Positions 1-64,000 of a stretch of 64,000 nucleotides of DNA are shown here, one piece after another. Under the pieces are notes generated by a model. The model did no database searches, was not told the origin of the DNA, and saw only the letters and a program-made list of their open reading frames with translations. The DNA comes from a virus. Location: the IMG/VR virus record IMGVR_UViG_3300033994_001756, positions 96,001 to 160,000 of that record; one strand, given 5' to 3'. Numbering within the stretch: the stretch's first letter is position 1; each line of letters opens with the position of its first letter. Made by a program: the position numbers and the translations under genes.

Positions 1-338
1 TTCAAACCAAAGTTCTTGCAAGCTATGGTATTAAGTCACACTTTAGTTACAATCTCACTTTTAATGCTCTTGATAGTGAGCTATCCAAAGGCAGACCTGT
101 GGTTATTGGTATCTTGCACAGGGGTTCTTTATCTGCACCTACTGGCGGGCACATGGTTGTAGTAATTGGTAAGACTCCAGCAGGAGATTATGTAGTCAAT
201 GATCCATACGGTTCACTTAATGATGGCTATACTGGAGCAGTAACTAATGGTAAAGGAGCTGTATATAAGAGATCAGAACTATCCCGTAGATGGTGCCCTG
301 CAGGAAACGATGGATGGGGTAGGGTTTTCCAACCCTGA
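1..338 (+). CDS. C39-peptidase-like protein, 5'-truncated by window edge
   Basis: Frame open from position 3; GRPVVIGILH, GGHMVVVIG and VVNDPYG match the papain-like C39 His/Asp motifs. Confidence 0.7.
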   Translation, partial: QTKVLASYGIKSHFSYNLTFNALDSELSKGRPVVIGILHRGSLSAPTGGHMVVVIGKTPAGDYVVNDPYGSLNDGYTGAVTNGKGAVYKRSELSRRWCPAGNDGWGRVFQP

Positions 339-345
339 GAAACGG

Positions 346-353
346 TATAAATA
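346..353 (+). promoter_or_regulatory. T4-type late promoter TATAAATA
   Basis: Exact T4 late consensus in an intergenic gap. Confidence 0.55.
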
Positions 354-364
354 TCCCAAGCACC

Positions 365-393
365 TTGACAACTGAATGCGAGTGTGGTAACAT
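365..393 (+). promoter_or_regulatory. sigma70-like promoter for tRNA-Tyr
   Basis: TTGACA-17 nt-TAACAT with TG extension. Confidence 0.6.
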
Positions 394-402
394 TTTGTTA
401 TC

Positions 403-484
403 GGGTAGGTGTCCGAGTGGTTAATGGAGGCGGACTGTAAATCCGCTGGCTCTGCCTACGGGGGTTCAAATCCCTCCCTGCCCA
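403..484 (+). tRNA. trnY: tRNA-Tyr(GTA)
   Basis: Cloverleaf; anticodon arm GCGGA-CTGTAAA-TCCGC, long variable arm, TTCAAAT T-loop. Confidence 0.95.
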
Positions 485-604
485 TTGGTAACACCAACTT
501 TTATCATAAGCGATTGAGTGTTATCATTTAGAGCCTAGGAGATTCCCCCTTGAGAGAGGGGATGTGTGGTTTCTCTATTAGGATGTAGAGTTCAATTTAA
601 ATTA

Positions 605-967
605 ATGCGTTTTATTTCAACCCTTTTAATTGCTTCAACACTTCTTGGATTTACGCCCCAAAAAGCTGAGGCAGCCAGCGGATGTTCCCTGGCATCACAT
701 TATGGTGTAGGTGATGGATATCACGGCCAAACCACCGCAAACGGTGAAACATATAATGCATATGGTCGATCTGTGGCACATAGGTGGCTTCCATTCGGCA
801 CTAGATTACGTGTTACAAATCAACGAAATGGAAGATCAGTTATTGTGCGAGTGAATGATAGAGGTCCATATGTCGGAGGACGAGACCTCGACCTGTCCTA
901 CGGGGCATTCTCTACTATTGCGTCTCCAGGACAGGGAGTGGCAAGAGTCTGTTACTATAGAGTTTAA
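605..967 (+). CDS. rlpA: RlpA-like (DPBB) lytic transglycosylase with signal peptide
   Basis: ASHYG..TANGE..AHRWLPFGTRLRVTN..VRVNDRGPY..DLDLS; ATG at 605 preferred over GTG at 566. Confidence 0.9.
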   Translation: MRFISTLLIASTLLGFTPQKAEAASGCSLASHYGVGDGYHGQTTANGETYNAYGRSVAHRWLPFGTRLRVTNQRNGRSVIVRVNDRGPYVGGRDLDLSYGAFSTIASPGQGVARVCYYRV

Positions 968-979
968 CAGATAAATAAT

Positions 980-1000
980 GGGGAGATAAGTTCTCCCCTT
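980..1000 (+). terminator. Hairpin terminator candidate
   Basis: GGGGAGA-TAAGT-TCTCCCC followed by TT. Confidence 0.45.
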
Positions 1001-1026
1001 CCTCATAAAGAACTATAAAGAGCATC

Positions 1027-1320
1027 ATGAAAACCTTTCAAGAGTTTTGTTTAGAAGCATATATAGTAAATCTTAATGAATCTATTTTAGATGGGTTTGA
1101 TGATGCTCATAAAAAACTTATGCAACAAGATCTAGAACGACATCAAAGACAACTAGATAGAATTAAAAAAATGAGACAAATGGCTGCATCGGTTGTTGGT
1201 GATGAACCATCAAAACCCAGTAAGCCGTCTTCTAAAAAAACAACAAAAAGTCCACAAGAAAGAATCAAAAAAATCAAAGGTATAATAGACCGTGAGCTAT
1301 CACATGATGACCCAAAATGA
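1027..1320 (+). CDS. Hypothetical protein with MKTFQEF N-terminus (possible internal head protein)
   Basis: N-terminal MKxFxEF motif recalled from T4-like cyanophage virion proteins. Confidence 0.6.
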   Translation: MKTFQEFCLEAYIVNLNESILDGFDDAHKKLMQQDLERHQRQLDRIKKMRQMAASVVGDEPSKPSKPSSKKTTKSPQERIKKIKGIIDRELSHDDPK

Positions 1321-1327
1321 TTAACCT

Positions 1328-1732
1328 ATGAAATTTAATTTTTCTTTTGGTAAAAAGAAAACATCTATTAGAACTATTCTAGTTTTATCTTTAATAGTAG
1401 CATCACTCTCTTCTTGCTTAAAGATAGAAGAAAAACATATCTGGGATATTGTTTATGAATATTTTCAAACATATCAACCAGATTCTCCACTAATCCCAGA
1501 ACTTCAAAAAAATCCTGGTGTAGTGGAACGAGATGTCGAGCGAACCGTGGACAAAGCAATCCGTGATTATGAACGCTTGACAAAAGACGATAAATATGCT
1601 AAGGTATTAACTCCACGGTACTCAGAGAAACCAGTTGACACTGATGTGTGTTATACTGATGAGTGTCGAGCACTTGGCGGGGAAATGAGGTTGTGTGCCC
1701 CATGGGTTGACAACTGCCCCAAGACATGGTAA
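1328..1732 (+). CDS. Hypothetical protein, N-terminal hydrophobic segment, Cys-rich C-terminus
   Basis: ORF track. Confidence 0.65.
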   Translation: MKFNFSFGKKKTSIRTILVLSLIVASLSSCLKIEEKHIWDIVYEYFQTYQPDSPLIPELQKNPGVVERDVERTVDKAIRDYERLTKDDKYAKVLTPRYSEKPVDTDVCYTDECRALGGEMRLCAPWVDNCPKTW

Positions 1733-1735
1733 ACT
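1707..1735 (+). promoter_or_regulatory. sigma70-like promoter for the tRNA cluster
   Basis: TTGACA-17 nt-TAAACT with TG extension. Confidence 0.6.
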
Positions 1736-1812
1736 AAATCAGTTGGTTCGGAAGTCCTCTAATACTTCTGGTAATATACATAAGGTAAATATCTTATGAG
1801 TTTCCAACAATT

Positions 1813-1886
1813 GACTCAGTAGCTCAGTTGGATAGAGCATCTGCCTTCTAAGCAGTTGGTCGGGGGTTCAAGTCCCTCCTGAGTCG
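1813..1886 (+). tRNA. trnR: tRNA-Arg(TCT)
   Basis: GACTCAG/CTGAGTC acceptor stem, loop CTTCTAA. Confidence 0.93.
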
Positions 1887-1907
1887 TGACAACTGAATAT
1901 TTAAGGT

Positions 1908-2170
1908 ATGAAACAATGTACACAATCAGATGTAAATGTTGCAATGCAACACTTCAGGTAGCAACACCAAACAGAGGTCAGTCATGTAAGTGTCCTAACG
2001 AGACCTACATAAGACTTGACAACAATGGGTTACCTGTTATAATAGGACAAGACATCAGCCAAGTTGAAATGGTAAGTGGATTTATGAAACCAAAACCAAA
2101 ACCCAAAGTTATTGATCAAGTTGATGTGCCGAAAAGGCGAATACGTAGACTAGATTACGAAGTTCGATAA
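1908..2170 (+). CDS. Hypothetical Zn-ribbon protein
   Basis: RCKCC and CKC motifs; start uncertain (ATG 1908 or 1916). Confidence 0.6.
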
Positions 2171-2179
2171 TTTAGTCTA

Positions 2180-2250
2180 GGGAGCATAGCTTAATGGTAG
2201 AGCGGCCTGCTTATAACGGGTTGGTCTGGGTTCAATTCCCAGTGTTCCTA
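2180..2250 (+). tRNA. trnI: tRNA-Ile(TAT)
   Basis: GGGAGCA/TGTTCCT acceptor stem, GCCTG-CTTATAA-CGGGT anticodon arm. Confidence 0.88.
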
Positions 2251-2253
2251 TTT

Positions 2254-2328
2254 CGGGATGTAGCTCAGTTTGGCTAGAGCGCCGCTTTTGGGAAGCGGAA
2301 GTCGTAGGTTCGAGTCCTATCATCCCGA
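2254..2328 (+). tRNA. trnP: tRNA-Pro(TGG)
   Basis: CGGGATG/CATCCCG acceptor stem, loop TTTGGGA. Confidence 0.95.
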
Positions 2329-2447
2329 TTACCGTTAACAGAACTTCCATTCTGACGGTAAATTGTCGGTGAACTGCAAAGTCAGTATACGGATAGAGAT
2401 TAAGTCCCTGTTATATCCTTATGAGATATATCACACTTAATCCATCT

Positions 2448-2520
2448 GGGGAATTAACTCAGTTGGTAGAGTGCCTGCTTTGCAAGCAGGATGTCAGGAG
2501 TTCAAGTCTCCTATTCTCCA
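2448..2520 (+). tRNA. trnA: tRNA-Ala(TGC)
   Basis: GGGGAAT/ATTCTCC acceptor stem with G3:U70, loop TTTGCAA. Confidence 0.95.
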
Positions 2521-2539
2521 TCCCCACTATATAATTAAC

Positions 2540-2779
2540 ATGGGCGATTCAGTTAAGTATCAAATTGAAAAGGCTGAACATGCACTTCGTTCTGCACTTG
2601 AACTAGGTGCAATGCATGAAGATCCTTATACTCTTCATTCTATTGCTGAAGCACTACAAAAATTAGGTTACATTATTGTAATGAATAAAGCTCAAGAGTC
2701 TGGTGCAAAATACCAAATTAAACTAGGAGATACCGTAATTCCATCATCAACACCTGATGTAATTACATTTAATAAATAA
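2540..2779 (+). CDS. Hypothetical protein
   Basis: ATG at 2540 downstream of tRNA-Ala; the track start lies inside the tRNA. Confidence 0.65.
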   Translation: MGDSVKYQIEKAEHALRSALELGAMHEDPYTLHSIAEALQKLGYIIVMNKAQESGAKYQIKLGDTVIPSSTPDVITFNK

Positions 2780-2828
2780 AATCAACACCCCTCAAGCCTA
2801 TCGACGATGCTCAAACAGAGGGGTCACT

Positions 2829-2899
2829 GCGGGAATAGTGTAGCGGTAACACGCAATCCTTCCAAGTTTGAATCACGGGTTCGATCCCCGTTTCCCGCT
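2829..2899 (+). tRNA. trnG: tRNA-Gly(TCC)
   Basis: GCGGGAA/TTCCCGC acceptor stem, loop CTTCCAA; one mismatch in the anticodon stem. Confidence 0.9.
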
Positions 2900-2918
2900 T
2901 CCTCATCTTGAGGTTATT

Positions 2919-3077
2919 ATGTCACTTATTTCACAAACTGATCGTCAGATGGTCATTGAAGCTCTTGAGTTTTACATTCATCGACTTAAAGAAGATAATT
3001 GTACTCAAGCATCCATCAATGCATTTCAGACACTTCTTAATTGGATTGAACTAGAGTATTATAAACATGAAGATTAA
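2919..3077 (+). CDS. Small hypothetical protein
   Basis: GAGG RBS then ATG at 2919 (MSLISQTDRQMVIEALE...). Confidence 0.65.
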   Translation: MSLISQTDRQMVIEALEFYIHRLKEDNCTQASINAFQTLLNWIELEYYKHED

Positions 3078-3231
3078 TCTTTGGTATTGTAAAGATATGG
3101 ATCAGTGGAGGTGGACTCTAACTGATGATCATAGACCGGTTATTAAACAAGAGTCTGGTCAACGTCCCAATCTTCGTGATGCTATGAATGATGTAGCAAA
3201 TACAGTTGAATATCTTCTAGGTGAAAATTAG
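3067..3231 (+). CDS. Small hypothetical protein (54 aa)
   Basis: Read manually: MKINLWYCKDMDQWRWTLTDD...LLGEN; overlaps the previous stop. Confidence 0.65.
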   Translation: MKINLWYCKDMDQWRWTLTDDHRPVIKQESGQRPNLRDAMNDVANTVEYLLGEN

Positions 3232-3236
3232 TTAAT

Positions 3237-3308
3237 CCTCTGTTAGTCTATTGGTAAGGACAGGCAGACAATGCACTTGGAAACTGGGTTCGATTCCCAG
3301 CCAGAGGT
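3237..3308 (+). ncRNA. tRNA-like RNA with aberrant anticodon arm
   Basis: CCTCTG/CAGAGG acceptor stem, D-arm GTCT-ATTGGTAA-GGAC, T-arm CTGGG-TTCGATT-CCCAG; anticodon region GCA-GACAA-TGC is not canonical. Confidence 0.65.
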
Positions 3309-3440
3309 ACTAAGAGCCCTAGACTGATAAACTAGAATGCTGTAGTAAAGGGTGCAACAAGGAACGTTGTATTAAACAAAGGATCCCCTCGGCCACATCG
3401 TAGATTTTATCGTAGGTGGACATTCTTGCCCTTAAAAATC

Positions 3441-3529
3441 GTAGGTGCCAAAACCTCTCGCTGGTCTAGTATTCTGTGGCTGGATGAAGTAAAGAGGGAT
3501 AACATAGGCAAAGTTATTCCCACCTACCA
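3441..3529 (+). ncRNA. Putative structured RNA closed by a 7-bp stem and ending in ACCA
   Basis: GTAGGTG/CACCTAC, CCTCT/AGAGG, TCTAGT/GCTGGA and GATAAC/GTTATT pairings. Confidence 0.45.
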
Positions 3530-3535
3530 CAATTT

Positions 3536-3865
3536 TTATCTATGATACATAGATAAGTCAGAGTGAATTTCACGATGACAATTAGCACAGACAAGAATGC
3601 ATTTTTTTGCTTCCTCTCTTTGCTTTGCTAAAGATGCGGTGGAACCAATAATTCCACCTTCTTTAGCATCTGGGTCTACATGATGAAACTCTAGTGCTGC
3701 CGTGCATTTGTTGTATCCACACATACAGCATTTTCCTCCAGCTTCTTCTTTAATTAAAGATACATTTTTTCTTCTAGTTGCAGATACTCTTTCTGTCATT
3801 TTTTTAGCCCAGTTAGGATTTTTTGCTTTTCTATCAGCATAAGTTCTAGTTTCTTTTTTATTCAT
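3536..3865 (-). CDS. Free-standing HNH endonuclease
   Basis: CCMCGY..LEFHHVDP..CILVCANCHREIH. Confidence 0.88.
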   Translation of the reverse strand: MNKKETRTYADRKAKNPNWAKKMTERVSATRRKNVSLIKEEAGGKCCMCGYNKCTAALEFHHVDPDAKEGGIIGSTASLAKQREEAKKCILVCANCHREIHSDLSMYHR

Positions 3866-3902
3866 GTTGGTATAACTTTTTAAATTAATACCAACTATTT
3901 AT

Positions 3903-4020
3903 TCCCCTGTAGCTCAATGGCAGAGCAATCGGCTGTGGAAAAGAAGGTTCCTTTAGTTCTGGTTCGATTCCAGTTTTTTCCTTAACCGATGGGTTATAGG
4001 TTCAAGTCCTATCGGGGGAG
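3903..4020 (+). tRNA. trnN: tRNA-Asn(GTT) interrupted in the anticodon by a 46-nt insert (3937-3982)
   Basis: TCCCCTG/CGGGGGA acceptor stem with G73, intact D- and T-arms; removing the insert gives ATCGG-CTGTTAA-CCGAT. Confidence 0.88.
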
Positions 4021-4042
4021 TTACCGATAAATATCAGTATCG

Positions 4043-4315
4043 GTGGATACAGTTATGAAATACAAAATTTCCTCAAACTATTGTTACTACAACAATGAAA
4101 TTGTGGAAATGTATTTCATCAACAATGTACCTTTTACTTTTGAAGAGATTCCTCAAATCATGCAGGATGACCCTTACATTCAAATAGATGCATCAAATAA
4201 TCAGGAATATGCTCCAGAAGATTTATATCGTACTTCATTTTATTTGATTGATGAAGAATGTCATCCTTGTTTATTTCCAGTTGATCTAGAAAATCCTGAA
4301 GATATGCCTGAGTAG
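4043..4315 (+). CDS. Hypothetical protein
   Basis: ORF track; 3' end overlaps tRNA-Thr. Confidence 0.65.
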   Translation: MDTVMKYKISSNYCYYNNEIVEMYFINNVPFTFEEIPQIMQDDPYIQIDASNNQEYAPEDLYRTSFYLIDEECHPCLFPVDLENPEDMPE

Positions 4316-4379
4316 CTCAGTTGGATAGAGCAACGCTTTTGTAAAGCGTAGGCCATCGGTTCGAGTCCGATCTTGGGCT
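4306..4379 (+). tRNA. trnT: tRNA-Thr(TGT)
   Basis: GCCTGAG/CTTGGGC acceptor stem, ACGCT-TTTGTAA-AGCGT. Confidence 0.93.
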
Positions 4380-4398
4380 TTACAATTAAATAACTGCC

Positions 4399-4602
4399 AT
4401 GTACGAAGATTTAACAACTTTTGAAAAGCAACTTGCTCAGTTTGGAGATCGAGTTCAAGTTATTGTTGGACTTGAAGTTGGTGGAAAACTCCATGCAGAT
4501 GATGCATACAAACAAATCAAAGATCTAGTAAAGGAGCTTAAGAAGCTTCGTAAACAAGAGTTAAAGCACGGCAAAGATTTAGACAACTTTGGATTTCATT
4601 AA
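4399..4602 (+). CDS. Cyanobacteria/cyanophage-type small hypothetical protein
   Basis: FGDRVQVIVGLEVGGKL..AYKQIK pattern. Confidence 0.7.
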   Translation: MYEDLTTFEKQLAQFGDRVQVIVGLEVGGKLHADDAYKQIKDLVKELKKLRKQELKHGKDLDNFGFH

Positions 4603-4604
4603 TT

Positions 4605-5195
4605 ATGACGTTATCGCAAGGACTAGTTGATCAAGAAAACGAAGAGGCTGGATTTGAAATAATCCACCTCTCTTTTCGTAAGAGGCTATCTGAAAGCATG
4701 TATGGGGGTCCAGTAAACTACTACATTGGTAATATTGTATTTCGATTGACAGACCCAGATGCAATCAATCGCATGAAGTATTACATGGAGGAGAATGAAG
4801 AACTTCGTGTAGCACCAGACCTAGAGTTGATGGAAAAGTATTATGAAGGTCTTCACTTTGTATTTGAAAAACCAGAACATGCAATTCTTACTGATGATAT
4901 TCCAGAAGAAGAAAGGTATGTGCCATTAGATATTCGCAATAAGCATGGCATCAAAGATGAAGATGTATTCATTCATGCTCATCGTCGCAACACAGCACCA
5001 TTACATGACTTCATCCAATACAATGAAAAGTTCAATTGTTACAGAATGCACGAATACTTCCAGGACACCCCCGTGGTTCGTGGCATAATTCAGTATCTAC
5101 AGGACATGAAAGATGGTAAACCGAATCCTAGCCGCACTGTCTACCATGAACAGTTCATCAACACCCTTGAAAACCTCTGTTGGTGGTGGGACTAG
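4605..5195 (+). CDS. Hypothetical protein
   Basis: ORF track, 196 aa, ends CWWWD. Confidence 0.75.
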   Translation: MTLSQGLVDQENEEAGFEIIHLSFRKRLSESMYGGPVNYYIGNIVFRLTDPDAINRMKYYMEENEELRVAPDLELMEKYYEGLHFVFEKPEHAILTDDIPEEERYVPLDIRNKHGIKDEDVFIHAHRRNTAPLHDFIQYNEKFNCYRMHEYFQDTPVVRGIIQYLQDMKDGKPNPSRTVYHEQFINTLENLCWWWD

Positions 5196-5319
5196 ACAGT
5201 GTGCTAAGTGCCACACCGAACAACCCCTTGACAAAGACCACTTCCAGGTGGTAAAATCATTTCGTACAGGCTTCTCGTATTACTGCAACGAGTGTAACAA
5301 ACCAAAACCAAAGGACTAA
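5113..5319 (+). CDS. Small Zn-finger protein
   Basis: CAKC...YCNEC motifs; start uncertain. Confidence 0.5.
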   Translation: MVNRILAALSTMNSSSTPLKTSVGGGTRQCAKCHTEQPLDKDHFQVVKSFRTGFSYYCNECNKPKPKD

Positions 5320-5393
5320 TACAACAATAAATAACCTGAGAGACATGGAGAGTCTTTAAAAACCCTGGTCGGGAGCAACCCCTTAGAAATCAA

Positions 5394-5591
5394 ATGGAAC
5401 AAACAAACTACCGTTCTTTCAAGTTATCAAATGTTTGTGCTGAAATTGAAAGTGTGATTACTACACTTAAGCAAATCCAATCCCAAATGGATTTAAAAAA
5501 TTATACTAAACTTCACGAAACAATTCAGAAACTTCAAGAACACAAGCAGTATATCTGGCAAATATACAAAGATCTAGAAGTCTTGGAATGA
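5394..5591 (+). CDS. Hypothetical coiled-coil protein
   Basis: ORF track. Confidence 0.55.
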   Translation: MEQTNYRSFKLSNVCAEIESVITTLKQIQSQMDLKNYTKLHETIQKLQEHKQYIWQIYKDLEVLE

Positions 5592-5737
5592 CTTAAAAAT
5601 TACCCTGGTGGAGTCAACATGACCCAAATAGTCCTCGTCGGATTGGACAGTAAATATGCCGACTGGTGCGGATGAGGAGTGCTTACTCCCGCCTGGTTTC
5701 TTGCCTCCAGTCAAAGGGCAAGTGGCGAGCCTGCAAA
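5578..5737 (+). ncRNA. Structured RNA resembling the cyanophage manA RNA motif
   Basis: GC-rich intergenic stretch with GTCGG/CCGAC, GCGG/CCGC and CTTGC/GCAAG stems; family recalled from memory, not searched. Confidence 0.5.
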
Positions 5738-5771
5738 GGGGGTTGACAGCCCCCACCTTTTACCCTATAAT
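5738..5771 (+). promoter_or_regulatory. sigma70-like promoter with the -35 box in a hairpin loop
   Basis: GGGGG-TTGACAG-CCCCC; TTGACA-17 nt-TATAAT. Confidence 0.7.
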
Positions 5772-5845
5772 ATTGGGGAAGGGACCGAACCACGTTATGG
5801 TTCCTAACAATATAAATAAAATCTGTACTTAATCATTTTCAAATT

Positions 5846-6724
5846 ATGATTCGTTCACTTATCACTGCTGGTGTTGTTGCTACTACTGCGATTACTCCTG
5901 CCATGGCACAAGTCACTAGCGTTTCTCAGCTACGTGACGTTCAGCCTACTGAATGGTCCTATCAGGCTATCTCTAACCTAGTTTCACGTTACGGTTGTGT
6001 TGCTGGTTTCCCTGATGGCACTTTCCGTCCTGGTCAACCTGCAACTCGTGCTCAACTAGCTGCACTAACAAATGCATGTCTAGATCGTATCACTGAGTTT
6101 GAAACTGCTGCTGATGCACAACTAGCAGCCGCACTTCGTGCTGAGTTTGCTAAAGAACTAGGTGCTACTAATGCTCGTGTATCTGCACTAGAACTTGCAG
6201 TTGCACAAAAGGCTCAAGGTGTTGGTAACTATCTAGGTGCTGGTGTTCTACTGAACAAGCAAGGTGTTGCTGGTAATGGTTACACCGAAAACCGTACTGT
6301 ATCTGGTGCTACCATCCAAGGTCGTTATGCAGTAAAGACTTTCAGCAATCAGAATGCTGTTGCTGTTCGTCCTTATGCTAACCTAGTTGGTACTCCTGCT
6401 GGTCAGATTGGTGCAGGTGGCGGTGCTCTAGTGTCCTATGACTGGAGTATTTCTCGTGCTCCTTCTGGTGTAAGTCGTGCTAACATCTACACTGGTGTAG
6501 GTTATCAGATTCCTTTCGTAAACAATACTGATGCTAACTATCAGTCTGCTGTTGGCGAGAAGGGTCAGGTAGTTCTAGCTCTAGGTGTAGAGGGTCGTCT
6601 CACCAACTCTCTAGTTGGTTTTGCTGATCTCAAGTTCCCTACCACCAATGCTTCTAATAGCTATGGTGTTACTAACGGTACTTACTCACCTGTATTCACT
6701 ACGGGTCTGGGGTTCAAGTTCTGA
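5846..6724 (+). CDS. SLH-domain outer-membrane protein (short cyanobacterial porin-like)
   Basis: Signal peptide; QVTSVSQLRDVQPTEWSYQAISNLVSRYGCVAGFPDGTFR resembles the SomA/OprB-family SLH start; beta-strand-rich C-terminus ending GFKF. Confidence 0.82.
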   Translation: MIRSLITAGVVATTAITPAMAQVTSVSQLRDVQPTEWSYQAISNLVSRYGCVAGFPDGTFRPGQPATRAQLAALTNACLDRITEFETAADAQLAAALRAEFAKELGATNARVSALELAVAQKAQGVGNYLGAGVLLNKQGVAGNGYTENRTVSGATIQGRYAVKTFSNQNAVAVRPYANLVGTPAGQIGAGGGALVSYDWSISRAPSGVSRANIYTGVGYQIPFVNNTDANYQSAVGEKGQVVLALGVEGRLTNSLVGFADLKFPTTNASNSYGVTNGTYSPVFTTGLGFKF

Positions 6725-6737
6725 TTTTCTGACAATT

Positions 6738-6771
6738 GGGGGTTGACAAAACCCCCTGTTTCATATATACT
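6738..6771 (+). promoter_or_regulatory. sigma70-like promoter with the -35 box in a hairpin loop
   Basis: GGGGGTT-GACAA-AACCCCC; TTGACA-17 nt-TATACT. Confidence 0.7.
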
Positions 6772-6796
6772 AGTGCAACAATTCTTAATAATTTAA

Positions 6797-6991
6797 ATGA
6801 CTGTAACAAGTAATGACCGTGGGCAAATGAATATGTGGGCAAAAGAACCCACTATGTATTATGAAAACTACGGTATGGATACCCCCAATCAAGTAAAGGA
6901 AAAGTACAATGGGCGCTGGGCAATGGTCGGTTTTGTTTCTGGTCTTGTTTCTTATCTGGTCACAGGTAATTTCTTCTTCGGGGTCTTCTAA
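6797..6991 (+). CDS. hli: High-light inducible protein
   Basis: EKYNGRWAMVGF chlorophyll-binding helix. Confidence 0.9.
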   Translation: MTVTSNDRGQMNMWAKEPTMYYENYGMDTPNQVKEKYNGRWAMVGFVSGLVSYLVTGNFFFGVF

Positions 6992-7078
6992 ATGACTGAA
7001 CTAATTTTCACTGTAACAAGCATTGTATTCTTTGTACTTCTTGCCCATTCTGTAAATCAACTTTCTAAAACATACTGA
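6992..7078 (+). CDS. 28-aa single-TM peptide
   Basis: [28 protein letters not shown]; fills the hli-petF gap exactly, TGATG coupling to petF. Confidence 0.55.
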
Positions 7079-7371
7079 TGGCTACTTACAACATTACACT
7101 TCAATCCCCCGATGGCACCGAAACTACCATTCAGTGTGCCGATGATCAATATATCCTTGAAGCGGCTGAAGAAGCTGGCGCTGATCTACCTTCCTCTTGT
7201 CGTGCTGGTGCTTGCTCTGCTTGTGCTGGTAAACTGATTAGTGGTACAGTAGACAACGAAGAACAATCATTCCTTGATGATGAACAAATTGAAGCAGGTT
7301 GGGTTCTAACTTGTGTAGCATATCCCACCAGTGATTGTGTTATTTTAACTGAACAAGAAGAAAACCTTTAA
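7078..7371 (+). CDS. petF: Plant-type [2Fe-2S] ferredoxin
   Basis: [16 protein letters not shown]...LTCVAYP. Confidence 0.97.
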
Positions 7372-7386
7372 TTTAGGAGAACAACT

Positions 7387-7506
7387 ATGAAATTCGGTTT
7401 TACCCCTGAGGCAGAAATCCTCAATGCACGTCTAGCAATGCTTGGTTTTGTAATTGCAGTTGGCACTTACTTGACGACTGGGCAAATTATTCCTGGAATT
7501 CTTTGA
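7387..7506 (+). CDS. hli: High-light inducible protein (39 aa)
   Basis: AGGAG RBS; MKFGFTPEAEILNARLAMLGF..TGQIIPGIL. Confidence 0.9.
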   Translation: MKFGFTPEAEILNARLAMLGFVIAVGTYLTTGQIIPGIL

Positions 7507-7519
7507 ATTAAATAAATAC

Positions 7520-7544
7520 AGGAGGTTCAATACCTCCTTTTTTT
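7520..7544 (+). terminator. Rho-independent terminator
   Basis: AGGAGGT-TCAAT-ACCTCCT followed by a U-tract. Confidence 0.75.
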
Positions 7545-8177
7545 ATGTCTATAAAATTAACTGATGCAGCGAAGAACACCAAAGATTACATGCATCAAAT
7601 GGATGCATGGGAATACCTTCAGCAGAATACACCACCAAATGTTCTAGAAGAGTTTGCTAAAAGGTTTAGGAATCAATACGCACAGCCTAATACATCTGTA
7701 GTTCCTCTGTGTGGTGTAGATTTAATTAAGCAATTTGAAGGGTGTGTATTAAAGGCTTATTATGATCCACATACTGGAGGACTTCCTATCACTATTGGTT
7801 GGGGAAGTACCAAAGATATGAATGGAAATCCATTTAAGATTACTGATAAGATTACATTGCAACAAGCAGATCAACTTTTAGAATATCAAATTCGCAATCA
7901 ATTTCTACCACCACTCACTAAGATTCCATACTGGAATGAAATGAATGATGAGATGCGAGGAGCACTACTTTCATTTGCATATAATCTTGGTGCTAATTTC
8001 TATGGGTCAGATGGATTTGCTACCATCACCAAAACACTGAAAGAAAAGTCTTGGCACATGGTTCCAGAGGCACTATATCGCTACCGTAATCCAGGATCTA
8101 GCGTAGAGAAGGGTCTTGCACGTAGACGTAGAGCTGAGGGTGCATTATGGGATTCTGGATTATCTAAGATCAAATGA
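7545..8177 (+). CDS. GH24 phage lysozyme (endolysin-like)
   Basis: IKQFEGC..AYYDP..TIGWGST..ALLSFAYNLG..GLARRRRAE. Confidence 0.9.
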   Translation: MSIKLTDAAKNTKDYMHQMDAWEYLQQNTPPNVLEEFAKRFRNQYAQPNTSVVPLCGVDLIKQFEGCVLKAYYDPHTGGLPITIGWGSTKDMNGNPFKITDKITLQQADQLLEYQIRNQFLPPLTKIPYWNEMNDEMRGALLSFAYNLGANFYGSDGFATITKTLKEKSWHMVPEALYRYRNPGSSVEKGLARRRRAEGALWDSGLSKIK

Positions 8178-8178
8178 T

Positions 8179-8289
8179 TTATTGTTTACTCTCTAAGTAG
8201 TCTAACATCATAATATAAACTATACAACATAGGGTTCCTAATAGAACTATTCCAAGTCCTATTGCAACTCCCCAGGGAAAATCATTCAT
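8179..8289 (-). CDS. 36-aa single-TM peptide
   Basis: Read manually: MNDFPWGVAIGLGIVLLGTLCCIVYIMMLDYLESKQ; overlaps the stop of 8282-8482. Confidence 0.5.
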   Translation of the reverse strand: MNDFPWGVAIGLGIVLLGTLCCIVYIMMLDYLESKQ

Positions 8290-8482
8290 GGTGTTCCTCT
8301 TTGTGAATCCAAGTTTTTAACTCATGCAGATATGTTCTTAACGTATCTGCTTTTTCTTTATGCCAAGGATCTCCAGTCTTTAGATATTCTCTTGTATGAT
8401 TATCTATAGCTTTTAGCATTTGATGGATTGGAGCATTCCAAGGCTCTCTAATTGGAGTGTTAAATGTCCTTCTCTCGTTCAT
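8282..8482 (-). CDS. Hypothetical protein
   Basis: ORF track. Confidence 0.65.
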   Translation of the reverse strand: MNERRTFNTPIREPWNAPIHQMLKAIDNHTREYLKTGDPWHKEKADTLRTYLHELKTWIHKEEHHE

Positions 8483-8515
8483 GAGAACAGTTTATATGTA
8501 TTTAGGCTAGCCCCC

Positions 8516-8549
8516 TTGACAAGTCACCAAACCTGTGGTACTATAAATA
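8516..8549 (+). promoter_or_regulatory. Overlapping sigma70-like and T4 late promoters for psbA
   Basis: TTGACA-17 nt-TACTAT overlapping TATAAATA (8542-8549). Confidence 0.7.
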
Positions 8550-8612
8550 GGTCGAAGGGACGTTACGTTTCTTCACATACTTTTTAATAAACCTTTACGT
8601 TCTTTTAAAACT

Positions 8613-9692
8613 ATGACTGCATCCATCGCTCAACAGCGTGGAAGTAACACTTGGGACCAATTCTGTGAGTGGGTAACTTCTACCGAAAACCGTCTTTATG
8701 TCGGTTGGTTTGGAACTCTAATGATTCCAACCCTTCTCGCTGCTACTATTTGTTTCATTGTTGCTTTCGTTGCTGCTCCTCCTGTCGATATCGACGGTAT
8801 TCGTGAACCTGTAGCTGGTTCACTCATGTATGGAAACAACATCATCTCTGGTGCTGTTGTTCCTTCAAGCAATGCTATCGGTCTACACTTCTATCCCATC
8901 TGGGAAGCAAACTCACTCGATGAGTGGCTATATAATGGTGGACCATTCCAACTGGTCGTCTTCCATTTTCTAATCGGTATCTATGCTTACATGGGTCGTG
9001 AGTGGGAACTTTCCTACCGTCTGGGTATGCGTCCTTGGATCTGCGTTGCTTATAGTGCTCCTGTTGCCGCCGCTTCTGCAGTTTTCCTTGTCTATCCTTT
9101 CGGTCAAGGTTCCTTCAGTGATGCAATGCCTCTCGGAATCTCAGGCACCTTCAACTACATGCTCGTCTTCCAAGCAGAACACAACATTCTCATGCATCCT
9201 TTCCATATGCTCGGTGTGGCTGGGGTATTTGGTGGCAGTCTCTTTAGTGCTATGCACGGAAGTCTGGTTACGTCTTCACTCGTTCGTGAAACAACTGAAA
9301 ACGAATCACAAAACTATGGATACAAGTTCGGACAAGAAGAAGAAACCTACAACATCGTTGCAGCCCACGGTTACTTCGGACGACTCATCTTCCAATACGC
9401 CTCATTCAACAACTCTCGCAGTCTTCATTTCTTCCTGGCTGCTTGGCCTGTTGTTGGTATTTGGTTCGCTGCTCTGGGAGTTAGCACGATGGCCTTCAAC
9501 CTAAACGGTTTCAACTTCAACCAGTCTATCCAGGATAGTCAGGGACATGTGATTAACACTTGGGCAGACATCCTGAACCGTGGTGGTCTTGGAATGGAAG
9601 TGATGCACGAGCGTAACGCTCACAACTTCCCTCTAGACCTTGCATCCGTTCAGACCACTCCTGTGGCCCTGACCGCCCCTGCAATCGGTTGA
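8613..9692 (+). CDS. psbA: Photosystem II D1 protein
   Basis: Full-length D1 motifs, uninterrupted; MGREWELS indicates the E130 form. Confidence 0.99.
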
Positions 9693-9717
9693 CAAGCACT
9701 CTCTAACGTGCTATGAT
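9689..9717 (+). promoter_or_regulatory. sigma70-like promoter overlapping the psbA stop
   Basis: TTGACA-17 nt-TATGAT with TG extension. Confidence 0.6.
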
Positions 9718-9720
9718 ATG

Positions 9721-9743
9721 GGAGCCTCTAGAGGCTCCTTTTT
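9721..9743 (+). terminator. Rho-independent terminator
   Basis: GGAGCCTC-TA-GAGGCTCC followed by TTTTT. Confidence 0.75.
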
Positions 9744-9755
9744 CATGAGTAAACT

Positions 9756-9986
9756 ATGGAAGACCAAATTATTGATGTAGAATCTGTTGAAGTTTCAGAA
9801 GAAGAAACCGTATTAACTCCAGAACTTAGTCTGAATGAAGACAAAATCAAAAGTCCTGCAGAAATTCAAAGGGATCTACAGCAACTAAAACAACTTAATA
9901 AGCAACTTAAAAAAATTAAACGCTACATGAAGAGTCCAATCTATACTGTACGTCAGATGGACGCAAGAACTCAATCTAATCTTTGA
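9756..9986 (+). CDS. Hypothetical protein
   Basis: ORF track. Confidence 0.6.
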   Translation: MEDQIIDVESVEVSEEETVLTPELSLNEDKIKSPAEIQRDLQQLKQLNKQLKKIKRYMKSPIYTVRQMDARTQSNL

Positions 9987-10040
9987 TATATAATATGTAA
10001 CCTTTTAAAAGTATAAATAATACCAGTATACTATACAGGT

Positions 10041-10427
10041 ATGTTTGATAATCTTCCTCCAGTAGCTCAAGGAACTATAGGATTATCCTATGCTATTGCA
10101 TATTTGACAAAAAAAGGTTACAATGTTTCAGTTCCTCTAGTAGATAATCAAAGTTATGATTTAGTGTGTGAGATTGATGGCAACTTAAAAAAAGTTCAAG
10201 TTAAATCTACACGAACTAAAGAAAATTCAAATTATTGTATTCAGTTAAGATCTATTAGATCTAATAGAACAGAAAATACAATTCATAAATTTGACAATAA
10301 TTCTTGCGATTATCTACTAGCAGTTACTGAAGTTGGAGATATATACTTTATACCAACTTCAGAAATTAAATCAAAATCTACTTTATCTTTAGGTGAAAAA
10401 TATCAATCATTTAAAGATAAACTTTAA
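10041..10427 (+). CDS. PD-(D/E)XK endonuclease, homing-endonuclease-like
   Basis: GYNVSVPLVDNQSYDLV..KVQVKS; TATAAATA at 10012 upstream; stop abuts tRNA-Ser. Confidence 0.8.
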   Translation: MFDNLPPVAQGTIGLSYAIAYLTKKGYNVSVPLVDNQSYDLVCEIDGNLKKVQVKSTRTKENSNYCIQLRSIRSNRTENTIHKFDNNSCDYLLAVTEVGDIYFIPTSEIKSKSTLSLGEKYQSFKDKL

Positions 10428-10510
10428 GGAGAATAGCACCGATGGTCGGTAAATCGTCTTGAAAACGATGCCAGGTTAATAGCCTGATAGTTCGATTCTA
10501 TTATTCTCCG
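10428..10510 (+). tRNA. trnS: tRNA-Ser(TGA)
   Basis: GGAGAAT/ATTCTCC acceptor stem with G73, ATCGT-CTTGAAA-ACGAT, long variable arm; atypical D-arm. Confidence 0.85.
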
Positions 10511-10527
10511 CTGTCCGTTATTATTTT

Positions 10528-10683
10528 ATGAACGAACAATTCTACAAAGAATTTTATGAACGGATCCAACACAGCATACAGATTTCAATTAAACATGGGC
10601 ATAATGAATATGCTCTTGGATTAAAAAAATCTGTTATGATTGTCAACGAATTAAAACACAAATATCACCCTGAGACTAAATAG
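10528..10683 (+). CDS. Small hypothetical protein (51 aa)
   Basis: Read manually: MNEQFYKEFY...HPETK. Confidence 0.5.
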   Translation: MNEQFYKEFYERIQHSIQISIKHGHNEYALGLKKSVMIVNELKHKYHPETK

Positions 10684-10691
10684 TATCACTA

Positions 10692-10913
10692 TTGATCGGG
10701 GTGGCTATGAAACAGTGTCCTGCATGTGGGGTAGTTATTGAAGACGGTGTTGCTAAGTTTTCCTTTGGGAAGCCTGGAGATCTAGAATACTTGGCAAAAC
10801 GAGTGTGTCAATATCGTAAAGTAGATTCTCCATGTGCCAACCCATGCTATGATGAAGAAGCAAACTACCCGCCAGGATATGATGAAAACCCTTATTTTAA
10901 TTTACCATCATGA
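10692..10913 (+). CDS. Cys-rich hypothetical protein
   Basis: CPACG..RVCQY..PCAN. Confidence 0.65.
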   Translation: MIGVAMKQCPACGVVIEDGVAKFSFGKPGDLEYLAKRVCQYRKVDSPCANPCYDEEANYPPGYDENPYFNLPS

Positions 10914-11095
10914 CTACTGAAAATGAACAGATTGAAATTGAACTAGATGATAAGACTGCCGCTATTGCTCACATCTTGGCAGAAGAAAAAGGTATCTCAG
11001 TAGACCAATTTATTACCGAGCTTCTAACAGAAGCCATGGAAAATGGTTACTTTGATCGACCAGAAAATGTCACTACCGATGATCCACTAGTATAA
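10910..11095 (+). CDS. Small ribbon-helix-helix-like protein
   Basis: IEIELDD..LAEEKGISVDQFITELL. Confidence 0.55.
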   Translation: MTTENEQIEIELDDKTAAIAHILAEEKGISVDQFITELLTEAMENGYFDRPENVTTDDPLV

Positions 11096-11250
11096 TGCAA
11101 CTATACTTTCTTTTATTTGTAATGGTAGTTACTTATGTTTGTGTTAGCGATCCAAATGTATTGGATTGGATTTCCATAAAGATAAATCATTTTCTAGTAT
11201 ATTTGCAATTACGATATATCAAATTCAAGTGGATGTTCAAGAAATTTTAA
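11095..11250 (+). CDS. Small membrane protein (51 aa)
   Basis: Read manually; TAATG coupling, hydrophobic N-terminus. Confidence 0.5.
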   Translation: MQLYFLLFVMVVTYVCVSDPNVLDWISIKINHFLVYLQLRYIKFKWMFKKF

Positions 11251-11256
11251 TTCTTC

Positions 11257-11292
11257 GGAGGGCTTGACAGCCCTCCTTTTTTCTGGTATACT
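11257..11292 (+). promoter_or_regulatory. Terminator hairpin fused to a sigma70-like promoter
   Basis: GGAGGGCT-TGAC-AGCCCTCC-TTTTTT; TTGACA-17 nt-TATACT. Confidence 0.75.
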
Positions 11293-11313
11293 ACGGAGGC
11301 AAGTCAAGGTCCT

Positions 11314-11550
11314 ATGCAAGTCACTATTTACAGCAAAGAAAATTGTCCGTATTGCGAAAAAATCAAACAAGTTTTTGGATTACTTGAAGTTCAATTTGTT
11401 GAATACAAACTAGATACTGATTTTACCAGAGAGAACTTTATTCAGGAGTTTGGAGAAGGTTCTACATTTCCACGAGTTGTTATTGGCGATAAGCTAATTG
11501 GTGGAGCTTCTGATACTATTGAATACCTAAAGGAAAACAACCTACTATGA
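11314..11550 (+). CDS. nrdC: Glutaredoxin
   Basis: CPYC active site, TFPRV..IGG. Confidence 0.92.
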   Translation: MQVTIYSKENCPYCEKIKQVFGLLEVQFVEYKLDTDFTRENFIQEFGEGSTFPRVVIGDKLIGGASDTIEYLKENNLL

Positions 11551-12248
11551 GTGAGATCGCAGCTTTTATTGACACAGTTATTGATAGCTTTGTCGTAACC
11601 CGTAAAAAACCAAAAGCCAGCTTTACTCAATTTCTAAAGTCTCAAGACATTGATCGTAGGACTATCAATGATTTTGTAGATAACAAACTCAATTTTATTA
11701 CAGATCAAATTGAGGAACTATCTATTGCATTAGATGGTGATGATGAAGTAGTCAAAGAAGGTTATGGTAACTTCCGTCGTCCAGAGCTTCGTGATTTCAA
11801 AGAACTTCTTAATCAGATTGTAGATGATCTGTATGCATATAAAAGTGCCAAAAAGATTACTCGTAAGAAGCGTCGAGTTACGCCAGAAAAACTGGTTAAA
11901 CTCGTCACATTATACGACAAAGAACTTGTCTTTGGAACTGATGTCTATAAGCCACAATCTCCTACAGAAATCATCGGCTCAAAACATGTTTTCCTCTATA
12001 ATGTAGAGAAGCGAGAATTATGTTATTATACTGGACGATCTTTATCAGTTCGACGTACTATGGTAGATGGGTTTGATCCCGACAAATCTTGGGTACGAAC
12101 TCTCAGGAAACCAGAAGAGTTTCTATCTGAAGTACTATCAGCTAGCAAATTTAATGTAGAGAATATTGGTAGTCATCTAACTACCAAACCAAAAACTCCA
12201 ACTGGACGAATGACATCCAAGCACATTCTAATCAAGGTCATTACATGA
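11547..12248 (+). CDS. Conserved T4-like hypothetical protein
   Basis: 233 aa ORF; VRTLRKPEE and GRMT motifs typical of this locus. Confidence 0.75.
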   Translation: MSEIAAFIDTVIDSFVVTRKKPKASFTQFLKSQDIDRRTINDFVDNKLNFITDQIEELSIALDGDDEVVKEGYGNFRRPELRDFKELLNQIVDDLYAYKSAKKITRKKRRVTPEKLVKLVTLYDKELVFGTDVYKPQSPTEIIGSKHVFLYNVEKRELCYYTGRSLSVRRTMVDGFDPDKSWVRTLRKPEEFLSEVLSASKFNVENIGSHLTTKPKTPTGRMTSKHILIKVIT

Positions 12249-12403
12249 GCGAAAAGTTACTAAATAAAAATGTAAGAGCAATGATAAGTGGGAGGAAAAA
12301 AGACTTGCAAAAGCCTGACTTCCACTTCGATAAATTAGTTTCCATATTCAAGAGAAACTATAGAGTGGAAGTTAAGATCTTCGTAGAAGAAACACAAGAC
12401 TAA
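12245..12403 (+). CDS. Small hypothetical protein (52 aa)
   Basis: Read manually; ATGA overlap with the previous gene. Confidence 0.55.
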   Translation: MSEKLLNKNVRAMISGRKKDLQKPDFHFDKLVSIFKRNYRVEVKIFVEETQD

Positions 12404-12423
12404 AACTCTAAAGGAAAAGAACC

Positions 12424-12657
12424 ATGGGCAATCTATTACTTTTGCTTACTGTATTTGCAGTAGGATTCGTTTTAATAGGATTATCATTCTTAATTGGTAT
12501 GGTTTTTGGATGGTTCGCAAACGAATATTTCAATCCAGTCTCAGCTCATGCAACTGGGCATCCAGAAATGTATGATGAGAATGGAAACTATATTACCGAG
12601 GAATTAATTGCTGTACGTTTTGAGGAAGAAGACGACGAGGACGACGAAGAGGATTAA
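12424..12657 (+). CDS. Membrane protein with HPEMYD motif and acidic tail
   Basis: N-terminal TM segment; HPEMYDENG. Confidence 0.7.
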   Translation: MGNLLLLLTVFAVGFVLIGLSFLIGMVFGWFANEYFNPVSAHATGHPEMYDENGNYITEELIAVRFEEEDDEDDEED

Positions 12658-12660
12658 TTT

Positions 12661-13542
12661 ATGATACTGGTTGATATGAATCAGTGCATGATTAGTAATT
12701 TGATGATGCAAACTAGACTGAGTGACGGACTAGATGAAAATATGGTCCGTCACATGGTACTTACATCTCTCAAATCATACAAAAAAAAATTTCATGCCGA
12801 GTATGGCAACTTAGTTCTTTGTTACGATAGCAAGCACTATTGGAGGAAAGAAATTTTTCCATACTATAAACAAAACCGAAAAAAAGATAGAGAGAAATCT
12901 TTATTTGATTGGTCTCAGATCTTTGAAATCTTGAATAAAATTCGAGATGAAATTCGAGATAACTTTCCATATATTGTAATGGAAATTTATGGAGCTGAGG
13001 CAGATGATATTATTGCCACTCTATCAAAACATGTTACAGTCCACAACATCAAAAAGCAAAAAGAAAATTTAAAGACTGAAAAGGTCTTAATTTTATCAGG
13101 CGATAAAGACTTCATTCAATTATCGAAGTATCCCTGTGTAACTCAATATAATCCTGTTCAAAAGAAGTATGTAAATGATGGGATAGATCCCAAATTATAC
13201 ATCAAAGAACATGTGATCAAAGGTGATAGGTCAGATGGTATTCCAAATTTTCTATCTGAATCAGATACCTTTGTTTCTGGTAAAAGGCAGAAACCCATTA
13301 GCAAGAAGAATATTGCAAAATGGATTACTGCAGAACCAGAAAGTTATTGCAATGAACAACAGTTAATTAACTATCATCGCAATCAAAAACTTATAGACCT
13401 AGCCTGTATCCCATCTGAAATAGAGGATAAAATTATCACTGAGTACAACTTGTTAAATAGTAGTACACCAAATAAAATTTCAATGAACTACTTCATTGAA
13501 AACAGGTTAATAACATTATTAAATGAATTGGAGGATTTTTAA
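12661..13542 (+). CDS. rnh: T4-type RNase H / 5'-3' flap exonuclease
   Basis: MILVDMN, YWRK..YYK.NRK, EADDII, SGDKDFIQL, GDRSDGIPN. Confidence 0.93.
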   Translation: MILVDMNQCMISNLMMQTRLSDGLDENMVRHMVLTSLKSYKKKFHAEYGNLVLCYDSKHYWRKEIFPYYKQNRKKDREKSLFDWSQIFEILNKIRDEIRDNFPYIVMEIYGAEADDIIATLSKHVTVHNIKKQKENLKTEKVLILSGDKDFIQLSKYPCVTQYNPVQKKYVNDGIDPKLYIKEHVIKGDRSDGIPNFLSESDTFVSGKRQKPISKKNIAKWITAEPESYCNEQQLINYHRNQKLIDLACIPSEIEDKIITEYNLLNSSTPNKISMNYFIENRLITLLNELEDF

Positions 13543-13545
13543 CTC

Positions 13546-13998
13546 ATGGCTGAACTACCAGTAGAAAGACTTCTGATTTCGGAAGTTCTACAAAAAGTAT
13601 CTAATGCAAAAACAAAAAAAGAAAAGATTGAACTACTACGTAAGTATAAAAGCGCAGCACTTCAATCAATTTTAATTTGGAACTTTGATGACAGTGTAAT
13701 TACTCTTTTACCAGAAGGTGAAGTTCCGTACACTCCAAACGAAGCTCCAGTAGATACAGAGCACACTCGACTACTACATGAATATCGAATTCTGTATAAC
13801 TTTGTAAAGGGCGGAAACGATGGTCTTGCAAACAACAAACGAGAGACCATGTTTATTCAATTACTAGAAAGTCTTCATCAAGATGAAGCTAAAGTTCTTT
13901 GTATGGTAAAGGACAAAACCCTAGGTAAAAAATATAAGATTACTAAAGCTTGTATTGAAGAAGCCTATCCTGAAATTAAGTGGGGCAATAGGTCGTGA
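13546..13998 (+). CDS. Conserved T4-like hypothetical protein
   Basis: LPEGEVPY and RETMFIQLLESLH motifs. Confidence 0.75.
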   Translation: MAELPVERLLISEVLQKVSNAKTKKEKIELLRKYKSAALQSILIWNFDDSVITLLPEGEVPYTPNEAPVDTEHTRLLHEYRILYNFVKGGNDGLANNKRETMFIQLLESLHQDEAKVLCMVKDKTLGKKYKITKACIEEAYPEIKWGNRS

Positions 13999-13999
13999 C

Positions 14000-14257
14000 A
14001 TGTGTAAAATCGTACATCAAGATTGCAGCAGAGATTTAGCAAAGGATAAAACACTACCATTAAATTCATACCTAGTCACCTATGAGGTTGACAACCAGAC
14101 AAGGTATGATATAATAGTGTGTAACAAGCGGGCTCAGATCTTTGATATGTACTGGGACAAGTACCGTGAAGGTCTGAAAGACATCCGCTGGACCGATGGC
14201 AAGGTCAACCCCAAACTATGGGGAGTTCAACCAAAGGAACCCAAAAAGAAAAAGTAA
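14000..14257 (+). CDS. Hypothetical protein
   Basis: ORF track; ATG at 14000 likely. Confidence 0.65.
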   Translation: MCKIVHQDCSRDLAKDKTLPLNSYLVTYEVDNQTRYDIIVCNKRAQIFDMYWDKYREGLKDIRWTDGKVNPKLWGVQPKEPKKKK

Positions 14258-14259
14258 CT

Positions 14260-14922
14260 ATGAGCAATGTTTTTTTGATTTCGTTAAGTCAAGGTGCTGG
14301 AAAACTAGAAGGTAAGACAGCCCAAGAAGTGATTACTTATACTGCTCGTGTAAGTAATCCAGCAAACCAAGAAAAGTTTGATACTGCTGCTGGACTTCTT
14401 CGATACTGCATTCGTGAAAATCATTGGAGTATCTTTGAACAAGCTGATATGACTCTGGAGATTAATACTACCAGAGGAATCGCGGCTCAAGTGCTTCGTC
14501 ACCGTTCATTTACATATCAAGAATTTTCACAGCGATATGCTGATACGAAACTTCTCACTGATAGACCATCAGTTCCAGATCTTCGCCGTCAGGATACCAA
14601 GAATCGCCAGAACTCAATTGATGACTTTGGTGATTATGTGAAGCTAAAAATGCAAGGTGAAATTCAAGAACATTTTGAGAAGAGTCAACAACTATATGAT
14701 TCTCTTCTCAAACAGGGTGTGGCAAAGGAATGTGCAAGGTTTGTGCTTCCTCTAGCCACCCCAACAAGGATTTACATGAAGGGCTCAGCCAGGTCATGGA
14801 TTCATTATATCAATCTACGATCTTCAAATGGAACCCAAAAGGAACATATGGATATCGCAAATGAATGTAAAGATATCTTTAAGACCTGCTTCCCTGATAT
14901 TGCAGAAGCACTAGACTGGTAA
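14260..14922 (+). CDS. thyX: Flavin-dependent thymidylate synthase
   Basis: HWSIFEQ, RHRSFTYQEFSQRY, AKECARFVLP. Confidence 0.96.
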   Translation: MSNVFLISLSQGAGKLEGKTAQEVITYTARVSNPANQEKFDTAAGLLRYCIRENHWSIFEQADMTLEINTTRGIAAQVLRHRSFTYQEFSQRYADTKLLTDRPSVPDLRRQDTKNRQNSIDDFGDYVKLKMQGEIQEHFEKSQQLYDSLLKQGVAKECARFVLPLATPTRIYMKGSARSWIHYINLRSSNGTQKEHMDIANECKDIFKTCFPDIAEALDW

Positions 14923-14939
14923 TGTGAAATTTCTTTGTT

Positions 14940-15488
14940 ATGAACATCTTTTATTTGAATTACAATCCAGCTATATGTGCTCAAGAACATTGTGACAAGC
15001 ATGTAGTCAAAATGATTGTCGAGTATGCACAACTTCTATCAACCGCTCATCGAGTTCTTGACGGTATTGGTTATTACGAACTTTCTAATAAGAATCGACA
15101 AGTCAAGAGATTCAAACTCGATGAGCCAAGAGAATCAAATCTCTATAAAGCTTGTCATATTAACCACCCTTCTGCTATCTGGGCTAGGAGTTCTAGATCA
15201 CATTACAACTGGCTCTATGAACTCTTTGAACAATGTTGTATTGAATACACCAGAAGATACGGCAAGTTTCATGCTACTGAATCTTTGAGAGCATATTTAA
15301 AACATCCTCCTAATAATCTTCCTGATTTGGGGTGGTCTGATCCACCTCCAGCTATGCCCGATAAATATAAGGAAACTGACACAATTCAGTCTTATCGTAA
15401 TTATTACATTGGAGATAAAATTGCTTTTGCAAAATGGAAATCTCCTTCTACTATCCCTGAATGGTTTAAGACAAATGCCAACCTATAG
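14940..15488 (+). CDS. denV: Pyrimidine-dimer DNA glycosylase/endonuclease V family
   Basis: MNIFYL..HCDKHVVKMIVEYAQLLSTAHR..NHPSAIW. Confidence 0.8.
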   Translation: MNIFYLNYNPAICAQEHCDKHVVKMIVEYAQLLSTAHRVLDGIGYYELSNKNRQVKRFKLDEPRESNLYKACHINHPSAIWARSSRSHYNWLYELFEQCCIEYTRRYGKFHATESLRAYLKHPPNNLPDLGWSDPPPAMPDKYKETDTIQSYRNYYIGDKIAFAKWKSPSTIPEWFKTNANL

Positions 15489-15708
15489 ATTCAAAGATAA
15501 TAACACTGGTGAAGAGTTTGAGAAGTGGATGTATATGGCTGACCGAGAGCCATATCTAAAAGAAAACCCACACATCACCCAAGTTCCAACAGGAATGTAT
15601 TCTATCAGCGAAGTTGGGGACTGGAAAAACACGAAAGTCCCTGGCTCATTTAAAGATGTGTTAGGTCGCATCAAAAAATCATATCCCAACTCAACTTTTG
15701 ACGTATGA
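15475..15708 (+). CDS. FmdB-like small protein
   Basis: MPTYRFKDNNTGEEFE N-terminus. Confidence 0.65.
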   Translation: MPTYRFKDNNTGEEFEKWMYMADREPYLKENPHITQVPTGMYSISEVGDWKNTKVPGSFKDVLGRIKKSYPNSTFDV

Positions 15709-16460
15709 CAAGTTCCCGTAGAAGAAAGAATGAAAGTTCATTTGCAGATTTATCATCTAAAAAAATGAGGAGAAAAAAGCCAATTGATGCTGAGCATATG
15801 GTTGATATTCAACCTCTGACTCCAGCTCAAGAAAAAGTATTTGAAGAATACGCAAACGACAAAAATCTATTTCTATATGGAGCTGCAGGTACAGGTAAAA
15901 CATTTGTTAGTCTCTACCTAGCACTAAAGGATGTATTAAACGATAAAACTCCATATGAAAAAGTATATATGGTTCGTTCTCTAGTTTCTACTAGGGAGAT
16001 TGGTTTCCTTCCAGGAGATCATGAGGATAAGTCAAGCCTTTACCAGATTCCATATAAGAACATGGTAAAGTACATGTTTGAGATGCCAGATGATGCTTCA
16101 TTTGAAGCTTTGTATGGTAATCTAAAAGGACAAGGAACTGTAAGTTTCTGGAGTACATCATTCATCCGTGGTACTACTCTTGATAACTGTATCATCATTG
16201 TTGATGAAAGTCAGAATCTTAATTTCCATGAACTAGATTCTATCATCACTCGTGTTGGGCAAGATGCTAAAATTATTTTCTGTGGTGATGTTCAACAAAC
16301 TGACCTTGTAAAGACCAACGAAAGAAATGGTGTTCTGAATTTCATGAGCATTCTTCAAACTATGGATGAATTTTCCATGGTAGAATTTGGAATCGCCGAC
16401 ATCGTTCGTTCAGGTCTAATCAGAAGTTATCTAATCAGCAAACTTAATTTGGGATTCTGA
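15705..16460 (+). CDS. phoH: PhoH-family ATPase
   Basis: GAAGTGKT, IGFLPG, RGTT, DESQN, GDVQQTDL. Confidence 0.95.
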   Translation: MTSSRRRKNESSFADLSSKKMRRKKPIDAEHMVDIQPLTPAQEKVFEEYANDKNLFLYGAAGTGKTFVSLYLALKDVLNDKTPYEKVYMVRSLVSTREIGFLPGDHEDKSSLYQIPYKNMVKYMFEMPDDASFEALYGNLKGQGTVSFWSTSFIRGTTLDNCIIIVDESQNLNFHELDSIITRVGQDAKIIFCGDVQQTDLVKTNERNGVLNFMSILQTMDEFSMVEFGIADIVRSGLIRSYLISKLNLGF

Positions 16461-16462
16461 TA

Positions 16463-17128
16463 GTGTTTGTACATTTAAATAATGAACCTCTGATTGATTT
16501 ACAAGCTATAACTACAGATAGCGGGAGGCTATACTTAACTCCAGATGGAAATAAGTATCCTTCCGTTACTACTGTTATTGGTACCACTTCAAAGAAGTCA
16601 ATTCTACAATGGAGGAAAAGGGTAGGGGAAGCAGAGGCTAATCGTATTTCTTCCAGAGCAGCATCTAGAGGTACAAATCTTCACCTAATGAATGAAGACT
16701 ACCTAAATAATATGTTCAATGAAGAGAAGTACAAAGATAAAGTACTGCCTCTATTCATGTTTAAACATTTAAAACCTTTCCTAGATAGAATTAACAACAT
16801 TCATGTCTTGGAAGGAGCACTATACAGTGATAAACTAAAACTTGCTGGACGAGTTGACTGCATTGCAGAATATGAAAACGAGCTAGCAATTATAGATTTC
16901 AAGTCTTCTACTGAACCAAAAAAGAGAGAGTGGATTGAAAACTATATTGCACAAGAGTGTGCATATGCAATGATGTATTATGAACGTACTGGTATCAAAG
17001 TAAAAAAACTTGTAACTTTAATCGCCTGTGAGGATGGAGAAATCCAAGTCTTCCAGGAGTACGATATCATGAAATACATGAAAGTACTAATGGAATACAT
17101 CAGAGCCTATGAAGAACAACGAACTTAA
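16463..17128 (+). CDS. PD-(D/E)XK (Cas4-like) exonuclease
   Basis: YPSVTTV, RGTNLH, AGRVDC, IIDFKSS. Confidence 0.88.
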   Translation: MFVHLNNEPLIDLQAITTDSGRLYLTPDGNKYPSVTTVIGTTSKKSILQWRKRVGEAEANRISSRAASRGTNLHLMNEDYLNNMFNEEKYKDKVLPLFMFKHLKPFLDRINNIHVLEGALYSDKLKLAGRVDCIAEYENELAIIDFKSSTEPKKREWIENYIAQECAYAMMYYERTGIKVKKLVTLIACEDGEIQVFQEYDIMKYMKVLMEYIRAYEEQRT

Positions 17129-17372
17129 TGAATTATTTGAAGACAAATTTATGACAGCATCTAAATTTTCCATGGAAGTGGAAGAGATCGTCCGGTCAAA
17201 TCAGGGCGGTCTCAATTATATTGATGCAGTATTAGTTTACTGCGAAGAGAATGACATTGAACTAGGAAATGTTTCAAAATTAATTTCTAAACCACTTAAA
17301 GAAAAAATTAAAGTTGATGCTCAACGTATGAACTTTATGAAACGAACTTCTCGTGCCAGACTTCCTTTATGA
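17109..17372 (+). CDS. gp33: Late transcription co-activator gp33
   Basis: YIDAVLVYCEEN..LISKPLKEKI; synteny with gp59/gp32. Confidence 0.88.
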   Translation: MKNNELNELFEDKFMTASKFSMEVEEIVRSNQGGLNYIDAVLVYCEENDIELGNVSKLISKPLKEKIKVDAQRMNFMKRTSRARLPL

Positions 17373-17959
17373 ATGGGTTTGATGTTTATCGAACATATCT
17401 AGCAATAAAACTACACTTTAGTAAAGATAATTTTGATTTTTTTAAATGTGGTACAGGTAAAGCCAAAGCTTCACTAGAGGCATTTGAAAAACGAAAAGAC
17501 AAATACTTTTTTAAGAAGTTGGCTACAAAATTTAGTCAAGATGAATTGATTCAATATTTTGTAGCTCACTTTGTACAAAACAGAGACACTTGGATTGGAG
17601 ATATTTCTAGGATAGAAAACACTTCAGTCTATTTAAATTGGCTAAAGAAAATTCAGAGCATGAGCTTTGTCTTTTCAAATGATTTAGATATCTTATTGAA
17701 GGAACATTCATTTGAAGATATCTTTAAGGTAACTAATACACATCCTCCAGTTATAAAACAATACCTTTCAAGTTCTATAAACTTGGAAACATTAGTTATT
17801 CTTAACCAATTATTAAACTTCATTAAAGACTTTGATACTTCAATTAATGATCCTGTAGTTTGGCCAGATATCAAGAAGAAGGTACTGAAATACGAACCTT
17901 TCCTTTCACTAGATAAACCTAAATATAAGCAGATAGTTTTGTCGAAGGTTTCTAGCTGA
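17369..17959 (+). CDS. gp59: Helicase loader gp59
   Basis: YRTYLAIKLHF..FEKRKDKYFFKKL; synteny. Confidence 0.88.
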   Translation: MNGFDVYRTYLAIKLHFSKDNFDFFKCGTGKAKASLEAFEKRKDKYFFKKLATKFSQDELIQYFVAHFVQNRDTWIGDISRIENTSVYLNWLKKIQSMSFVFSNDLDILLKEHSFEDIFKVTNTHPPVIKQYLSSSINLETLVILNQLLNFIKDFDTSINDPVVWPDIKKKVLKYEPFLSLDKPKYKQIVLSKVSS

Positions 17960-18294
17960 TGTCTTTTTTTGAAAACGAATTAATTCGTGATGAATTAGAA
18001 GAAATGACTTTATTATATAAAGAAATTTCTTTTATAATGTATAGTCCTCATGAAAAATCTCAAGAGACTCGTAGAGAATGTCTGGATAAATTAAACAGAC
18101 TTGTAGAACTTCAAGAGCTTCTTTATTTCAGAGCAAAGTATTCTAGCGATGAAGAAGCTGAAGAGTTCGTTGACATGTTAAGGACATCTGCTACATTCCT
18201 TGGGGTGCCCCCAGATGTGGATGTGTCACAAATCTTCACCCACATGAAGCAAGACATCATCCGAGCCAAGGAGGCACTTGACAAATCTCTCTGA
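17959..18294 (+). CDS. DUF1825-like hypothetical protein
   Basis: MSFFENELIRDEL..LYFRAKYS.DEEA. Confidence 0.65.
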   Translation: MSFFENELIRDELEEMTLLYKEISFIMYSPHEKSQETRRECLDKLNRLVELQELLYFRAKYSSDEEAEEFVDMLRTSATFLGVPPDVDVSQIFTHMKQDIIRAKEALDKSL

Positions 18295-18306
18295 CTCTGC
18301 TACCAT
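18278..18306 (+). promoter_or_regulatory. sigma70-like promoter for gp32
   Basis: TTGACA-17 nt-TACCAT with TG extension. Confidence 0.6.
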
Positions 18307-18368
18307 ACTCTCATGGGTTGGGGCACACGAGCCAAATCCATTTAATCCAACTAATACGGAGAATCCAC

Positions 18369-19274
18369 ATGTCTTTTGCAACACTCAAGCGTAACTCATC
18401 CAACTCATTTGATAAGCTAACCCAAGAAATCGAAAAAATGTCTAGCACAGAAGGTGGTGCAGACGAAAGGTTCTGGAAGCCTGAGATGGACAAGTCAGGC
18501 AATGGCTACGCTGTCATTCGTTTCCTCCCAGCTCCAGAAGGTGAAGACGTACCCTGGGCGAAGGTATGGAGCCATGCTTTCCAAGGTCCTGGTGGCTGGT
18601 ACATTGAAAACTCTCTAACTACTCTCAACAAAAAAGATCCTGTAGGTGATCTCAATCGTCAGCTCTGGAACACTGGTAGTGATAAAGATAAAGAAGTTGC
18701 TCGCAAACAAAAGCGTAAGCTAACCTATTACACTAATATCTATGTCGTAAAGGATCCTGCTCACCCAGAAAACGAAGGTAAAGTATTCCTTTACAAGTTT
18801 GGCAAGAAGATCTTTGATAAGATCACCGAAGCTATGCAACCTGCATTTGCAGATGAGCAAGCTATCAATCCATTTGACTTCTGGACTGGTGCAGACTTCA
18901 AAATCAAGCTTCGCAAAGTAGAAGGTTACTGGAACTATGACAAGTCTGAGTTTTCTACTCCTGGTACTCTAGGTGATTTTGATGATGCTAAGCTAGAGCA
19001 AATTTATTCAAAGGCTCATAGTCTAACTCAATTCTCTGCAGATGATAACTTCAAAACTTATGAAGAACTAGCTAAGCGTTTAAACGATGTTCTAAACTCA
19101 AAGCCAGTTCAACGAATTGATCGTGAAACTTACGAAGACGAAGAGCAGAACGTAATTGAAACCGTTGCTTCTTTTGCTTCTACTTCTACTCCATCCTTTG
19201 CTTCACGTTCTACTAGCAATGATGATGAAGATGATACCCTCAGTTACTTCGCTCGACTAGCTGAAGAAGATTGA
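18369..19274 (+). CDS. gp32: Single-stranded DNA-binding protein gp32
   Basis: DERFWK, AVIRFLP, WYIENS, NYDKSEF, acidic tail; GGAG RBS before ATG 18369. Confidence 0.96.
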   Translation: MSFATLKRNSSNSFDKLTQEIEKMSSTEGGADERFWKPEMDKSGNGYAVIRFLPAPEGEDVPWAKVWSHAFQGPGGWYIENSLTTLNKKDPVGDLNRQLWNTGSDKDKEVARKQKRKLTYYTNIYVVKDPAHPENEGKVFLYKFGKKIFDKITEAMQPAFADEQAINPFDFWTGADFKIKLRKVEGYWNYDKSEFSTPGTLGDFDDAKLEQIYSKAHSLTQFSADDNFKTYEELAKRLNDVLNSKPVQRIDRETYEDEEQNVIETVASFASTSTPSFASRSTSNDDEDDTLSYFARLAEED

Positions 19275-19281
19275 TAATATT

Positions 19282-19308
19282 AAAGGAGGCTTAAAGCCTC
19301 CTTTTTTT
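19282..19308. terminator. Bidirectional terminator between convergent gp32 and gp53
   Basis: AAAGGAGGCT-TAA-AGCCTCCTTT plus T-tract. Confidence 0.75.
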
Positions 19309-19960
19309 ATATAGAAGTTTCGGGAAATCTAATACCAGCAGAATCAATCTTGTATTCAGTATCATATGCAAACAGAGATGCAATCTCTTCTTCCATCGTG
19401 GTTAAGAATTGTGGTCTAATTAAAAATATTTCCTTTTTATTTTCATTCTCTCTATATTCAAACTCTCTATTGGTAATTGGAGTCATTACTTGAGATCCGG
19501 ATTTCAATGAGCCAGTTGAAGTAGTGAATGTATATGATGGATAATAGCCAACTACTTCTTGTGTGGATCTTCCTTCATTATATTCAATAATGATTCCACC
19601 TTGTAAAACAAGATTATTTCCTTCATATAATTCTTTAGTTTCCCAAAATTTAATTTTGTCTTGATTATTACCGTACTTCTTTTCTATAGCTAAATCTAAT
19701 TCGTAATCTGACACTGGCCAATCATTATTCACATCAATAATGTTATTAAGGATTAGAATGGTCCAGTACCAATCAGGAGATCCATATTGTTTATTTGATA
19801 CTTGCTCTGGAGTCTCACCTTGTTGGATTGTGTATCGAGTAGATGCCACATATAAAGCGTTTAGGTTATCTCTAAATCTAACTCTACGAAACAGATTTTT
19901 AGATAACTTTAACCCACCTTTGTATGGATAATAAAAATTTGGTTGTGAGTTAAAAAACAT
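19307..19960 (-). CDS. gp53: Baseplate wedge protein gp53
   Basis: GETPEQVS..YGSPDWYWTILILNNI..WP LysM-like motif. Confidence 0.85.
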   Translation of the reverse strand: MFFNSQPNFYYPYKGGLKLSKNLFRRVRFRDNLNALYVASTRYTIQQGETPEQVSNKQYGSPDWYWTILILNNIIDVNNDWPVSDYELDLAIEKKYGNNQDKIKFWETKELYEGNNLVLQGGIIIEYNEGRSTQEVVGYYPSYTFTTSTGSLKSGSQVMTPITNREFEYRENENKKEIFLIRPQFLTTMEEEIASLFAYDTEYKIDSAGIRFPETSI

Positions 19961-19972
19961 TGGTACTCTCCA

Positions 19973-20959
19973 TTAATTTCCTTGAAGAACATTATCTGCT
20001 GTAACGATTTCTGTTTCTGCAAATGACATTGTAACTTCATACGCAACTGGAGCTGGTCCACTCAATGCGTTGCCGGCAGTATTGATATGAGTAGCCCATA
20101 CATTGTCTGGAGTATAATTAACCTGAATGTTCTTTAGAACACATGGTTTAATTTTTGGGAGTGATTGAATTGCTGTTTCAGTTCCAGCTTGCTTCCAGGT
20201 TAAATCAAATATGTTTGGGACAGTTAGCCATCTATCTTCTAATTTACTTATTACTTGAATTGGAGAATTTAGTGCATCTTGAACTGGTCCAGTTCCACTA
20301 TAATTTGGCAATGAATAATATCTGAGAGTTTTAATAATGTTATGAATTCTATTTTGTTCAGATGCATTTCTAGGAACTAACTTCCAGGAAAAGCTGAATT
20401 CTCTCATTGCAATTCCTTTGAATATTTGCTCAACATAAGGATTTAATACCTTTCCTCCAATACCACTTGTTAATGCTTCTGCAGGTGGGGCTCCTGGAAT
20501 ATTTGAAATTGCTTTCAAAATAAATTCTGGAGTTCCTGCACCCGCCATTTTACTAATCAATGTTCCAATGTTTCCTGGGTCATTTATTGCGGCGCCAGCT
20601 AATATAGGTAGCATTTTACCTAGCATTCCAATATTTTCTGCCGACCAAGATAACTGATCATTGTAATTAATATCATTGGGAACTGGTAGTAAAATTTTTG
20701 CTAATTTTTTATTTCTTGGTCTAGATCCTAGTGTACTATTTACTGCTTGCCACCTACCAGTTTGTACTGTATCGCCACTTTGAATATCAGTAATAAATTG
20801 TAATGTAGCACTTCCACTAGCATCTTTTGCACTTGCAATAGGTACGTATTCCATTACATTAATTTGAAGCATATCAAACATTTCATTTTTATCAGGCCAA
20901 TATAAATCATCTCTATTGAGTATGTTTTGGGTATATCCTTTATTTACTGTAACGGCCAT
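19973..20959 (-). CDS. gp48: Baseplate tail-tube cap gp48
   Basis: NPYVEQIFKGIAMREFSFSWKLVPRN..CVLKNIQVNYTP. Confidence 0.82.
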   Translation of the reverse strand: MAVTVNKGYTQNILNRDDLYWPDKNEMFDMLQINVMEYVPIASAKDASGSATLQFITDIQSGDTVQTGRWQAVNSTLGSRPRNKKLAKILLPVPNDINYNDQLSWSAENIGMLGKMLPILAGAAINDPGNIGTLISKMAGAGTPEFILKAISNIPGAPPAEALTSGIGGKVLNPYVEQIFKGIAMREFSFSWKLVPRNASEQNRIHNIIKTLRYYSLPNYSGTGPVQDALNSPIQVISKLEDRWLTVPNIFDLTWKQAGTETAIQSLPKIKPCVLKNIQVNYTPDNVWATHINTAGNALSGPAPVAYEVTMSFAETEIVTADNVLQGN

Positions 20960-20995
20960 AAATATTTTATGATAAGCCTTTTATAATAAGTATTT

Positions 20996-21433
20996 ATGAA
21001 TACTCTAAAGGGAAAATTTACCCCAACGAATATTCGCAAATATAAAGGAGACTATAGGAATATAATTTATAGGTCTTCCTGGGAATTAAAGTTTATGAAG
21101 TACTGTGATACTAGATCTAATGTATTAGAATGGGCATCAGAAGAATGTGTTATTCCATATAGATCTCCATTAGATAATAAAATTCATAGATACTTTGTTG
21201 ATTTTTATGCTAAAATTCAAGAAGCTGATGGCACTATCACTAAGTATTTGATTGAAATAAAACCCAGTAAACAAACAGTTCCACCAAAGAAACCTCAAAG
21301 ACAAACTAAAAGTTATATCTATGAAGTGACTGAATACGTTAAGAATCAAGCTAAGTGGAAAGCTGCCAAAGAATTCTGTGATGATAGAATGTGGAAATTT
21401 AAAATTCTCACGGAATCGGAGCTAAAGGTATGA
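20996..21433 (+). CDS. gp4: Head completion nuclease gp4
   Basis: YRSSWE..WASEE..HRYFVDF..IEIKP..NQAKW. Confidence 0.92.
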   Translation: MNTLKGKFTPTNIRKYKGDYRNIIYRSSWELKFMKYCDTRSNVLEWASEECVIPYRSPLDNKIHRYFVDFYAKIQEADGTITKYLIEIKPSKQTVPPKKPQRQTKSYIYEVTEYVKNQAKWKAAKEFCDDRMWKFKILTESELKV

Positions 21434-21993
21434 GAAGAGAAGTATCAGCTAGAACAAAAAATACGTCACCACTTAATATATTTGAACAGGTAGATGAAAT
21501 AGCAAATAAAAAACGAAAAGGATTTCATGTCCTATCATATAGTTGGTATAAAGATACTGTTGCTGAAGTTGCTAGAAAGAATGATATTTACAAAACATTA
21601 GTTACGCTTGATGAAACTCTCATTCCTTCTGGGGGAAATCTGTATTTGTTTGAGTATAAAGCAACTTGGGCTAGAAAACTTCCATATTATGATGAGTTTC
21701 CTTTAGTGTACATGTTACAGGGTGGGAGGAAATTTTTTGGAGCTAATCTTCACTATTTAAATTATCCAACACGTTATAAAGTTCTACAGAGTATTATAGA
21801 TGGACGACCAACAATTCCTAAGCAGTGCTTTCATAATTATGTTTATGAAGGTCTTGATACACCACTATTTAAAATAAATAGTGACGACTGGATGAAATCT
21901 ATTTTTCTACCACTTGAAAGTTTTGTAAGTAGACAAGCAGGTTCATATAAGCAAGTTAGTAAATCCTTTGTCTGGGGAGACAGCCGTAAATGA
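21430..21993 (+). CDS. gp2: DNA end protector gp2-like
   Basis: LPYYDEFPLV..GANLHYL. Confidence 0.78.
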   Translation: MRREVSARTKNTSPLNIFEQVDEIANKKRKGFHVLSYSWYKDTVAEVARKNDIYKTLVTLDETLIPSGGNLYLFEYKATWARKLPYYDEFPLVYMLQGGRKFFGANLHYLNYPTRYKVLQSIIDGRPTIPKQCFHNYVYEGLDTPLFKINSDDWMKSIFLPLESFVSRQAGSYKQVSKSFVWGDSRK

Positions 21994-22823
21994 GCATCAA
22001 TACTACTCCTACAAATTTTAAAGAGTTCAAAGGTTTTGTACAAAAGCATGGCTTTTCATTAAGTAACTTTTATGATGTGCAATTTTATCTTAGTAATGAT
22101 TCTAGTAACTCTCAACTATTAAAAAATATATTTAATCTTGGGATGTCTGGTAATCCAAATAATACCAGTGCGTCTTTTATGGAAGGACTTTTAAGATTGT
22201 ATGCGGATGAATGTTCTATTCCTGGATACTCAATTTCAACTGGAGATTATAGAATAACCAATACTCCATCAATGAAATATGCATACGGTATAGTAAACAA
22301 TGAAATCACAATATCATTTATTTTAGATGCAGATGCTGAGATCAGAAGAATATTTGATGCCTGGGGTAATTATATTTACGGTAGTGTTTCATTGGCAGGA
22401 GGAGTTGTATCAAATACTAATTTGAATTTTACTACTAAAATAGATCTTGGAAGAACTAGATATCGTGATGATTATGTAACAGATATTGTTGTGGCTAAAT
22501 TGGAAAGACATAGAAGCAGTAAGAAAAATACTAGACCACGAGTTACTAATATTGATTCACAACGTAACTTCTATGATAACAAACAAATTATACCAGATTA
22601 TAATGGACCACTTCTTCCTGGATTTGGAAAACCATTTTACACATATTCAGTTAGGCTGAGGAATTGTTTTCCTACCACTATCTCTTCAATTCCATTGTCC
22701 AGTGGATCTTCTCAGTTAGTTAGAGTGCAGGTAACATTTGAATATGAACTTGCAGTGCCATCATCTCAAACTGCAGGTGGAAGTGTTCTGGAAGCATCAA
22801 ACTGGTTACAGATAACTAACTAA
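21990..22823 (+). CDS. Tail tube-like protein (gp19/gp54 family)
   Basis: CSIPG, FDAW, LRNCFPTTISSIPLS..VTFEY. Confidence 0.7.
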   Translation: MSINTTPTNFKEFKGFVQKHGFSLSNFYDVQFYLSNDSSNSQLLKNIFNLGMSGNPNNTSASFMEGLLRLYADECSIPGYSISTGDYRITNTPSMKYAYGIVNNEITISFILDADAEIRRIFDAWGNYIYGSVSLAGGVVSNTNLNFTTKIDLGRTRYRDDYVTDIVVAKLERHRSSKKNTRPRVTNIDSQRNFYDNKQIIPDYNGPLLPGFGKPFYTYSVRLRNCFPTTISSIPLSSGSSQLVRVQVTFEYELAVPSSQTAGGSVLEASNWLQITN

Positions 22824-22858
22824 CCTAAATAAATTGAGATTATGTTATAGTATACACT

Positions 22859-23569
22859 ATGCCTTTACCTAAAATTGTAACTCCGACGTATGAATTGCGT
22901 TTACCATCAACTGATCAATTAATTAAATATAGACCATTTCTAGTAAAAGAAGAAAAAGTTCTTCTGATGGCGATGGAATCTGAAGATGAATCTCAGATGA
23001 TTAATGCAGTGAAAACCATCCTAAGAAATTGCATTAACTCTAAAATTAAAGTTGATGACCTAGCAGTATTTGATATCGAATATTTGTTCCTCAATATTCG
23101 TGCTAAGTCTGTGGGAGAACAAATCGAACTCAACATCACTTGCCCAGATGATGGGGAAACTACAGTTCCACTAGAGATTAATGTTGAGGATATTCAGATT
23201 CAAAAGTCTGAAGATCATTCTAGAATTATTTCATTGAATGATACTATTTCTGTTGTAATGAAATACCCTAGTATGGAAATGTTTGTTAAGTCAAACTTTA
23301 CAGCTAGTGTAAAAACTGAAGACGTATTTGAGATTGCTGCATCTTGCATTGAACAAGTTGTAGAAGGGGAAGATGTTTATGAAACCAAGAGTTTCTCTAA
23401 AAAAGAAATTAACGATTTCCTTGATAGCTTAGATACTGCACAGTTTTTACTGATTCAAAAATTCTTTGAGACTATGCCAAAGCTATCTCATACAGTTAAG
23501 GTTACTAACCCAGTAACAAATGTAGAAAGTGATGTGGTACTAGAAGGTCTTGCAGCTTTTTTCGCATAG
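22859..23569 (+). CDS. gp26: Baseplate hub assembly protein gp26
   Basis: MPLPKI..YRPFLVKEEKVLL..FLNIRAKSVGE..FFETMPKL. Confidence 0.9.
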   Translation: MPLPKIVTPTYELRLPSTDQLIKYRPFLVKEEKVLLMAMESEDESQMINAVKTILRNCINSKIKVDDLAVFDIEYLFLNIRAKSVGEQIELNITCPDDGETTVPLEINVEDIQIQKSEDHSRIISLNDTISVVMKYPSMEMFVKSNFTASVKTEDVFEIAASCIEQVVEGEDVYETKSFSKKEINDFLDSLDTAQFLLIQKFFETMPKLSHTVKVTNPVTNVESDVVLEGLAAFFA

Positions 23570-23751
23570 CCCTAGCGCACGAATCGCTAGAAAATTACTT
23601 TAGAATTAATTTTATATTACTTCAACATCATAAGTGGTCTCTTTCCGAAATTGAATGTATGTTACCATGGGAAAGAGAAATTTATGTTCAGATGTTAGTT
23701 GACTATATTGAAGAGGAAAATAATAGAAACAGAACAACAACATCGTTGTAG
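23557..23751 (+). CDS. gp51: gp51-like baseplate assembly frame, probably reached by -1 frameshift from gp26
   Basis: -1 frame reads FFRIALAHESLENYFRINFILLQHHKWSLSEIECMLPWEREIYV...; no ATG/GTG/TTG before the conserved part; T TTT TTC at 23557-23563. Confidence 0.75.
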   Translation, partial: FFRIALAHESLENYFRINFILLQHHKWSLSEIECMLPWEREIYVQMLVDYIEEENNRNRTTTSL

Positions 23752-23755
23752 TTAA

Positions 23756-26416
23756 ATGCCAGCCAGACAAACTCAGACATCATTTAGATCATTTTCTGAG
23801 TCACTCAGATCTAGAAGACTATCTCCAGTAAATCCATCTGCGATTACTGGAGGGAGAGTGTCTGGCGCAAATATTACAAAGAAAGAAGTAGAAGAATTCG
23901 GCCAGGTCAGAAAAATCCTTGGTGGATTATTAGCATTAGAGAAAAGATATTATCAATTTTTAGGGGATAGGATTCTACATTTTGCTAAAGAAGACGAAAG
24001 AAATAAATTAAAGCAAGAAGAGTCTGAGCAAGAAAAGAAAAAGAAACTAGGAAAGGATAAAGAAAAGAACCCTGTTTTAGAAAAAGCAAAGTCTGATCTA
24101 TCAATGATCGGAGGATTCTTCAAAAATCTTCTGAAGTTTTTCGTTGGGTATAAAGTTCTTGAGTGGGCATCCAAAAAAGAAAACATAAGCAAAATTCAAG
24201 ACTTTGCCAATCTATTCATAACGTTATTTAAATTCATTAGTGCAGTCACCAACTTTGGTGTTGATGTATTAATGAAAACTCTTACGGTTACTTCTAAAGT
24301 AATCAATGGAGTCTTTGATTTCATAGGAAAGGTAGCAGAATTTTTCAGCTTTAGTTGGCTGGGCGGTGGAGTAGAATGGCTATTATCCACCATTGAAAAT
24401 GCTACTTCTGTTATTGCAAGTATTCCAAATGCAATTACATTAGCAGTAAAATTCATGACTGATTTGATTCCAAATTTCCTGGAATCAGTTTTAACCCAAG
24501 GACTATTTGGTAGCCAGAAAGAACTAGAAGGTCAGGCTGATCAAGCAGTAGAAGCAAAGAAACCAGCAGAACCACAGACTCCATCAACAGAATCTGATAC
24601 TGGTAAAAAAGATCTAGGAGAAAAGGCAAAAGAATCACTTTCTAATATTGGAAAGAACATCCTGAAGACTCTGTTCCCAGGGATGGATGTTGCTGCGAAT
24701 ATTGGAGCCAAGATTGGTGGTTCTATTAAATCATTATTCAGTGGACCTAAAACTCAAGAGTCTCTTCCTAAGTTAGCTAAGGGTGGTATCGTAACTAAAC
24801 CAACTGAAGCGATTGTTGGTGAGGCAGGACCAGAAGCAATTCTTCCACTGGATAAATTGGGATCATTTGGTATTGATGGCTTCAAGGCATCTACCAATAA
24901 GATGATTCCTAAATTCATGAAGCTATTGACTTTACCATTTAATATTGTTGGTGCAGGAATCGTAGCATTAATTTCATCTGCAGTATCTAAAATTCCTGGT
25001 GTAGGACAATTTATACTTCCACTGATTTCTAATATTGCATCTAGCTTTGGTTTGCCTGCAGGATTGGTTGCGGGAATGAGTAATTTTGTAGGTGGTGTTA
25101 CATCTGCAATTTCTGGAGGACTTGGCAATGTAGCTGAATTATTTGGGAAGAATGAAGTCAATATACGTCAGCAGAAAGGAGAAGAGTTTTCTCCAACCAA
25201 TGATACTTCAGTTAAAGGATTACTTGGAAACATTCTTGGTGCTCTGATCAGCAAGCAAAAGAAAGCTGCCACCACACCTGGAACCACGCCTCCTCCACCC
25301 CCTTCCACCCCACCAGCCCCATCTGGAACCCCTTCTAGTGGCACTTCAGGGAGCACTCCTCCAGCTACTAAGCCGAGTTCCATATTCACGTATCCAACTC
25401 AAGGAGAGGGTGGTGTTCCTGGGCAAGGCGGTGGAGATAAAATTCCTGCATTGTTAGAACCTCAAGAGTATGTCCTGAATCGAAATGCTGTCAAGGGAAT
25501 GGGTGGTCCAAAAGTATTAGATGCTATTAACTATGGAATGTATCCAAGATTTGGTAGTGGTGGTCCAAATGTTTCAACTAAAAAGTTTTTAAAGCTTGGT
25601 GGTGGATGGGCTCCTGTACCAGAAGATTCTTCTGGTGTATCGTTAGGCAGAGGAATGAGTTCACGACATGGCGGAACAGATATTCCAATGCCAGTAGGAA
25701 CTCCGCTACTTGCACCTTTCGATGGAATGGTGAAAGAAACCGGAAAGAATCCTGATGGGTGGGGAAATTTCATGGTATTAAAAAGTTCCAATGGAGTTTA
25801 TTCTCTGTTTGGACATGTAAGTGATTATTCTAAAAAGCAAGGTGAACAAATTAAAGCGGGTGAACAAGTTGCATTAAGTGGGCATCGACATGGAGGAGGA
25901 AGAAGTAGTGGACCACATTTACATTGGGAAATTGGTAGTTCTTGGAATGGAACTATTGGTGGAAAGATAGATCCAATTAGTTGGTCCTCTGGCAAAGCTA
26001 TTCCATCTGTAAGTGGAAAAACATCATCCAGAACTAATACAGACTCTCCTGATGATTCCACAGAATCTACACCAACATTTACTGCTGAGATGGGAGCCAA
26101 AGCTGCTGAGCAGTTGGGCAAACTATTCCAGATGTTAAATGGTCCTGCACCCACTACAGTCCCAGAAGTTACCACTCCGCAGACTCCTAAAATAACAACT
26201 GCAGTTTCTGGAAACTCCCAAAATCTACAGAGAGTTCAGAGAGAAAATCTAAAAGTTCAGGCTCAAGCTAAACAGCAAACTAAAGCTGGTGGTAATGTAA
26301 TAACTCTAGGCGAGCCAAATAAAACTATTACAGAATCAAGATCTCAACCAATGACATCTACATTAGGAGGCACAACTCCACCGAATTCATTAATCAATTA
26401 TCCATTAGCACCATAA
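23756..26416 (+). CDS. Tape-measure/hub-like protein with M23 peptidase domain
   Basis: Helical N-half, GGIVTKPT..GEAGPEA motif, HGGTD..FGH..GPHLHWE. Confidence 0.75.
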   Translation: MPARQTQTSFRSFSESLRSRRLSPVNPSAITGGRVSGANITKKEVEEFGQVRKILGGLLALEKRYYQFLGDRILHFAKEDERNKLKQEESEQEKKKKLGKDKEKNPVLEKAKSDLSMIGGFFKNLLKFFVGYKVLEWASKKENISKIQDFANLFITLFKFISAVTNFGVDVLMKTLTVTSKVINGVFDFIGKVAEFFSFSWLGGGVEWLLSTIENATSVIASIPNAITLAVKFMTDLIPNFLESVLTQGLFGSQKELEGQADQAVEAKKPAEPQTPSTESDTGKKDLGEKAKESLSNIGKNILKTLFPGMDVAANIGAKIGGSIKSLFSGPKTQESLPKLAKGGIVTKPTEAIVGEAGPEAILPLDKLGSFGIDGFKASTNKMIPKFMKLLTLPFNIVGAGIVALISSAVSKIPGVGQFILPLISNIASSFGLPAGLVAGMSNFVGGVTSAISGGLGNVAELFGKNEVNIRQQKGEEFSPTNDTSVKGLLGNILGALISKQKKAATTPGTTPPPPPSTPPAPSGTPSSGTSGSTPPATKPSSIFTYPTQGEGGVPGQGGGDKIPALLEPQEYVLNRNAVKGMGGPKVLDAINYGMYPRFGSGGPNVSTKKFLKLGGGWAPVPEDSSGVSLGRGMSSRHGGTDIPMPVGTPLLAPFDGMVKETGKNPDGWGNFMVLKSSNGVYSLFGHVSDYSKKQGEQIKAGEQVALSGHRHGGGRSSGPHLHWEIGSSWNGTIGGKIDPISWSSGKAIPSVSGKTSSRTNTDSPDDSTESTPTFTAEMGAKAAEQLGKLFQMLNGPAPTTVPEVTTPQTPKITTAVSGNSQNLQRVQRENLKVQAQAKQQTKAGGNVITLGEPNKTITESRSQPMTSTLGGTTPPNSLINYPLAP

Positions 26417-26417
26417 A

Positions 26418-29396
26418 ATGGAAAACTTAACACCAGTTAGACCAGCTTCCATTATAGGTAATAGTCGTCTAAGAGAAATCAAGACGATAAAGGGTATTGC
26501 ACAAGATTTAGTAAAGCAGAAAAAACAGAATTTTGAATTGGAAAAAAAATTCTTCAAAATTCAAAAGGATACTATTGATAGAAATAAATTAAGAGACAAA
26601 GAAAGACTTCAGGAAGCAAAGAAACCAAAAAGAAAAGCTGGATTTGTTCGTGAAGAACTTAAAGATAAGTCTATAAAACTATTTGATTTGTTCAAGTTCT
26701 TTGTAGGATATAAAGTATTACAGTGGATGTCTCGCAAAGAGAATATTGAATCTATTGGCGAAATCGCCAAAGCCATGAAAAATATTTTTAAGATTATAGA
26801 TCATCTTGCTGGTATTGGAGTTGAAGGAGTTCTTGGTGGACTTCATAGTGTTCTATTTGGAAGCAACTTTTTAGAAAGATTTTTCGGAATATTTAAACTC
26901 ATAGGTGGCTTTTTCATTATCAGGAGACTATTGTTTCCAGGTAAAATACTTAAAGACATTACTTGGATATTAAAGAATAGAAAGTCTATTGGTAAAGTAT
27001 TCCAAGCATTAGGATCTGGAAAACTTAAAGAAGCTCTTGGAAGACTATTTAAACTATTAACTCCAAATTTATATGTTGTATATACCAGAGGATTGACTGC
27101 AGGAGTTAAGCGAGTAATTCTTAAAGTATTTGGAAAGAATACTTTAAAACTCCTGACTAAGGTAGCTTCTAAAATTGGATTCAGAAGTGCAAAAGAGTTT
27201 GTAAAAAATACTGCAAAAAATATTGCCAAGCCTTTAACTAGAATACCTTTCATTGGACCTATACTTGGCTTTGGATTAAATCTAATTTTTGGTGATCCAC
27301 TAGACAAGGCTGCAGTCAAAGCAATTGGTGCTGGGATTGGAGCATGGCTAGGTGGTATTGTAATGGGCGCATTGGGAAGCATCGTTCCTGTTGCAGGAAC
27401 TGCAGCTGGTGCTGGACTTGGTGCATTTGTTGGTGGATTTATTGGAGACTGGGTTGGTGATAAATTATACGGATTCTTTAAAGGATTCACCGCACCTAAA
27501 GAACCTGCACTTGCTGTTGGTGGTATTGTAACCAAGCCAACCAGGGCTTTGATTGGTGAGGCTGGGCCAGAAGCAGTTATTCCGCTACCAAAAATTTATG
27601 ATAGAACTATATTAAATGCTCCTATGGGTATAGTTGCATCTTCTATGATTGGGGGGATAGATGCAGTTATATCTTCATTGGGTCCTGTTGGCTTAACGAT
27701 TAGACCATATGCATCTAGTTTACTAGCTCCATACAGAAGAGAGTTTGGATCTACCAACTATGTGTTCACTTCTAATATTGGAGGTAAGACTACACCTTTA
27801 ACTACTAAACTTCCAGAGCAAAATGACAACGAGGAAGTTGCTAAAATACTTGGTCTGAATAAAACCATTAATTTAATCAAGAAAAAGGAAACTGCAGAAG
27901 AGGCTAAAAAAGCCAGATACAATTCTGGGAATAGTGTTCGTGAAATTCTTGGAGATATTCTAAACAATATTATCAATCTAGACTTTACTAAAAAGTCTAA
28001 AAAGAAAACACGCCCAGGTGATACAACTAGAAATGGGGATATTGGTGAAGTTGGTGGGGAAGTAGATTTATCTGACGCTGACGATAGAACTTTATTAAAG
28101 CAACTAGCACTTGCAGAAGCTGCAGGTGAAGGTGTTGTTGGAATGGCATTGGTTGTCAATTCTGTGTTGAATAGAAAGCGAATTTTAGATGGTGGTGCTT
28201 CTCCTGGATTATTCCATGCAACTGATAAAACTATTCGTGGAATAATATACGCCAAAGACAGTGTTCAATATACTCCAGTTCAAAGTGGCACTATTAACAA
28301 GCAGTGGGGTGAAGGATCACTGAACCTTGCAGAGAAAGCTTTGCAAATGGGAATGGATAAGTCTAAGTTGAGACAAGCATTGGAAGCTGAAGGAGTTAGT
28401 GAAAATAGTATAAAATTTCTAATCAATTCAACTGGATTTAGAAACTATGATGCAGGTGCAAGCAATGATAGATCTCAGAAGGTTAATGAGACTGTATATA
28501 AACGGCACACCTTTAATACTGCGGGTGTCCCTAAGATGCAACAAGGTGGTTTAGTTTCAAGAGGAGATATTACGAGTAAGTTTGGAAATAAAGAATCATT
28601 TAGAAAAAATTCTCATGAAGGAATTGATATTGCATTTCCATCTGGAACTCCTTTATCATTTACTTTAGGTGGAAAATTTCTTAAAGTTGCTAGAAGTTCC
28701 AGTAAAGAAAGAGAAGCAAATGGTGGCTATGGTCAATACATGGATCTTAAGTTATCCGATGGAAAGATTGCCAGACTTGCACACCTAAGCTCTATCCCCA
28801 ATTGGGTAAAGCAGGGTGGCGATTTCACACCAAATGCAATTGTTGCATTAAGTGGTGGCGCACCAGGAGCACCTGGCTCTGGTAGATCTGGTGGGCCACA
28901 TTTACATTTAGAGCAACACACAACTCAAAAAGATTTAGCAGAGACTTTAAATGGTAAGGTTGATCCATTATCACAAGGTCTATTTGGATTATTGAGGAAA
29001 GGTGGTGCCCCTGGAAGTGCAACTAGTGGACCTGCTCAACCTTCACAATCTCCAGCTGCATCCCCGAATACAGTAAAAGAGTCGGAAGAATCTCAGCAAG
29101 AATCGCAACCGCCACCAATTAATTATGATGACATTGCTAAAAATCTAGGAGAATTGTTCCAGATGTTAACTGGAACTCCAAAGACAAATGGTGCTCAGTT
29201 ACAAAAAAATAGTATGGATTATGTCCAAGCATTCAAAGACTTCAAGCCAAATCCAGATACATATATTATGATGGGTGGAACTAATATAATTTCAAGTACT
29301 ACATTGTTGACTCCAATTGAGCAACTAGATTATTCTTCTGGATCATTCTCAAGTATAGATAGCGCAACTGCGTTTAAACTCAACACAAGACTCTAA
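26418..29396 (+). CDS. Tape-measure/hub-like protein with SleB-type hydrolase and M23 peptidase domains
   Basis: Gly-rich hydrophobic region; AEAAGEG..VVNSVLNR..QYTP..HTF; HEGID..LAHL..GPHLHLE. Confidence 0.75.
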   Translation: MENLTPVRPASIIGNSRLREIKTIKGIAQDLVKQKKQNFELEKKFFKIQKDTIDRNKLRDKERLQEAKKPKRKAGFVREELKDKSIKLFDLFKFFVGYKVLQWMSRKENIESIGEIAKAMKNIFKIIDHLAGIGVEGVLGGLHSVLFGSNFLERFFGIFKLIGGFFIIRRLLFPGKILKDITWILKNRKSIGKVFQALGSGKLKEALGRLFKLLTPNLYVVYTRGLTAGVKRVILKVFGKNTLKLLTKVASKIGFRSAKEFVKNTAKNIAKPLTRIPFIGPILGFGLNLIFGDPLDKAAVKAIGAGIGAWLGGIVMGALGSIVPVAGTAAGAGLGAFVGGFIGDWVGDKLYGFFKGFTAPKEPALAVGGIVTKPTRALIGEAGPEAVIPLPKIYDRTILNAPMGIVASSMIGGIDAVISSLGPVGLTIRPYASSLLAPYRREFGSTNYVFTSNIGGKTTPLTTKLPEQNDNEEVAKILGLNKTINLIKKKETAEEAKKARYNSGNSVREILGDILNNIINLDFTKKSKKKTRPGDTTRNGDIGEVGGEVDLSDADDRTLLKQLALAEAAGEGVVGMALVVNSVLNRKRILDGGASPGLFHATDKTIRGIIYAKDSVQYTPVQSGTINKQWGEGSLNLAEKALQMGMDKSKLRQALEAEGVSENSIKFLINSTGFRNYDAGASNDRSQKVNETVYKRHTFNTAGVPKMQQGGLVSRGDITSKFGNKESFRKNSHEGIDIAFPSGTPLSFTLGGKFLKVARSSSKEREANGGYGQYMDLKLSDGKIARLAHLSSIPNWVKQGGDFTPNAIVALSGGAPGAPGSGRSGGPHLHLEQHTTQKDLAETLNGKVDPLSQGLFGLLRKGGAPGSATSGPAQPSQSPAASPNTVKESEESQQESQPPPINYDDIAKNLGELFQMLTGTPKTNGAQLQKNSMDYVQAFKDFKPNPDTYIMMGGTNIISSTTLLTPIEQLDYSSGSFSSIDSATAFKLNTRL

Positions 29397-30718
29397 TGAA
29401 TCAACAATTTGCTGGAGATTTTTCTCTAAAAACAATAAAGTTATATCCACTTACTGCAGTTAATGGAGATAAACGTCCGTTTATTGACATCAAAGAACTT
29501 GTTAAAGAAGTTACTTTTTACCAGAGTATTATATCCACTAGTTTATATTGTGAACTTGTAGTTAATGATATTGGAGAAAACTTAATCGAAACTCTTCCCC
29601 TGATTGGACGAGAAAGAATTGAATTAAATATCTCAACTCCATATGCAAATTATGATTTGAATTTTTACATTCATAAGATTGATGGTCGAGTAATGCAAGA
29701 GAAGAACCAAGTATATGTGGTTCATGCAATAAGTAAAGAAGCTTTAGACAACGAGTACACTAGAATTCGTGAACGAGTAAATGGAAAAAAAGCAGAAGTA
29801 TTTCTAGAAGAAAAATTAAAAACCATAAGCCAAAAAGAGTTTAAAAAGAATGTAGATGATACATTATATCCTTTTGACATGTATGTTCCCAACTGGAGAT
29901 TGTTTGATACTGCAATCTGGATGTCTCGCAGAAGTGTTCCAGTAAAAAATAAATCTTCCGTGGGATATGTATTTTATGAAACCTTTGAGGGATATAATTT
30001 TAAATCTCTAGACGTATTATTTGATGCGGGTACATATCCAAATAACAAAACAAAATATGCGTTTGTTCAGGGAAATACATCTGCATCCAAGACTGAGTTG
30101 AATAACTATAGAATTATGAATTATTCATCTACAAAGGCATTTGATATTTTAGATGACCTTCGTAATGGTGCATTTGCACATAATGCACTGTACGTAGATA
30201 TCAACAATCGTAACTTTCAAAATTGGAGTACTAATGCCTCAACATACTGGAAAGATATGAGTCATCTTAATAAAATGACTCCATATCAAGATGAAGATTT
30301 GTTGAAGCGACCATCTAGATTAATCTATAGACCTACCACAAATTCTACATTTGGTTGGAAAGATTTATCCAATGAAGAAATTGAAAATTTAAACAACATA
30401 GATGAAGTAAATAAAAATTATGAGAAGTCAATTTACAGATATTACTTCTTGGAATATAATAAATTAGAAATCGCTGTTCCTGGAGACTTAAAACTTCAAC
30501 CAGGGTACGTAATCAATGTTTCTATTCCTTCTCCGAAGAGAACTAGCGATAATAAAATAAAAGAAGATACTAGATTAAGTGGCAGATATATTGTTCATTC
30601 TGTTAAGCATACCATCCTAAATAGAACTGAACTTAGAACTATTGCTACATTAACAAGAGATTCATTTGGTGGTAATGAAATCAAAAAAACTAATGTACCC
30701 AGCGGAGCAACATTCTAA
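29396..30718 (+). CDS. Baseplate hub/tail protein (gp27-like position)
   Basis: FYETFEGYNFKSLD, VPGD..PG, LSGRYIVHSVKH; upstream of gp5. Confidence 0.6.
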   Translation: MNQQFAGDFSLKTIKLYPLTAVNGDKRPFIDIKELVKEVTFYQSIISTSLYCELVVNDIGENLIETLPLIGRERIELNISTPYANYDLNFYIHKIDGRVMQEKNQVYVVHAISKEALDNEYTRIRERVNGKKAEVFLEEKLKTISQKEFKKNVDDTLYPFDMYVPNWRLFDTAIWMSRRSVPVKNKSSVGYVFYETFEGYNFKSLDVLFDAGTYPNNKTKYAFVQGNTSASKTELNNYRIMNYSSTKAFDILDDLRNGAFAHNALYVDINNRNFQNWSTNASTYWKDMSHLNKMTPYQDEDLLKRPSRLIYRPTTNSTFGWKDLSNEEIENLNNIDEVNKNYEKSIYRYYFLEYNKLEIAVPGDLKLQPGYVINVSIPSPKRTSDNKIKEDTRLSGRYIVHSVKHTILNRTELRTIATLTRDSFGGNEIKKTNVPSGATF

Positions 30719-30934
30719 ATGGAACAAGATATAAATCAACACATCGATCGAAATAAAGATCAACTAGAAGATTCAAATACTAGTTCTCAAAGACGTAGAT
30801 TTTTAGAAAGCGAACTAGAGTCTCTAATTAAATATAAAGAAAATCACCCAACCAAAACAAAAGATCCTAGCCCACTAGATCTATTCTGCAACGAAAACCC
30901 AGAAGCTCCTGAATGTCGTATATACGAAGTGTAA
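30719..30934 (+). CDS. cp12: CP12-like Calvin cycle regulator
   Basis: C-terminal PLDLFCNENPEAPECRIYE motif. Confidence 0.85.
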   Translation: MEQDINQHIDRNKDQLEDSNTSSQRRRFLESELESLIKYKENHPTKTKDPSPLDLFCNENPEAPECRIYEV

Positions 30935-30937
30935 TAC

Positions 30938-33388
30938 ATGTCAATTAATCCTACATTACAAAATTCTGCATTCCTTGGTAATAATGATTTCACTTGGTGG
31001 TTAGGCACTGTAGAAAATCCAGATGATCGAGATGCGAAACTAGGTAGAGTTCGTGTAAAAATTCTTGGCTTTCATGATCCATTTGAGAAGCCAGAGAATT
31101 TACCTTGGGCACTCGTTCTTCAACCAACTACTAATGCTGCAGTAAGTGGTATTGGAAATGCAGCTAATGCAGGATTAAAAGCAGGTAGTTTTGTGATGGG
31201 ATTTTTCCTAGACTATCCTGACTGCCAACAGCCCGTAGTAATGGGCTCATTCTATAGTCAAATCAGACCAATTTTTGGAGACCCAAATACTCCTGCTACT
31301 GCTAATACTCCTGGAATTGCAAATACAGTAACTTCAAAAGAATCCAAAACAGGTCAGCCACAAGATGCCGAGAGAACTAATGATGCAGGTGGACTAGCAT
31401 CTGATTCCGTTGCAGCTGCTTCTCTTCCTGCATCTCCATCTAATCCATCTGGAAATGTTGGAGCCACATCTATTGCAGATGGAAAAGATGGCCCTGCAAA
31501 TACACTTGTAGAAGATATTAAAAGATGTATTGAAGGACTTGGTAATATATTTAAAACTGGAGTTATATATAATCCAAATGCAACTAATCCAAAATTAACT
31601 AGAGATTTATCTATCGAAGAAAATTATATTACAATTAGTAGTGTAGATGCGTTTCCTCCAATTGGAGTAATTCAAATAGGAAATGAAAAGATTGGATATA
31701 ATGGAAAGAATGAAAAGTCTTTAGTCAATGTAAAAAGAGGACTACAAGGAACAACACCAATTGCACATTCTTCAGGTGCATCTATTAGATATATTAAGAA
31801 GACTGATACTCCAATTGAAATCTATGGTAAGTTTACAAATAAAGTTGTAGATTTAAAAAGTGCCGTAGATAGATGTATTCAAGTAATTAGAAATTTAGTT
31901 TGGTATATTGTCAACAAAGTTAAGTCTTGGTTGATGGCGGAAGTTACCAGAATTTTAAATGATATTGGGCTAGGAGCAAGTAGCCCCATTCCATATTTTG
32001 TAAAAACTCTTACTGAAGTTGTTGTTCAAGTTCTGAAAACTATTTCATGTACAATTGATGAAGCATTAGTTGATGCATTGATGAGTGGAATTGAAGGGTT
32101 TATTAAAGATTTTGTTGAGAATATGGCTAATGATTTGTTGGAAATGGCAGATAATTATATTCAATTTGCAGAGAATTGTATTAATGATATATTTGGATCT
32201 ATCTTTGAACTCATAGCAGTCGGAACTGAAATTGCAAGTGCTATTCAAGGAATTATATCTTTGATTCAAAGTGTTGGGAAAATAGGTGAGATGGGTGCAT
32301 TGTTTGATGACAAGGGATTCGTAAATGCAAATATGTTAAGTAACATAGGAAATATAGTTGGATTTATTTTAAATTTACTTGGCATTGGATGTAACAGAAC
32401 TACTGATTCCCCACTGCAAATTGATTGGAATGAATGTGCATTAACTGGAAACAACTGCAATCCATTTAATTTTAGAGTTACTAATAATATTGCAGGTAAA
32501 TGGAATCCAGAATATTCAAAAGTTTCTGTTCAAGCTTCTGAGGCAGGTCATATGATTATGATGGATGACACTCCATATCATAATAGACTTGTCATTGAAG
32601 CTGCTGGTAGCAGAACTGGTTTTCAAGTAGATGATGATGGGAATATTCGTGTCACCAATAGTAATAACAAAGTTGAAATTACTTTTGGCAAACAAGAAGT
32701 TACTATTATGGGAGATGTACACATCAAGACTAAAGGTAATTATCACTTAAAGGTTGGTGGGAACTATCATCTAGAAGTAGATGGTCAGTATAATGTATTT
32801 GCAAACCGAGAAAGTAAAGTAACTTATAATGGAGAACATGAAACAATTTATAGTAATGATGCTAAGTTAAGTGCTGCGAATGGATTGGCTATTGCAGGGT
32901 CTAAAATAGGTCTTAGTGCAGGTGGACAGTTAGATATATATGCGCCAACATTTAGTACTATTTGCACAGAACAAAATCATCTATTATCTGGATCTTGGAA
33001 TCTGTTTGCAATGTATGAGAATAAGTATATTGGATTAAATAAATTTTGTTTGGTTGGAGGAAATAAAATCAATCTTCGTGCAGGAACTAATACCGATATT
33101 GGAACTGGGTTATCTAATAAATTCCAGGCAACTGCAGAAAATGTATGGAAGGGCGGATTATACAATACTACTATTATGGGAGTCAATAGTCTTACTAGGT
33201 TGGGTATTAATAATGATACTACAGTTGGAGCAACATCTAAGAATAGATTGGCGGTTCAGCTGGAGGCTGTTGGTGGGCCTAATTTCTGTACAGTTGCAGC
33301 TCCAGAATCAAGAATAACAGAGGGACCAATACTAGATTTAAGTAGTTCCTTATGCATGAGAGAAGCTCCAGTCATCTTCGATACATAA
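30938..33388 (+). CDS. gp5: Baseplate hub/puncturing protein gp5, no lysozyme domain evident
   Basis: OB-fold WWLGTVE..LGRVRVKI.G..LPWA..GFFLD; SEAGH..DDTP; C-terminal beta-helix repeats. Confidence 0.85.
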   Translation: MSINPTLQNSAFLGNNDFTWWLGTVENPDDRDAKLGRVRVKILGFHDPFEKPENLPWALVLQPTTNAAVSGIGNAANAGLKAGSFVMGFFLDYPDCQQPVVMGSFYSQIRPIFGDPNTPATANTPGIANTVTSKESKTGQPQDAERTNDAGGLASDSVAAASLPASPSNPSGNVGATSIADGKDGPANTLVEDIKRCIEGLGNIFKTGVIYNPNATNPKLTRDLSIEENYITISSVDAFPPIGVIQIGNEKIGYNGKNEKSLVNVKRGLQGTTPIAHSSGASIRYIKKTDTPIEIYGKFTNKVVDLKSAVDRCIQVIRNLVWYIVNKVKSWLMAEVTRILNDIGLGASSPIPYFVKTLTEVVVQVLKTISCTIDEALVDALMSGIEGFIKDFVENMANDLLEMADNYIQFAENCINDIFGSIFELIAVGTEIASAIQGIISLIQSVGKIGEMGALFDDKGFVNANMLSNIGNIVGFILNLLGIGCNRTTDSPLQIDWNECALTGNNCNPFNFRVTNNIAGKWNPEYSKVSVQASEAGHMIMMDDTPYHNRLVIEAAGSRTGFQVDDDGNIRVTNSNNKVEITFGKQEVTIMGDVHIKTKGNYHLKVGGNYHLEVDGQYNVFANRESKVTYNGEHETIYSNDAKLSAANGLAIAGSKIGLSAGGQLDIYAPTFSTICTEQNHLLSGSWNLFAMYENKYIGLNKFCLVGGNKINLRAGTNTDIGTGLSNKFQATAENVWKGGLYNTTIMGVNSLTRLGINNDTTVGATSKNRLAVQLEAVGGPNFCTVAAPESRITEGPILDLSSSLCMREAPVIFDT

Positions 33389-33394
33389 TAGGGA

Positions 33395-33429
33395 GGGGGG
33401 TTGACAAGCCCCTGGTAGCGTGCTATACT
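33395..33429 (+). promoter_or_regulatory. sigma70-like promoter with the -35 box in a hairpin
   Basis: GGGGTT-GAC-AAGCCCC; TTGACA-17 nt-TATACT. Confidence 0.65.
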
Positions 33430-33445
33430 ATGTGGGTACTGAGAG

Positions 33446-33637
33446 ATGCCTATGAACATTCGGGATAATTCAACTCTGAATCGGGTCGAGGTTGATATGC
33501 TGTCTAGGACTATCCATTTACATGGAGACGACGGAGAGTATATGAAAGTAGATGATTCCGATTCGGATCAATTCACAAACATGTGTACATTCATCAATGA
33601 AACTCTACCAGTGGATATGATCACATATACGTACTAA
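33446..33637 (+). CDS. Hypothetical protein
   Basis: ORF track. Confidence 0.6.
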   Translation: MPMNIRDNSTLNRVEVDMLSRTIHLHGDDGEYMKVDDSDSDQFTNMCTFINETLPVDMITYTY

Positions 33638-33704
33638 AATCAACTTTTAGTTACTAAATACCCGAAAAAAAATCTCCCAAGATTTTTGACTTGTAGGGTT
33701 TTTT

Positions 33705-33777
33705 GCTGGTTTAGCTATCTGGTGAAAGCACCCGACTCATAATCGGATATAGGTGGGTTCGATCCCCTCAATCAGCA
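33705..33777 (+). tRNA. tRNA with CAT anticodon (Met or Ile2)
   Basis: GCTGGTT/AATCAGC acceptor stem, CCGA-CTCATAA-TCGG. Confidence 0.9.
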
Positions 33778-33778
33778 C

Positions 33779-33807
33779 TTGACAATCTCCTAGCCATATG
33801 CTATGAT
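33779..33807 (+). promoter_or_regulatory. sigma70-like promoter
   Basis: TTGACA-17 nt-TATGAT with TG extension. Confidence 0.65.
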
Positions 33808-33822
33808 TGTCTCATACATCAC

Positions 33823-33906
33823 GGGGCGGTGGTGGAAGTGGTAGACACACCAGACTTAAAATCTGTTGGCAGTAATGCCGTGGGGGTTCAAGTCCCCCTC
33901 GCCCTA
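33823..33906 (+). tRNA. trnL: tRNA-Leu(TAA)
   Basis: CAGA-CTTAAAA-TCTG, long variable arm, no intron. Confidence 0.92.
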
Positions 33907-33943
33907 TACTAATAAATAAGTTATCGTTAATACAAGTACAGAC

Positions 33944-34279
33944 TTGAAAAATTTAGGAAAGCATTGTGTCGCAGAACTCTATGGATGCGATCACACCATT
34001 CTCGATAATGAGAAAATTTTAAAAGAACTCATACGAGAGTCTATTGATATTGCTGGCGCAACGTTATTGAATATTTGCTCTCATAAATTTGACCCACAAG
34101 GAGTTACTATAGTAGCTTTATTATCAGAAAGCCATATTTCAATTCATACTTGGCCAGAATCTGGTAGCTCCGCATTAGATGTATTTACATGCGGAGATTC
34201 TAAACCAGATTTAGCACTTTTGCACATCATAAATTTTCTAAAGCCTACAGAATATAACATGAACTGTTTTGACAGGTAA
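33944..34279 (+). CDS. speD: S-adenosylmethionine decarboxylase proenzyme
   Basis: HKFDPQGVT..LSESHISIHTWPE..DVFTCG. Confidence 0.93.
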   Translation: MKNLGKHCVAELYGCDHTILDNEKILKELIRESIDIAGATLLNICSHKFDPQGVTIVALLSESHISIHTWPESGSSALDVFTCGDSKPDLALLHIINFLKPTEYNMNCFDR

Positions 34280-34284
34280 ACGTG

Positions 34285-34292
34285 TATAAATA
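34285..34292 (+). promoter_or_regulatory. T4-type late promoter
   Basis: TATAAATA upstream of the giant structural gene. Confidence 0.7.
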
Positions 34293-34324
34293 AATCTAGT
34301 TTTAAAGCCCCTCTAGGTAATCAT

Positions 34325-37300
34325 ATGGCTCTAACTAGAATTACATCTGGTGGTATTGCGGAAGGCGTTGTAATAAAGTTTGATCAAAATAATAGCCCAA
34401 CAGCTCCAGCTATTGGATTTGAAGGTGTAGGTAATACTGGAACTGGTATTTACAGCCCAGCAAATAATGAATTAGCTATTTCTACAGATGGTCAAACACG
34501 ATTGACCTTTAAACCTGATGGTAAAATCATTGCAGGGAATGGAACTATTCTAGGTGGAACAAACCCAGACTTTGAGAATGCAGAGAATATCACTCTTTAT
34601 GTAAACCAGTCTGACAAAAATGCTACCGACCTAGAAGATAATGATGGTGGTAATTTAAATAGACCATTCAAAACTATTGAAAGAGCATTACTAGAGGCAG
34701 CAAAGAGAAGTTATAAACCAAACCCAACTGCGATTTCCGTAAGTACATTAGAAGTTGGTAAAGCATATACTATTGTAAACGCAGGCAATACTGATTTTGT
34801 TTCTATTGGTGCATCGTCTAATACTGCTGGTGTATCTTTCATTGCTACCGCACAAGGAAATGGAACTGGTACAGTAGTTCTAAGCAATGATAAGTTTGAG
34901 GCATTTACCATTATGGTTCTGCCTGGTCAATATGAAATTGACAACAGACCTGGATATGATATTACTACCAACCCGCTATCTGCAGGAACTGCTGTTGCAA
35001 TTGATGCAGAGCCATTTAGATTTAACCCAAGAAATGGTGGCGTTATTGTACCTAGAGGTACTTCAATTGTTGGTTATGATCTCAGAAAAACTGTTATCAG
35101 ACCTAAGTATGTTCCTTCACCATTTTCAATTGATGGAAGCATAACCAGTGATGGATATATTCTGTACCATACCATGTATGATGGTGCAAATATGGTTGAA
35201 AAGAATCGTGGTTATATTCAAGAGCAAACTAAATTATATCTTCAAGGAAATCAAGCTGGATATAATGGTTTAAATGATGCTCAAAAGAATCTATGTATTC
35301 GTGATATTGGCTATTTTATTGATGCTATTGTTAAAGATTTAAGGCAAGGTGGCAACGAGAATACCTTCAATAATGCAGAATATTATATTGATGGTAATGG
35401 CTACAGAACACAATTCTTGAAGTCTGGTGATAGTGATTTATCTCAAGAAGTTGCAGCTACAGTAGCCGCATTTAATCATGCGATTAGCATTATGAGATTT
35501 ATTACAAAATCTTATAATGATAGTAGCATTACATATTCAGAAATTACTTCTGGCAAAACTATCAACAGAACTACATTCTCTGCAGGAAATGGATATGTTT
35601 CCGATGGAGATTGTTCTGCTGTAGTTAATGCTGTAGCAACTTTAGGTGCTATTGCTACTGGAATTCTCAACAATCCAGATGATTACACTAGAGAAGCAGT
35701 TACAGTAACTCTTGTTGGTGGCGGAACTGCAACTGTAAAGCTCAGAAAAACTCAAGGAGTATTTAATCAAACCTCAATCTTTAAGGTAACTGGTGGTTGC
35801 TACTTCTGGCAGATGACCTTCAAGGATGCTGTTGCAACATCATCAAAGCCAATTTATAATGGAGCTTCATTTGATTCAAATGGAATTCCAACATTCAGCA
35901 CTACCACTGATTCAAAATATTCTCACCATAGAGTTGTTGCATTTACATATGCGGATCAAAGAACAACTGATGGTGAACTAGATCAGTACTATAAAAAAAT
36001 TGATGCATGGCAGGGAAGACCAGATACATCTCAAGTAAGACCAGAAGAATATACTATCGTTGGTGATGGAAGTAAGAATAGCACTATTGATACTGTTAAT
36101 TCTTGCTCACCATACATTTTTAACTGTTCACTACGTTCTGTCTTTGGTATGTGCGGTATGCATACTGATGGCAGTAAGGTTGCAGAAAACAGCTTCAAGT
36201 CCATGGTTGTTGCACAGTTCACTGGTATTTCTCTACAAAAAGATAGAAGTGTATTCATTCAACCTAAAGATTTACAAGGAGATACTAACGTAACTCCATC
36301 TCCAAACACAACCACATTATATAATGATGATGATGAATCTACTACTGCAAAACCTCCAGTATTTGCAGATCCAGACGCAGAATATAAGCCAGAATGCAGA
36401 CACTTCCACATCAAAGCATCCAATGGTGGATTCATTCAGGTAGTTTCTGTGTTCGCAGTTGGATATGCTGATCAATTCCTTGCAGAAACTGGTGGTGATA
36501 TGTCTATCACCAACTCCAACTCTAACTTTGGTCAGATTTCACTTCGTGCAAAAGGTTCCCAGTTTAATTCCTTTGCTCCAGCATCACAAGGTAGAATCAC
36601 TGCAGTAGTTCCACCTAAAGGAATCTCACCAACTCTCAATGATGTAAGTTTCTATAATATTAATGCTGGTCCAACTTGGGGTCCAAGTACATTCGCAACA
36701 AGTGAAGAATTAACTCCAGCAGTATTAAGTGCTCTTGCAGGTTTCACTAACTCAAAATATTTTAGTCTATATCTTGAAACTGGTGCAACTAATGAAGATA
36801 GTATTCCAGAATTAATTGTTACTAGTACAGATAAAGTTACCGGCAATAAAGTAACAAAACGATTCCTAAGTTATGGAACTTCAAATCAATACTCACTTTT
36901 CCGTGATTATTATCAAGTTACTGGAATTTCTCCAGAATCATCTAGGTATATTAACTTAGAATTAGAAAGTTCTACTGGTGGTGAACCTAGTAAATTTAGA
37001 GCAAAGGTAAAGATATTCGATCCAACTGATATTCCAGATGAAGATAATCCAAAAGTTAATAATGTTCCAACAACAAAGAATGCAGAAAGAGTTGGATATT
37101 TCTGGGATAATAATGGAGTATATTTAAAACTAGATTATACTGATGCAGATACTAGAAAATTCCTAACTGATTTTATCTTTTCATTCAATGAAGAAAAATC
37201 ATTTGATTTTGTAACTAAATTTAATCCTGGTGATGGTTCAGCTACAACTGCACTTGAAGAAGTAACTAGAAAACTTTTAAGATATAAGACTGGATTCCCA

Positions 37301-40300
37301 TCAACTTTAACAATTAAAAAATACTTAGATACTAGAACATCTGCACCTTCAGAACTATTATGGAAGCTTGAATATACTATTCCAAAATACTTAAGTAGTA
37401 ATGCAATTCCAAAGGCACCAGAGAAAAGATTTATTATCAAAGGAACTAGAGCAGGTAATGGTGAAGATGGAATTCCATACTCAGACTATAGATTTATGGT
37501 ATGGGATGTTCAAGAAGTTACTTCTTGGGAAAAAGATGTTAGAGATGGTGTATATTATCTAACTGTTATTAGATGTGACGTAAATAAGTTTGCTGATTCT
37601 TCCGCAAATTCACCGTCTACCATCGAAAGGAGACCTACTGGAATTGATGCTCCTGGAACTGGAACTACTACAACATCATTTAGTTCTACATTTATTGAAG
37701 AAGTTAATAACTTTGATAAAGATACTAAACTATTCACAAATATAAATTATCTATATCCTTCTGTAAATGAAGAAGGTCCAGATTATGATACTAGAAGAGT
37801 TTGGAATTTCCCACAAGCAGATTCTCGTGTATTACTTGAAAATATTGGCCAGGGAAATAGAATTAAAGATATCTCTGTTCCAAACTTTAAGAGTTTTAGA
37901 ACAACTGATTCTACTACTCCATTTAAAGATATTCCATCTTTATATTCAGTTACTGCAGAATCTGTTCATAGATTAGTTCAAGCACTAGATCTAAGATATA
38001 TCACATCTTCTAATACTATGGCCACTACAGGTGGTGGCCCAGATAACTCTGGTAGAGTATTCATTGCCCCAGTTGCACCATGGGATTCTAGAACTTCTCA
38101 GTCTGCATTGGGGTATACTTCAAGTTCAACTTCTTTTAATGTATATTCTAGTTCAATTAGATTTGGTAGAGGTCCTGCAGGATCAATAGTTACCGAAGCA
38201 TCAAAAATTACAGAGTATAATAATTTTGGTGTTAACTTGGATGCTGCGGATAGAAGAATTATCGTTACTTCTCCTGGCTATGTTGTAAATTCCAATACTA
38301 TACAAGCTAGTAGTGATGCCAATCAAACTGGACTGACTTATGCTCCATTATTACCACTTTATAGACCTTCTATTCTCCGTGCATCTTCACACACTTGGGA
38401 ATATATTGGTCTTGGTTCTGGTAACTATTCAACTGGCTTCCCAAATCTACAAACAAGAGTTCTTAAAATCTATGAGCAGTTTATTGCTCAGGGCTATGAA
38501 AATTCTGGTGGATTTATTGCATCATCTGGTACAAACTCTGCTGGTGATTTCTATATTGGAAACCAAATCATTCAAGCTGGTGGTACTTCTACAGTAACAC
38601 TAAACGTACCAAAGCTTCGCAAATCATCAGAATCTAATTATCTAGATATTGACAATATTGAAAACCGTATCTCAAATGCAGTTGTCAATGTTACCGATAC
38701 TGCTGATGGCTCTGGGGCAAATGCAAATCAGAGTGCATTGAAAGAACTATCCAACTTCTTCAACATTGCAAAGCTAACCGTTAGCGACAAAGCAAATATC
38801 AATAACTTGATCATTGGAGAAAGACTATTCATTGACAGAGCTGAAATTAATAATTCTGCATTCTTCCCAGAAGGTAATACTAATGCATATGGTTTCGTAA
38901 AAGCTGCTAAACCTGAAAAAACTGGTTTTATTTCAACTGATACTAACGATAAACTATATGTTTCTCCTAAGTACCTTGATGCATGGAGAGTAAAGAGGCA
39001 ACTCATTTCTGCTCAAGCAGTTACACTTGATAACAACAGAGTTTATGTTCAACCATATCTACAAAACTCTGTCGATTCATATAAATCAGTAAATGGAAAG
39101 AAAGTAGCTGATGCAATTACATTTACAAATACTGTAGTAAATGATGTTACTTGGTCAACTAGTTCAGTAATTAAACTAGCATTCACTGAAAGTTCTGGTA
39201 TTCCTTCTTATGGTAAAATTGATATCGAAATGAATTTAATCGGTCTAACTGTTACCGATTTTTATGTTGATGGATCGGGAAATAAAATTTACTTCAATCC
39301 TGTTATTAATATCCCACTTCAATATCAAGAAATTGATTATACTGATAATACAGCTGTAATTTCAAATTATCAAAATGGAATTGCATTACCTACATATCTA
39401 AGAAGTTATTGTGGCAATGGAACTTATACTTCCATAATTAAAAACTATCCATCTATCATTGCTACTGGTGGAAATTTTGGAACAGATGCATCTGAGGGAG
39501 ATATTAAATATCTAACCGCAAAACTTGCAAGTAACTTCACCAACAATAATGATATTAACGTATTAAATACTTCAACATATAAAGATCTGCAGGTTACTAT
39601 GACTGCAGATGAATATCAACAATGGCCAAATAGAGGTTGCATTTCATTAAGAGAAGCTCCTAAAGGAGGAACATATAAAATTGCTACATTTGCATATTAC
39701 AAAACTGGACACAATAGTGGAACTAATGTTGCAACATTTAAACTAACTAAAAACGTTGGAGAAGGAACTAATACTGCTGGAACTAGCGCCCAATTTACAA
39801 CTGACTACGAAAATAATTATCCAGGAATTGCATCTAAAAATGTATTCTTCTTTGGATGTAGTACTCAGGTCTATTCTTCTGATAGATGGGCAGCCGAATC
39901 TCCATTCATTCCACCTCTAGATCCAACAAAGGGTGTAGTAGAGGAAGTTAATATTGAAGATGCAATTCTGTACACTAGCCCACAAAAATCTCTTCCAGTT
40001 GCAGTAACTCTTGATCAAGATTGGTTTGATAAGAATTTACCTAATCCATATAGCTCTAAAGCTCTTGGTGTTAATATTCAAGAAAGAAGAGCAGTTAAGA
40101 AATTTAGCCCTCTATTCTCATTCTCCCAGGCAAAGCAGTGGGCAGAAAACTCTGGATTTACTTCTGCTGATGAACTAGAACTTCTTATGAAGCCTGGTTA
40201 TTACAAACTAGATGGAACTCAGTTCCCATGCTCTGTTAAAATTAATGGTACTGGAGTTGCAAATAGCAGTGTATTTGCTGGTAAAGAGCGTACTCGTACA

Positions 40301-43300
40301 TCTGCAGGTAGAATGGGTGGATACCTAGAAGATACTGTCCGAAGAGGAGATAGCATTTATCTTTATCGCTCTCCCGAGTTTTACACACAATGGGGATTTG
40401 GAAATGATGCAATGTATGTAAATGTGAGTGGAGGACTTGGTGCAAATGGCTCATTTAATGTTAATAATGTACATTTCCTTGGATTAAATGAAGCGATTAC
40501 CAAGAGTGAAATTCCTGACTCCATTTATACCTCCAATCCGGTTCTTCAAAATGCCAGAAGAGTAGTAAGAAGAGCATATTATATTAAAGGAAAAATTAAA
40601 TCAACTCCATCATTGAATACCATCAACAGCACTGGAGTTGACGGTGCAATTGAAGTGATTGCAAATGTTTCTACTGGAACTGGAGTAAACGCTTTACTAG
40701 TACCAAGTGTCAATAGTATAGATATTGTAAATGATATTGCAGATAATGCAAATTATTATGAATTAAACTCTGCTACTATTTCAAATAGTCGTTATTTAGT
40801 AGTAGTACTGAAGCAAAGTGACTTTACTGCGGAACAATTTGACCGCATGAGAAAATATATCATTCCAGGTACAACCATGTATTGGTTGGCAGAGAATGGT
40901 AAAGTAATTAAACTATCAGATGAAGCTACTGTTGAAAATCTATCCAAGTCTACTAAAGTTCTAAGTGTCAGAAGAAAGAACGCTGGTCTCAATACAGAAG
41001 AAATTCAGGTATTAATTTCAGTATATCGCACTGCAGGTGGCAATAATGGCAATAATGCAAGTTATACTAATCCCGTAGAAGATTTAGATCTAGAAGGATA
41101 TACATCTGGAAAGAGAAAACTAGTCTTCCTCAATGAAGATGGAGCAGAATTTACCACACTTGCATACAACTGGGCACTTGAAACTAGAAGGCAGTTCCTT
41201 CCAAAAGGATTCATGCATGAAGGTGGTTATCAGTCAGCAATTATTAAAACAGTAGTTTCTGGTGGAGCTAGTGGAACTAAAACAATTACATTAGACAATG
41301 TTGAATCAATTTTAACAGGGGACAAAATTGTAGCTTTAGATTCTGCTGGCAACAATTTAATTCCAGTTGGAACAAGAGTAGAGACTATTGTAGGAAATGT
41401 AATTACATTAACTGATAACATTACCACAAGCATCCCTGCTCAATCATTTGTATCATTTACACAGTTTAATATTTTTGGTGATGAGATTACTAAGTATGAT
41501 ATTCCTGAAATTTATGGTATCATACGTGGTTCTGAAGAAGGATACATTTCACTTATAATTGATAGAAATCCAAACTATGAAGTTGATAATTCCATTCAAC
41601 CTTATCCATATGGTGCTGGTTCATTCTCAGAATATCCAACTCAATTAATTCAATTAAAAACAACACCAACTTCAACTACAACTAATTATGGTGCAGCTGA
41701 AGATGTTGCTATTGCTACAAACAGAAAGAAAGCTCTTCCATTGAGACGAAATGGTTTCACTGAAACTAGATATCTTGTTCTTGATATTGCTCCTAGAGAA
41801 TTTGGCGCTATCCCTGCAGGAAATGCATCAAATCCAAACGCAGCTACATCTATTGATTCATTTATTGAGAATGCTGGAATTTCTAAGACTATTCTAACTC
41901 AGTTTGCAAACTATGATAACACCACTCTGCAATTTGGTGGTGGTATTGGTAAAGGATTTGTACAGCCAACTATAAACTTTAATAATATTACTATTGCTGC
42001 TAATGCTGAGTTTACAATTGGAAGTAATGATATTCAAAGTGCAATTAATACTGCATTGAATTCTGCAGGAAGCCTCACAAATACTAGAAGTTACAATGAT
42101 AGGCTATTTGCATCTTTAGTATCTAATGGAGGAACTTCATCTAATGTTGCGTTGTATGCAACTATTAATGTTAGCACTGGAGCTATTACTTCAGTTATGG
42201 CGTATAGACTTAACAGTACTCAACAAACTACCATTAATGGTTCATTTAGAATTCAGATTAATGATGGTAGAGGATTTATTCTTTCTCCTACAGGAAGAAC
42301 TGTATCATTATCAGATAACCAACTATCTGCTGACGACTTTAAAGTTGTTGCAAAGCAAAATCTTCTATCTGCAATTGCTACTACTCCAGATACTACAGGT
42401 GGTGGATCATCTCCATATCTAGATTATGTTAGAAAGAGAACAACTGGTCCTGGAGCAAATGTAGATGATGATGCACTAACTGCTAGAGGTAAAAAGATAT
42501 TTCTATCTTGGCCATATGCATATAGAGCACTCAGAAGAAGATTCCCATCTGCAGGATTCCCTGTCAATGGTAACTATCAGAGCAGCCTAATTACCGTAAA
42601 TGCAATTCCAGGATCTGGGTTCACATTAAACCTAACTGGGGTTACAATTGGTGCTCAATCTCCTGCTTCTGAAGCTGCAAATACATTTGGTGGAGGATAT
42701 CGTGGAGGACTGATCAAGTGTAGAGGTTCTAAACTAACCCTAAATGGAACTAGATTTAGAGGAAATCTATCTCTTGATTGGACTGGATTGTTTAGTGGCA
42801 ATTCATCTAGAGTTGGAGGTAGCTTCATTGCTGGGCACTCTATTGAGATGTTCCAGATGGAAGATCAGAATGAATTTACTCAAATGGGTGGAGATTTACC
42901 TGCATATGCAATTGCTACTTCTCCACAAGATGAAGAATTTAGAACTCTATCAGAATATAATCCACAATCAAATATTTACCTAGAGCCATCTAAGGATCCA
43001 TATGGTAGATTATCCGATGGTGATGCTAGAACATTCCCAATTAATACACTACAAGCTATTAGAAGATTTAATAAGTCTTCTCAGGGTGTAGTTCCTTGGA
43101 CTGGAGAAAGTGAAATTCCTAAAGGAGGATTACTGACAAAAGTTGCATTGAATGAAAGATATCAAACTCCTAATAAAATTTATTATGATGCTCCAAACGG
43201 AACTCCAACTGGAAATCATATTCCTACTGCATCTGGAAATAGTTCTGCTGTATTATTAAGATGGAATGATGGCACTACAACCATCACTTCTAGTTCTCAA

Positions 43301-46300
43301 TTGTCAATGCCTACATCTGTAGTTTCATATGCACAATTAGAACCTAAGACATTATCATTCTTCTATGCAAACAATGAAGCAGGTGAAGATATTATTAGAA
43401 ATATCTTCGTTGGTAGGAATGCAAGTAAATTTGTTAAATTTGATAACATTGAAACTACTTACGCAACAGCAACTAAAGTTATTACCACTGGGGATACATT
43501 CTTTATCAATTCTAGTACTGGAGCTGTAACTAGAGCTGGAGCTGGACAATCAGGAGATTATAAGTTTGTAAAAATTACATATTCCGGATCTTTCTCTGCA
43601 CTATCTAAAGTTAATTCAACAAAGATTGATATTAATGTTAACTATCTAAGTTCAATTAGATATAACTATGTTGCAACTGCAACTTCACGTTATCAAAAGA
43701 CTATTGTAGGAACTAACTCAAGATTAATTCTTTCCCAAGATGATAACGTTATTAGATACTCTGAGCCAGCTAACTTAGCAATCTCTAATATTGATTCTAC
43801 ATTTACAGTAGCAAATGCTAGCAGATCCACAATTTATGAATTGAGAAATGTCACAAGACCTTCTGCAACATCTGGTAAAGTTGTATTGTCTACAAATAGC
43901 AGTGGAAAATTAACCAGCCTAGATATCATTTCTATTGGTAGTGGACATCTCAAGAATGATGTATTTGAAATTTATAGTGGAGCTACAAAAATCTCTAATA
44001 CATTTACAATGACAGTTAGAGATAATTACAATGAAGAATTACTTGAACTATTTGAAAATGGTGAATTTAAAGTCATTCTTCCTAACAATTGCTTTATTGT
44101 AAATAGTGTAGAAAATCCAACTATTGCTTCAAATCTAAAATCTCAGATACTAAAATCTAAGTCTATATTTAAGCCTGGTGGATATATTTTATATAATAAC
44201 ATTTATTACAAGATCGCTGTTAATAATCCTACAACTAACAGTCCATACATAGGTGTATACAAATATATCAATGAAACTAACACCTCTGATATTAGAGCAG
44301 ATATTGTAGTGATGTTAGAAGATTCTGAGTATTCTCCAACATATCCAAGCAATACAAGATTTGATGTCTTTGATTATGACAATATCCTAGATTATTGGCC
44401 TGCAACAGGAAGAATTGTAATTGGTAATCGTGAAACATGTGACTTCACAAAGGCCGGAAATTCATCAGATCCTAAGGGATATGAGCTTCGTCTAACAAGA
44501 AGCATGACCAAGTACTGGCCACATTACATTCGTGACTGGGAAGGTCTAGATCCAAACAATTCTTCTGATGCTACTGTTACCGTTGATAGTGTTATTCCTA
44601 CTACACTTACATTAGCAGATCCAGTAGATGTAACTTGTTATGGAATTAAGAGATTCAATGCTACAGGATCTGGAAATAACATTGAAGGTATTACTTATGG
44701 TGGATCATCTACATATGTAACTCCTACTGGAATTGTAGCTAATAAACTTGCTAAAATATCAATTAGTTCTACTACTGATGCACAAGGATTACTCGCTGAC
44801 TTTGAAAAACTTTCAATTGGTCAGACTGTTACTATTCCATATAGAGATATTTCAAAGCCTGCTGTAAGTGGACAAGCTGCAACTAACTGGAATGCAGTCG
44901 AAATTGTTGTTGGCGATCCTCAAAATACAGCCGCATCTAACATCTCAAGTAATAGAGAAGGTGATAGACGTATTAGTGGAAGTATTGCATATAGAACTTC
45001 AGGATTTAAAGCTGTATTTTATAAGCATACTTATAATATTCATGCAACTAATACTCAAGATACCTCAATTTATCAGTATATCAATCCTCTTGTTTCTGCA
45101 AACTTAAGTTCCGCAAGAGATTCTTCTGTTGAGCAACTTCACCCAGGTGGATTTAGGAGATGGGGATATCTCGGTGCTATAAGTGGATTAAATGCAAATG
45201 CTGGCCAAAAAGCTCTCACAATTTCTTCTGCATTCGTAAGAAGTATGCAAAGAATTTCTAGTGCTGCAACATTTGTAGCTACATTTGATGCAATTGATAC
45301 CCCAAATGATCCATATGAAAGATTAATGACTGTTTCTGCCCAGCCATCATTTGGAGCAATCACAAAAGGTCAACCTTTATACTTAAATTCAAATTATACT
45401 AACTTGATTGGTTATGTGGTTGGTATGGATGGAGATGTCCGCTCATTAGATGATGGAACATATGAAGATTCTATTAATCTATCTGGAAATGGAGGAATTG
45501 GAACCTACAGAGTTCTACTTGTAGAAAATCCACCAGCACTAACTGGAAATGTGACAGTATATGGACAAAAAAATTCAACAGATTGGTTATATTATGCTCC
45601 AAACAATTGCTGTTGGATAAATAATGTCGATTATAAAGTTGTAAATTCTGATAATACAACAACTGTATATCTAAACAATAATCTAGTTGATCCTGATGGA
45701 GGAAGAAATCCTGGAGATAATCCTCCTGGCGATGGTAGCGCAAGCACACTTTCAATCGCTGCAGGTTCTAATATTGTATTCTACTATAGTGGTTATTATG
45801 ATAATAGTATAATTTTAACTCTAGATAAACCATTGACTAAAGCTATTCCAGAGGGAACGAAATTTAATATTGCACCTACACCAGACTATGGTTATAATAA
45901 TGACTATGGACATCCTGGAAAGGGACAAAATAATTCATTCCTATTCAAGTCAAGAATTCTTGATCTGGAAAAGGATGGCACAAATGGCAAGATTAATGTT
46001 TACCTTGCAGATCCATTCCCAACTGCAAATTGGAACCGAGATTCATCCGGAGCATTACTAGCGGATGGTTCAACCACATCAAGTCCAGTTAAAACTTACG
46101 GTATGATGTACATTAATCATGGTGGATGGACTTATCCTAAGACTGGTGGTAGTGCATTCCGTGCAAATAATATTAAACTTGCTAATGCAAATGCTAGTGA
46201 TTCAGTATTCTGCACTGAAATTTATCTTCCAAATAGAAGTGGTAGAGTTAGAGCTGGAGATTTACTGTCATACACTTGGGAAGATATCTACAGAATTCAA

Positions 46301-48031
46301 GCTACTACTGATCTAACTTGTACAATTACAACAAGCACTGCAAGTAAAGAAATTACTTTAAGTTCTACATCTGATGCAAAATTTGCACAGCAGATCATTC
46401 TACCTGGATATATCATTTATAGTTCTAGTGGAGTTGAGTTGGGAACTGTTTCTAGTGTAGATGCTACCAAGATTTACTTGGTGGAAAATTCCAAGGCTGC
46501 TGTTACAACTAATGCTTCATGGAGATACACTTCTACTGGAAGAACATATACATATTCTTCTCAGATCTTTACAGTGGATCCTCCATCAACCACAAGTAGC
46601 AATGAATATTTTGGATATTCAAGATGTACCATCATTGCAAATAATGCCCACATTCTACATAATGGATATAGAGATAGCCACAAGCCAAATTGGTATACAA
46701 TCCAAGATGTGTTTGTAAGCCATAGATTAGGAAACTTTACATTTGATGGTCCTATTGCAAGAAAGTTTGTTTACTCTGATACTGGAGTTAAATTAACCTT
46801 CGGAGAATATAAAATCTGGTATGAAAGATATCAAAATTATATTAACGCAAATGAAAACTCTACTGGACAGGCAATGTCTGGAAGACAAGGTTGGGTTGGA
46901 AACTTCGGATTATCTGCATCAGGTCAAAGAACCATTGGTATTCAATTAAATGGTGCATCATCACTACAAAGAGGTAGACAATATAATAGTTCTATCTGGC
47001 TAACTGCAGTTCCAGTTCATGCCAAGTGGGAAAATGCTTCATATTCACCATACATGCTACAATGTAATGTTGGTTCAACTATTGAAAGTAATTATGCTCC
47101 AACCACATTAACTAACTATGATGGTGTTGGATCATTCACATTCTCAGCATTGAATCATACTACATTATCGACAGGTTCTATCTATGCTTCTCATAATACT
47201 GGTGATTATGCTTCATATGGTGGGGAATCTTACGATACTAAGCAGTATCAGTTTATCTCAACCAATACTAGATTGAGATATTCTCTACAAAATGGTACAG
47301 TATCTGATACTGGTAGTGTTGCAGGTGGTAGTTCTTCAAGACTTGCAGAACAATTGGCTATCAATAATGTTATTAACTACAAACCATCACTAAGCACTAC
47401 TTTTGCACGCCAGAATCAATCACTGTCTATCTCTATAACATCTGGATCATCAACTATTACGGGAACAAACGTAGCACTCACACTACTTCCAGGTGACGTA
47501 GTTTATGCAGATCAATCACCATCTCCATCTAGTTTTGTTGGCGTTGTAAGATCAAAAGGTGCGAATGACAATGAAGTGATTATTTCTCAAGCTTATACAG
47601 GAACTACAATTACAAATGATACAGCTTGGTCATACATTTCTCCACGAGTAATGCACTCAACAACTGCTGGTGCTGGTGCTGTGGCTGGACAATCACTAGT
47701 ATTCTCTGGTGACTCTGAAACTGGTGTAACTCCAACTAATGTTGGAACTCTCGGATACAACGTGATTGGAAACAACAAGCCAGGATTTAATAGATATAAT
47801 ATAAGATTCAATGTTGATAGAAGAGTATACAACCAGTCAACACTGATAAATACTTTCAACAACTTGAAACCTGTAGAATCTTTTGATGTAGCAAACAGAG
47901 TTATTGATATTAAATTTGGAGATTTATCCACCTACGTATCACCACTATTCAATGTGGAAGTTACAAGATTTAATCCAAAAACTCACGTCGAAACATCTAT
48001 TTCTGTGGTTGGAGATCCCCTACACATTTAA
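34325..48031 (+). CDS. Giant (4568 aa) virion structural / tail fibre-like protein
   Basis: Single uninterrupted ORF; Thr/Ser/Gly/Asn-rich; RPFKTIERAL and SPYIFNCSLRS beta-helix-type motifs; late promoter. Confidence 0.8.
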   Translation: MALTRITSGGIAEGVVIKFDQNNSPTAPAIGFEGVGNTGTGIYSPANNELAISTDGQTRLTFKPDGKIIAGNGTILGGTNPDFENAENITLYVNQSDKNATDLEDNDGGNLNRPFKTIERALLEAAKRSYKPNPTAISVSTLEVGKAYTIVNAGNTDFVSIGASSNTAGVSFIATAQGNGTGTVVLSNDKFEAFTIMVLPGQYEIDNRPGYDITTNPLSAGTAVAIDAEPFRFNPRNGGVIVPRGTSIVGYDLRKTVIRPKYVPSPFSIDGSITSDGYILYHTMYDGANMVEKNRGYIQEQTKLYLQGNQAGYNGLNDAQKNLCIRDIGYFIDAIVKDLRQGGNENTFNNAEYYIDGNGYRTQFLKSGDSDLSQEVAATVAAFNHAISIMRFITKSYNDSSITYSEITSGKTINRTTFSAGNGYVSDGDCSAVVNAVATLGAIATGILNNPDDYTREAVTVTLVGGGTATVKLRKTQGVFNQTSIFKVTGGCYFWQMTFKDAVATSSKPIYNGASFDSNGIPTFSTTTDSKYSHHRVVAFTYADQRTTDGELDQYYKKIDAWQGRPDTSQVRPEEYTIVGDGSKNSTIDTVNSCSPYIFNCSLRSVFGMCGMHTDGSKVAENSFKSMVVAQFTGISLQKDRSVFIQPKDLQGDTNVTPSPNTTTLYNDDDESTTAKPPVFADPDAEYKPECRHFHIKASNGGFIQVVSVFAVGYADQFLAETGGDMSITNSNSNFGQISLRAKGSQFNSFAPASQGRITAVVPPKGISPTLNDVSFYNINAGPTWGPSTFATSEELTPAVLSALAGFTNSKYFSLYLETGATNEDSIPELIVTSTDKVTGNKVTKRFLSYGTSNQYSLFRDYYQVTGISPESSRYINLELESSTGGEPSKFRAKVKIFDPTDIPDEDNPKVNNVPTTKNAERVGYFWDNNGVYLKLDYTDADTRKFLTDFIFSFNEEKSFDFVTKFNPGDGSATTALEEVTRKLLRYKTGFPSTLTIKKYLDTRTSAPSELLWKLEYTIPKYLSSNAIPKAPEKRFIIKGTRAGNGEDGIPYSDYRFMVWDVQEVTSWEKDVRDGVYYLTVIRCDVNKFADSSANSPSTIERRPTGIDAPGTGTTTTSFSSTFIEEVNNFDKDTKLFTNINYLYPSVNEEGPDYDTRRVWNFPQADSRVLLENIGQGNRIKDISVPNFKSFRTTDSTTPFKDIPSLYSVTAESVHRLVQALDLRYITSSNTMATTGGGPDNSGRVFIAPVAPWDSRTSQSALGYTSSSTSFNVYSSSIRFGRGPAGSIVTEASKITEYNNFGVNLDAADRRIIVTSPGYVVNSNTIQASSDANQTGLTYAPLLPLYRPSILRASSHTWEYIGLGSGNYSTGFPNLQTRVLKIYEQFIAQGYENSGGFIASSGTNSAGDFYIGNQIIQAGGTSTVTLNVPKLRKSSESNYLDIDNIENRISNAVVNVTDTADGSGANANQSALKELSNFFNIAKLTVSDKANINNLIIGERLFIDRAEINNSAFFPEGNTNAYGFVKAAKPEKTGFISTDTNDKLYVSPKYLDAWRVKRQLISAQAVTLDNNRVYVQPYLQNSVDSYKSVNGKKVADAITFTNTVVNDVTWSTSSVIKLAFTESSGIPSYGKIDIEMNLIGLTVTDFYVDGSGNKIYFNPVINIPLQYQEIDYTDNTAVISNYQNGIALPTYLRSYCGNGTYTSIIKNYPSIIATGGNFGTDASEGDIKYLTAKLASNFTNNNDINVLNTSTYKDLQVTMTADEYQQWPNRGCISLREAPKGGTYKIATFAYYKTGHNSGTNVATFKLTKNVGEGTNTAGTSAQFTTDYENNYPGIASKNVFFFGCSTQVYSSDRWAAESPFIPPLDPTKGVVEEVNIEDAILYTSPQKSLPVAVTLDQDWFDKNLPNPYSSKALGVNIQERRAVKKFSPLFSFSQAKQWAENSGFTSADELELLMKPGYYKLDGTQFPCSVKINGTGVANSSVFAGKERTRTSAGRMGGYLEDTVRRGDSIYLYRSPEFYTQWGFGNDAMYVNVSGGLGANGSFNVNNVHFLGLNEAITKSEIPDSIYTSNPVLQNARRVVRRAYYIKGKIKSTPSLNTINSTGVDGAIEVIANVSTGTGVNALLVPSVNSIDIVNDIADNANYYELNSATISNSRYLVVVLKQSDFTAEQFDRMRKYIIPGTTMYWLAENGKVIKLSDEATVENLSKSTKVLSVRRKNAGLNTEEIQVLISVYRTAGGNNGNNASYTNPVEDLDLEGYTSGKRKLVFLNEDGAEFTTLAYNWALETRRQFLPKGFMHEGGYQSAIIKTVVSGGASGTKTITLDNVESILTGDKIVALDSAGNNLIPVGTRVETIVGNVITLTDNITTSIPAQSFVSFTQFNIFGDEITKYDIPEIYGIIRGSEEGYISLIIDRNPNYEVDNSIQPYPYGAGSFSEYPTQLIQLKTTPTSTTTNYGAAEDVAIATNRKKALPLRRNGFTETRYLVLDIAPREFGAIPAGNASNPNAATSIDSFIENAGISKTILTQFANYDNTTLQFGGGIGKGFVQPTINFNNITIAANAEFTIGSNDIQSAINTALNSAGSLTNTRSYNDRLFASLVSNGGTSSNVALYATINVSTGAITSVMAYRLNSTQQTTINGSFRIQINDGRGFILSPTGRTVSLSDNQLSADDFKVVAKQNLLSAIATTPDTTGGGSSPYLDYVRKRTTGPGANVDDDALTARGKKIFLSWPYAYRALRRRFPSAGFPVNGNYQSSLITVNAIPGSGFTLNLTGVTIGAQSPASEAANTFGGGYRGGLIKCRGSKLTLNGTRFRGNLSLDWTGLFSGNSSRVGGSFIAGHSIEMFQMEDQNEFTQMGGDLPAYAIATSPQDEEFRTLSEYNPQSNIYLEPSKDPYGRLSDGDARTFPINTLQAIRRFNKSSQGVVPWTGESEIPKGGLLTKVALNERYQTPNKIYYDAPNGTPTGNHIPTASGNSSAVLLRWNDGTTTITSSSQLSMPTSVVSYAQLEPKTLSFFYANNEAGEDIIRNIFVGRNASKFVKFDNIETTYATATKVITTGDTFFINSSTGAVTRAGAGQSGDYKFVKITYSGSFSALSKVNSTKIDINVNYLSSIRYNYVATATSRYQKTIVGTNSRLILSQDDNVIRYSEPANLAISNIDSTFTVANASRSTIYELRNVTRPSATSGKVVLSTNSSGKLTSLDIISIGSGHLKNDVFEIYSGATKISNTFTMTVRDNYNEELLELFENGEFKVILPNNCFIVNSVENPTIASNLKSQILKSKSIFKPGGYILYNNIYYKIAVNNPTTNSPYIGVYKYINETNTSDIRADIVVMLEDSEYSPTYPSNTRFDVFDYDNILDYWPATGRIVIGNRETCDFTKAGNSSDPKGYELRLTRSMTKYWPHYIRDWEGLDPNNSSDATVTVDSVIPTTLTLADPVDVTCYGIKRFNATGSGNNIEGITYGGSSTYVTPTGIVANKLAKISISSTTDAQGLLADFEKLSIGQTVTIPYRDISKPAVSGQAATNWNAVEIVVGDPQNTAASNISSNREGDRRISGSIAYRTSGFKAVFYKHTYNIHATNTQDTSIYQYINPLVSANLSSARDSSVEQLHPGGFRRWGYLGAISGLNANAGQKALTISSAFVRSMQRISSAATFVATFDAIDTPNDPYERLMTVSAQPSFGAITKGQPLYLNSNYTNLIGYVVGMDGDVRSLDDGTYEDSINLSGNGGIGTYRVLLVENPPALTGNVTVYGQKNSTDWLYYAPNNCCWINNVDYKVVNSDNTTTVYLNNNLVDPDGGRNPGDNPPGDGSASTLSIAAGSNIVFYYSGYYDNSIILTLDKPLTKAIPEGTKFNIAPTPDYGYNNDYGHPGKGQNNSFLFKSRILDLEKDGTNGKINVYLADPFPTANWNRDSSGALLADGSTTSSPVKTYGMMYINHGGWTYPKTGGSAFRANNIKLANANASDSVFCTEIYLPNRSGRVRAGDLLSYTWEDIYRIQATTDLTCTITTSTASKEITLSSTSDAKFAQQIILPGYIIYSSSGVELGTVSSVDATKIYLVENSKAAVTTNASWRYTSTGRTYTYSSQIFTVDPPSTTSSNEYFGYSRCTIIANNAHILHNGYRDSHKPNWYTIQDVFVSHRLGNFTFDGPIARKFVYSDTGVKLTFGEYKIWYERYQNYINANENSTGQAMSGRQGWVGNFGLSASGQRTIGIQLNGASSLQRGRQYNSSIWLTAVPVHAKWENASYSPYMLQCNVGSTIESNYAPTTLTNYDGVGSFTFSALNHTTLSTGSIYASHNTGDYASYGGESYDTKQYQFISTNTRLRYSLQNGTVSDTGSVAGGSSSRLAEQLAINNVINYKPSLSTTFARQNQSLSISITSGSSTITGTNVALTLLPGDVVYADQSPSPSSFVGVVRSKGANDNEVIISQAYTGTTITNDTAWSYISPRVMHSTTAGAGAVAGQSLVFSGDSETGVTPTNVGTLGYNVIGNNKPGFNRYNIRFNVDRRVYNQSTLINTFNNLKPVESFDVANRVIDIKFGDLSTYVSPLFNVEVTRFNPKTHVETSISVVGDPLHI

Positions 48032-48048
48032 TTACCGAAAATTTAACT

Positions 48049-48570
48049 ATGGCTTATTTTTTAACAGATCAACAAGAATATGAATTGAATTTATTCTTAG
48101 ATGAGCAAAACCGAATAGCATATCATAAACAAATGGAATCGGATGAACTTTCAGACGAACTGAAAGAAATCATTAAAAAGACTGAAGAAACTGGTAGTCC
48201 GATTCCAGCCTTTGATCCAAAGTATGGGTACTATACTGTTTCCTTCACTCCTTGCAATGAAGGAAACCGAATCTATGCTCATCATCATATCACTAATCAA
48301 TCTAAGGCAATCTATGATCCTGCAAATAATGTAGAAATTATAGATGATCAAGTTAGTGTTAAGGAACCAGATGTGCCAGTGAATGAATTGGAAAGTACTC
48401 CAGAAGAACCTACTGTATTGGATGATGATTTTGAAGACATTGATAAGATTATAGATTCTATCATTCCAGAAGAAGATTCTGACATTGATGCAACATCTCA
48501 AAAGTTAACTTCTTTGTTTGGACCTCCACCAGATCATATTTTACAAGAGATGCAACTACAATCAGAATAA
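48049..48570 (+). CDS. Acidic hypothetical protein
   Basis: ORF track. Confidence 0.65.
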   Translation: MAYFLTDQQEYELNLFLDEQNRIAYHKQMESDELSDELKEIIKKTEETGSPIPAFDPKYGYYTVSFTPCNEGNRIYAHHHITNQSKAIYDPANNVEIIDDQVSVKEPDVPVNELESTPEEPTVLDDDFEDIDKIIDSIIPEEDSDIDATSQKLTSLFGPPPDHILQEMQLQSE

Positions 48571-48572
48571 AT

Positions 48573-48600
48573 AGAAGAGGGATATATATCCCTCTTTTCT
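48573..48600 (+). terminator. Rho-independent terminator
   Basis: AAGAGGGATA-TA-TATCCCTCTT followed by TTCT. Confidence 0.65.
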
Positions 48601-48629
48601 AATAGGTAAATACCGACAGGACTTGCCAT

Positions 48630-51600
48630 ATGGCTACAAATATTAGGCTTAAATCTAGCTCTCAATCTGGAAAAGAACCTACACTTTCAGAATTGTCTCT
48701 AAGAGAATTGGCAGTTAATACTGCTGATGGCAAATTATTCCTTAGAAAGGGCGATGGAACTGGCACAGATAAAATTATAGAGGTAACTGCCCCATTAAAG
48801 GCTAGTGAGCCTATGGGACACGAAGATAAGTCTCAAAGTACCATTTCTTTTGACAGTGGAACTAGGGTTTTCACGATTCAACCAAGTTCTACCTCATTCA
48901 ATGTTTGGTGTAAAGGAGTAAAGTATAATATAACTAGTGCTCGCACAGTAACTATTCCAAATACGACTGGACTATATTTTATTTACTTTGATGCAGATGG
49001 AGTTCTACAATATAGAACTTCATATTTTGATTGGGAGAATGATACTCCAACTGCGTATGTTTATTGGAATTCAACTACTGCAACTGCGCCATTTGTGGCA
49101 GACGAAAGGCATGGTATTGTTTTAGATTGGCAAACCCACGAATACCTACACAGAACTCGTGGTGCAGTAATTGCTAATGGATTTTCAATCAGTAATTATA
49201 TTACCACCGGAACTGGTGCAAACAATTCAGATGCTCAGTTTGATCTCAGCGGTGGTACATTTTTTGATGAAGATTTAGAAGTTATAGTTACTCATAGTAA
49301 TAGTCCGACTGCAAATACATGGCAACAAGATTTGCAAGGTCCAGCTCGAATTCCGGTTTTTTATCAGAGTGGAAATTCGTGGGTGGTGGATGCTCCTACA
49401 GATTATGCTGTAAAGCAAGGAACATCAAGAATTAAGTATAATTTATTGAGTGGGGGAACGTGGTCAACTCCAGATGTAGCTACCAATACTCATTATACTA
49501 CATCTTGGATAATTGCGACAAACAATATCAATTACCCTGTAATTACAATTATGGGGCAGAGTCAATCAAGTTTAATCAGTGATCAAGAAGAATTAACATT
49601 TGCTGATTTAACTTTAAGTGATTTTCCAATTGTAGAATTTAGACCTATTTGGAAAATTATTTGGCAGACAGATTCTGGATATGCTAATACTCCAAAAGCA
49701 AGAATTGCTGCCGTATTTGATATTAGACAACTTACTTCCACTGGTGGGATTTCTGGAACTACTCCAGTATCTGACCATGGATTGCTCAGTGGACTTGGTG
49801 ATGATGATCATTTACAATATGTGCATGTTAGTGAAAACAGAACTATTACTGCAAATCATACTATTACTGGCAATTTAACTTTATCTAGTGGATTAAGAGA
49901 TAGATTAGGTAATTTAGGTAGTGCTGGACAATTTTTATCATCTACTGGTACAAATATAGAGTGGAAATATCCAACTGTTACAAATGTTTTATATGTATCT
50001 AAAGATGGTAATGATTCAAATTCTGGAACTAGTTTACAGAATGCTAAAGCTACAATAAAATCTGCATTGTCAGTTGCATCTGCAGGAACTGTAGTAAAAG
50101 TTTCGGCTGGAAATTATATAGAAAATAATCCAGTTATCATTCCAGCACAAGTTAGTGTAGTTGGAGATTCTTTAAGAGAAGTCAGTGTTAGTCCTCAAAA
50201 TTCTGGAAATTTATTTTATGTAAACAATGGATCATATGCATCCAATATGTCATTTACATCATCAACATCAAACAGCGGAGCAATATTTTCATTTAATCCG
50301 TCAGATCCTCCATATATTAATCAGTCTCCATATATTCAAAATTGTACTAATTTTATTTCTGGGTCCACTGGATTACTTATTGATGGAGATAATTGCATCG
50401 GACAACTTAAGAGTATGGTCGTAGATTCATATACACAATTTAATCAAAATGGAATTGGTGCTAAAATACAAAATGATGGATATGCTCAATTGGTATCTAT
50501 GTTTACAATATGCACAGATAAAGCTATTGAATGTAGAAATGGTGGCGGTTGTGATTTAACTAATTCCAATTCATCATTTGGAAATTATGGGTTAATTGCT
50601 GATGGAGTTAGTGATTTAAAATATACTGGAAGTGTAACCTCTGCTATTTCTGCGAATACAACAGATAGTATAAATGTAGATATTTCTACTCCTACATATA
50701 ATGTTACCGGGGCATCTTATAATAATTCTACTGGAGAAGTTACAGTTACAATTGGATCTCATTCAATTCAAGTTGGAATGGATGTAAAAATTGAAAATTT
50801 AACTTTTAGTTGTACTTCTGGTGGATCATCCAGTAATCAAGTATTTCCTTCCGGAAATTATGGATATGTATTTACGGTAAAATCTGTAACATCTACTTCA
50901 ATAACTGCAAATGTTGGAAGTTCTACATTGAGTCATACTTATGTATCTGGCGGAACTGTTAAAATTAACAATGTAAAGCCATATGATGGTCAAGTAGTTA
51001 CTTTTAATAATACTTTATATTATCAAGTTAACAAAATTACTATTACGAATGGTGGAAATAATTATACAACAGCACCAAATATTACAATATCTAGTCCAGC
51101 AACTTCTTGGGGAATTGGTGCTCAAGCTATAGCTGAAATTCAAAACGGCCAAATTAAATCTATCGAAGTTATCTCATCTGGTAGAGGATACACATCCAGT
51201 CCCCCAACATTAACATTGTCTGGGGGTGGAGGTTCTGGAGTTACATATTCAGTTGAAATGGCCCCACAATATTATGTGATAGATACTACAGAACAACTAA
51301 GTTCAAATAATTATAAAATTACTCTTACTGATACAATTCCATTTAGTGTTGCTCAAAATGATTCAATTGAATTTTATAAACAGACTAGATTATTAGCATC
51401 TGGGCATTCATTTGAATATATTGGATCTGGAACTGATATTCAAACTAGTTTACCGTTTAAAGGTGGGGTAAGCATTCAAGAAAATGAAGTTGATATGAAA
51501 AATGGAGGATTAGTAGTATATACATCTACTGATCAATCCGGAAACTTTAGAATAGGCGATGGAGTTGTAATAAATCAATTAACCGGAACAATAACTGGAA

Positions 51601-51662
51601 ATTCTTACTCTAAGAGTTTATTTTCATCAATAACTCCATTCATTCTAGCTTTAGGAGCGTAA
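48630..51662 (+). CDS. Tail fibre-like protein
   Basis: ELAVNTADGKLF N-terminus, DHGLLSGLGDDDHLQY, beta-helix-type region SPYIQNCT. Confidence 0.75.
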   Translation: MATNIRLKSSSQSGKEPTLSELSLRELAVNTADGKLFLRKGDGTGTDKIIEVTAPLKASEPMGHEDKSQSTISFDSGTRVFTIQPSSTSFNVWCKGVKYNITSARTVTIPNTTGLYFIYFDADGVLQYRTSYFDWENDTPTAYVYWNSTTATAPFVADERHGIVLDWQTHEYLHRTRGAVIANGFSISNYITTGTGANNSDAQFDLSGGTFFDEDLEVIVTHSNSPTANTWQQDLQGPARIPVFYQSGNSWVVDAPTDYAVKQGTSRIKYNLLSGGTWSTPDVATNTHYTTSWIIATNNINYPVITIMGQSQSSLISDQEELTFADLTLSDFPIVEFRPIWKIIWQTDSGYANTPKARIAAVFDIRQLTSTGGISGTTPVSDHGLLSGLGDDDHLQYVHVSENRTITANHTITGNLTLSSGLRDRLGNLGSAGQFLSSTGTNIEWKYPTVTNVLYVSKDGNDSNSGTSLQNAKATIKSALSVASAGTVVKVSAGNYIENNPVIIPAQVSVVGDSLREVSVSPQNSGNLFYVNNGSYASNMSFTSSTSNSGAIFSFNPSDPPYINQSPYIQNCTNFISGSTGLLIDGDNCIGQLKSMVVDSYTQFNQNGIGAKIQNDGYAQLVSMFTICTDKAIECRNGGGCDLTNSNSSFGNYGLIADGVSDLKYTGSVTSAISANTTDSINVDISTPTYNVTGASYNNSTGEVTVTIGSHSIQVGMDVKIENLTFSCTSGGSSSNQVFPSGNYGYVFTVKSVTSTSITANVGSSTLSHTYVSGGTVKINNVKPYDGQVVTFNNTLYYQVNKITITNGGNNYTTAPNITISSPATSWGIGAQAIAEIQNGQIKSIEVISSGRGYTSSPPTLTLSGGGGSGVTYSVEMAPQYYVIDTTEQLSSNNYKITLTDTIPFSVAQNDSIEFYKQTRLLASGHSFEYIGSGTDIQTSLPFKGGVSIQENEVDMKNGGLVVYTSTDQSGNFRIGDGVVINQLTGTITGNSYSKSLFSSITPFILALGA

Positions 51663-51668
51663 TTAACA

Positions 51669-52001
51669 ATGGCATTAAAAAATAATGTATTTAAAACTAT
51701 AGCAGAAGTAGTTCCTACTAGCTCTACTTTAATATATACTGCACCTACCGGATATTCGGCTGTTCTTCTATTGGCACAAGTTGCAAATATTAGCACAACA
51801 ACATCATATGATGTTACTTTAATTTATACTAGAGGTAGTACAAATACTGAATTATTTAAATCATTTCCAGTTCCATTTAAAGATACCGTTAATTTATTGC
51901 AAGGAAAATTAGTCTTAGAATCTGGAGATAAATTATATTTGTCTGGTAGTAATGGAAGTAATTTGAAATTTGTAGCATCTGTTTTAGAAACAATTAATTA
52001 G
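51669..52001 (+). CDS. Small fibre-associated protein
   Basis: IYTAPTG..GKLVLESGDKL motif. Confidence 0.7.
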   Translation: MALKNNVFKTIAEVVPTSSTLIYTAPTGYSAVLLLAQVANISTTTSYDVTLIYTRGSTNTELFKSFPVPFKDTVNLLQGKLVLESGDKLYLSGSNGSNLKFVASVLETIN

Positions 52002-52012
52002 TAGTACTTAAA

Positions 52013-55000
52013 ATGGCAAATTATCTTTCAGATAGACTTAAAAAGTTACAGGTTGGTATTTCTGGGTATACCGATTCCATTGATGTTGCCAATATTATTG
52101 GAAACTCTACTTTTGATGGTTCTGTAGAACTAAAAAAATCTTTAAAAGATAAAGATGGCCAGGTAGGAACTTCTGGTCAAATTTTAGCATCTAGTGGCAC
52201 TGGAATACAATGGATATCTGCACCACCAGGAGGAGTTTCAGTATATGAAGAAAATACATTATTAGGAAATTTGTATGGCACTACAGAAATTAAATTTGTT
52301 GGAAATTATATAACTGCAACTTCATCTGGATCAACTGCAACTGTAACTCTTTCAGATTTATCATTAGATAATTTAACAGATGTTGTTATTTCATCTCCAT
52401 CCAATAATCAATTATTGAGATATAATAACTCAAATACTAGATGGGAAAACTGGATTCCAAATTTTACTCTAGGTACTGATACAACTGGAAATTACGTAGC
52501 AAATTTAGTTGCTGGCACTGGAGTTACTCTTACTAATGGTACGGCAACTGAGGGAGGAACTCCTACAATATCAATCGGACAAAGTGTAGGTACAACTGAT
52601 AATGTATCATTTAATAATTTAACGGTTGCTGGAACATTAACAGTCAATGGAACTTCAACAGTTATTAATTCAACTGTAACTACAATTGATGATCCAATTA
52701 TTACATTAGGAGGAGATACTGCTCCAACAACTGATGATTCAAAAGATCGTGGAATAGAGTTTAGATGGCATGACGGATCAAATGCAAAAATTGGTTTTTT
52801 TGGATTTGATGATAGTACAGGATATCTGACATATATTCCAGATGCAACCAATTCAAGTGAAGTTTTTAGTGGTACTCTTGGAGACATTCAAGCAACTAAT
52901 TTTCGTGGTGCATTAGTAGGAAACGCAGATACTGCCACTAAATGGAGTACAAAACGCACATTAACATTAAGTGGAGATGTATCTGGAACTGCTACTGATA
53001 TTGATGGATCTGGTAATATAAGTGTTACTTCAACTTTAGCAAGTTCTGGAGTAACTGCTGGAACATATACATCAGTTACAGTAGACACTAAAGGTAGAGT
53101 AACCGCCGGGACTAATCCAACAACTTTAGGTGGCTATGGTATAATAGATGCATTAACTACTTCTTCCACATCTACCCAATCTGGTTATTTTGGTGATATT
53201 TTCTTGTATGATGATTCAACGCCAAGTCATTATCTACAAATAACAAATAGTGCTAATTTAACGGCAGAAAGGACATTAAGTGTTAATGTTAATGATGCAG
53301 ATAGAACTATATCATTAAGTGGTAATTTAACCATTAGTTCTAATGCTACTGTTTCAGGAAGTAACACAGGAGATCAAACTATAGAACTAACTGGTGATGT
53401 AACTGGTACTGGTACTGGATCATTTGCTACTACATTATCCAACTCTGGAGTAAGTGCCGGAACATATACATCAGTTACAGTAGATGCTAAAGGTAGAGTA
53501 ACAGCAGGGTCAAATCCATCGATAGCACTTACTGATTCACCATCATTTACCACTCTAGTAAATTTAAATAATCAAGCTGAACTTAGATTTTTAGAAGATA
53601 CCACTAATGGAACCAATTATGTAGGACTTAAGGCACCGGCAAATATAACTACAAATAGAATTTGGGTTCTTCCAAATGTAGATGGTACTAATGGCCAAGC
53701 TTTAATTACTGATGGAGCTGGAAATTTATCTTGGAATACTTTTGGTGGAGTAGATTTTCTAACTAGTAGCAATACATCAACTCAATCTGGTTATTTTGGT
53801 GATATTTTCTTGTATGATGATTCAACGCCAAGTCATTATCTACAAATAACAAATAGTGCTAATTTAACGGCTACTAGATCATTGAGTGTCAATGTTAATG
53901 ATGCAAATAGAACTATCTCCCTTTCTGGAAACTTAACTGTTTCTGCAGATGCTACTGTTTCAGGAAGTAATACAGGAGATCAAACTATAACATTAACTGG
54001 CGATGTAACTGGGACTGGTACTGGATCATTTGCTACTACATTATCCAACTCTGGAGTCACATCTGGGACATACACATCAGTTACAGTAGATGCTAAAGGT
54101 AGAGTAACAGCAGGGACCAATCCTACAAGTACTGGAACAGGAAATGAAGTAAGAGCAGATTCACCATCATTTACTACCCTAGTAAATTTAAATAATCAAG
54201 CTGAACTTAGATTTTTAGAAGCTTCTGGAAATGGAACCAATTATGTTGGATTTGAAGCTCCAGCAAACATAACTACAAACACAATTTGGTTTCTTCCGAA
54301 TGCAGATGGCACTGCTGGGCAGGCATTAGTTACCAATGGATCTGGAACTTTATCTTGGGCTACCGCTGGTGGTGGTGGTGCAAGTGGATTTGGAGGTTAT
54401 AACAATTCAATTACATCATCAGTTTTTGTTTCTGTTACTTCTGGAATTGGCACAACTGTAGCATCTTTGAATGATATTACTACTGGTCCAGGTATTGCAT
54501 ATACATTTCCATCGACTGCCGGTAAAAAATATGTAATCGAATCTATACATGTTACCAATACATTTACTAATGAATTATATTTTGTAGCAAGACATGACTT
54601 TAATGGTGGATCAAATGTTCCATTGGCCCAACGAGTGATTGTTCCATATCAAGGTGCGATGGAATTTTTAGATCAACCAATTATCGCAAGTCCATCAGAT
54701 ACTATAAGATTTCAAGCACTTTCTAATGCTTCGCCAACTGCAGTAGGTATTGATGGGGGTTTGGATGCATTTATTATCATTTCAGAAAAAAGTGACACTA
54801 CTTATATTGGAACTGGAGGTATAGTATCAACTGCAACGGGAACTCAAATTTTCCAGGCAACAACAGGGAATGCAATGTTGCAATCAATTAAACTTTGCAA
54901 CTATAGTTTAAATACTGATATTGATGCATCTGTTTCTATCTATCGTGGCACTTTGGCATCTGGAGTAAGATTAGGATACTTAGCTTTTAATATTACAATT

Positions 55001-55126
55001 CCAAAAAATAGTGTAATTGAACTATTAGTAAAACCAAAATATCTTGCAACAAATGATTCTATAGTCGCATCAGCATCTTTAGCAAGCGCATTGGCAGTCA
55101 CATTATCAGGCAAATATATAGTATGA
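52013..55126 (+). CDS. Tail fibre protein with internal duplication
   Basis: Repeated GTYTSVTVDAKGRVTAG and NQAELRFLE..NYVG.APAN..LPN.DG..GQAL motifs. Confidence 0.8.
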   Translation: MANYLSDRLKKLQVGISGYTDSIDVANIIGNSTFDGSVELKKSLKDKDGQVGTSGQILASSGTGIQWISAPPGGVSVYEENTLLGNLYGTTEIKFVGNYITATSSGSTATVTLSDLSLDNLTDVVISSPSNNQLLRYNNSNTRWENWIPNFTLGTDTTGNYVANLVAGTGVTLTNGTATEGGTPTISIGQSVGTTDNVSFNNLTVAGTLTVNGTSTVINSTVTTIDDPIITLGGDTAPTTDDSKDRGIEFRWHDGSNAKIGFFGFDDSTGYLTYIPDATNSSEVFSGTLGDIQATNFRGALVGNADTATKWSTKRTLTLSGDVSGTATDIDGSGNISVTSTLASSGVTAGTYTSVTVDTKGRVTAGTNPTTLGGYGIIDALTTSSTSTQSGYFGDIFLYDDSTPSHYLQITNSANLTAERTLSVNVNDADRTISLSGNLTISSNATVSGSNTGDQTIELTGDVTGTGTGSFATTLSNSGVSAGTYTSVTVDAKGRVTAGSNPSIALTDSPSFTTLVNLNNQAELRFLEDTTNGTNYVGLKAPANITTNRIWVLPNVDGTNGQALITDGAGNLSWNTFGGVDFLTSSNTSTQSGYFGDIFLYDDSTPSHYLQITNSANLTATRSLSVNVNDANRTISLSGNLTVSADATVSGSNTGDQTITLTGDVTGTGTGSFATTLSNSGVTSGTYTSVTVDAKGRVTAGTNPTSTGTGNEVRADSPSFTTLVNLNNQAELRFLEASGNGTNYVGFEAPANITTNTIWFLPNADGTAGQALVTNGSGTLSWATAGGGGASGFGGYNNSITSSVFVSVTSGIGTTVASLNDITTGPGIAYTFPSTAGKKYVIESIHVTNTFTNELYFVARHDFNGGSNVPLAQRVIVPYQGAMEFLDQPIIASPSDTIRFQALSNASPTAVGIDGGLDAFIIISEKSDTTYIGTGGIVSTATGTQIFQATTGNAMLQSIKLCNYSLNTDIDASVSIYRGTLASGVRLGYLAFNITIPKNSVIELLVKPKYLATNDSIVASASLASALAVTLSGKYIV
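53177..54360 (+). repeat. ~606-bp tandem internal duplication
   Basis: 89-nt identical blocks at 53177-53265 and 53783-53871; similarity continues downstream of both. Confidence 0.85.
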
Positions 55127-55142
55127 GTTTTAAATTATTTGT

Positions 55143-55802
55143 ATGTCTCTTTTAATTGCTATGCCTTGTTATGGTGGACTTGTCAGTGATAAAACAGCAA
55201 AAGGATTATTTAATCTGGGGAAAGAACTGAGAACCGCAAACATTGACCATGGTTTACTTACAATGGCAAATGAAAGTCTTGTTACTCAAGCAAGATCTAA
55301 GATGGTTAATTTTTTTATGAATAATACAGAATATGAAAGAATTTTATTTATTGATGCTGATGTTGGATTTACTGCGGAAGATGTATTTAATCTTTTAAAG
55401 TACGATAAAGATATTATATGTGGAGCTTATCCTATGAAAGGAATTCCACTTAGATATAATTATAATATTACAAAACCAGAAATAATTGAAGGAGAATTAA
55501 TACAAATTGAAAATATTGGGTTTGGTTTTGCTATGATTAAAAGAAAAATTTTTGAGGATATTTCTCAAAAATATGGTGAAGAATTAAAATACTATCCACC
55601 AACTAATAATTCTACTTTCCCACCAACTGAAAAAGAATATAATAATTCATATCATTACTTTCTAGAACTTAAAAAAGATATGGCATATCTTCCTGAAGAT
55701 TTTTCATTTTTTGAAAGAGCAAAAAGTGTTGGATACACTGTCTGGTTAAATAGTAATATTAGACTCGCCCACGTTGGGTCTCACGTTTATCAAGAAGGAT
55801 AA
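55143..55802 (+). CDS. GT-A fold glycosyltransferase-like protein
   Basis: IAMPCYGG, ESLVTQARS, LFIDAD (DXD), LPEDFSF, LAHVG. Confidence 0.75.
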   Translation: MSLLIAMPCYGGLVSDKTAKGLFNLGKELRTANIDHGLLTMANESLVTQARSKMVNFFMNNTEYERILFIDADVGFTAEDVFNLLKYDKDIICGAYPMKGIPLRYNYNITKPEIIEGELIQIENIGFGFAMIKRKIFEDISQKYGEELKYYPPTNNSTFPPTEKEYNNSYHYFLELKKDMAYLPEDFSFFERAKSVGYTVWLNSNIRLAHVGSHVYQEG

Positions 55803-55806
55803 TTAA

Positions 55807-57633
55807 ATGGCAACTGGTGTTTTTGGACTTAACAGAGTTTATAAAAATCAATACCAAAATGTAAAAAGTAATAATTTTGCAAGTTGGCCTGAGTCTGGCA
55901 ATTATGGTTACTATGCTTCGGGATCCAATCTTAGCACTGTTTTTGCAAGACTTGATTTTTCCAATGAGACTGTAAGTGACCCAGGAAAATATTTACCTTC
56001 AGGATCTAGGCGTTTTGCAATGGGAGTTTTCAATAATTCATATGGGTATGTTGGTGGTGGAGATACACCACCAAATTTTATAAACACTAACACCATTACA
56101 AGACTTGATTTTTCGACTGAAAATGTAAGTCTTCCTGGAAATAATTTACCATCAGCAGGAACAAACGCAGCTGGAGTTTCTGGTAAATCATATGGTTATT
56201 TTGCTGGAGGCAATTATTCAGGATTTGTCTCTAGTAACATCAGAAGACTTGATTTTTCTAATGAAACTTTTAGTATCCCGGGACAAAATATACCTTCAGA
56301 AAGACACTATATAAGGTCAGTTTTTACTGATTTATATGGTTATCTTGCGGGTGGATTTGATCCAGGATTTGTGCTAACTAACACTATACCAAGGCTTGAT
56401 TTTTCTAACGAAACTGTAAGTAGTCCAGGAAAAAATTTACCTTCAGGAAGAAGTAATGTTGGACCAATTTTTAACAATTATTTTGGATATTTTGGTGGTG
56501 GATATCTCAATGGTCCATACATAAGTAATATTACAAGACTTGATTTCTCAAATGAAACTGTAAGTGACCCAGGAAACAATTTGCCTGGTGTACGGGGACA
56601 TATAGCAGGAACTTCAAGTAATACTTATGGATATTTTGGAGGTGGCGGAACTCCTGGATTTGACTCGAATGTAATCAATAGACTTGATTTTTCTAGTACA
56701 ACATTAAATAATCCAGGGAAAAATTTACCTATGATAGTTGTTTCGGCGGTTGGACTTACTGGAGGTAAATCTTATACTAAAATGACCAAAACTTATGGGT
56801 ACTTTGGTGGTGGATACTTTCCAGTATTTGTTAATACAATTTCAAGACTTGATTTTTCAACTGATGGTTTTAGCAATCCTGGAAAAAATTTACCAACTGT
56901 TAGGGGATGGACCGCAGCAGTTTCAAATAATTTTTACGGATACTTTGGTGGTGGAGCTAGTCCATCAATTATCAATACAATATCAAGACTTGATTTCTCC
57001 AATGAAACTGTAAGTGATCCTGGAAAAGATTTACCTTTAGCAAGATATAATTTCGCAGGAACATCAAGTAATTCTTATGGATATTTTGGTGGTGGGGCTG
57101 CCCCAGGAACAGAGATTTGCACAATAACAAGACTTGATTTCTCCAATGAAACTGTAAGTGATCCTGGGAAAAATTTATCATCAGCATTACAAAATTCAGT
57201 AACAGTCTCAAATAGTTCATATGGATATTTTAGTGGTGGACACTCCACAATATCAAGACTTGATTTTTCCAATGAAAATGTAAGTAATCCTGGGAAAAAT
57301 TTATCATCAGCATTACAAACTATGACAGCAGTTTCAAATAATTCTTATGGATACTTTGGTGGTGGGTATTTACCACCATATATTAATACAATTTCTAGAC
57401 TTGATTTTTCCAATGAGACAGTAAGTAATCCCGGAAAGAATTTACCAGTTGGTGTTAGTAGATTGGGTGGAACATCATCTATGTTTTTTGGATATTTTGC
57501 AGGAGGTCAGACTTCACCGACTGTAAGAACTGCCTCTGTCTCAAAGATTGATTTCTCAACCGAAAATATAAGTGCTTCTCCTAGTTTACCAAGTGCTAGA
57601 AATATTTTAACAGGTCTTTCAAACTCAAACTAA
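55807..57633 (+). CDS. Kelch-like repeat protein, 12 repeats
   Basis: 12 copies of YGYFGGG..I.RLDFSNETVS.PGKNLP, ~50-aa period. Confidence 0.82.
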   Translation: MATGVFGLNRVYKNQYQNVKSNNFASWPESGNYGYYASGSNLSTVFARLDFSNETVSDPGKYLPSGSRRFAMGVFNNSYGYVGGGDTPPNFINTNTITRLDFSTENVSLPGNNLPSAGTNAAGVSGKSYGYFAGGNYSGFVSSNIRRLDFSNETFSIPGQNIPSERHYIRSVFTDLYGYLAGGFDPGFVLTNTIPRLDFSNETVSSPGKNLPSGRSNVGPIFNNYFGYFGGGYLNGPYISNITRLDFSNETVSDPGNNLPGVRGHIAGTSSNTYGYFGGGGTPGFDSNVINRLDFSSTTLNNPGKNLPMIVVSAVGLTGGKSYTKMTKTYGYFGGGYFPVFVNTISRLDFSTDGFSNPGKNLPTVRGWTAAVSNNFYGYFGGGASPSIINTISRLDFSNETVSDPGKDLPLARYNFAGTSSNSYGYFGGGAAPGTEICTITRLDFSNETVSDPGKNLSSALQNSVTVSNSSYGYFSGGHSTISRLDFSNENVSNPGKNLSSALQTMTAVSNNSYGYFGGGYLPPYINTISRLDFSNETVSNPGKNLPVGVSRLGGTSSMFFGYFAGGQTSPTVRTASVSKIDFSTENISASPSLPSARNILTGLSNSN

Positions 57634-57637
57634 TATT

Positions 57638-58465
57638 ATGAAAACTTTTTATTTTATGTCTGGACTTCCACGTTCAGGTTCTACCTTACTGACAGCATTA
57701 CTCAATCAAAATCCAGAAGTACATGCATCTACAAACTCTCCACTTTTAGATACAATACACTACACAGAAGAGTATCTTTTATATCAATCAGAACAATACA
57801 AAGCAACACCAAATCCAGAAGGAGCACATAAGGTCTTATCATCAATACCTGATAACTATTACTTCAATATCCCACAAGACATTATTATAGATAAATCCAG
57901 AGGTTGGGTTAATGAAATTCAACACATTCAAGATTATATTACAAAAGAACCAAAGATTATATGTCCAGTCAGAGATATTCAAGATATTATCTCCTCATTT
58001 CTAAATCTTGTTTATCATTCAAAAACAACTTCTTTTATTGACGAAGCACTTATTTCTAATGGTATAGAGATTAATAATGATAATCGTGCAGACTACCTAA
58101 TGTCTCCACAAGGGATTATCGGACAATCATATCATGCACTTTCAGAAGCATTTCGTAAAGGTAACAATAAATATTTGTTATTAGTTGAATACGATAATCT
58201 GGTAAATAAACCACAACAAGAACTTAATCGCATTTATGACTTCTTAGAACTTTCAAAATTTACTCATACTTTTGAAAATATAAAACCAAAATGTGATGAG
58301 AACGACGAAGTTTATGGTTTAGAGAATATGCACACTGTCAGAAATAAGGTTGAAAAAATACATCGTGATAATACAAAGTTCTTAAGTGAGTATGTGATTG
58401 ATAAATATAATTATATGGAGTTCTGGAAATCAAGAACTCAAAGATATTCTATTTTTGGACTCTAA
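57638..58465 (+). CDS. Sulfotransferase family protein
   Basis: SGLPRSGSTLL PAPS-binding loop, DKSR.W, VRD..DIISSF. Confidence 0.85.
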   Translation: MKTFYFMSGLPRSGSTLLTALLNQNPEVHASTNSPLLDTIHYTEEYLLYQSEQYKATPNPEGAHKVLSSIPDNYYFNIPQDIIIDKSRGWVNEIQHIQDYITKEPKIICPVRDIQDIISSFLNLVYHSKTTSFIDEALISNGIEINNDNRADYLMSPQGIIGQSYHALSEAFRKGNNKYLLLVEYDNLVNKPQQELNRIYDFLELSKFTHTFENIKPKCDENDEVYGLENMHTVRNKVEKIHRDNTKFLSEYVIDKYNYMEFWKSRTQRYSIFGL

Positions 58466-60336
58466 TGGCAGTATTTTCACTCAACGAAGTTAAGGTAGAA
58501 CAAGTAAAAAATATTGAAAATAATAACTTCATTAGTTGGCCCGAAAGTGCTAGTTATGGATATTTTGGAGGTGGATATATTGCTGGCACGCCTAGTGTAT
58601 CATCCAATTTTAATAGACTTGATTTTTTCAATGAAACATTAAGTGCCCCTGGAAGAAATTTACCTTCAGCAATATCAAGAGGTGCAACAGCAACTTCAAA
58701 TTTATATGGATATTTTGGTGGAGGTAGTTTTGGTTCAGGTGGAGTGTCTGTAGTCACAAGACTTGACTTTTCTAATGAAACTTTTAGTAGTCCAGGAAAA
58801 AATTTATTTCTTGGATCTAGATTACTTGGTGGTGTTTCTAGCATTTCATATGGATATTTTATTGGTGGGTTTACTCCAGGTTTTGATAGTACAATACAAA
58901 GACTTGATTTCTCTAGTGAAAATGTAAGTAACCCTGGAAAACCTTTGCCTTTTGGAAGGGCAGGGATTGCAACTGTGTCAAATAATCTATATGGTTATGT
59001 GGGGGGTGGTGCGGTAACAAGTTTAATTGCAAGACTTGATTTTTCGACAGAAAATATAACTACTCCAGTAAATAGGTTACCTAATACTAGAGATTCTTTT
59101 GGTGGAGTTTCTAGTAAATTATATGGATATTTTGGAGGTGGTTATACTTGGCCACCAGCTTTAGTATATAATACTATTACAAGATTGCAGTTTGACACCG
59201 AAACCATAAGTAATAATCCTAGCACACTAGCAGGTATTTCTAGAGCATCTCCTTCAACAGTTAACACTGACTCATATGGATATTTTGCTGGTGGATTTTT
59301 CTCACCTCCATATTCATTTGTAAGTACTATAACTAGACTTGATTTTGGGACAGGAAGTACAACTAATTTAGCTAACAATCTTCCACAAAATAATCATGGA
59401 CTATATTCAATGTCTGGTGGGACATCATTTTATCGTGGTTCTAAAACTTATGGATATTTTGCTGGAGGTAATGATCCGGTTCCTTCAGCAATTTCTACAA
59501 TCAATAGACTTGATTTTTCTAATGAAACATTAAGTGACCCCGGAAAAAATCTTCTAGTAAATTGTGGTAACTCAGCAACGGTAGCATCTAATAATTATGG
59601 TTATATATGTGGAGGAAATCGGCCAAGTTTGTTTACTTCTGTAGTGCAAAGACTTGATTTTGTTAATGAAACTGTAACTATCACTGGAAAAAATTTACCT
59701 ATGCAAACTGGTAATGTAACAGGGACTTCATCAAGTTCTTATGGATATATAATTGGTGGATATACTGGGGTGACACCACCAGTATGGTTTACTTCTTTAA
59801 TCAGAAGAATAGATTTTTCAACCGAAAATGTAAGTCTTCCGGGAAAAAATTTACCTGGAGTAAGATATTCTGCGGCAACAGTTGCAAATACATCTTATAG
59901 TTATATTTGTGGCGGTGATATTCCTACTGGTAGAACATCTAATGTTTTTAGACTTGACTTTTCTAACGAAACTGTAAGTAGTCCAGGAAAAAATTTACCA
60001 CTGGCCGCAACAGGTCAAGGCTCAGTTTCTACTAATTTATATGGTTATATTGCGGGTGGATTTGCACCACCAATCAGTACCATTACAAGACTTGATTTTT
60101 CCACAGAAAATTTAAGTCTTCCTGGCAAAAATTTCACAATACCAAGATCTAATATAAGAGGAACACTAAGTAGTTATTATGGATATTTTGCTGGTGGAAG
60201 CAATCCACCAACCTCAGCGAACCTCAGCACTATCACAAGAATTGATTTTATCACAGAAAATTTAAATGATCTAGCAAATAATTTTTCCATAACAAAATTT
60301 TCAGTAAATTCACTGGCAAACTCAAACACACACTAA
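58465..60336 (+). CDS. Kelch-like repeat protein, 12 repeats (paralog 2)
   Basis: Same repeat and same N-terminal ..SWPES.YGY motif. Confidence 0.82.
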   Translation: MAVFSLNEVKVEQVKNIENNNFISWPESASYGYFGGGYIAGTPSVSSNFNRLDFFNETLSAPGRNLPSAISRGATATSNLYGYFGGGSFGSGGVSVVTRLDFSNETFSSPGKNLFLGSRLLGGVSSISYGYFIGGFTPGFDSTIQRLDFSSENVSNPGKPLPFGRAGIATVSNNLYGYVGGGAVTSLIARLDFSTENITTPVNRLPNTRDSFGGVSSKLYGYFGGGYTWPPALVYNTITRLQFDTETISNNPSTLAGISRASPSTVNTDSYGYFAGGFFSPPYSFVSTITRLDFGTGSTTNLANNLPQNNHGLYSMSGGTSFYRGSKTYGYFAGGNDPVPSAISTINRLDFSNETLSDPGKNLLVNCGNSATVASNNYGYICGGNRPSLFTSVVQRLDFVNETVTITGKNLPMQTGNVTGTSSSSYGYIIGGYTGVTPPVWFTSLIRRIDFSTENVSLPGKNLPGVRYSAATVANTSYSYICGGDIPTGRTSNVFRLDFSNETVSSPGKNLPLAATGQGSVSTNLYGYIAGGFAPPISTITRLDFSTENLSLPGKNFTIPRSNIRGTLSSYYGYFAGGSNPPTSANLSTITRIDFITENLNDLANNFSITKFSVNSLANSNTH

Positions 60337-60360
60337 ATAAAATACCTACATCATTTTGAT

Positions 60361-62064
60361 ATGAAATCTGGAGCAACTGAAAGTTCTTTTTATTACCTAA
60401 ATCAACATTATCAATTTCCAAATAATGTTGAAGTTTCAAGAAGTATAGAAGTCTTAGCACAATCAGATAAACAATATAAAATTCTCTGGGCGCATGATAA
60501 CTGTGACCAACCACAACTCTTAAGACTTCCAGAACTTGTATCGCAGATTGATAAGATTGTCTGCGTATCAAACTGGGAAGCAGAGCAATATATCAAATAT
60601 AAGCGAGCACCGGAAGACAAAATTGTAGTCATTCCAAATGGTGTTGCAGATATTTTCAATCTTAAATCCCCAAAATCAAAGACAGCAATCTATTTCTCTG
60701 GGCCACACAAGGGTATTGTACCACTTCCAAAAATTTGGAGGCAGGTGATTCAAAATCACCCAGATGCAAAGTTAAAAGTATTTTCTTCTCATAATCTTTA
60801 TGGAGAACAATACGAACAACACTTTAAGATTCCAGAACACTTAGAGGCAATTGAAGAATTAAAGTCTCTTCCTGGTGTTGAGTATTCTCCTTGTATTGAC
60901 CGTGAAACACTACTACCTCATATCCAAGATGCTGCATTCTTCGTACATCCTAATGTCTGGGAAGAGACCTTCTGCGTGTCTCTAGCAGAGGCAATGGTTT
61001 GTGGGTGTTATCCAATTACCAGTGATATAGGAGCATTAAGTGAAATTTCATTCAATCGTGGTAAGTACATTCCAATGGATGGAAAAAATACTTCGGTTGG
61101 TTGGGAGCCATCTCCCAAGTTTATCAATGAATTCGCGCAAGAACTTTCAAGATGTTTTGAGTTTTTTGATAAAGAACCAGAAACTTTTTATAATGCAACG
61201 AAAGAACTTTCTTGTATCACCAAAGAAACTTATGATTGGAAGAAAATTGCAGTAGTATGGAAAAACCTCATTAATAATATTCAGTCTCAAACAGTAAGTC
61301 GCCCAAAGTATTACTGTATGGTGAATATAAAGTGTTCTGAAAAGTATACTCACCTTGCTTTAGATACATTCTTCAGAAATAGTATTTTCAATTCAAATGA
61401 TAAGTTCTTCTTGATTGATAATGATAAAACATTTACTCAAGACTATGAGAATGTAACAATCATTTCAAACTCATCACCAAAGTCATTTGCAGAGAATATG
61501 AACTTTATTCTCAAACAAGCACTTATCGATGGTGCTGATTTTGTTGGACTGAATAATGATATTGCATTTACAAAAAATTGGAATCACAATCTTGGTGACT
61601 CTAGTAGTATTTCAATTCCATTATGCAATCAACATCTACAGGTTGGTGGACTAAAACCAGAAATGCAACTTGAAGAGTTTGTTGGAAAAGAAGATCAATT
61701 GAATGAGTTAGCACAACATATTACAACAAACAACCAAGATATTCCTACAAATTTAATCAAAGCATTCTATTGTTTCTATGTTCCTCATGAAGTGAGTTCA
61801 AAGGTTGGTCTGCTGGATGAAGAGTTTGGACTTGGTGGTGGAGAAGATATTGATTATACCTTAAGAGCAGAACAACTTGGTATTGAAACTAAGTTTAATC
61901 GTGGTTCATATCTTCTACATTTTTCTCATAGAACATTAGATCATGAGACAGTAGAAGAAAAAGATAAAAGAACAGAACAATTATACCTGCATTTTTGTAA
62001 AAAGTGGGGTAAAGAAATTGCAAATTCAAGATTATCTCTTGCAGTAACTCAAAGATATTCTTGA
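60361..62064 (+). CDS. Fused GT4-like and GT2-like glycosyltransferase
   Basis: VIPNGV, EETFCVSLAEAMVCGC.PITSDIGAL (GT-B); LNNDI, VGLLDEEFG.GGGEDIDY..R (GT-A). Confidence 0.85.
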   Translation: MKSGATESSFYYLNQHYQFPNNVEVSRSIEVLAQSDKQYKILWAHDNCDQPQLLRLPELVSQIDKIVCVSNWEAEQYIKYKRAPEDKIVVIPNGVADIFNLKSPKSKTAIYFSGPHKGIVPLPKIWRQVIQNHPDAKLKVFSSHNLYGEQYEQHFKIPEHLEAIEELKSLPGVEYSPCIDRETLLPHIQDAAFFVHPNVWEETFCVSLAEAMVCGCYPITSDIGALSEISFNRGKYIPMDGKNTSVGWEPSPKFINEFAQELSRCFEFFDKEPETFYNATKELSCITKETYDWKKIAVVWKNLINNIQSQTVSRPKYYCMVNIKCSEKYTHLALDTFFRNSIFNSNDKFFLIDNDKTFTQDYENVTIISNSSPKSFAENMNFILKQALIDGADFVGLNNDIAFTKNWNHNLGDSSSISIPLCNQHLQVGGLKPEMQLEEFVGKEDQLNELAQHITTNNQDIPTNLIKAFYCFYVPHEVSSKVGLLDEEFGLGGGEDIDYTLRAEQLGIETKFNRGSYLLHFSHRTLDHETVEEKDKRTEQLYLHFCKKWGKEIANSRLSLAVTQRYS

Positions 62065-62100
62065 TAAATAACAATAACACTATTAAAAGATTGAATAAGT

Positions 62101-62940
62101 ATGTCTAACAATTATGAAGCAATTGCACTTGCAACATCTAAAGAAGTTTTAGATGATAGTAATGAGTTTATGTTAAAAGTTCTTCAAGAGGCAACTCGTT
62201 GGGAAGAAAGTGAAACTGAACTTGCACAAGGTCGTTCAGATTTTCAGATTGAGAAGTTTATTATTCACGACAATTTCACAATCCCATCAGCATTTAAAGC
62301 TGCACTGATTAATCGTAGAAGTGTAGCCGAAGGACTTCTACAACAAGTCATTGAAGCAAAAAGATCCGCAAGAGAATTTCACTACAAGTGGGATGGAAAA
62401 GATAAAACACAACCCATCTGGTGGAAGACACGTCAAGGTGGAGAAGAACTTTCCTGGTATGATGTTGATGAGTTTCATTTTCATCGTATGCTTGAAGGAT
62501 TGAACCGTGGTTTTAAAGCAGCGGTTGAAGAACTCGAATGCTTCGACAAACTCATTAATCGTTTGATTGAACTGAATGGTGGCAAATTGGTTTCAAGAGA
62601 CCAATATAATGAAGACCAACCAAACTACTGGGAGCGCAGACTTGCAAATCAATCTCTGGATGATTTACTCGCTGCAAGAACTGGTGTAAATGCTGGTAAT
62701 ATTCGTTCTATGAGAAGAGCAAGTGCTCCTACAGTATTACCTGATGATGTAAATCGCACCAAGGGAAGTTTTGGAGATCCAAATAATCCTATGGATTTTC
62801 TGAATAGTCTTCAGCAAGCAGTTGCTTCTGGTATTGAAGAAATTACAGGTATGGATCAACAACTTCTTCGTGGTGTTGAAGAGCAAACACAGAAACAAAT
62901 TCCCGAGTCATTATTTAACCCAGACCTTAGAGTAGAGTAA
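62101..62940 (+). CDS. Hypothetical helical protein
   Basis: 279 aa; GRSDFQIEKF and YWERRL motifs. Confidence 0.75.
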   Translation: MSNNYEAIALATSKEVLDDSNEFMLKVLQEATRWEESETELAQGRSDFQIEKFIIHDNFTIPSAFKAALINRRSVAEGLLQQVIEAKRSAREFHYKWDGKDKTQPIWWKTRQGGEELSWYDVDEFHFHRMLEGLNRGFKAAVEELECFDKLINRLIELNGGKLVSRDQYNEDQPNYWERRLANQSLDDLLAARTGVNAGNIRSMRRASAPTVLPDDVNRTKGSFGDPNNPMDFLNSLQQAVASGIEEITGMDQQLLRGVEEQTQKQIPESLFNPDLRVE

Positions 62941-62945
62941 ATCCG

Positions 62946-64000
62946 ATGCCTGTTATAGGAGACACTTTTGGATTAAATTCTGTTTATGAAAAACAAGTAC
63001 AAAATATAGAATCAAATAACCTTGTAAGTTGGCCTGAAAGTGCAACTTATGGATATTTTTGCGGTGGCATTTCACCTATATCAACTATCAGCACAATTAC
63101 AAGACTTGATTTTTTTAGTGAAATTGTAAGTCTTCCTGGAAAAAATTTACCTGTGGCATTTAATAGTACTGGAACAGTAAGAAGTATTTCTTTTGGGTAT
63201 TTTGGTGGAGGCGGAATTGATGGCGGAAGCGTTTCCACCATCACAAGATTTGATTTTTCTAATGAAACTATAAGTCTTCCAGGAAAGAATTTGCCAATGA
63301 CATTAGCTAGTCCAGGGATTTCTAGTAAATCCTATGGATACTTTTTTGGCGGAAATGGCCAGCCAACCACAATTAGTACAGTCCATAGACTTGATTTTCT
63401 CAGTGAAACTATATCTGCTCCTGGAAAAAATCTTCCAGCAACTAGAACTGATGCGGCAACAGTTTCAACTGATTTATATGGTTATCTTGCTGGAGGATGG
63501 CTAAGCGAACCATCAATTTTTACAGCATATAGTACAATCACAAGATTTGATTTTTCAAATGAAAATATAAGTAATCCTGGAAGAAATTTACCTGCGAACA
63601 TCTATGGTACTCAGGGAATATCTGGAAATTCTTTTGGATATTTTTGTGGTGGATGGAATTTTCCGGCAAGTGGCAGAATTAGTACAGTCTCAAGACTTGA
63701 CTTTTCAAATGAAACTTTAAGTGCTCCTGGAAGTAATCTTCCGGAAGCAAGAAATGTTATGACCGCAGTTTCAAATAGTTCTTTTGGATATATTGGCGGT
63801 GGATTTACAACAGGACGTATTAGTACAATAACAAGATTTAATTTATCCAATGAAACTACAAGTAATCTTGCGGTTAGTTTACCCGAAAGTATAAGTCAAT
63901 CAATGTCACTTTCCGGTGGAGCATCAGTTTATCGTGGTTCTAAGACTTTTGGATACTTTGCTGGCAGATTTCCCTCTGTAAATACAATATCAAGACTTGA
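62946..64000 (+). CDS. Kelch-like repeat protein (paralog 3), 3'-truncated by window edge
   Basis: Read manually: MPVIGDTFGLNSVYEKQVQNIESNNLVSWPESATYGYFCGG..TRLDFFSE. Confidence 0.8.
   Translation, partial: MPVIGDTFGLNSVYEKQVQNIESNNLVSWPESATYGYFCGGISPISTISTITRLDFFSEIVSLPGKNLPVAFNSTGTVRSISFGYFGGGGIDGGSVSTITRFDFSNETISLPGKNLPMTLASPGISSKSYGYFFGGNGQPTTISTVHRLDFLSETISAPGKNLPATRTDAATVSTDLYGYLAGGWLSEPSIFTAYSTITRFDFSNENISNPGRNLPANIYGTQGISGNSFGYFCGGWNFPASGRISTVSRLDFSNETLSAPGSNLPEARNVMTAVSNSSFGYIGGGFTTGRISTITRFNLSNETTSNLAVSLPESISQSMSLSGGASVYRGSKTFGYFAGRFPSVNTISRL

Follow-up and report, generated by a model that had tools for sequence, protein, structure and literature searches.

The DNA analysed here, referred to as the window, is a stretch of 64,000 nucleotides corresponding to bases 96001-160000 of a complete IMG/VR virus genome of 172,253 bp with terminal repeats (G000), whose nearest relatives by DNA similarity are T4-like Synechococcus myoviruses. 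Within the tRNA gene cluster of the window lies a tRNA-Asn(GUU) gene (3903-4020) which is interrupted in its anticodon, between U35 and U36, by 46 nt (3937-3982). Exon 1 (3903-3936, plus strand) holds tRNA positions 1-35, namely the 5' strand of the acceptor stem, the D-arm, the 5' strand of the anticodon stem and C32 U33 G34 U35. Exon 2 (3983-4020, plus strand) holds positions 36-73, starts with U36 A37 A38 and ends without an encoded CCA. Removal of the 46 nt leaves a 72-nt tRNA-Asn(GUU) with U1-A72 and G73. As a T stands on either side of the insert, both boundaries are equally valid if moved by 1 nt. The initial annotation, made from the sequence alone, had read the flanks as an intact tRNA-Asn with 46 nt inside the GTT anticodon, and this is borne out letter for letter by four other contigs (L002-L005). 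In these, the tRNA-Asn is identical to the excised gene at 72 of 72 positions (exon 1 being 100% identical), has an ordinary seven-base anticodon loop and is devoid of the insert. Elsewhere the same contigs differ from the window, with an adjacent open reading frame that is only 75% identical and other tRNAs that are 76-84% identical.

The split gene was reported neither by ARAGORN without the intron option nor by Rfam at the gathering score. With introns allowed, ARAGORN detects the gene and types it as His by forcing the canonical intron position, which results in a wrong anticodon, and the Rfam alignment (19.8 bits) joins the outer D-arm to the T-arm of the insert. The search for an intact tRNA-Asn that had been proposed at the outset found no second copy in the complete G000 genome.

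Several further features are found in the vicinity. A 7-bp inverted repeat (4023-4044, plus strand) follows directly 3' of the split tRNA. Just upstream of the cassette described below, an odd tRNA-like gene (3237-3308, plus strand) is called "tRNA-His (atg)" by ARAGORN and scores 29.3 bits with the Rfam tRNA model (gathering score 29); its acceptor, D and T arms are normal and its anticodon-arm region is unpaired. The T-arm of this gene is nearly the same as that of the insert, and a look-alike gene on L040 (1422-1493) stands beside another pair of HNH gene and tRNA-Asn. Derivation of the insert's T-arm from the tRNA-like gene was rejected, as it leaves the homologous inserts of distant phages unexplained. 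Rfam also reports, above the gathering score, a wcaG RNA (68.9 bits; 5629-5736, plus strand) and an abiF RNA (48.6 bits; 2788-2824, plus strand), the latter immediately 5' of a tRNA-Gly.

The insert (3937-3982, plus strand), which is missing from the otherwise identical gene of L002-L005 and has homologues elsewhere, is shaped like a tRNA and is referred to as a mini-intron. Its first seven nucleotides (3937-3943; module positions 1-7) form the 5' strand of an acceptor-like stem, and RNase P is predicted to cut 5' of 3937. The D and anticodon arms are replaced by a linker of 14 nt (3944-3957), as read from the sequence. A T-arm-like hairpin follows (3958-3974), with a stem of five positions, comprising four pairs and one U-U, and a T-loop-like loop of 7 nt. 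The remaining nucleotides (3975-3982) comprise the 3' strand of the acceptor-like stem (3975-3981) and a discriminator-like base (3982), after which RNase Z is predicted to cut. All seven pairs of the acceptor-like stem (3937-3943/3975-3981) can form, one of them a G-U pair; the loop UUCGAUU fits the T-loop consensus with a closing pair of the G53-C61 type; and in the alignment to the Rfam tRNA model, 3958-3974 occupies the T-arm with a high posterior probability. Numbered strictly as a tRNA, the insert lacks both a leader and a tail and is in register with both junctions.

This nested top-half geometry of a 7-bp stem, a T-arm with a UUCGAUU loop and a discriminator-like base had been recognised in the initial annotation. 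It was obtained, in register with both junctions, in only 1 of 2,000,000 composition-preserving shuffles of the insert. The tiny hairpin that had been drawn in the linker with 4 bp and a 2-nt loop has to be revised, as 3944-3953 can form at best 3 bp with a tetraloop and RNAfold does not predict this hairpin in the window; the linker of Sinorhizobium phage phiM12 contains a matching 3-bp hairpin with a GNRA-type loop. The folding energy of the insert, whose stem is A-U rich, does not differ significantly from that of shuffled inserts (z = -0.25), so the case rests on geometry and comparison and not on stability. The fold predicted across the junctions is an almost uninterrupted helix containing 1x1 mismatches. 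The insert is not a genuine nested tRNA gene, as 14 nt stand in for both the D and the anticodon arm, and neither ARAGORN nor Rfam gives a tRNA call.

An assembly artefact, or a random insertion that resembles a tRNA arm by chance, must be considered for a metagenome assembly such as G000, all the more as tRNA clusters are repetitive. This reading is already refuted. A 116-kb contig from a second metagenome (L001) carries a split gene that is identical in all 118 nt, although it belongs to a diverged genome (about 85% alike) from another sample, and a homologous insert is present in three cultured, independently sequenced phages. The shuffle test speaks against chance in the same way. An assembly artefact, which the initial annotation had named as a refuting outcome, is thus discounted, and the feature is real, conserved and mobile.

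Mobility became apparent from the DNA beside the split gene, where the initial annotation had missed both an adjacent HNH gene and the transfer of the two as a unit. A free-standing HNH endonuclease gene of 109 aa (3536-3865, minus strand) lies 37 nt upstream of the split tRNA, in divergent orientation. Its Cys pairs, His-His and Asn/His motif are invariant across three homologues. The window protein scores 17.4 bits with the Pfam HNH model, which is below the cut-off, and the L007 homologue scores 25.1 bits, which is above it. The window protein shares 40-43% identity with the products of the HNH genes directly beside the split tRNA-Asn in phiM12 and L007. Compared with L001, only 7 of 504 positions differ in 3531-4034 (98.6% identical) and none in 3801-4034, while about 14-15% of positions differ in the flanks (about 85% alike). 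Such identity amid diverged flanks implies that the HNH gene and the split tRNA were recently transferred together. The segment 3531-4034, made up of the HNH gene, the spacer, the split tRNA-Asn and 14 nt, is the footprint of this recently exchanged cassette. A catalytic motif with Cys pairs and the co-transfer of the gene with flanking DNA are what is expected of a free-standing HNH homing endonuclease. The block of identity ends in the loop of the inverted repeat at 4023-4044, the first differences being at 4035-4036.

Relatives of the HNH gene at 80 fetched loci have a tRNA-Asn(GUU) within about 0-175 nt in about 50 of the 80, in both orientations and usually uninterrupted, which suggests a nuclease lineage specialised on tRNA-Asn genes. 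Members of this compact family (L010-L089) are almost always wedged within phage tRNA clusters. As most of them adjoin an intact tRNA-Asn, an HNH gene can be carried without the insert, which is an occasional companion of it.

These observations bring up the possibility of a purely selfish insert that is never spliced. Gene conversion driven by the HNH nuclease would spread the cassette, the insert would destroy the target, and the tRNA-Asn gene would be dead; as a variant, RNase P and RNase Z may yield two tRNA halves and a minihelix which are never rejoined or serve as decoys. The tRNA-Asn is indeed intact beside most HNH relatives, phage tRNAs are usually dispensable, and with a recent transfer and exons equal to the intact allele there has been no time for the exons to decay. 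In the same vein, the exons could be intact because the element homed into functional genes only recently, and not because the genes still function. A selfish, unspliced insert is nevertheless considered rather unlikely: the interrupted gene is the only tRNA-Asn of the genome, and breaking a target requires no particular RNA shape, which is at odds with the conservation found among relatives of the insert.

With the window counted, the family comprises nine lineages, each with a tRNA-Asn that is split precisely at U35/U36 by 45-141 nt. The eight further lineages were obtained by pattern scans, blastn and HNH-guided fetching. They comprise the cultured Sinorhizobium phages phiM12, phiM7 and phiM19 (46 nt), whose records annotate the gene as tRNA-OTHER or tRNA-Thr, and L277 (45 nt), L074 (48 nt), L257 (49 nt), L009 (68 nt), L007 (71 nt), L048 (96 nt) and L087/L089 (141 nt). 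The insert sequences are mostly unalignable among lineages, yet all nine retain the acceptor/T-arm layout at the 3' end, and it is this layout, together with the exact site, that an unspliced insert fails to explain. In the 68-nt insert of L009, the score with the tRNA model comes only through the T-arm. An HNH homologue is present near the split gene in seven of the nine lineages, L048, L074, L087 and L257 among them; six of the seven have it within about 150 nt, L048 at about 400 nt, and no HNH gene was found near the split gene of L009 or L277.

Other candidates for membership were discarded. A relaxed-pattern scan of metagenomes gave no new member among the matches listed, which were ordinary genes for tRNA-Met, Lys, Arg and Asn preceded by a fortuitous CTGT, or partial 3' halves. 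L008 is an ordinary tRNA-His, and most intron calls by ARAGORN are neighbouring tRNA genes fused into one. Most of the longer pattern matches (L221, L229 and others) have an anticodon loop enlarged by 12-14 nt and are unrelated to the Asn family. These enlarged-loop genes (L221, L229, L232, L255, L258, L263, L265, L266, L288, L291, L296 and others) form a set of viral tRNA genes in which about 12-14 nt are added after a GTA anticodon, as in tRNA-Tyr introns of the eukaryote type, and four of the contigs are giant-virus bins. Isolated tRNA-Met-like 3' halves behind unrelated sequence occur on L125, L140, L147, L149, L156, L172, L177, L187, L193 and L206; they may be attachment-site duplicates or further split genes. 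In the cultured cyanophages with the closest ligases, S-CREM1 and B23, no split tRNA-Asn of the window lineage was seen, and S-CREM1 gives one contiguous match spanning the anticodon region.

Homologous inserts with compensatory changes, which the initial annotation had named as a check, were found. In an alignment of five mini-type split genes from five lineages, 97% of the cells are paired in the proposed structure, as compared to at most 52% when the partners are slid, and none of 500 shuffles is as good. Compensatory double changes occur in four of the six aligned pairs of the acceptor-like stem of the insert and in three of the four pairs of its T-stem, and likewise in five of the seven pairs of the outer acceptor stem and four of the five pairs of the outer anticodon stem. 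The changes in both sets of helices imply that the insert and the interrupted tRNA are both held in shape. The covariation of the outer helices among insert-bearing genes is a further argument against a dead tRNA gene.

The junctions of the nine inserts differ in how they relate to tRNA processing sites. Both junctions of the window element coincide exactly with canonical RNase P and RNase Z cut positions. Seven of the nine lineages have module position 1 at the 5' junction; in the other two, L048 and L087, a leader of 28 nt separates the junction from the RNase P site. A covarying 4-bp hairpin is common to these leaders (L048 2175-2202 and L087 1197-1224). A pseudoknot is possible in L048, where the loop of this hairpin complements 5 nt immediately 5' of the tRNA-like module; no such loop pairing was seen in L087. 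Only in the window and L009 does the 3' junction directly follow the discriminator-like base; it lies past the canonical RNase Z site in seven of the nine lineages, by 1-3 nt. One extra base, forming an extra pair, is found there in L048 and L087, and a purine-rich tail of 3 nt separates the discriminator-like base from exon 2 in phiM12, L007, L074, L257 and L277. In these five tailed lineages, the tail always has an A in the middle, which faces U33, and positions 1 and 72 form a purine-purine mismatch. Whether the outer tRNA encodes CCA did not correlate with membership of the tailed class. The last base of the insert is U in the window and G, U or C in the relatives.

The initial proposal that RNase P and RNase Z make the two cuts therefore stands for the window, where the sites match both junctions, and fails as a general statement. 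Canonical cuts in L048, L087 and the tailed lineages would leave exons that are not ligatable, with 1-3 surplus bases on exon 2 after the RNase Z cut. With the 3' junction displaced in seven of nine lineages and a leader in two of nine, cutting by just RNase P and RNase Z cannot apply throughout the family. Either the cut site would be shifted in these relatives or another nuclease would act. That the junctions of relatives are not all compatible with clean processing also counts in favour of the unspliced, selfish insert.

A further alternative is a true intron whose removal depends on other enzymes. The continuous helix of anticodon stem and insert would be read by a structure-specific nuclease, which might instead measure from the outer tRNA body, and kinase healing and sealing by Rnl1 would follow; an activity of the anticodon-nuclease or RNase E/III type, or a phage protein, could be the nuclease. 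This is regarded as quite improbable, despite the pairing of the tail with exon-1 bases in the five tailed relatives, where the invariant A faces U33, and despite the purine-purine mismatches that flank the 5' junction, which suggest a common helix-based signal instead of a plain RNase Z site. No candidate nuclease was found, a homologue of the splicing endonuclease is absent from three genomes, a bulge-helix-bulge motif is absent, and, on geometric grounds, the 2-nt stagger of RNase III is incompatible with the observed junctions. The conserved, in-register T-loop-like hairpin would also be left unexplained.

The search for rnl and pnk genes suggested at the outset was successful. G000 encodes an Rnl1-type ligase with the C-terminal domain of T4 Rnl1 (G000:C1:1869-3098), an adjacent AAA_33 kinase and an Rnl2-type ligase (G000:C1:164534-165598). 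The first two belong to a run of three consecutive, RNA-repair-like genes outside the window (G000:C1:1869-3966; L090 670-2767), a set that is rare in cultured cyanophages. These are the Rnl1-type RNA ligase (409 aa, T4_Rnl1_C domain), an AAA_33 polynucleotide-kinase-like protein (166 aa) in which no phosphatase domain was seen, and a protein with a cytidine/dCMP-deaminase fold (125 aa). Close relatives of the Rnl1 among cultured phages are confined to two Synechococcus phages, followed by alphaproteobacterial phages including phiM12. Those of the Rnl2 are three cyanobacterial phages (two of Synechococcus, one of Microcoleus), again followed by alphaproteobacterial phages including phiM12. Both ligases are rare in cultured cyanophages, and their co-occurrence with the insert weighs against the selfish, unspliced reading. 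Among the insert-bearing phages, phiM12 has both Rnl1 and Rnl2, and the complete genome of L009 has an Rnl2-type ligase; the source records of L048 and L074, which were searched as well, are 37% and 13% complete, respectively. The kinase gene beside Rnl1, on the other hand, would fit removal by other enzymes, as RNase P and RNase Z do not generate 5'-OH ends, the only ends for which a kinase is required.

Minihelices of acceptor stem and T-arm are substrates of both RNase P and tRNase Z. The initial annotation assumed that exon 1 would end in a 3'-OH and exon 2 begin with a 5'-phosphate, and such ends are indeed directly ligatable: according to established enzymology, Rnl1 and Rnl2 join them without healing, and the C-terminal domain of T4 Rnl1 confers specificity for the repair of tRNA anticodon loops. 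At most one tRNA gene of G000 encodes CCA, which implies that 3' maturation is endonucleolytic, a host route already used by the phage tRNAs. The RNase Z family was detected in a Synechococcus control genome. Archaeal control genomes match the splicing endonuclease family (PF01974), and none of G000, phiM12 and the L009 genome does. To our knowledge, bacteria are devoid of a splicing endonuclease.

The explanation that best accommodates these findings is that the insert is a miniature protein-dependent intron of a mobile family whose target is the U35|U36 site in tRNA-Asn genes of phages. As DNA, it would travel in one cassette with the gene of the free-standing HNH homing endonuclease next to it. 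The nuclease most likely cuts the uninterrupted tRNA-Asn genes of co-infecting phages, and the insert would break the target site. At the RNA level, the insert would fold as the top half of a tRNA, with the acceptor stem stacked on the T-arm. This stacked helix would be recognised by host RNase P, whose cut immediately ahead of 3937 would give exon 1 a 3'-OH end; a second cut, by host RNase Z between 3982 and 3983, would give exon 2 its 5'-phosphate. Held by the outer tRNA body, the two exons would stay together until phage Rnl1, which is of the tRNA-repair type, or Rnl2 seals the anticodon loop, giving tRNA-Asn(GUU) and a freed 46-nt minihelix. The spliced product would equal the intact allele of L002-L005 in sequence. 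Judged from sequence comparison, a mini-intron that is cut by RNase P and RNase Z, ligated by a phage enzyme and moved with the HNH gene has about an even chance of being correct.

Known classes of introns and RNA elements do not account for the insert. As the initial annotation had stated, 46 nt are too few for a group I intron, whose catalytic core (P3-P8) typically exceeds 200 nt. Cmscan of 3200-4100 gave no Rfam intron or ribozyme match at E <= 1, only tRNA matches. Exon 1 ends in U, as expected of group I, but a terminal intron G is not conserved, and no sequence core is common to the inserts of the family. Group I introns in bacterial and phage tRNAs do share with the insert the location in the anticodon loop, the presence/absence polymorphism and the association with homing endonucleases (PMC3984707). 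A bulge-helix-bulge intron is excluded by the absence of two 3-nt bulges with a 4-bp helix and of the splicing endonuclease PF01974; the tailed relatives have a single 3-nt bulge only, which is displaced from the cut site. Small self-cleaving ribozymes (hammerhead, twister, pistol, HDV-like) gave no covariance-model match, and excision by RNase III was rejected because its stagger geometry is wrong.

The claim of a new intron type needs to be narrowed, as the introns of Lak megaphages published in 2019 include a homologue. The "enigmatic introns" that Devoto et al. described in tRNAs of Lak megaphages include one that possibly encodes a tRNA (PMC6784885). Like the window insert, these are located in anticodon loops of phage tRNA genes and are present or absent between close genomes (PMC6784885). 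The window element agrees with them in being an anticodon-loop insert with an exact empty-site allele and in having a tRNA-top-half fold that ends at the 3' junction. The "Tyr GTA" intron of Lak A1 (Table S6) starts and ends like the L087/L089 insert, with the 28-nt leader, the T-arm and the closing stem (PMC6784885). The Lak "tRNA-Tyr (GTA)" call itself appears to be mis-typed, as its exons read as an Asn anticodon loop split at U35/U36 (compared with L087 1161-1376). On this reading of its exons, the "Tyr GTA" intron is a tRNA-Asn member of the insert family. By contrast, the window insert is stripped down to 46 nt, leaderless and located in a T4-like cyanophage. A mechanism, the match to RNase P and RNase Z sites, a linked HNH gene and RNA ligases are all unmentioned in the Lak paper (PMC6784885). 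By this comparison, the window element adds a minimal form to a kind of insert that has been published without an explanation. In the literature searched, excision from RNA is reported for no member of the family and no mechanism is given for phage tRNA inserts of this sort.

Parallels to individual steps exist in other systems. In collaborative homing, as in the S-PM2 psbA intron with the free-standing F-CphI (PMC6083498) or T4 mobE with the I-TevIII intron (PMC2790892), an intron without an endonuclease lies beside a free-standing endonuclease gene and the two are moved together. By analogy, this is the closest DNA-level counterpart of the cassette, although introns of collaborative homing self-splice and the HNH relatives of the window mostly accompany an uninterrupted tRNA-Asn. 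At the RNA level, archaeal and eukaryal tRNA introns resemble what is proposed for the insert, as they are small, free of ribozymes, cut by proteins and ligase-joined, with exons held by the tRNA body (PMC4090602, PMC3400036). The insert differs from them in its position at 35/36 instead of 37/38, in its lack of 3-nt bulges and in its occurrence in phages without the splicing endonuclease. The predicted RNase P and RNase Z ends (3'-OH and 5'-phosphate) also contrast with the 2',3'-cyclic phosphate and 5'-OH of the archaeal and eukaryal pathway. The T4 Pnkp-Rnl1 repair system has its likeness in the Rnl1 C-terminal domain and polynucleotide-kinase-like gene of G000, and the proposed sealing of the anticodon loop would be the same reaction (PMC3400036). 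In T4, the break is damage inflicted by a host anticodon nuclease, whereas in G000 it would be a programmed step of maturation.

Taken more broadly, the insert may represent a third route of tRNA splicing in bacteria and phages, without a ribozyme or a dedicated splicing endonuclease, in which an intron is disguised as the top half of a tRNA. The universal enzymes of tRNA end maturation would make the cuts, RNase P at the 5' junction and RNase Z or a related enzyme at the 3' junction, and the loop would be resealed by an Rnl-type ligase of the phage. The likelihood of this broader proposal is placed slightly short of even. If true, the 46-nt element would be the minimal natural substrate of the route, the split gene would be immune to the linked HNH nuclease, and expression of the only tRNA-Asn of the phage would be tied to the phage's own ligase. 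Besides such gating by a ligase, the initial annotation had suggested that the insert might hide the anticodon from host anticodon nucleases or release a decoy RNA. The window instance is the smallest clean case, with both junctions at canonical processing sites and an exact empty-site allele, and its homologues in the Sinorhizobium phages are in cultured, genetically tractable viruses. If the inserts are spliced, archaea and eukaryotes would no longer be the only groups with tRNA splicing by proteins, a new role would fall to RNase P and RNase Z, and phage RNA ligases would have a natural purpose beyond the repair of nuclease damage. Splicing would also explain why tRNA finders under-count phage tRNAs, as illustrated by the mis-annotation of the window gene by ARAGORN and Rfam, of the phiM12, phiM7 and phiM19 records, and of the Lak relative, to which a wrong amino acid was assigned.

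Follow-up and report, generated by a model that had tools for sequence, protein, structure and literature searches.

The tail assembly chaperones of phage lambda, gpG and gpGT, are encoded by two overlapping ORFs located between the tube and tape-measure genes, and the first of these ORFs carries an X_XXY_YYZ heptamer close to its end. A -1 slip on this site, G_GGA_AAG, gives the minor long form gpGT beside the major short form gpG. The -1 frameshift of tail assembly chaperone genes is reportedly conserved, as Xu, Hendrix and Duda are said to have described in Mol Cell in 2004. A second well-described -1 frameshift is that of E. coli dnaX, which takes place on A_AAA_AAG, with a Shine-Dalgarno (SD)-like element upstream and a hairpin downstream. 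Phage T4 has two distinct, divergently transcribed genes, genes 26 (208 aa) and 51 (249 aa), in agreement with the original prediction for the locus described here, which had taken them as two genes. The T4 proteins gp26 and gp51 are hub assembly chaperones, of which gp51 is essential and absent from the particle (Leiman et al. 2010, PMC3004832). It was also noticed that gp51 of cyanophages and marine vibriophages is devoid of the first ~200 residues of T4 gp51, for which no explanation was given there (Sullivan et al. 2010, PMC3037559). Short and long forms of the T4-like chaperone have been reported by Vladimirov, Gautam and Davidson (Virology 2022;566:9-15, PMID 34826709), according to the statements of two citing papers (PMC10885494 and PMC12846349). 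The PRFect paper, where it cites this work, states that in some T4-like phages the frameshift is replaced by two genes, a short one and a long fusion gene, and the phage Adele paper, in its citation of Vladimirov et al., mentions that TAC-N genes of T4-like phages contain poly-T signals for -1 frameshifting. A direct literature search on a gp26/gp51 frameshift returned no report, and this prior work surfaced through the reference list of the PRFect paper. As far as these citing passages go, the identification of gp26/gp51 as chaperones and the frameshifting of T4-like phages appear to be published already, and the present locus appears to be a new and well-supported example with no new principle; it adds nothing surprising about this particular phage.

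The locus lies in a window of 64,000 nucleotides, the whole stretch of DNA that was analyzed, taken from an IMG/VR virus record (IMGVR_UViG_3300033994_001756) of 172,253 bp that has terminal repeats and is rated 100% complete. Among isolates, myoviruses of Synechococcus and Prochlorococcus come closest to the record (64-66% nucleotide identity), and only one PF12322 gene, gp26, is found in the whole 172-kb record. Judged from its sequence, this gene is very probably decoded in two ways, through a -1 ribosomal slip on TTTTTTC that gives a short and a long protein. As the putative tail (baseplate-hub) assembly chaperone gene of a T4-like phage, it would be read by most ribosomes as GCU UUU UUC GCA UAG, with release of the 236-aa short form. 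A minority of ribosomes, as we infer for the efficiency of the slip, would move back by one base with two tRNA-Phe on U_UUU_UUC, continue in the -1 frame (CGC AUA GCC...), and extend the protein by 62 residues, predicted to form the three-helix 'gp51' domain, for a total of 297 aa. The short and long forms would then correspond to T4 gp26 and gp51 and, functionally, to the major short gpG and minor long gpGT of lambda, and the chaperone pair may act on the tape-measure-like proteins encoded directly downstream. The features concerned, all on the + strand, are as follows.

21990..22823, +, tail-tube-like gene directly upstream of gp26 (PF23849 Phage_TTP_2, E 1e-13; phrog_45 'tail tube', E 1.5e-31)
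22859..23569, +, gp26 ORF, frame 0, short chaperone form (TAC-N, 236 aa), from the ORF list, PF12322 and phrog_150
22859..23751, +, predicted trans-frame product gp26-51 (TAC-NC), 297 aa, of which 235 from frame 0 and 62 from frame -1
23543..23547, +, SD-like GAAGG located 9 nt before the heptamer, candidate for an upstream stimulator, weak here
23557..23563, +, slippery heptamer T_TTT_TTC in X_XXY_YYZ phase, seen in the sequence and conserved in relatives
23563..23751, +, -1 frame segment of 62 codons and TAG, gp51 C-terminal domain, without a start codon of its own
23567..23569, +, 0-frame stop TAG of gp26, one codon past the heptamer, seen in the sequence
23572..23590, +, 6-bp hairpin (CUAGCG-7 nt-CGCUAG; -7.3 kcal/mol) located 8 nt past the heptamer, candidate for a downstream stimulator
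23756..26416, +, tape-measure-like protein of 886 aa with an M23 peptidase domain, directly downstream (PF01551, E 7e-21; weak tape-measure PHROG matches)
26418..29396, +, paralogue of the preceding protein, 992 aa (PF01551; BLASTP)

The 3' end of gp26 reads GCA GCT TTT TTC GCA TAG in the window, and the in-phase T TTT TTC that the original prediction had located at 23557-23563 is present there. No stop interrupts the -1 frame between 23533 and the TAG at 23749-23751; the 64 codons first attributed to it are roughly right, the count being 62 codons from the slip site, with a product that begins R-I-A-L-A-H-E-S-L-E-N-Y-F-R... The gp51-like nature of this product, also proposed at the outset, agrees with its match to phrog_634 'baseplate hub assembly catalyst' (E 9e-26), which is accompanied by a weaker match to the C-terminal end of phrog_150, the profile of the gp26 family (positions 236-276 of 282). 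The first ATG, GTG or TTG of the -1 frame is ATG 23659, which corresponds to residue 33 of 62, mid-domain, and so stands about halfway through the conserved region as had been described. The junction peptide announced in advance is identical to the one obtained on building the fusion.

Within the T-rich window, the count of TTTTTTC is at chance level (29 observed against 31.6 expected), and the significance of the heptamer can come only from comparison with relatives. A set of 165 loci, each with a complete gp26 and a short gp51, was assembled from IMG/VR and from isolates, the latter infecting cyanobacteria, Pelagibacter (SAR11), Vibrio (KVP40-like), Sinorhizobium and Ochrobactrum; it comprises 70, 40, 20 and 7 clusters at 90, 70, 50 and 40% gp26 identity, respectively. 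The original prediction had suggested looking for TTTTTTC and the -1 phase at the ends of gp26 in related phages, and T_TTT_TTY was found in all 165 loci, as NNT TTT TTY in phase and with gp51 in the -1 frame every time. The heptamer is TTTTTTC in 149 loci and TTTTTTT in the other 16, and the codon before TTT TTY always ends in T (AGT, TCT, GCT, AAT, GAT, ACT or CAT). From the codon usage of the same genes, a slippery form would be expected for 24% of x-Phe-Phe sites, and the chance that 20 of 20 lineages are slippery is 0.24^20, or ~6e-13. As an internal control, the other Phe-Phe pairs of the same gp26 ORFs were considered, and only 2 of these 155 are slippery, TTC TTT being the commonest form. 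The gp26 stop lies 0-3 codons past the heptamer in 158/165 loci and 8 codons past it in 7. These seven form the clade of Pelagibacter phage Mosig and its relatives, in which the 0 frame runs 8 codons beyond the heptamer with the heptamer itself and the -1 frame unchanged, indicating that a nearby stop codon is not required.

The junction was then considered at the level of single columns, in an alignment of 51 representatives (80% clusters) over 86 nt, with the gp26 stop and the presumed intergenic spacer included. There are no gaps or indels in its 86 columns. Upstream of the heptamer, entropy at the three codon positions of frame 0 is 1.19/0.85/1.68 bits, and in the 24 nt straight after it the values in frame -1 are 1.29/0.90/1.69 bits, so that the codon-periodicity signal changes frame exactly at the heptamer. 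Within the heptamer, the three wobble positions have entropies of 0, 0 and 0.5 bits, compared with 1.7-1.9 bits at neighboring wobbles. These patterns bear on the proposal that gp51 is a separate small protein, started from a non-canonical codon (e.g. AUA 23566) or from ATG 23659, or made when ribosomes that terminate at the gp26 stop reinitiate. GenBank records do carry a separate gp51 of 44-57 aa, and some lineages have an ATG located 3-4 codons past the heptamer; in lineages such as P-SSM2 and KVP40-like phages, an ATG near the junction makes separate initiation possible. However, no ATG, GTG or TTG is found from the heptamer to the conserved gp51 motif in 74/165 loci, this start-less state being shared by all members of 15 of the 40 clusters defined at 70% identity, and no alternative start codon is conserved. 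Conservation reaches at least 90% at residues L9, N16, F17 and H23 of the -1 product, which in the window all come before the first ATG, so a start at ATG 23659 would remove them. A separate start also sits poorly with a junction that never gains or loses a base and would leave the invariant wobble bases of the heptamer unexplained. Since -1 coding periodicity begins at the heptamer itself, there is no room for a ribosome-binding site, and the P-SSM2 ATG is buried in an 11-bp hairpin (-15.6 kcal/mol). Separate initiation of gp51 is thus regarded as very unlikely.

The lack of a start codon in the window could also be read as a sign that the -1 ORF is a decaying and unexpressed remnant of a once separate gene 51. 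This seems barely credible, given strong purifying selection on the -1 frame across lineages with <40% gp26 identity, a -1 ORF that is uninterrupted in all 165 loci, and the essential role of gp51 in T4 (Leiman et al. 2010, PMC3004832). The 62-residue -1 domain was modeled as three helices, with a pLDDT of 79. When longer proteins carrying the gp51 domain were searched for, only two were returned. One is an in-frame gp26-gp51 fusion of 207 aa (P0001) from an ENA metagenome contig, which was set aside: its junction (...LQSFSISSSHESLEN...) is odd, it is seen on a single contig, and it probably results from a homopolymer miscall in the T run. The other was set aside as a mis-called read-through. 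The precomputed Pfam list of P0001 includes PF28602, which is absent from the local Pfam copy and may be the gp51 C-terminal domain.

A ribosomal slip is not the sole way in which a T run could join the two frames. If RNA polymerase added an extra U on the T6 run, the edited mRNA would encode the same gp26-51 fusion, and reasoning from the sequence gives an identical protein, ...A-F-F-R-I-A..., for both routes; the longer T7 run of 16/165 loci fits transcriptional slippage as well. Known bacterial transcriptional slippage runs consist of roughly 9 or more T, compared with which T6 is short, and the C at heptamer position 7 is kept by selection in 149/165 loci, the run not being lengthened. Furthermore, a synonymous preference for GAGG upstream and the presence of hairpins downstream fit a ribosomal mechanism. 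Altogether, transcriptional slippage is considered very unlikely as the source of the long form, and the -1 ribosomal slip is the reading retained below.

The upstream element consists of conserved Leu-Glu-Gly-Leu codons, which in relatives yield GAGGG or GAAGG ~9 nt 5' of the heptamer. At the Glu codon of this SD-like site, GAG is used 26 times against 10 for GAA, compared with a ratio of 358:808 elsewhere in gp26 (binomial p 4e-7). GAGG is found in most lineages, and the window carries the weaker GAA form (GAAGG). Such a bias is what selection for a dnaX-like SD-like element would produce, and in the window GAAGG might accordingly be a stimulator, albeit a weak one. Downstream of the heptamer, RNAalifold on the 51 representatives gave no consensus structure. 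The hairpin of the window was tried as a family-wide stem and rejected: 44% of cells pair, no better than in shuffled or slid controls, and no covariation is seen. This short hairpin, a candidate stimulator, persists in most members of the window's clade, with no compensatory changes, and its energy is unremarkable (z -1.4). Across the family, the 45 nt after the heptamer are on average more stably folded than shuffled sequences, with a mean z of -1.27, compared with -0.41 in control windows inside gp26. In P-SSM2, the hairpin that contains the annotated gp51 ATG was located at 2205-2240 of the locus (L001), ~5 nt past the heptamer, with z -5.3, and similarly strong hairpins occur in four other loci (L039, L065, L038 and L060). 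A hairpin of the P-SSM2 type would favor slipping and hinder separate initiation. A possible resemblance of the gp26 family to dnaX lies in the SD-like GAGG or GAAGG that precedes the heptamer by ~9 nt, for which relatives show the synonymous GAG bias, and in the hairpins that follow the heptamer in many lineages at a distance of 5-8 nt. It differs from dnaX by its heptamer and by hairpins that are lineage-specific and not conserved; moreover, the dnaX slip shortens the protein, whereas the gp26 slip would lengthen it.

The relation to T4 is visible in the proteins themselves. In T4 gp51, residues 1-201 make up a full PF12322 domain (E 4e-52), the family to which T4 gp26 also belongs, and the last ~48 residues are the domain that constitutes the entire small 'gp51' here. 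A profile of the 51 predicted fusions aligns with T4 gp51 in a single stretch and crosses the junction without a gap, and T4 gp26 aligns with the same profile up to Phe-Phe and ends there. If the frameshift operates as proposed, the ~200 residues missing from gp51 in cyanophages and marine vibriophages would be supplied by gp26 via the slip. A full-length PF12322 domain and a colinear gp51 C-terminal domain are common to this locus, with its predicted long form, and to the T4-like TAC-N/TAC-NC pair. The difference is that T4 has two divergent genes and has lost the slippery codons, Phe-Phe of T4 gp26 being encoded by the non-slippery G TTC TTT, whereas the window phage has one gene and a slip site; a 58%-identical relative has G TTT TTT, which is also out of pattern. 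In a FastTree phylogeny based on PF12322 domains, T4-type gp26 groups with gp51-N (support 0.95), and the frameshifting KVP40-like vibriophages are the sister group of this clade (support 0.93), in a tree that includes just two T4-type genomes and has long branches. This placement suggests, as a lead, that the two-gene state of T4 is a derived duplication. Searches for related loci gave none with the Vibrio gp26 as query and only 7 with T4 gp26, so the two-gene control group is small. In a broader scenario, which is put forward tentatively and is rather doubtful as a whole, the slip would be the ancestral route to the chaperone pair for all T4-like phages, and T4 genes 26 and 51 would be a later duplication in which each copy fixed one product and the slip site was lost; the slip would in addition be tuned by a dnaX-like GAGG element, maintained through selection at synonymous sites, and by lineage-specific hairpins, inside which the leftover AUG of some phages would be hidden. 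Should the frameshift reading hold, the family would be a clean natural example in which a single recoded gene, the state of most lineages, has given way to two ordinary genes in T4.

At the level of the protein family, gp26 matches PF12322 T4_baseplate over its full length (positions 2-219 of the 219 in the profile, E 1e-73) and also phrog_150 (E 7e-82). Neither of the sequence-based searches pointed to a lambda-type chaperone: Pfam gives only PF12322 for gp26, with no lambda-type chaperone family, and a profile search of PDB sequences returned no chaperone match. An AlphaFold2 model of gp26 was obtained with a pLDDT of 87. A Foldseek search of this model against the PDB gave nothing at E <= 0.001, 2ob9 being at E 1.4. 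Exhaustive structural alignment (VIA) of residues 1-95 ranked three small proteins first, 3fgx at Z 7.9, the HK97 tail assembly chaperone 2ob9 at Z 7.5 and YqbN 3klu at Z 7.3, all with Z <8, the range flagged as possibly coincidental; the following rows were 5ir0 (Z 5.3) and then others at 4.6 or less. The best structural match with a named function is thus the HK97 chaperone, and the modeled N-domain is suggestive of a tail assembly chaperone fold.

On the + strand, the gene order is head closure, DNA end protector, tube-like gene, gp26/51, two M23 paralogues, a tail protein and a gp5-like hub lysozyme, and the opposite strand carries baseplate wedge and tube-cap genes. This order resembles the tube, chaperone and tape-measure order of long-tailed phages, with tape-measure PHROG matches that are weak. 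The original prediction had called the downstream genes tape-measure-like; this holds in part, with a Peptidase_M23 domain to be added, a tube-like gene found upstream, and the weakness of these PHROG matches as its limit. Products of 26418-29396 and 23756-26416 are 27% identical over 580 aa (E 8e-28, BLASTP). These tandem paralogues of 992 and 886 aa share an N-terminal region, a GGIVTKPT..GEAGPEA..PL motif and the M23 domain, the 992-aa protein having an additional weak Hydrolase_2 match, and together they occupy the place expected for a single tape measure gene. Farther along, downstream of the gene for the gp5-like hub lysozyme, 34325-48031 (+) is a single ORF of 4568 aa.

Like lambda, the locus has two overlapping ORFs, here between a tube-like gene and genes with weak tape-measure matches, an X_XXY_YYZ heptamer shortly before the first ORF ends, and a long form made, by prediction here, through a -1 slip. 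Under the frameshift reading, gp26 would work like a member of a lambda G/GT-type pair, but it is no sequence relative of one; it has an extra C-terminal half (residues ~96-236), and its heptamer is U_UUU_UUC in place of G_GGA_AAG. A further difference would lie in the clients, here putative hub or tape-measure-like proteins that carry M23 peptidase domains. The proposal first made for this locus, that gp26 and a gp26-51 fusion are the equivalents of G and GT, finds support in the conservation of the slip site, the frame switch, colinearity with T4 gp51, the position of the gene and the suggestive structural match to the HK97 chaperone, with a slip that is predicted from these features.

The practical value of the locus lies in the correction of annotation: many gp51 entries in GenBank/RefSeq should become joined ribosomal-slippage CDS. 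A joined slippage CDS was absent from all of the records examined, among them S-BM3, ACG-2014e, S-T4, Ochrobactrum OC and Pelagibacter Mosig. In the public records of S-BM3 and ACG-2014e, ~180 nt after gp26 are left unannotated. In those of S-T4, Ochrobactrum phage OC and Pelagibacter phage Mosig, gp51 is started at an internal TTG, GTG or ATG, with the loss of conserved residues. In Vibrio phage TCU-VP03-AIR1 (L089, 659-1507), the gp26 homologue is labeled 'deoxynucleotide monophosphate kinase' and its tube-like neighbor 'tail completion and sheath stabilizer', both of which are probably annotation errors.
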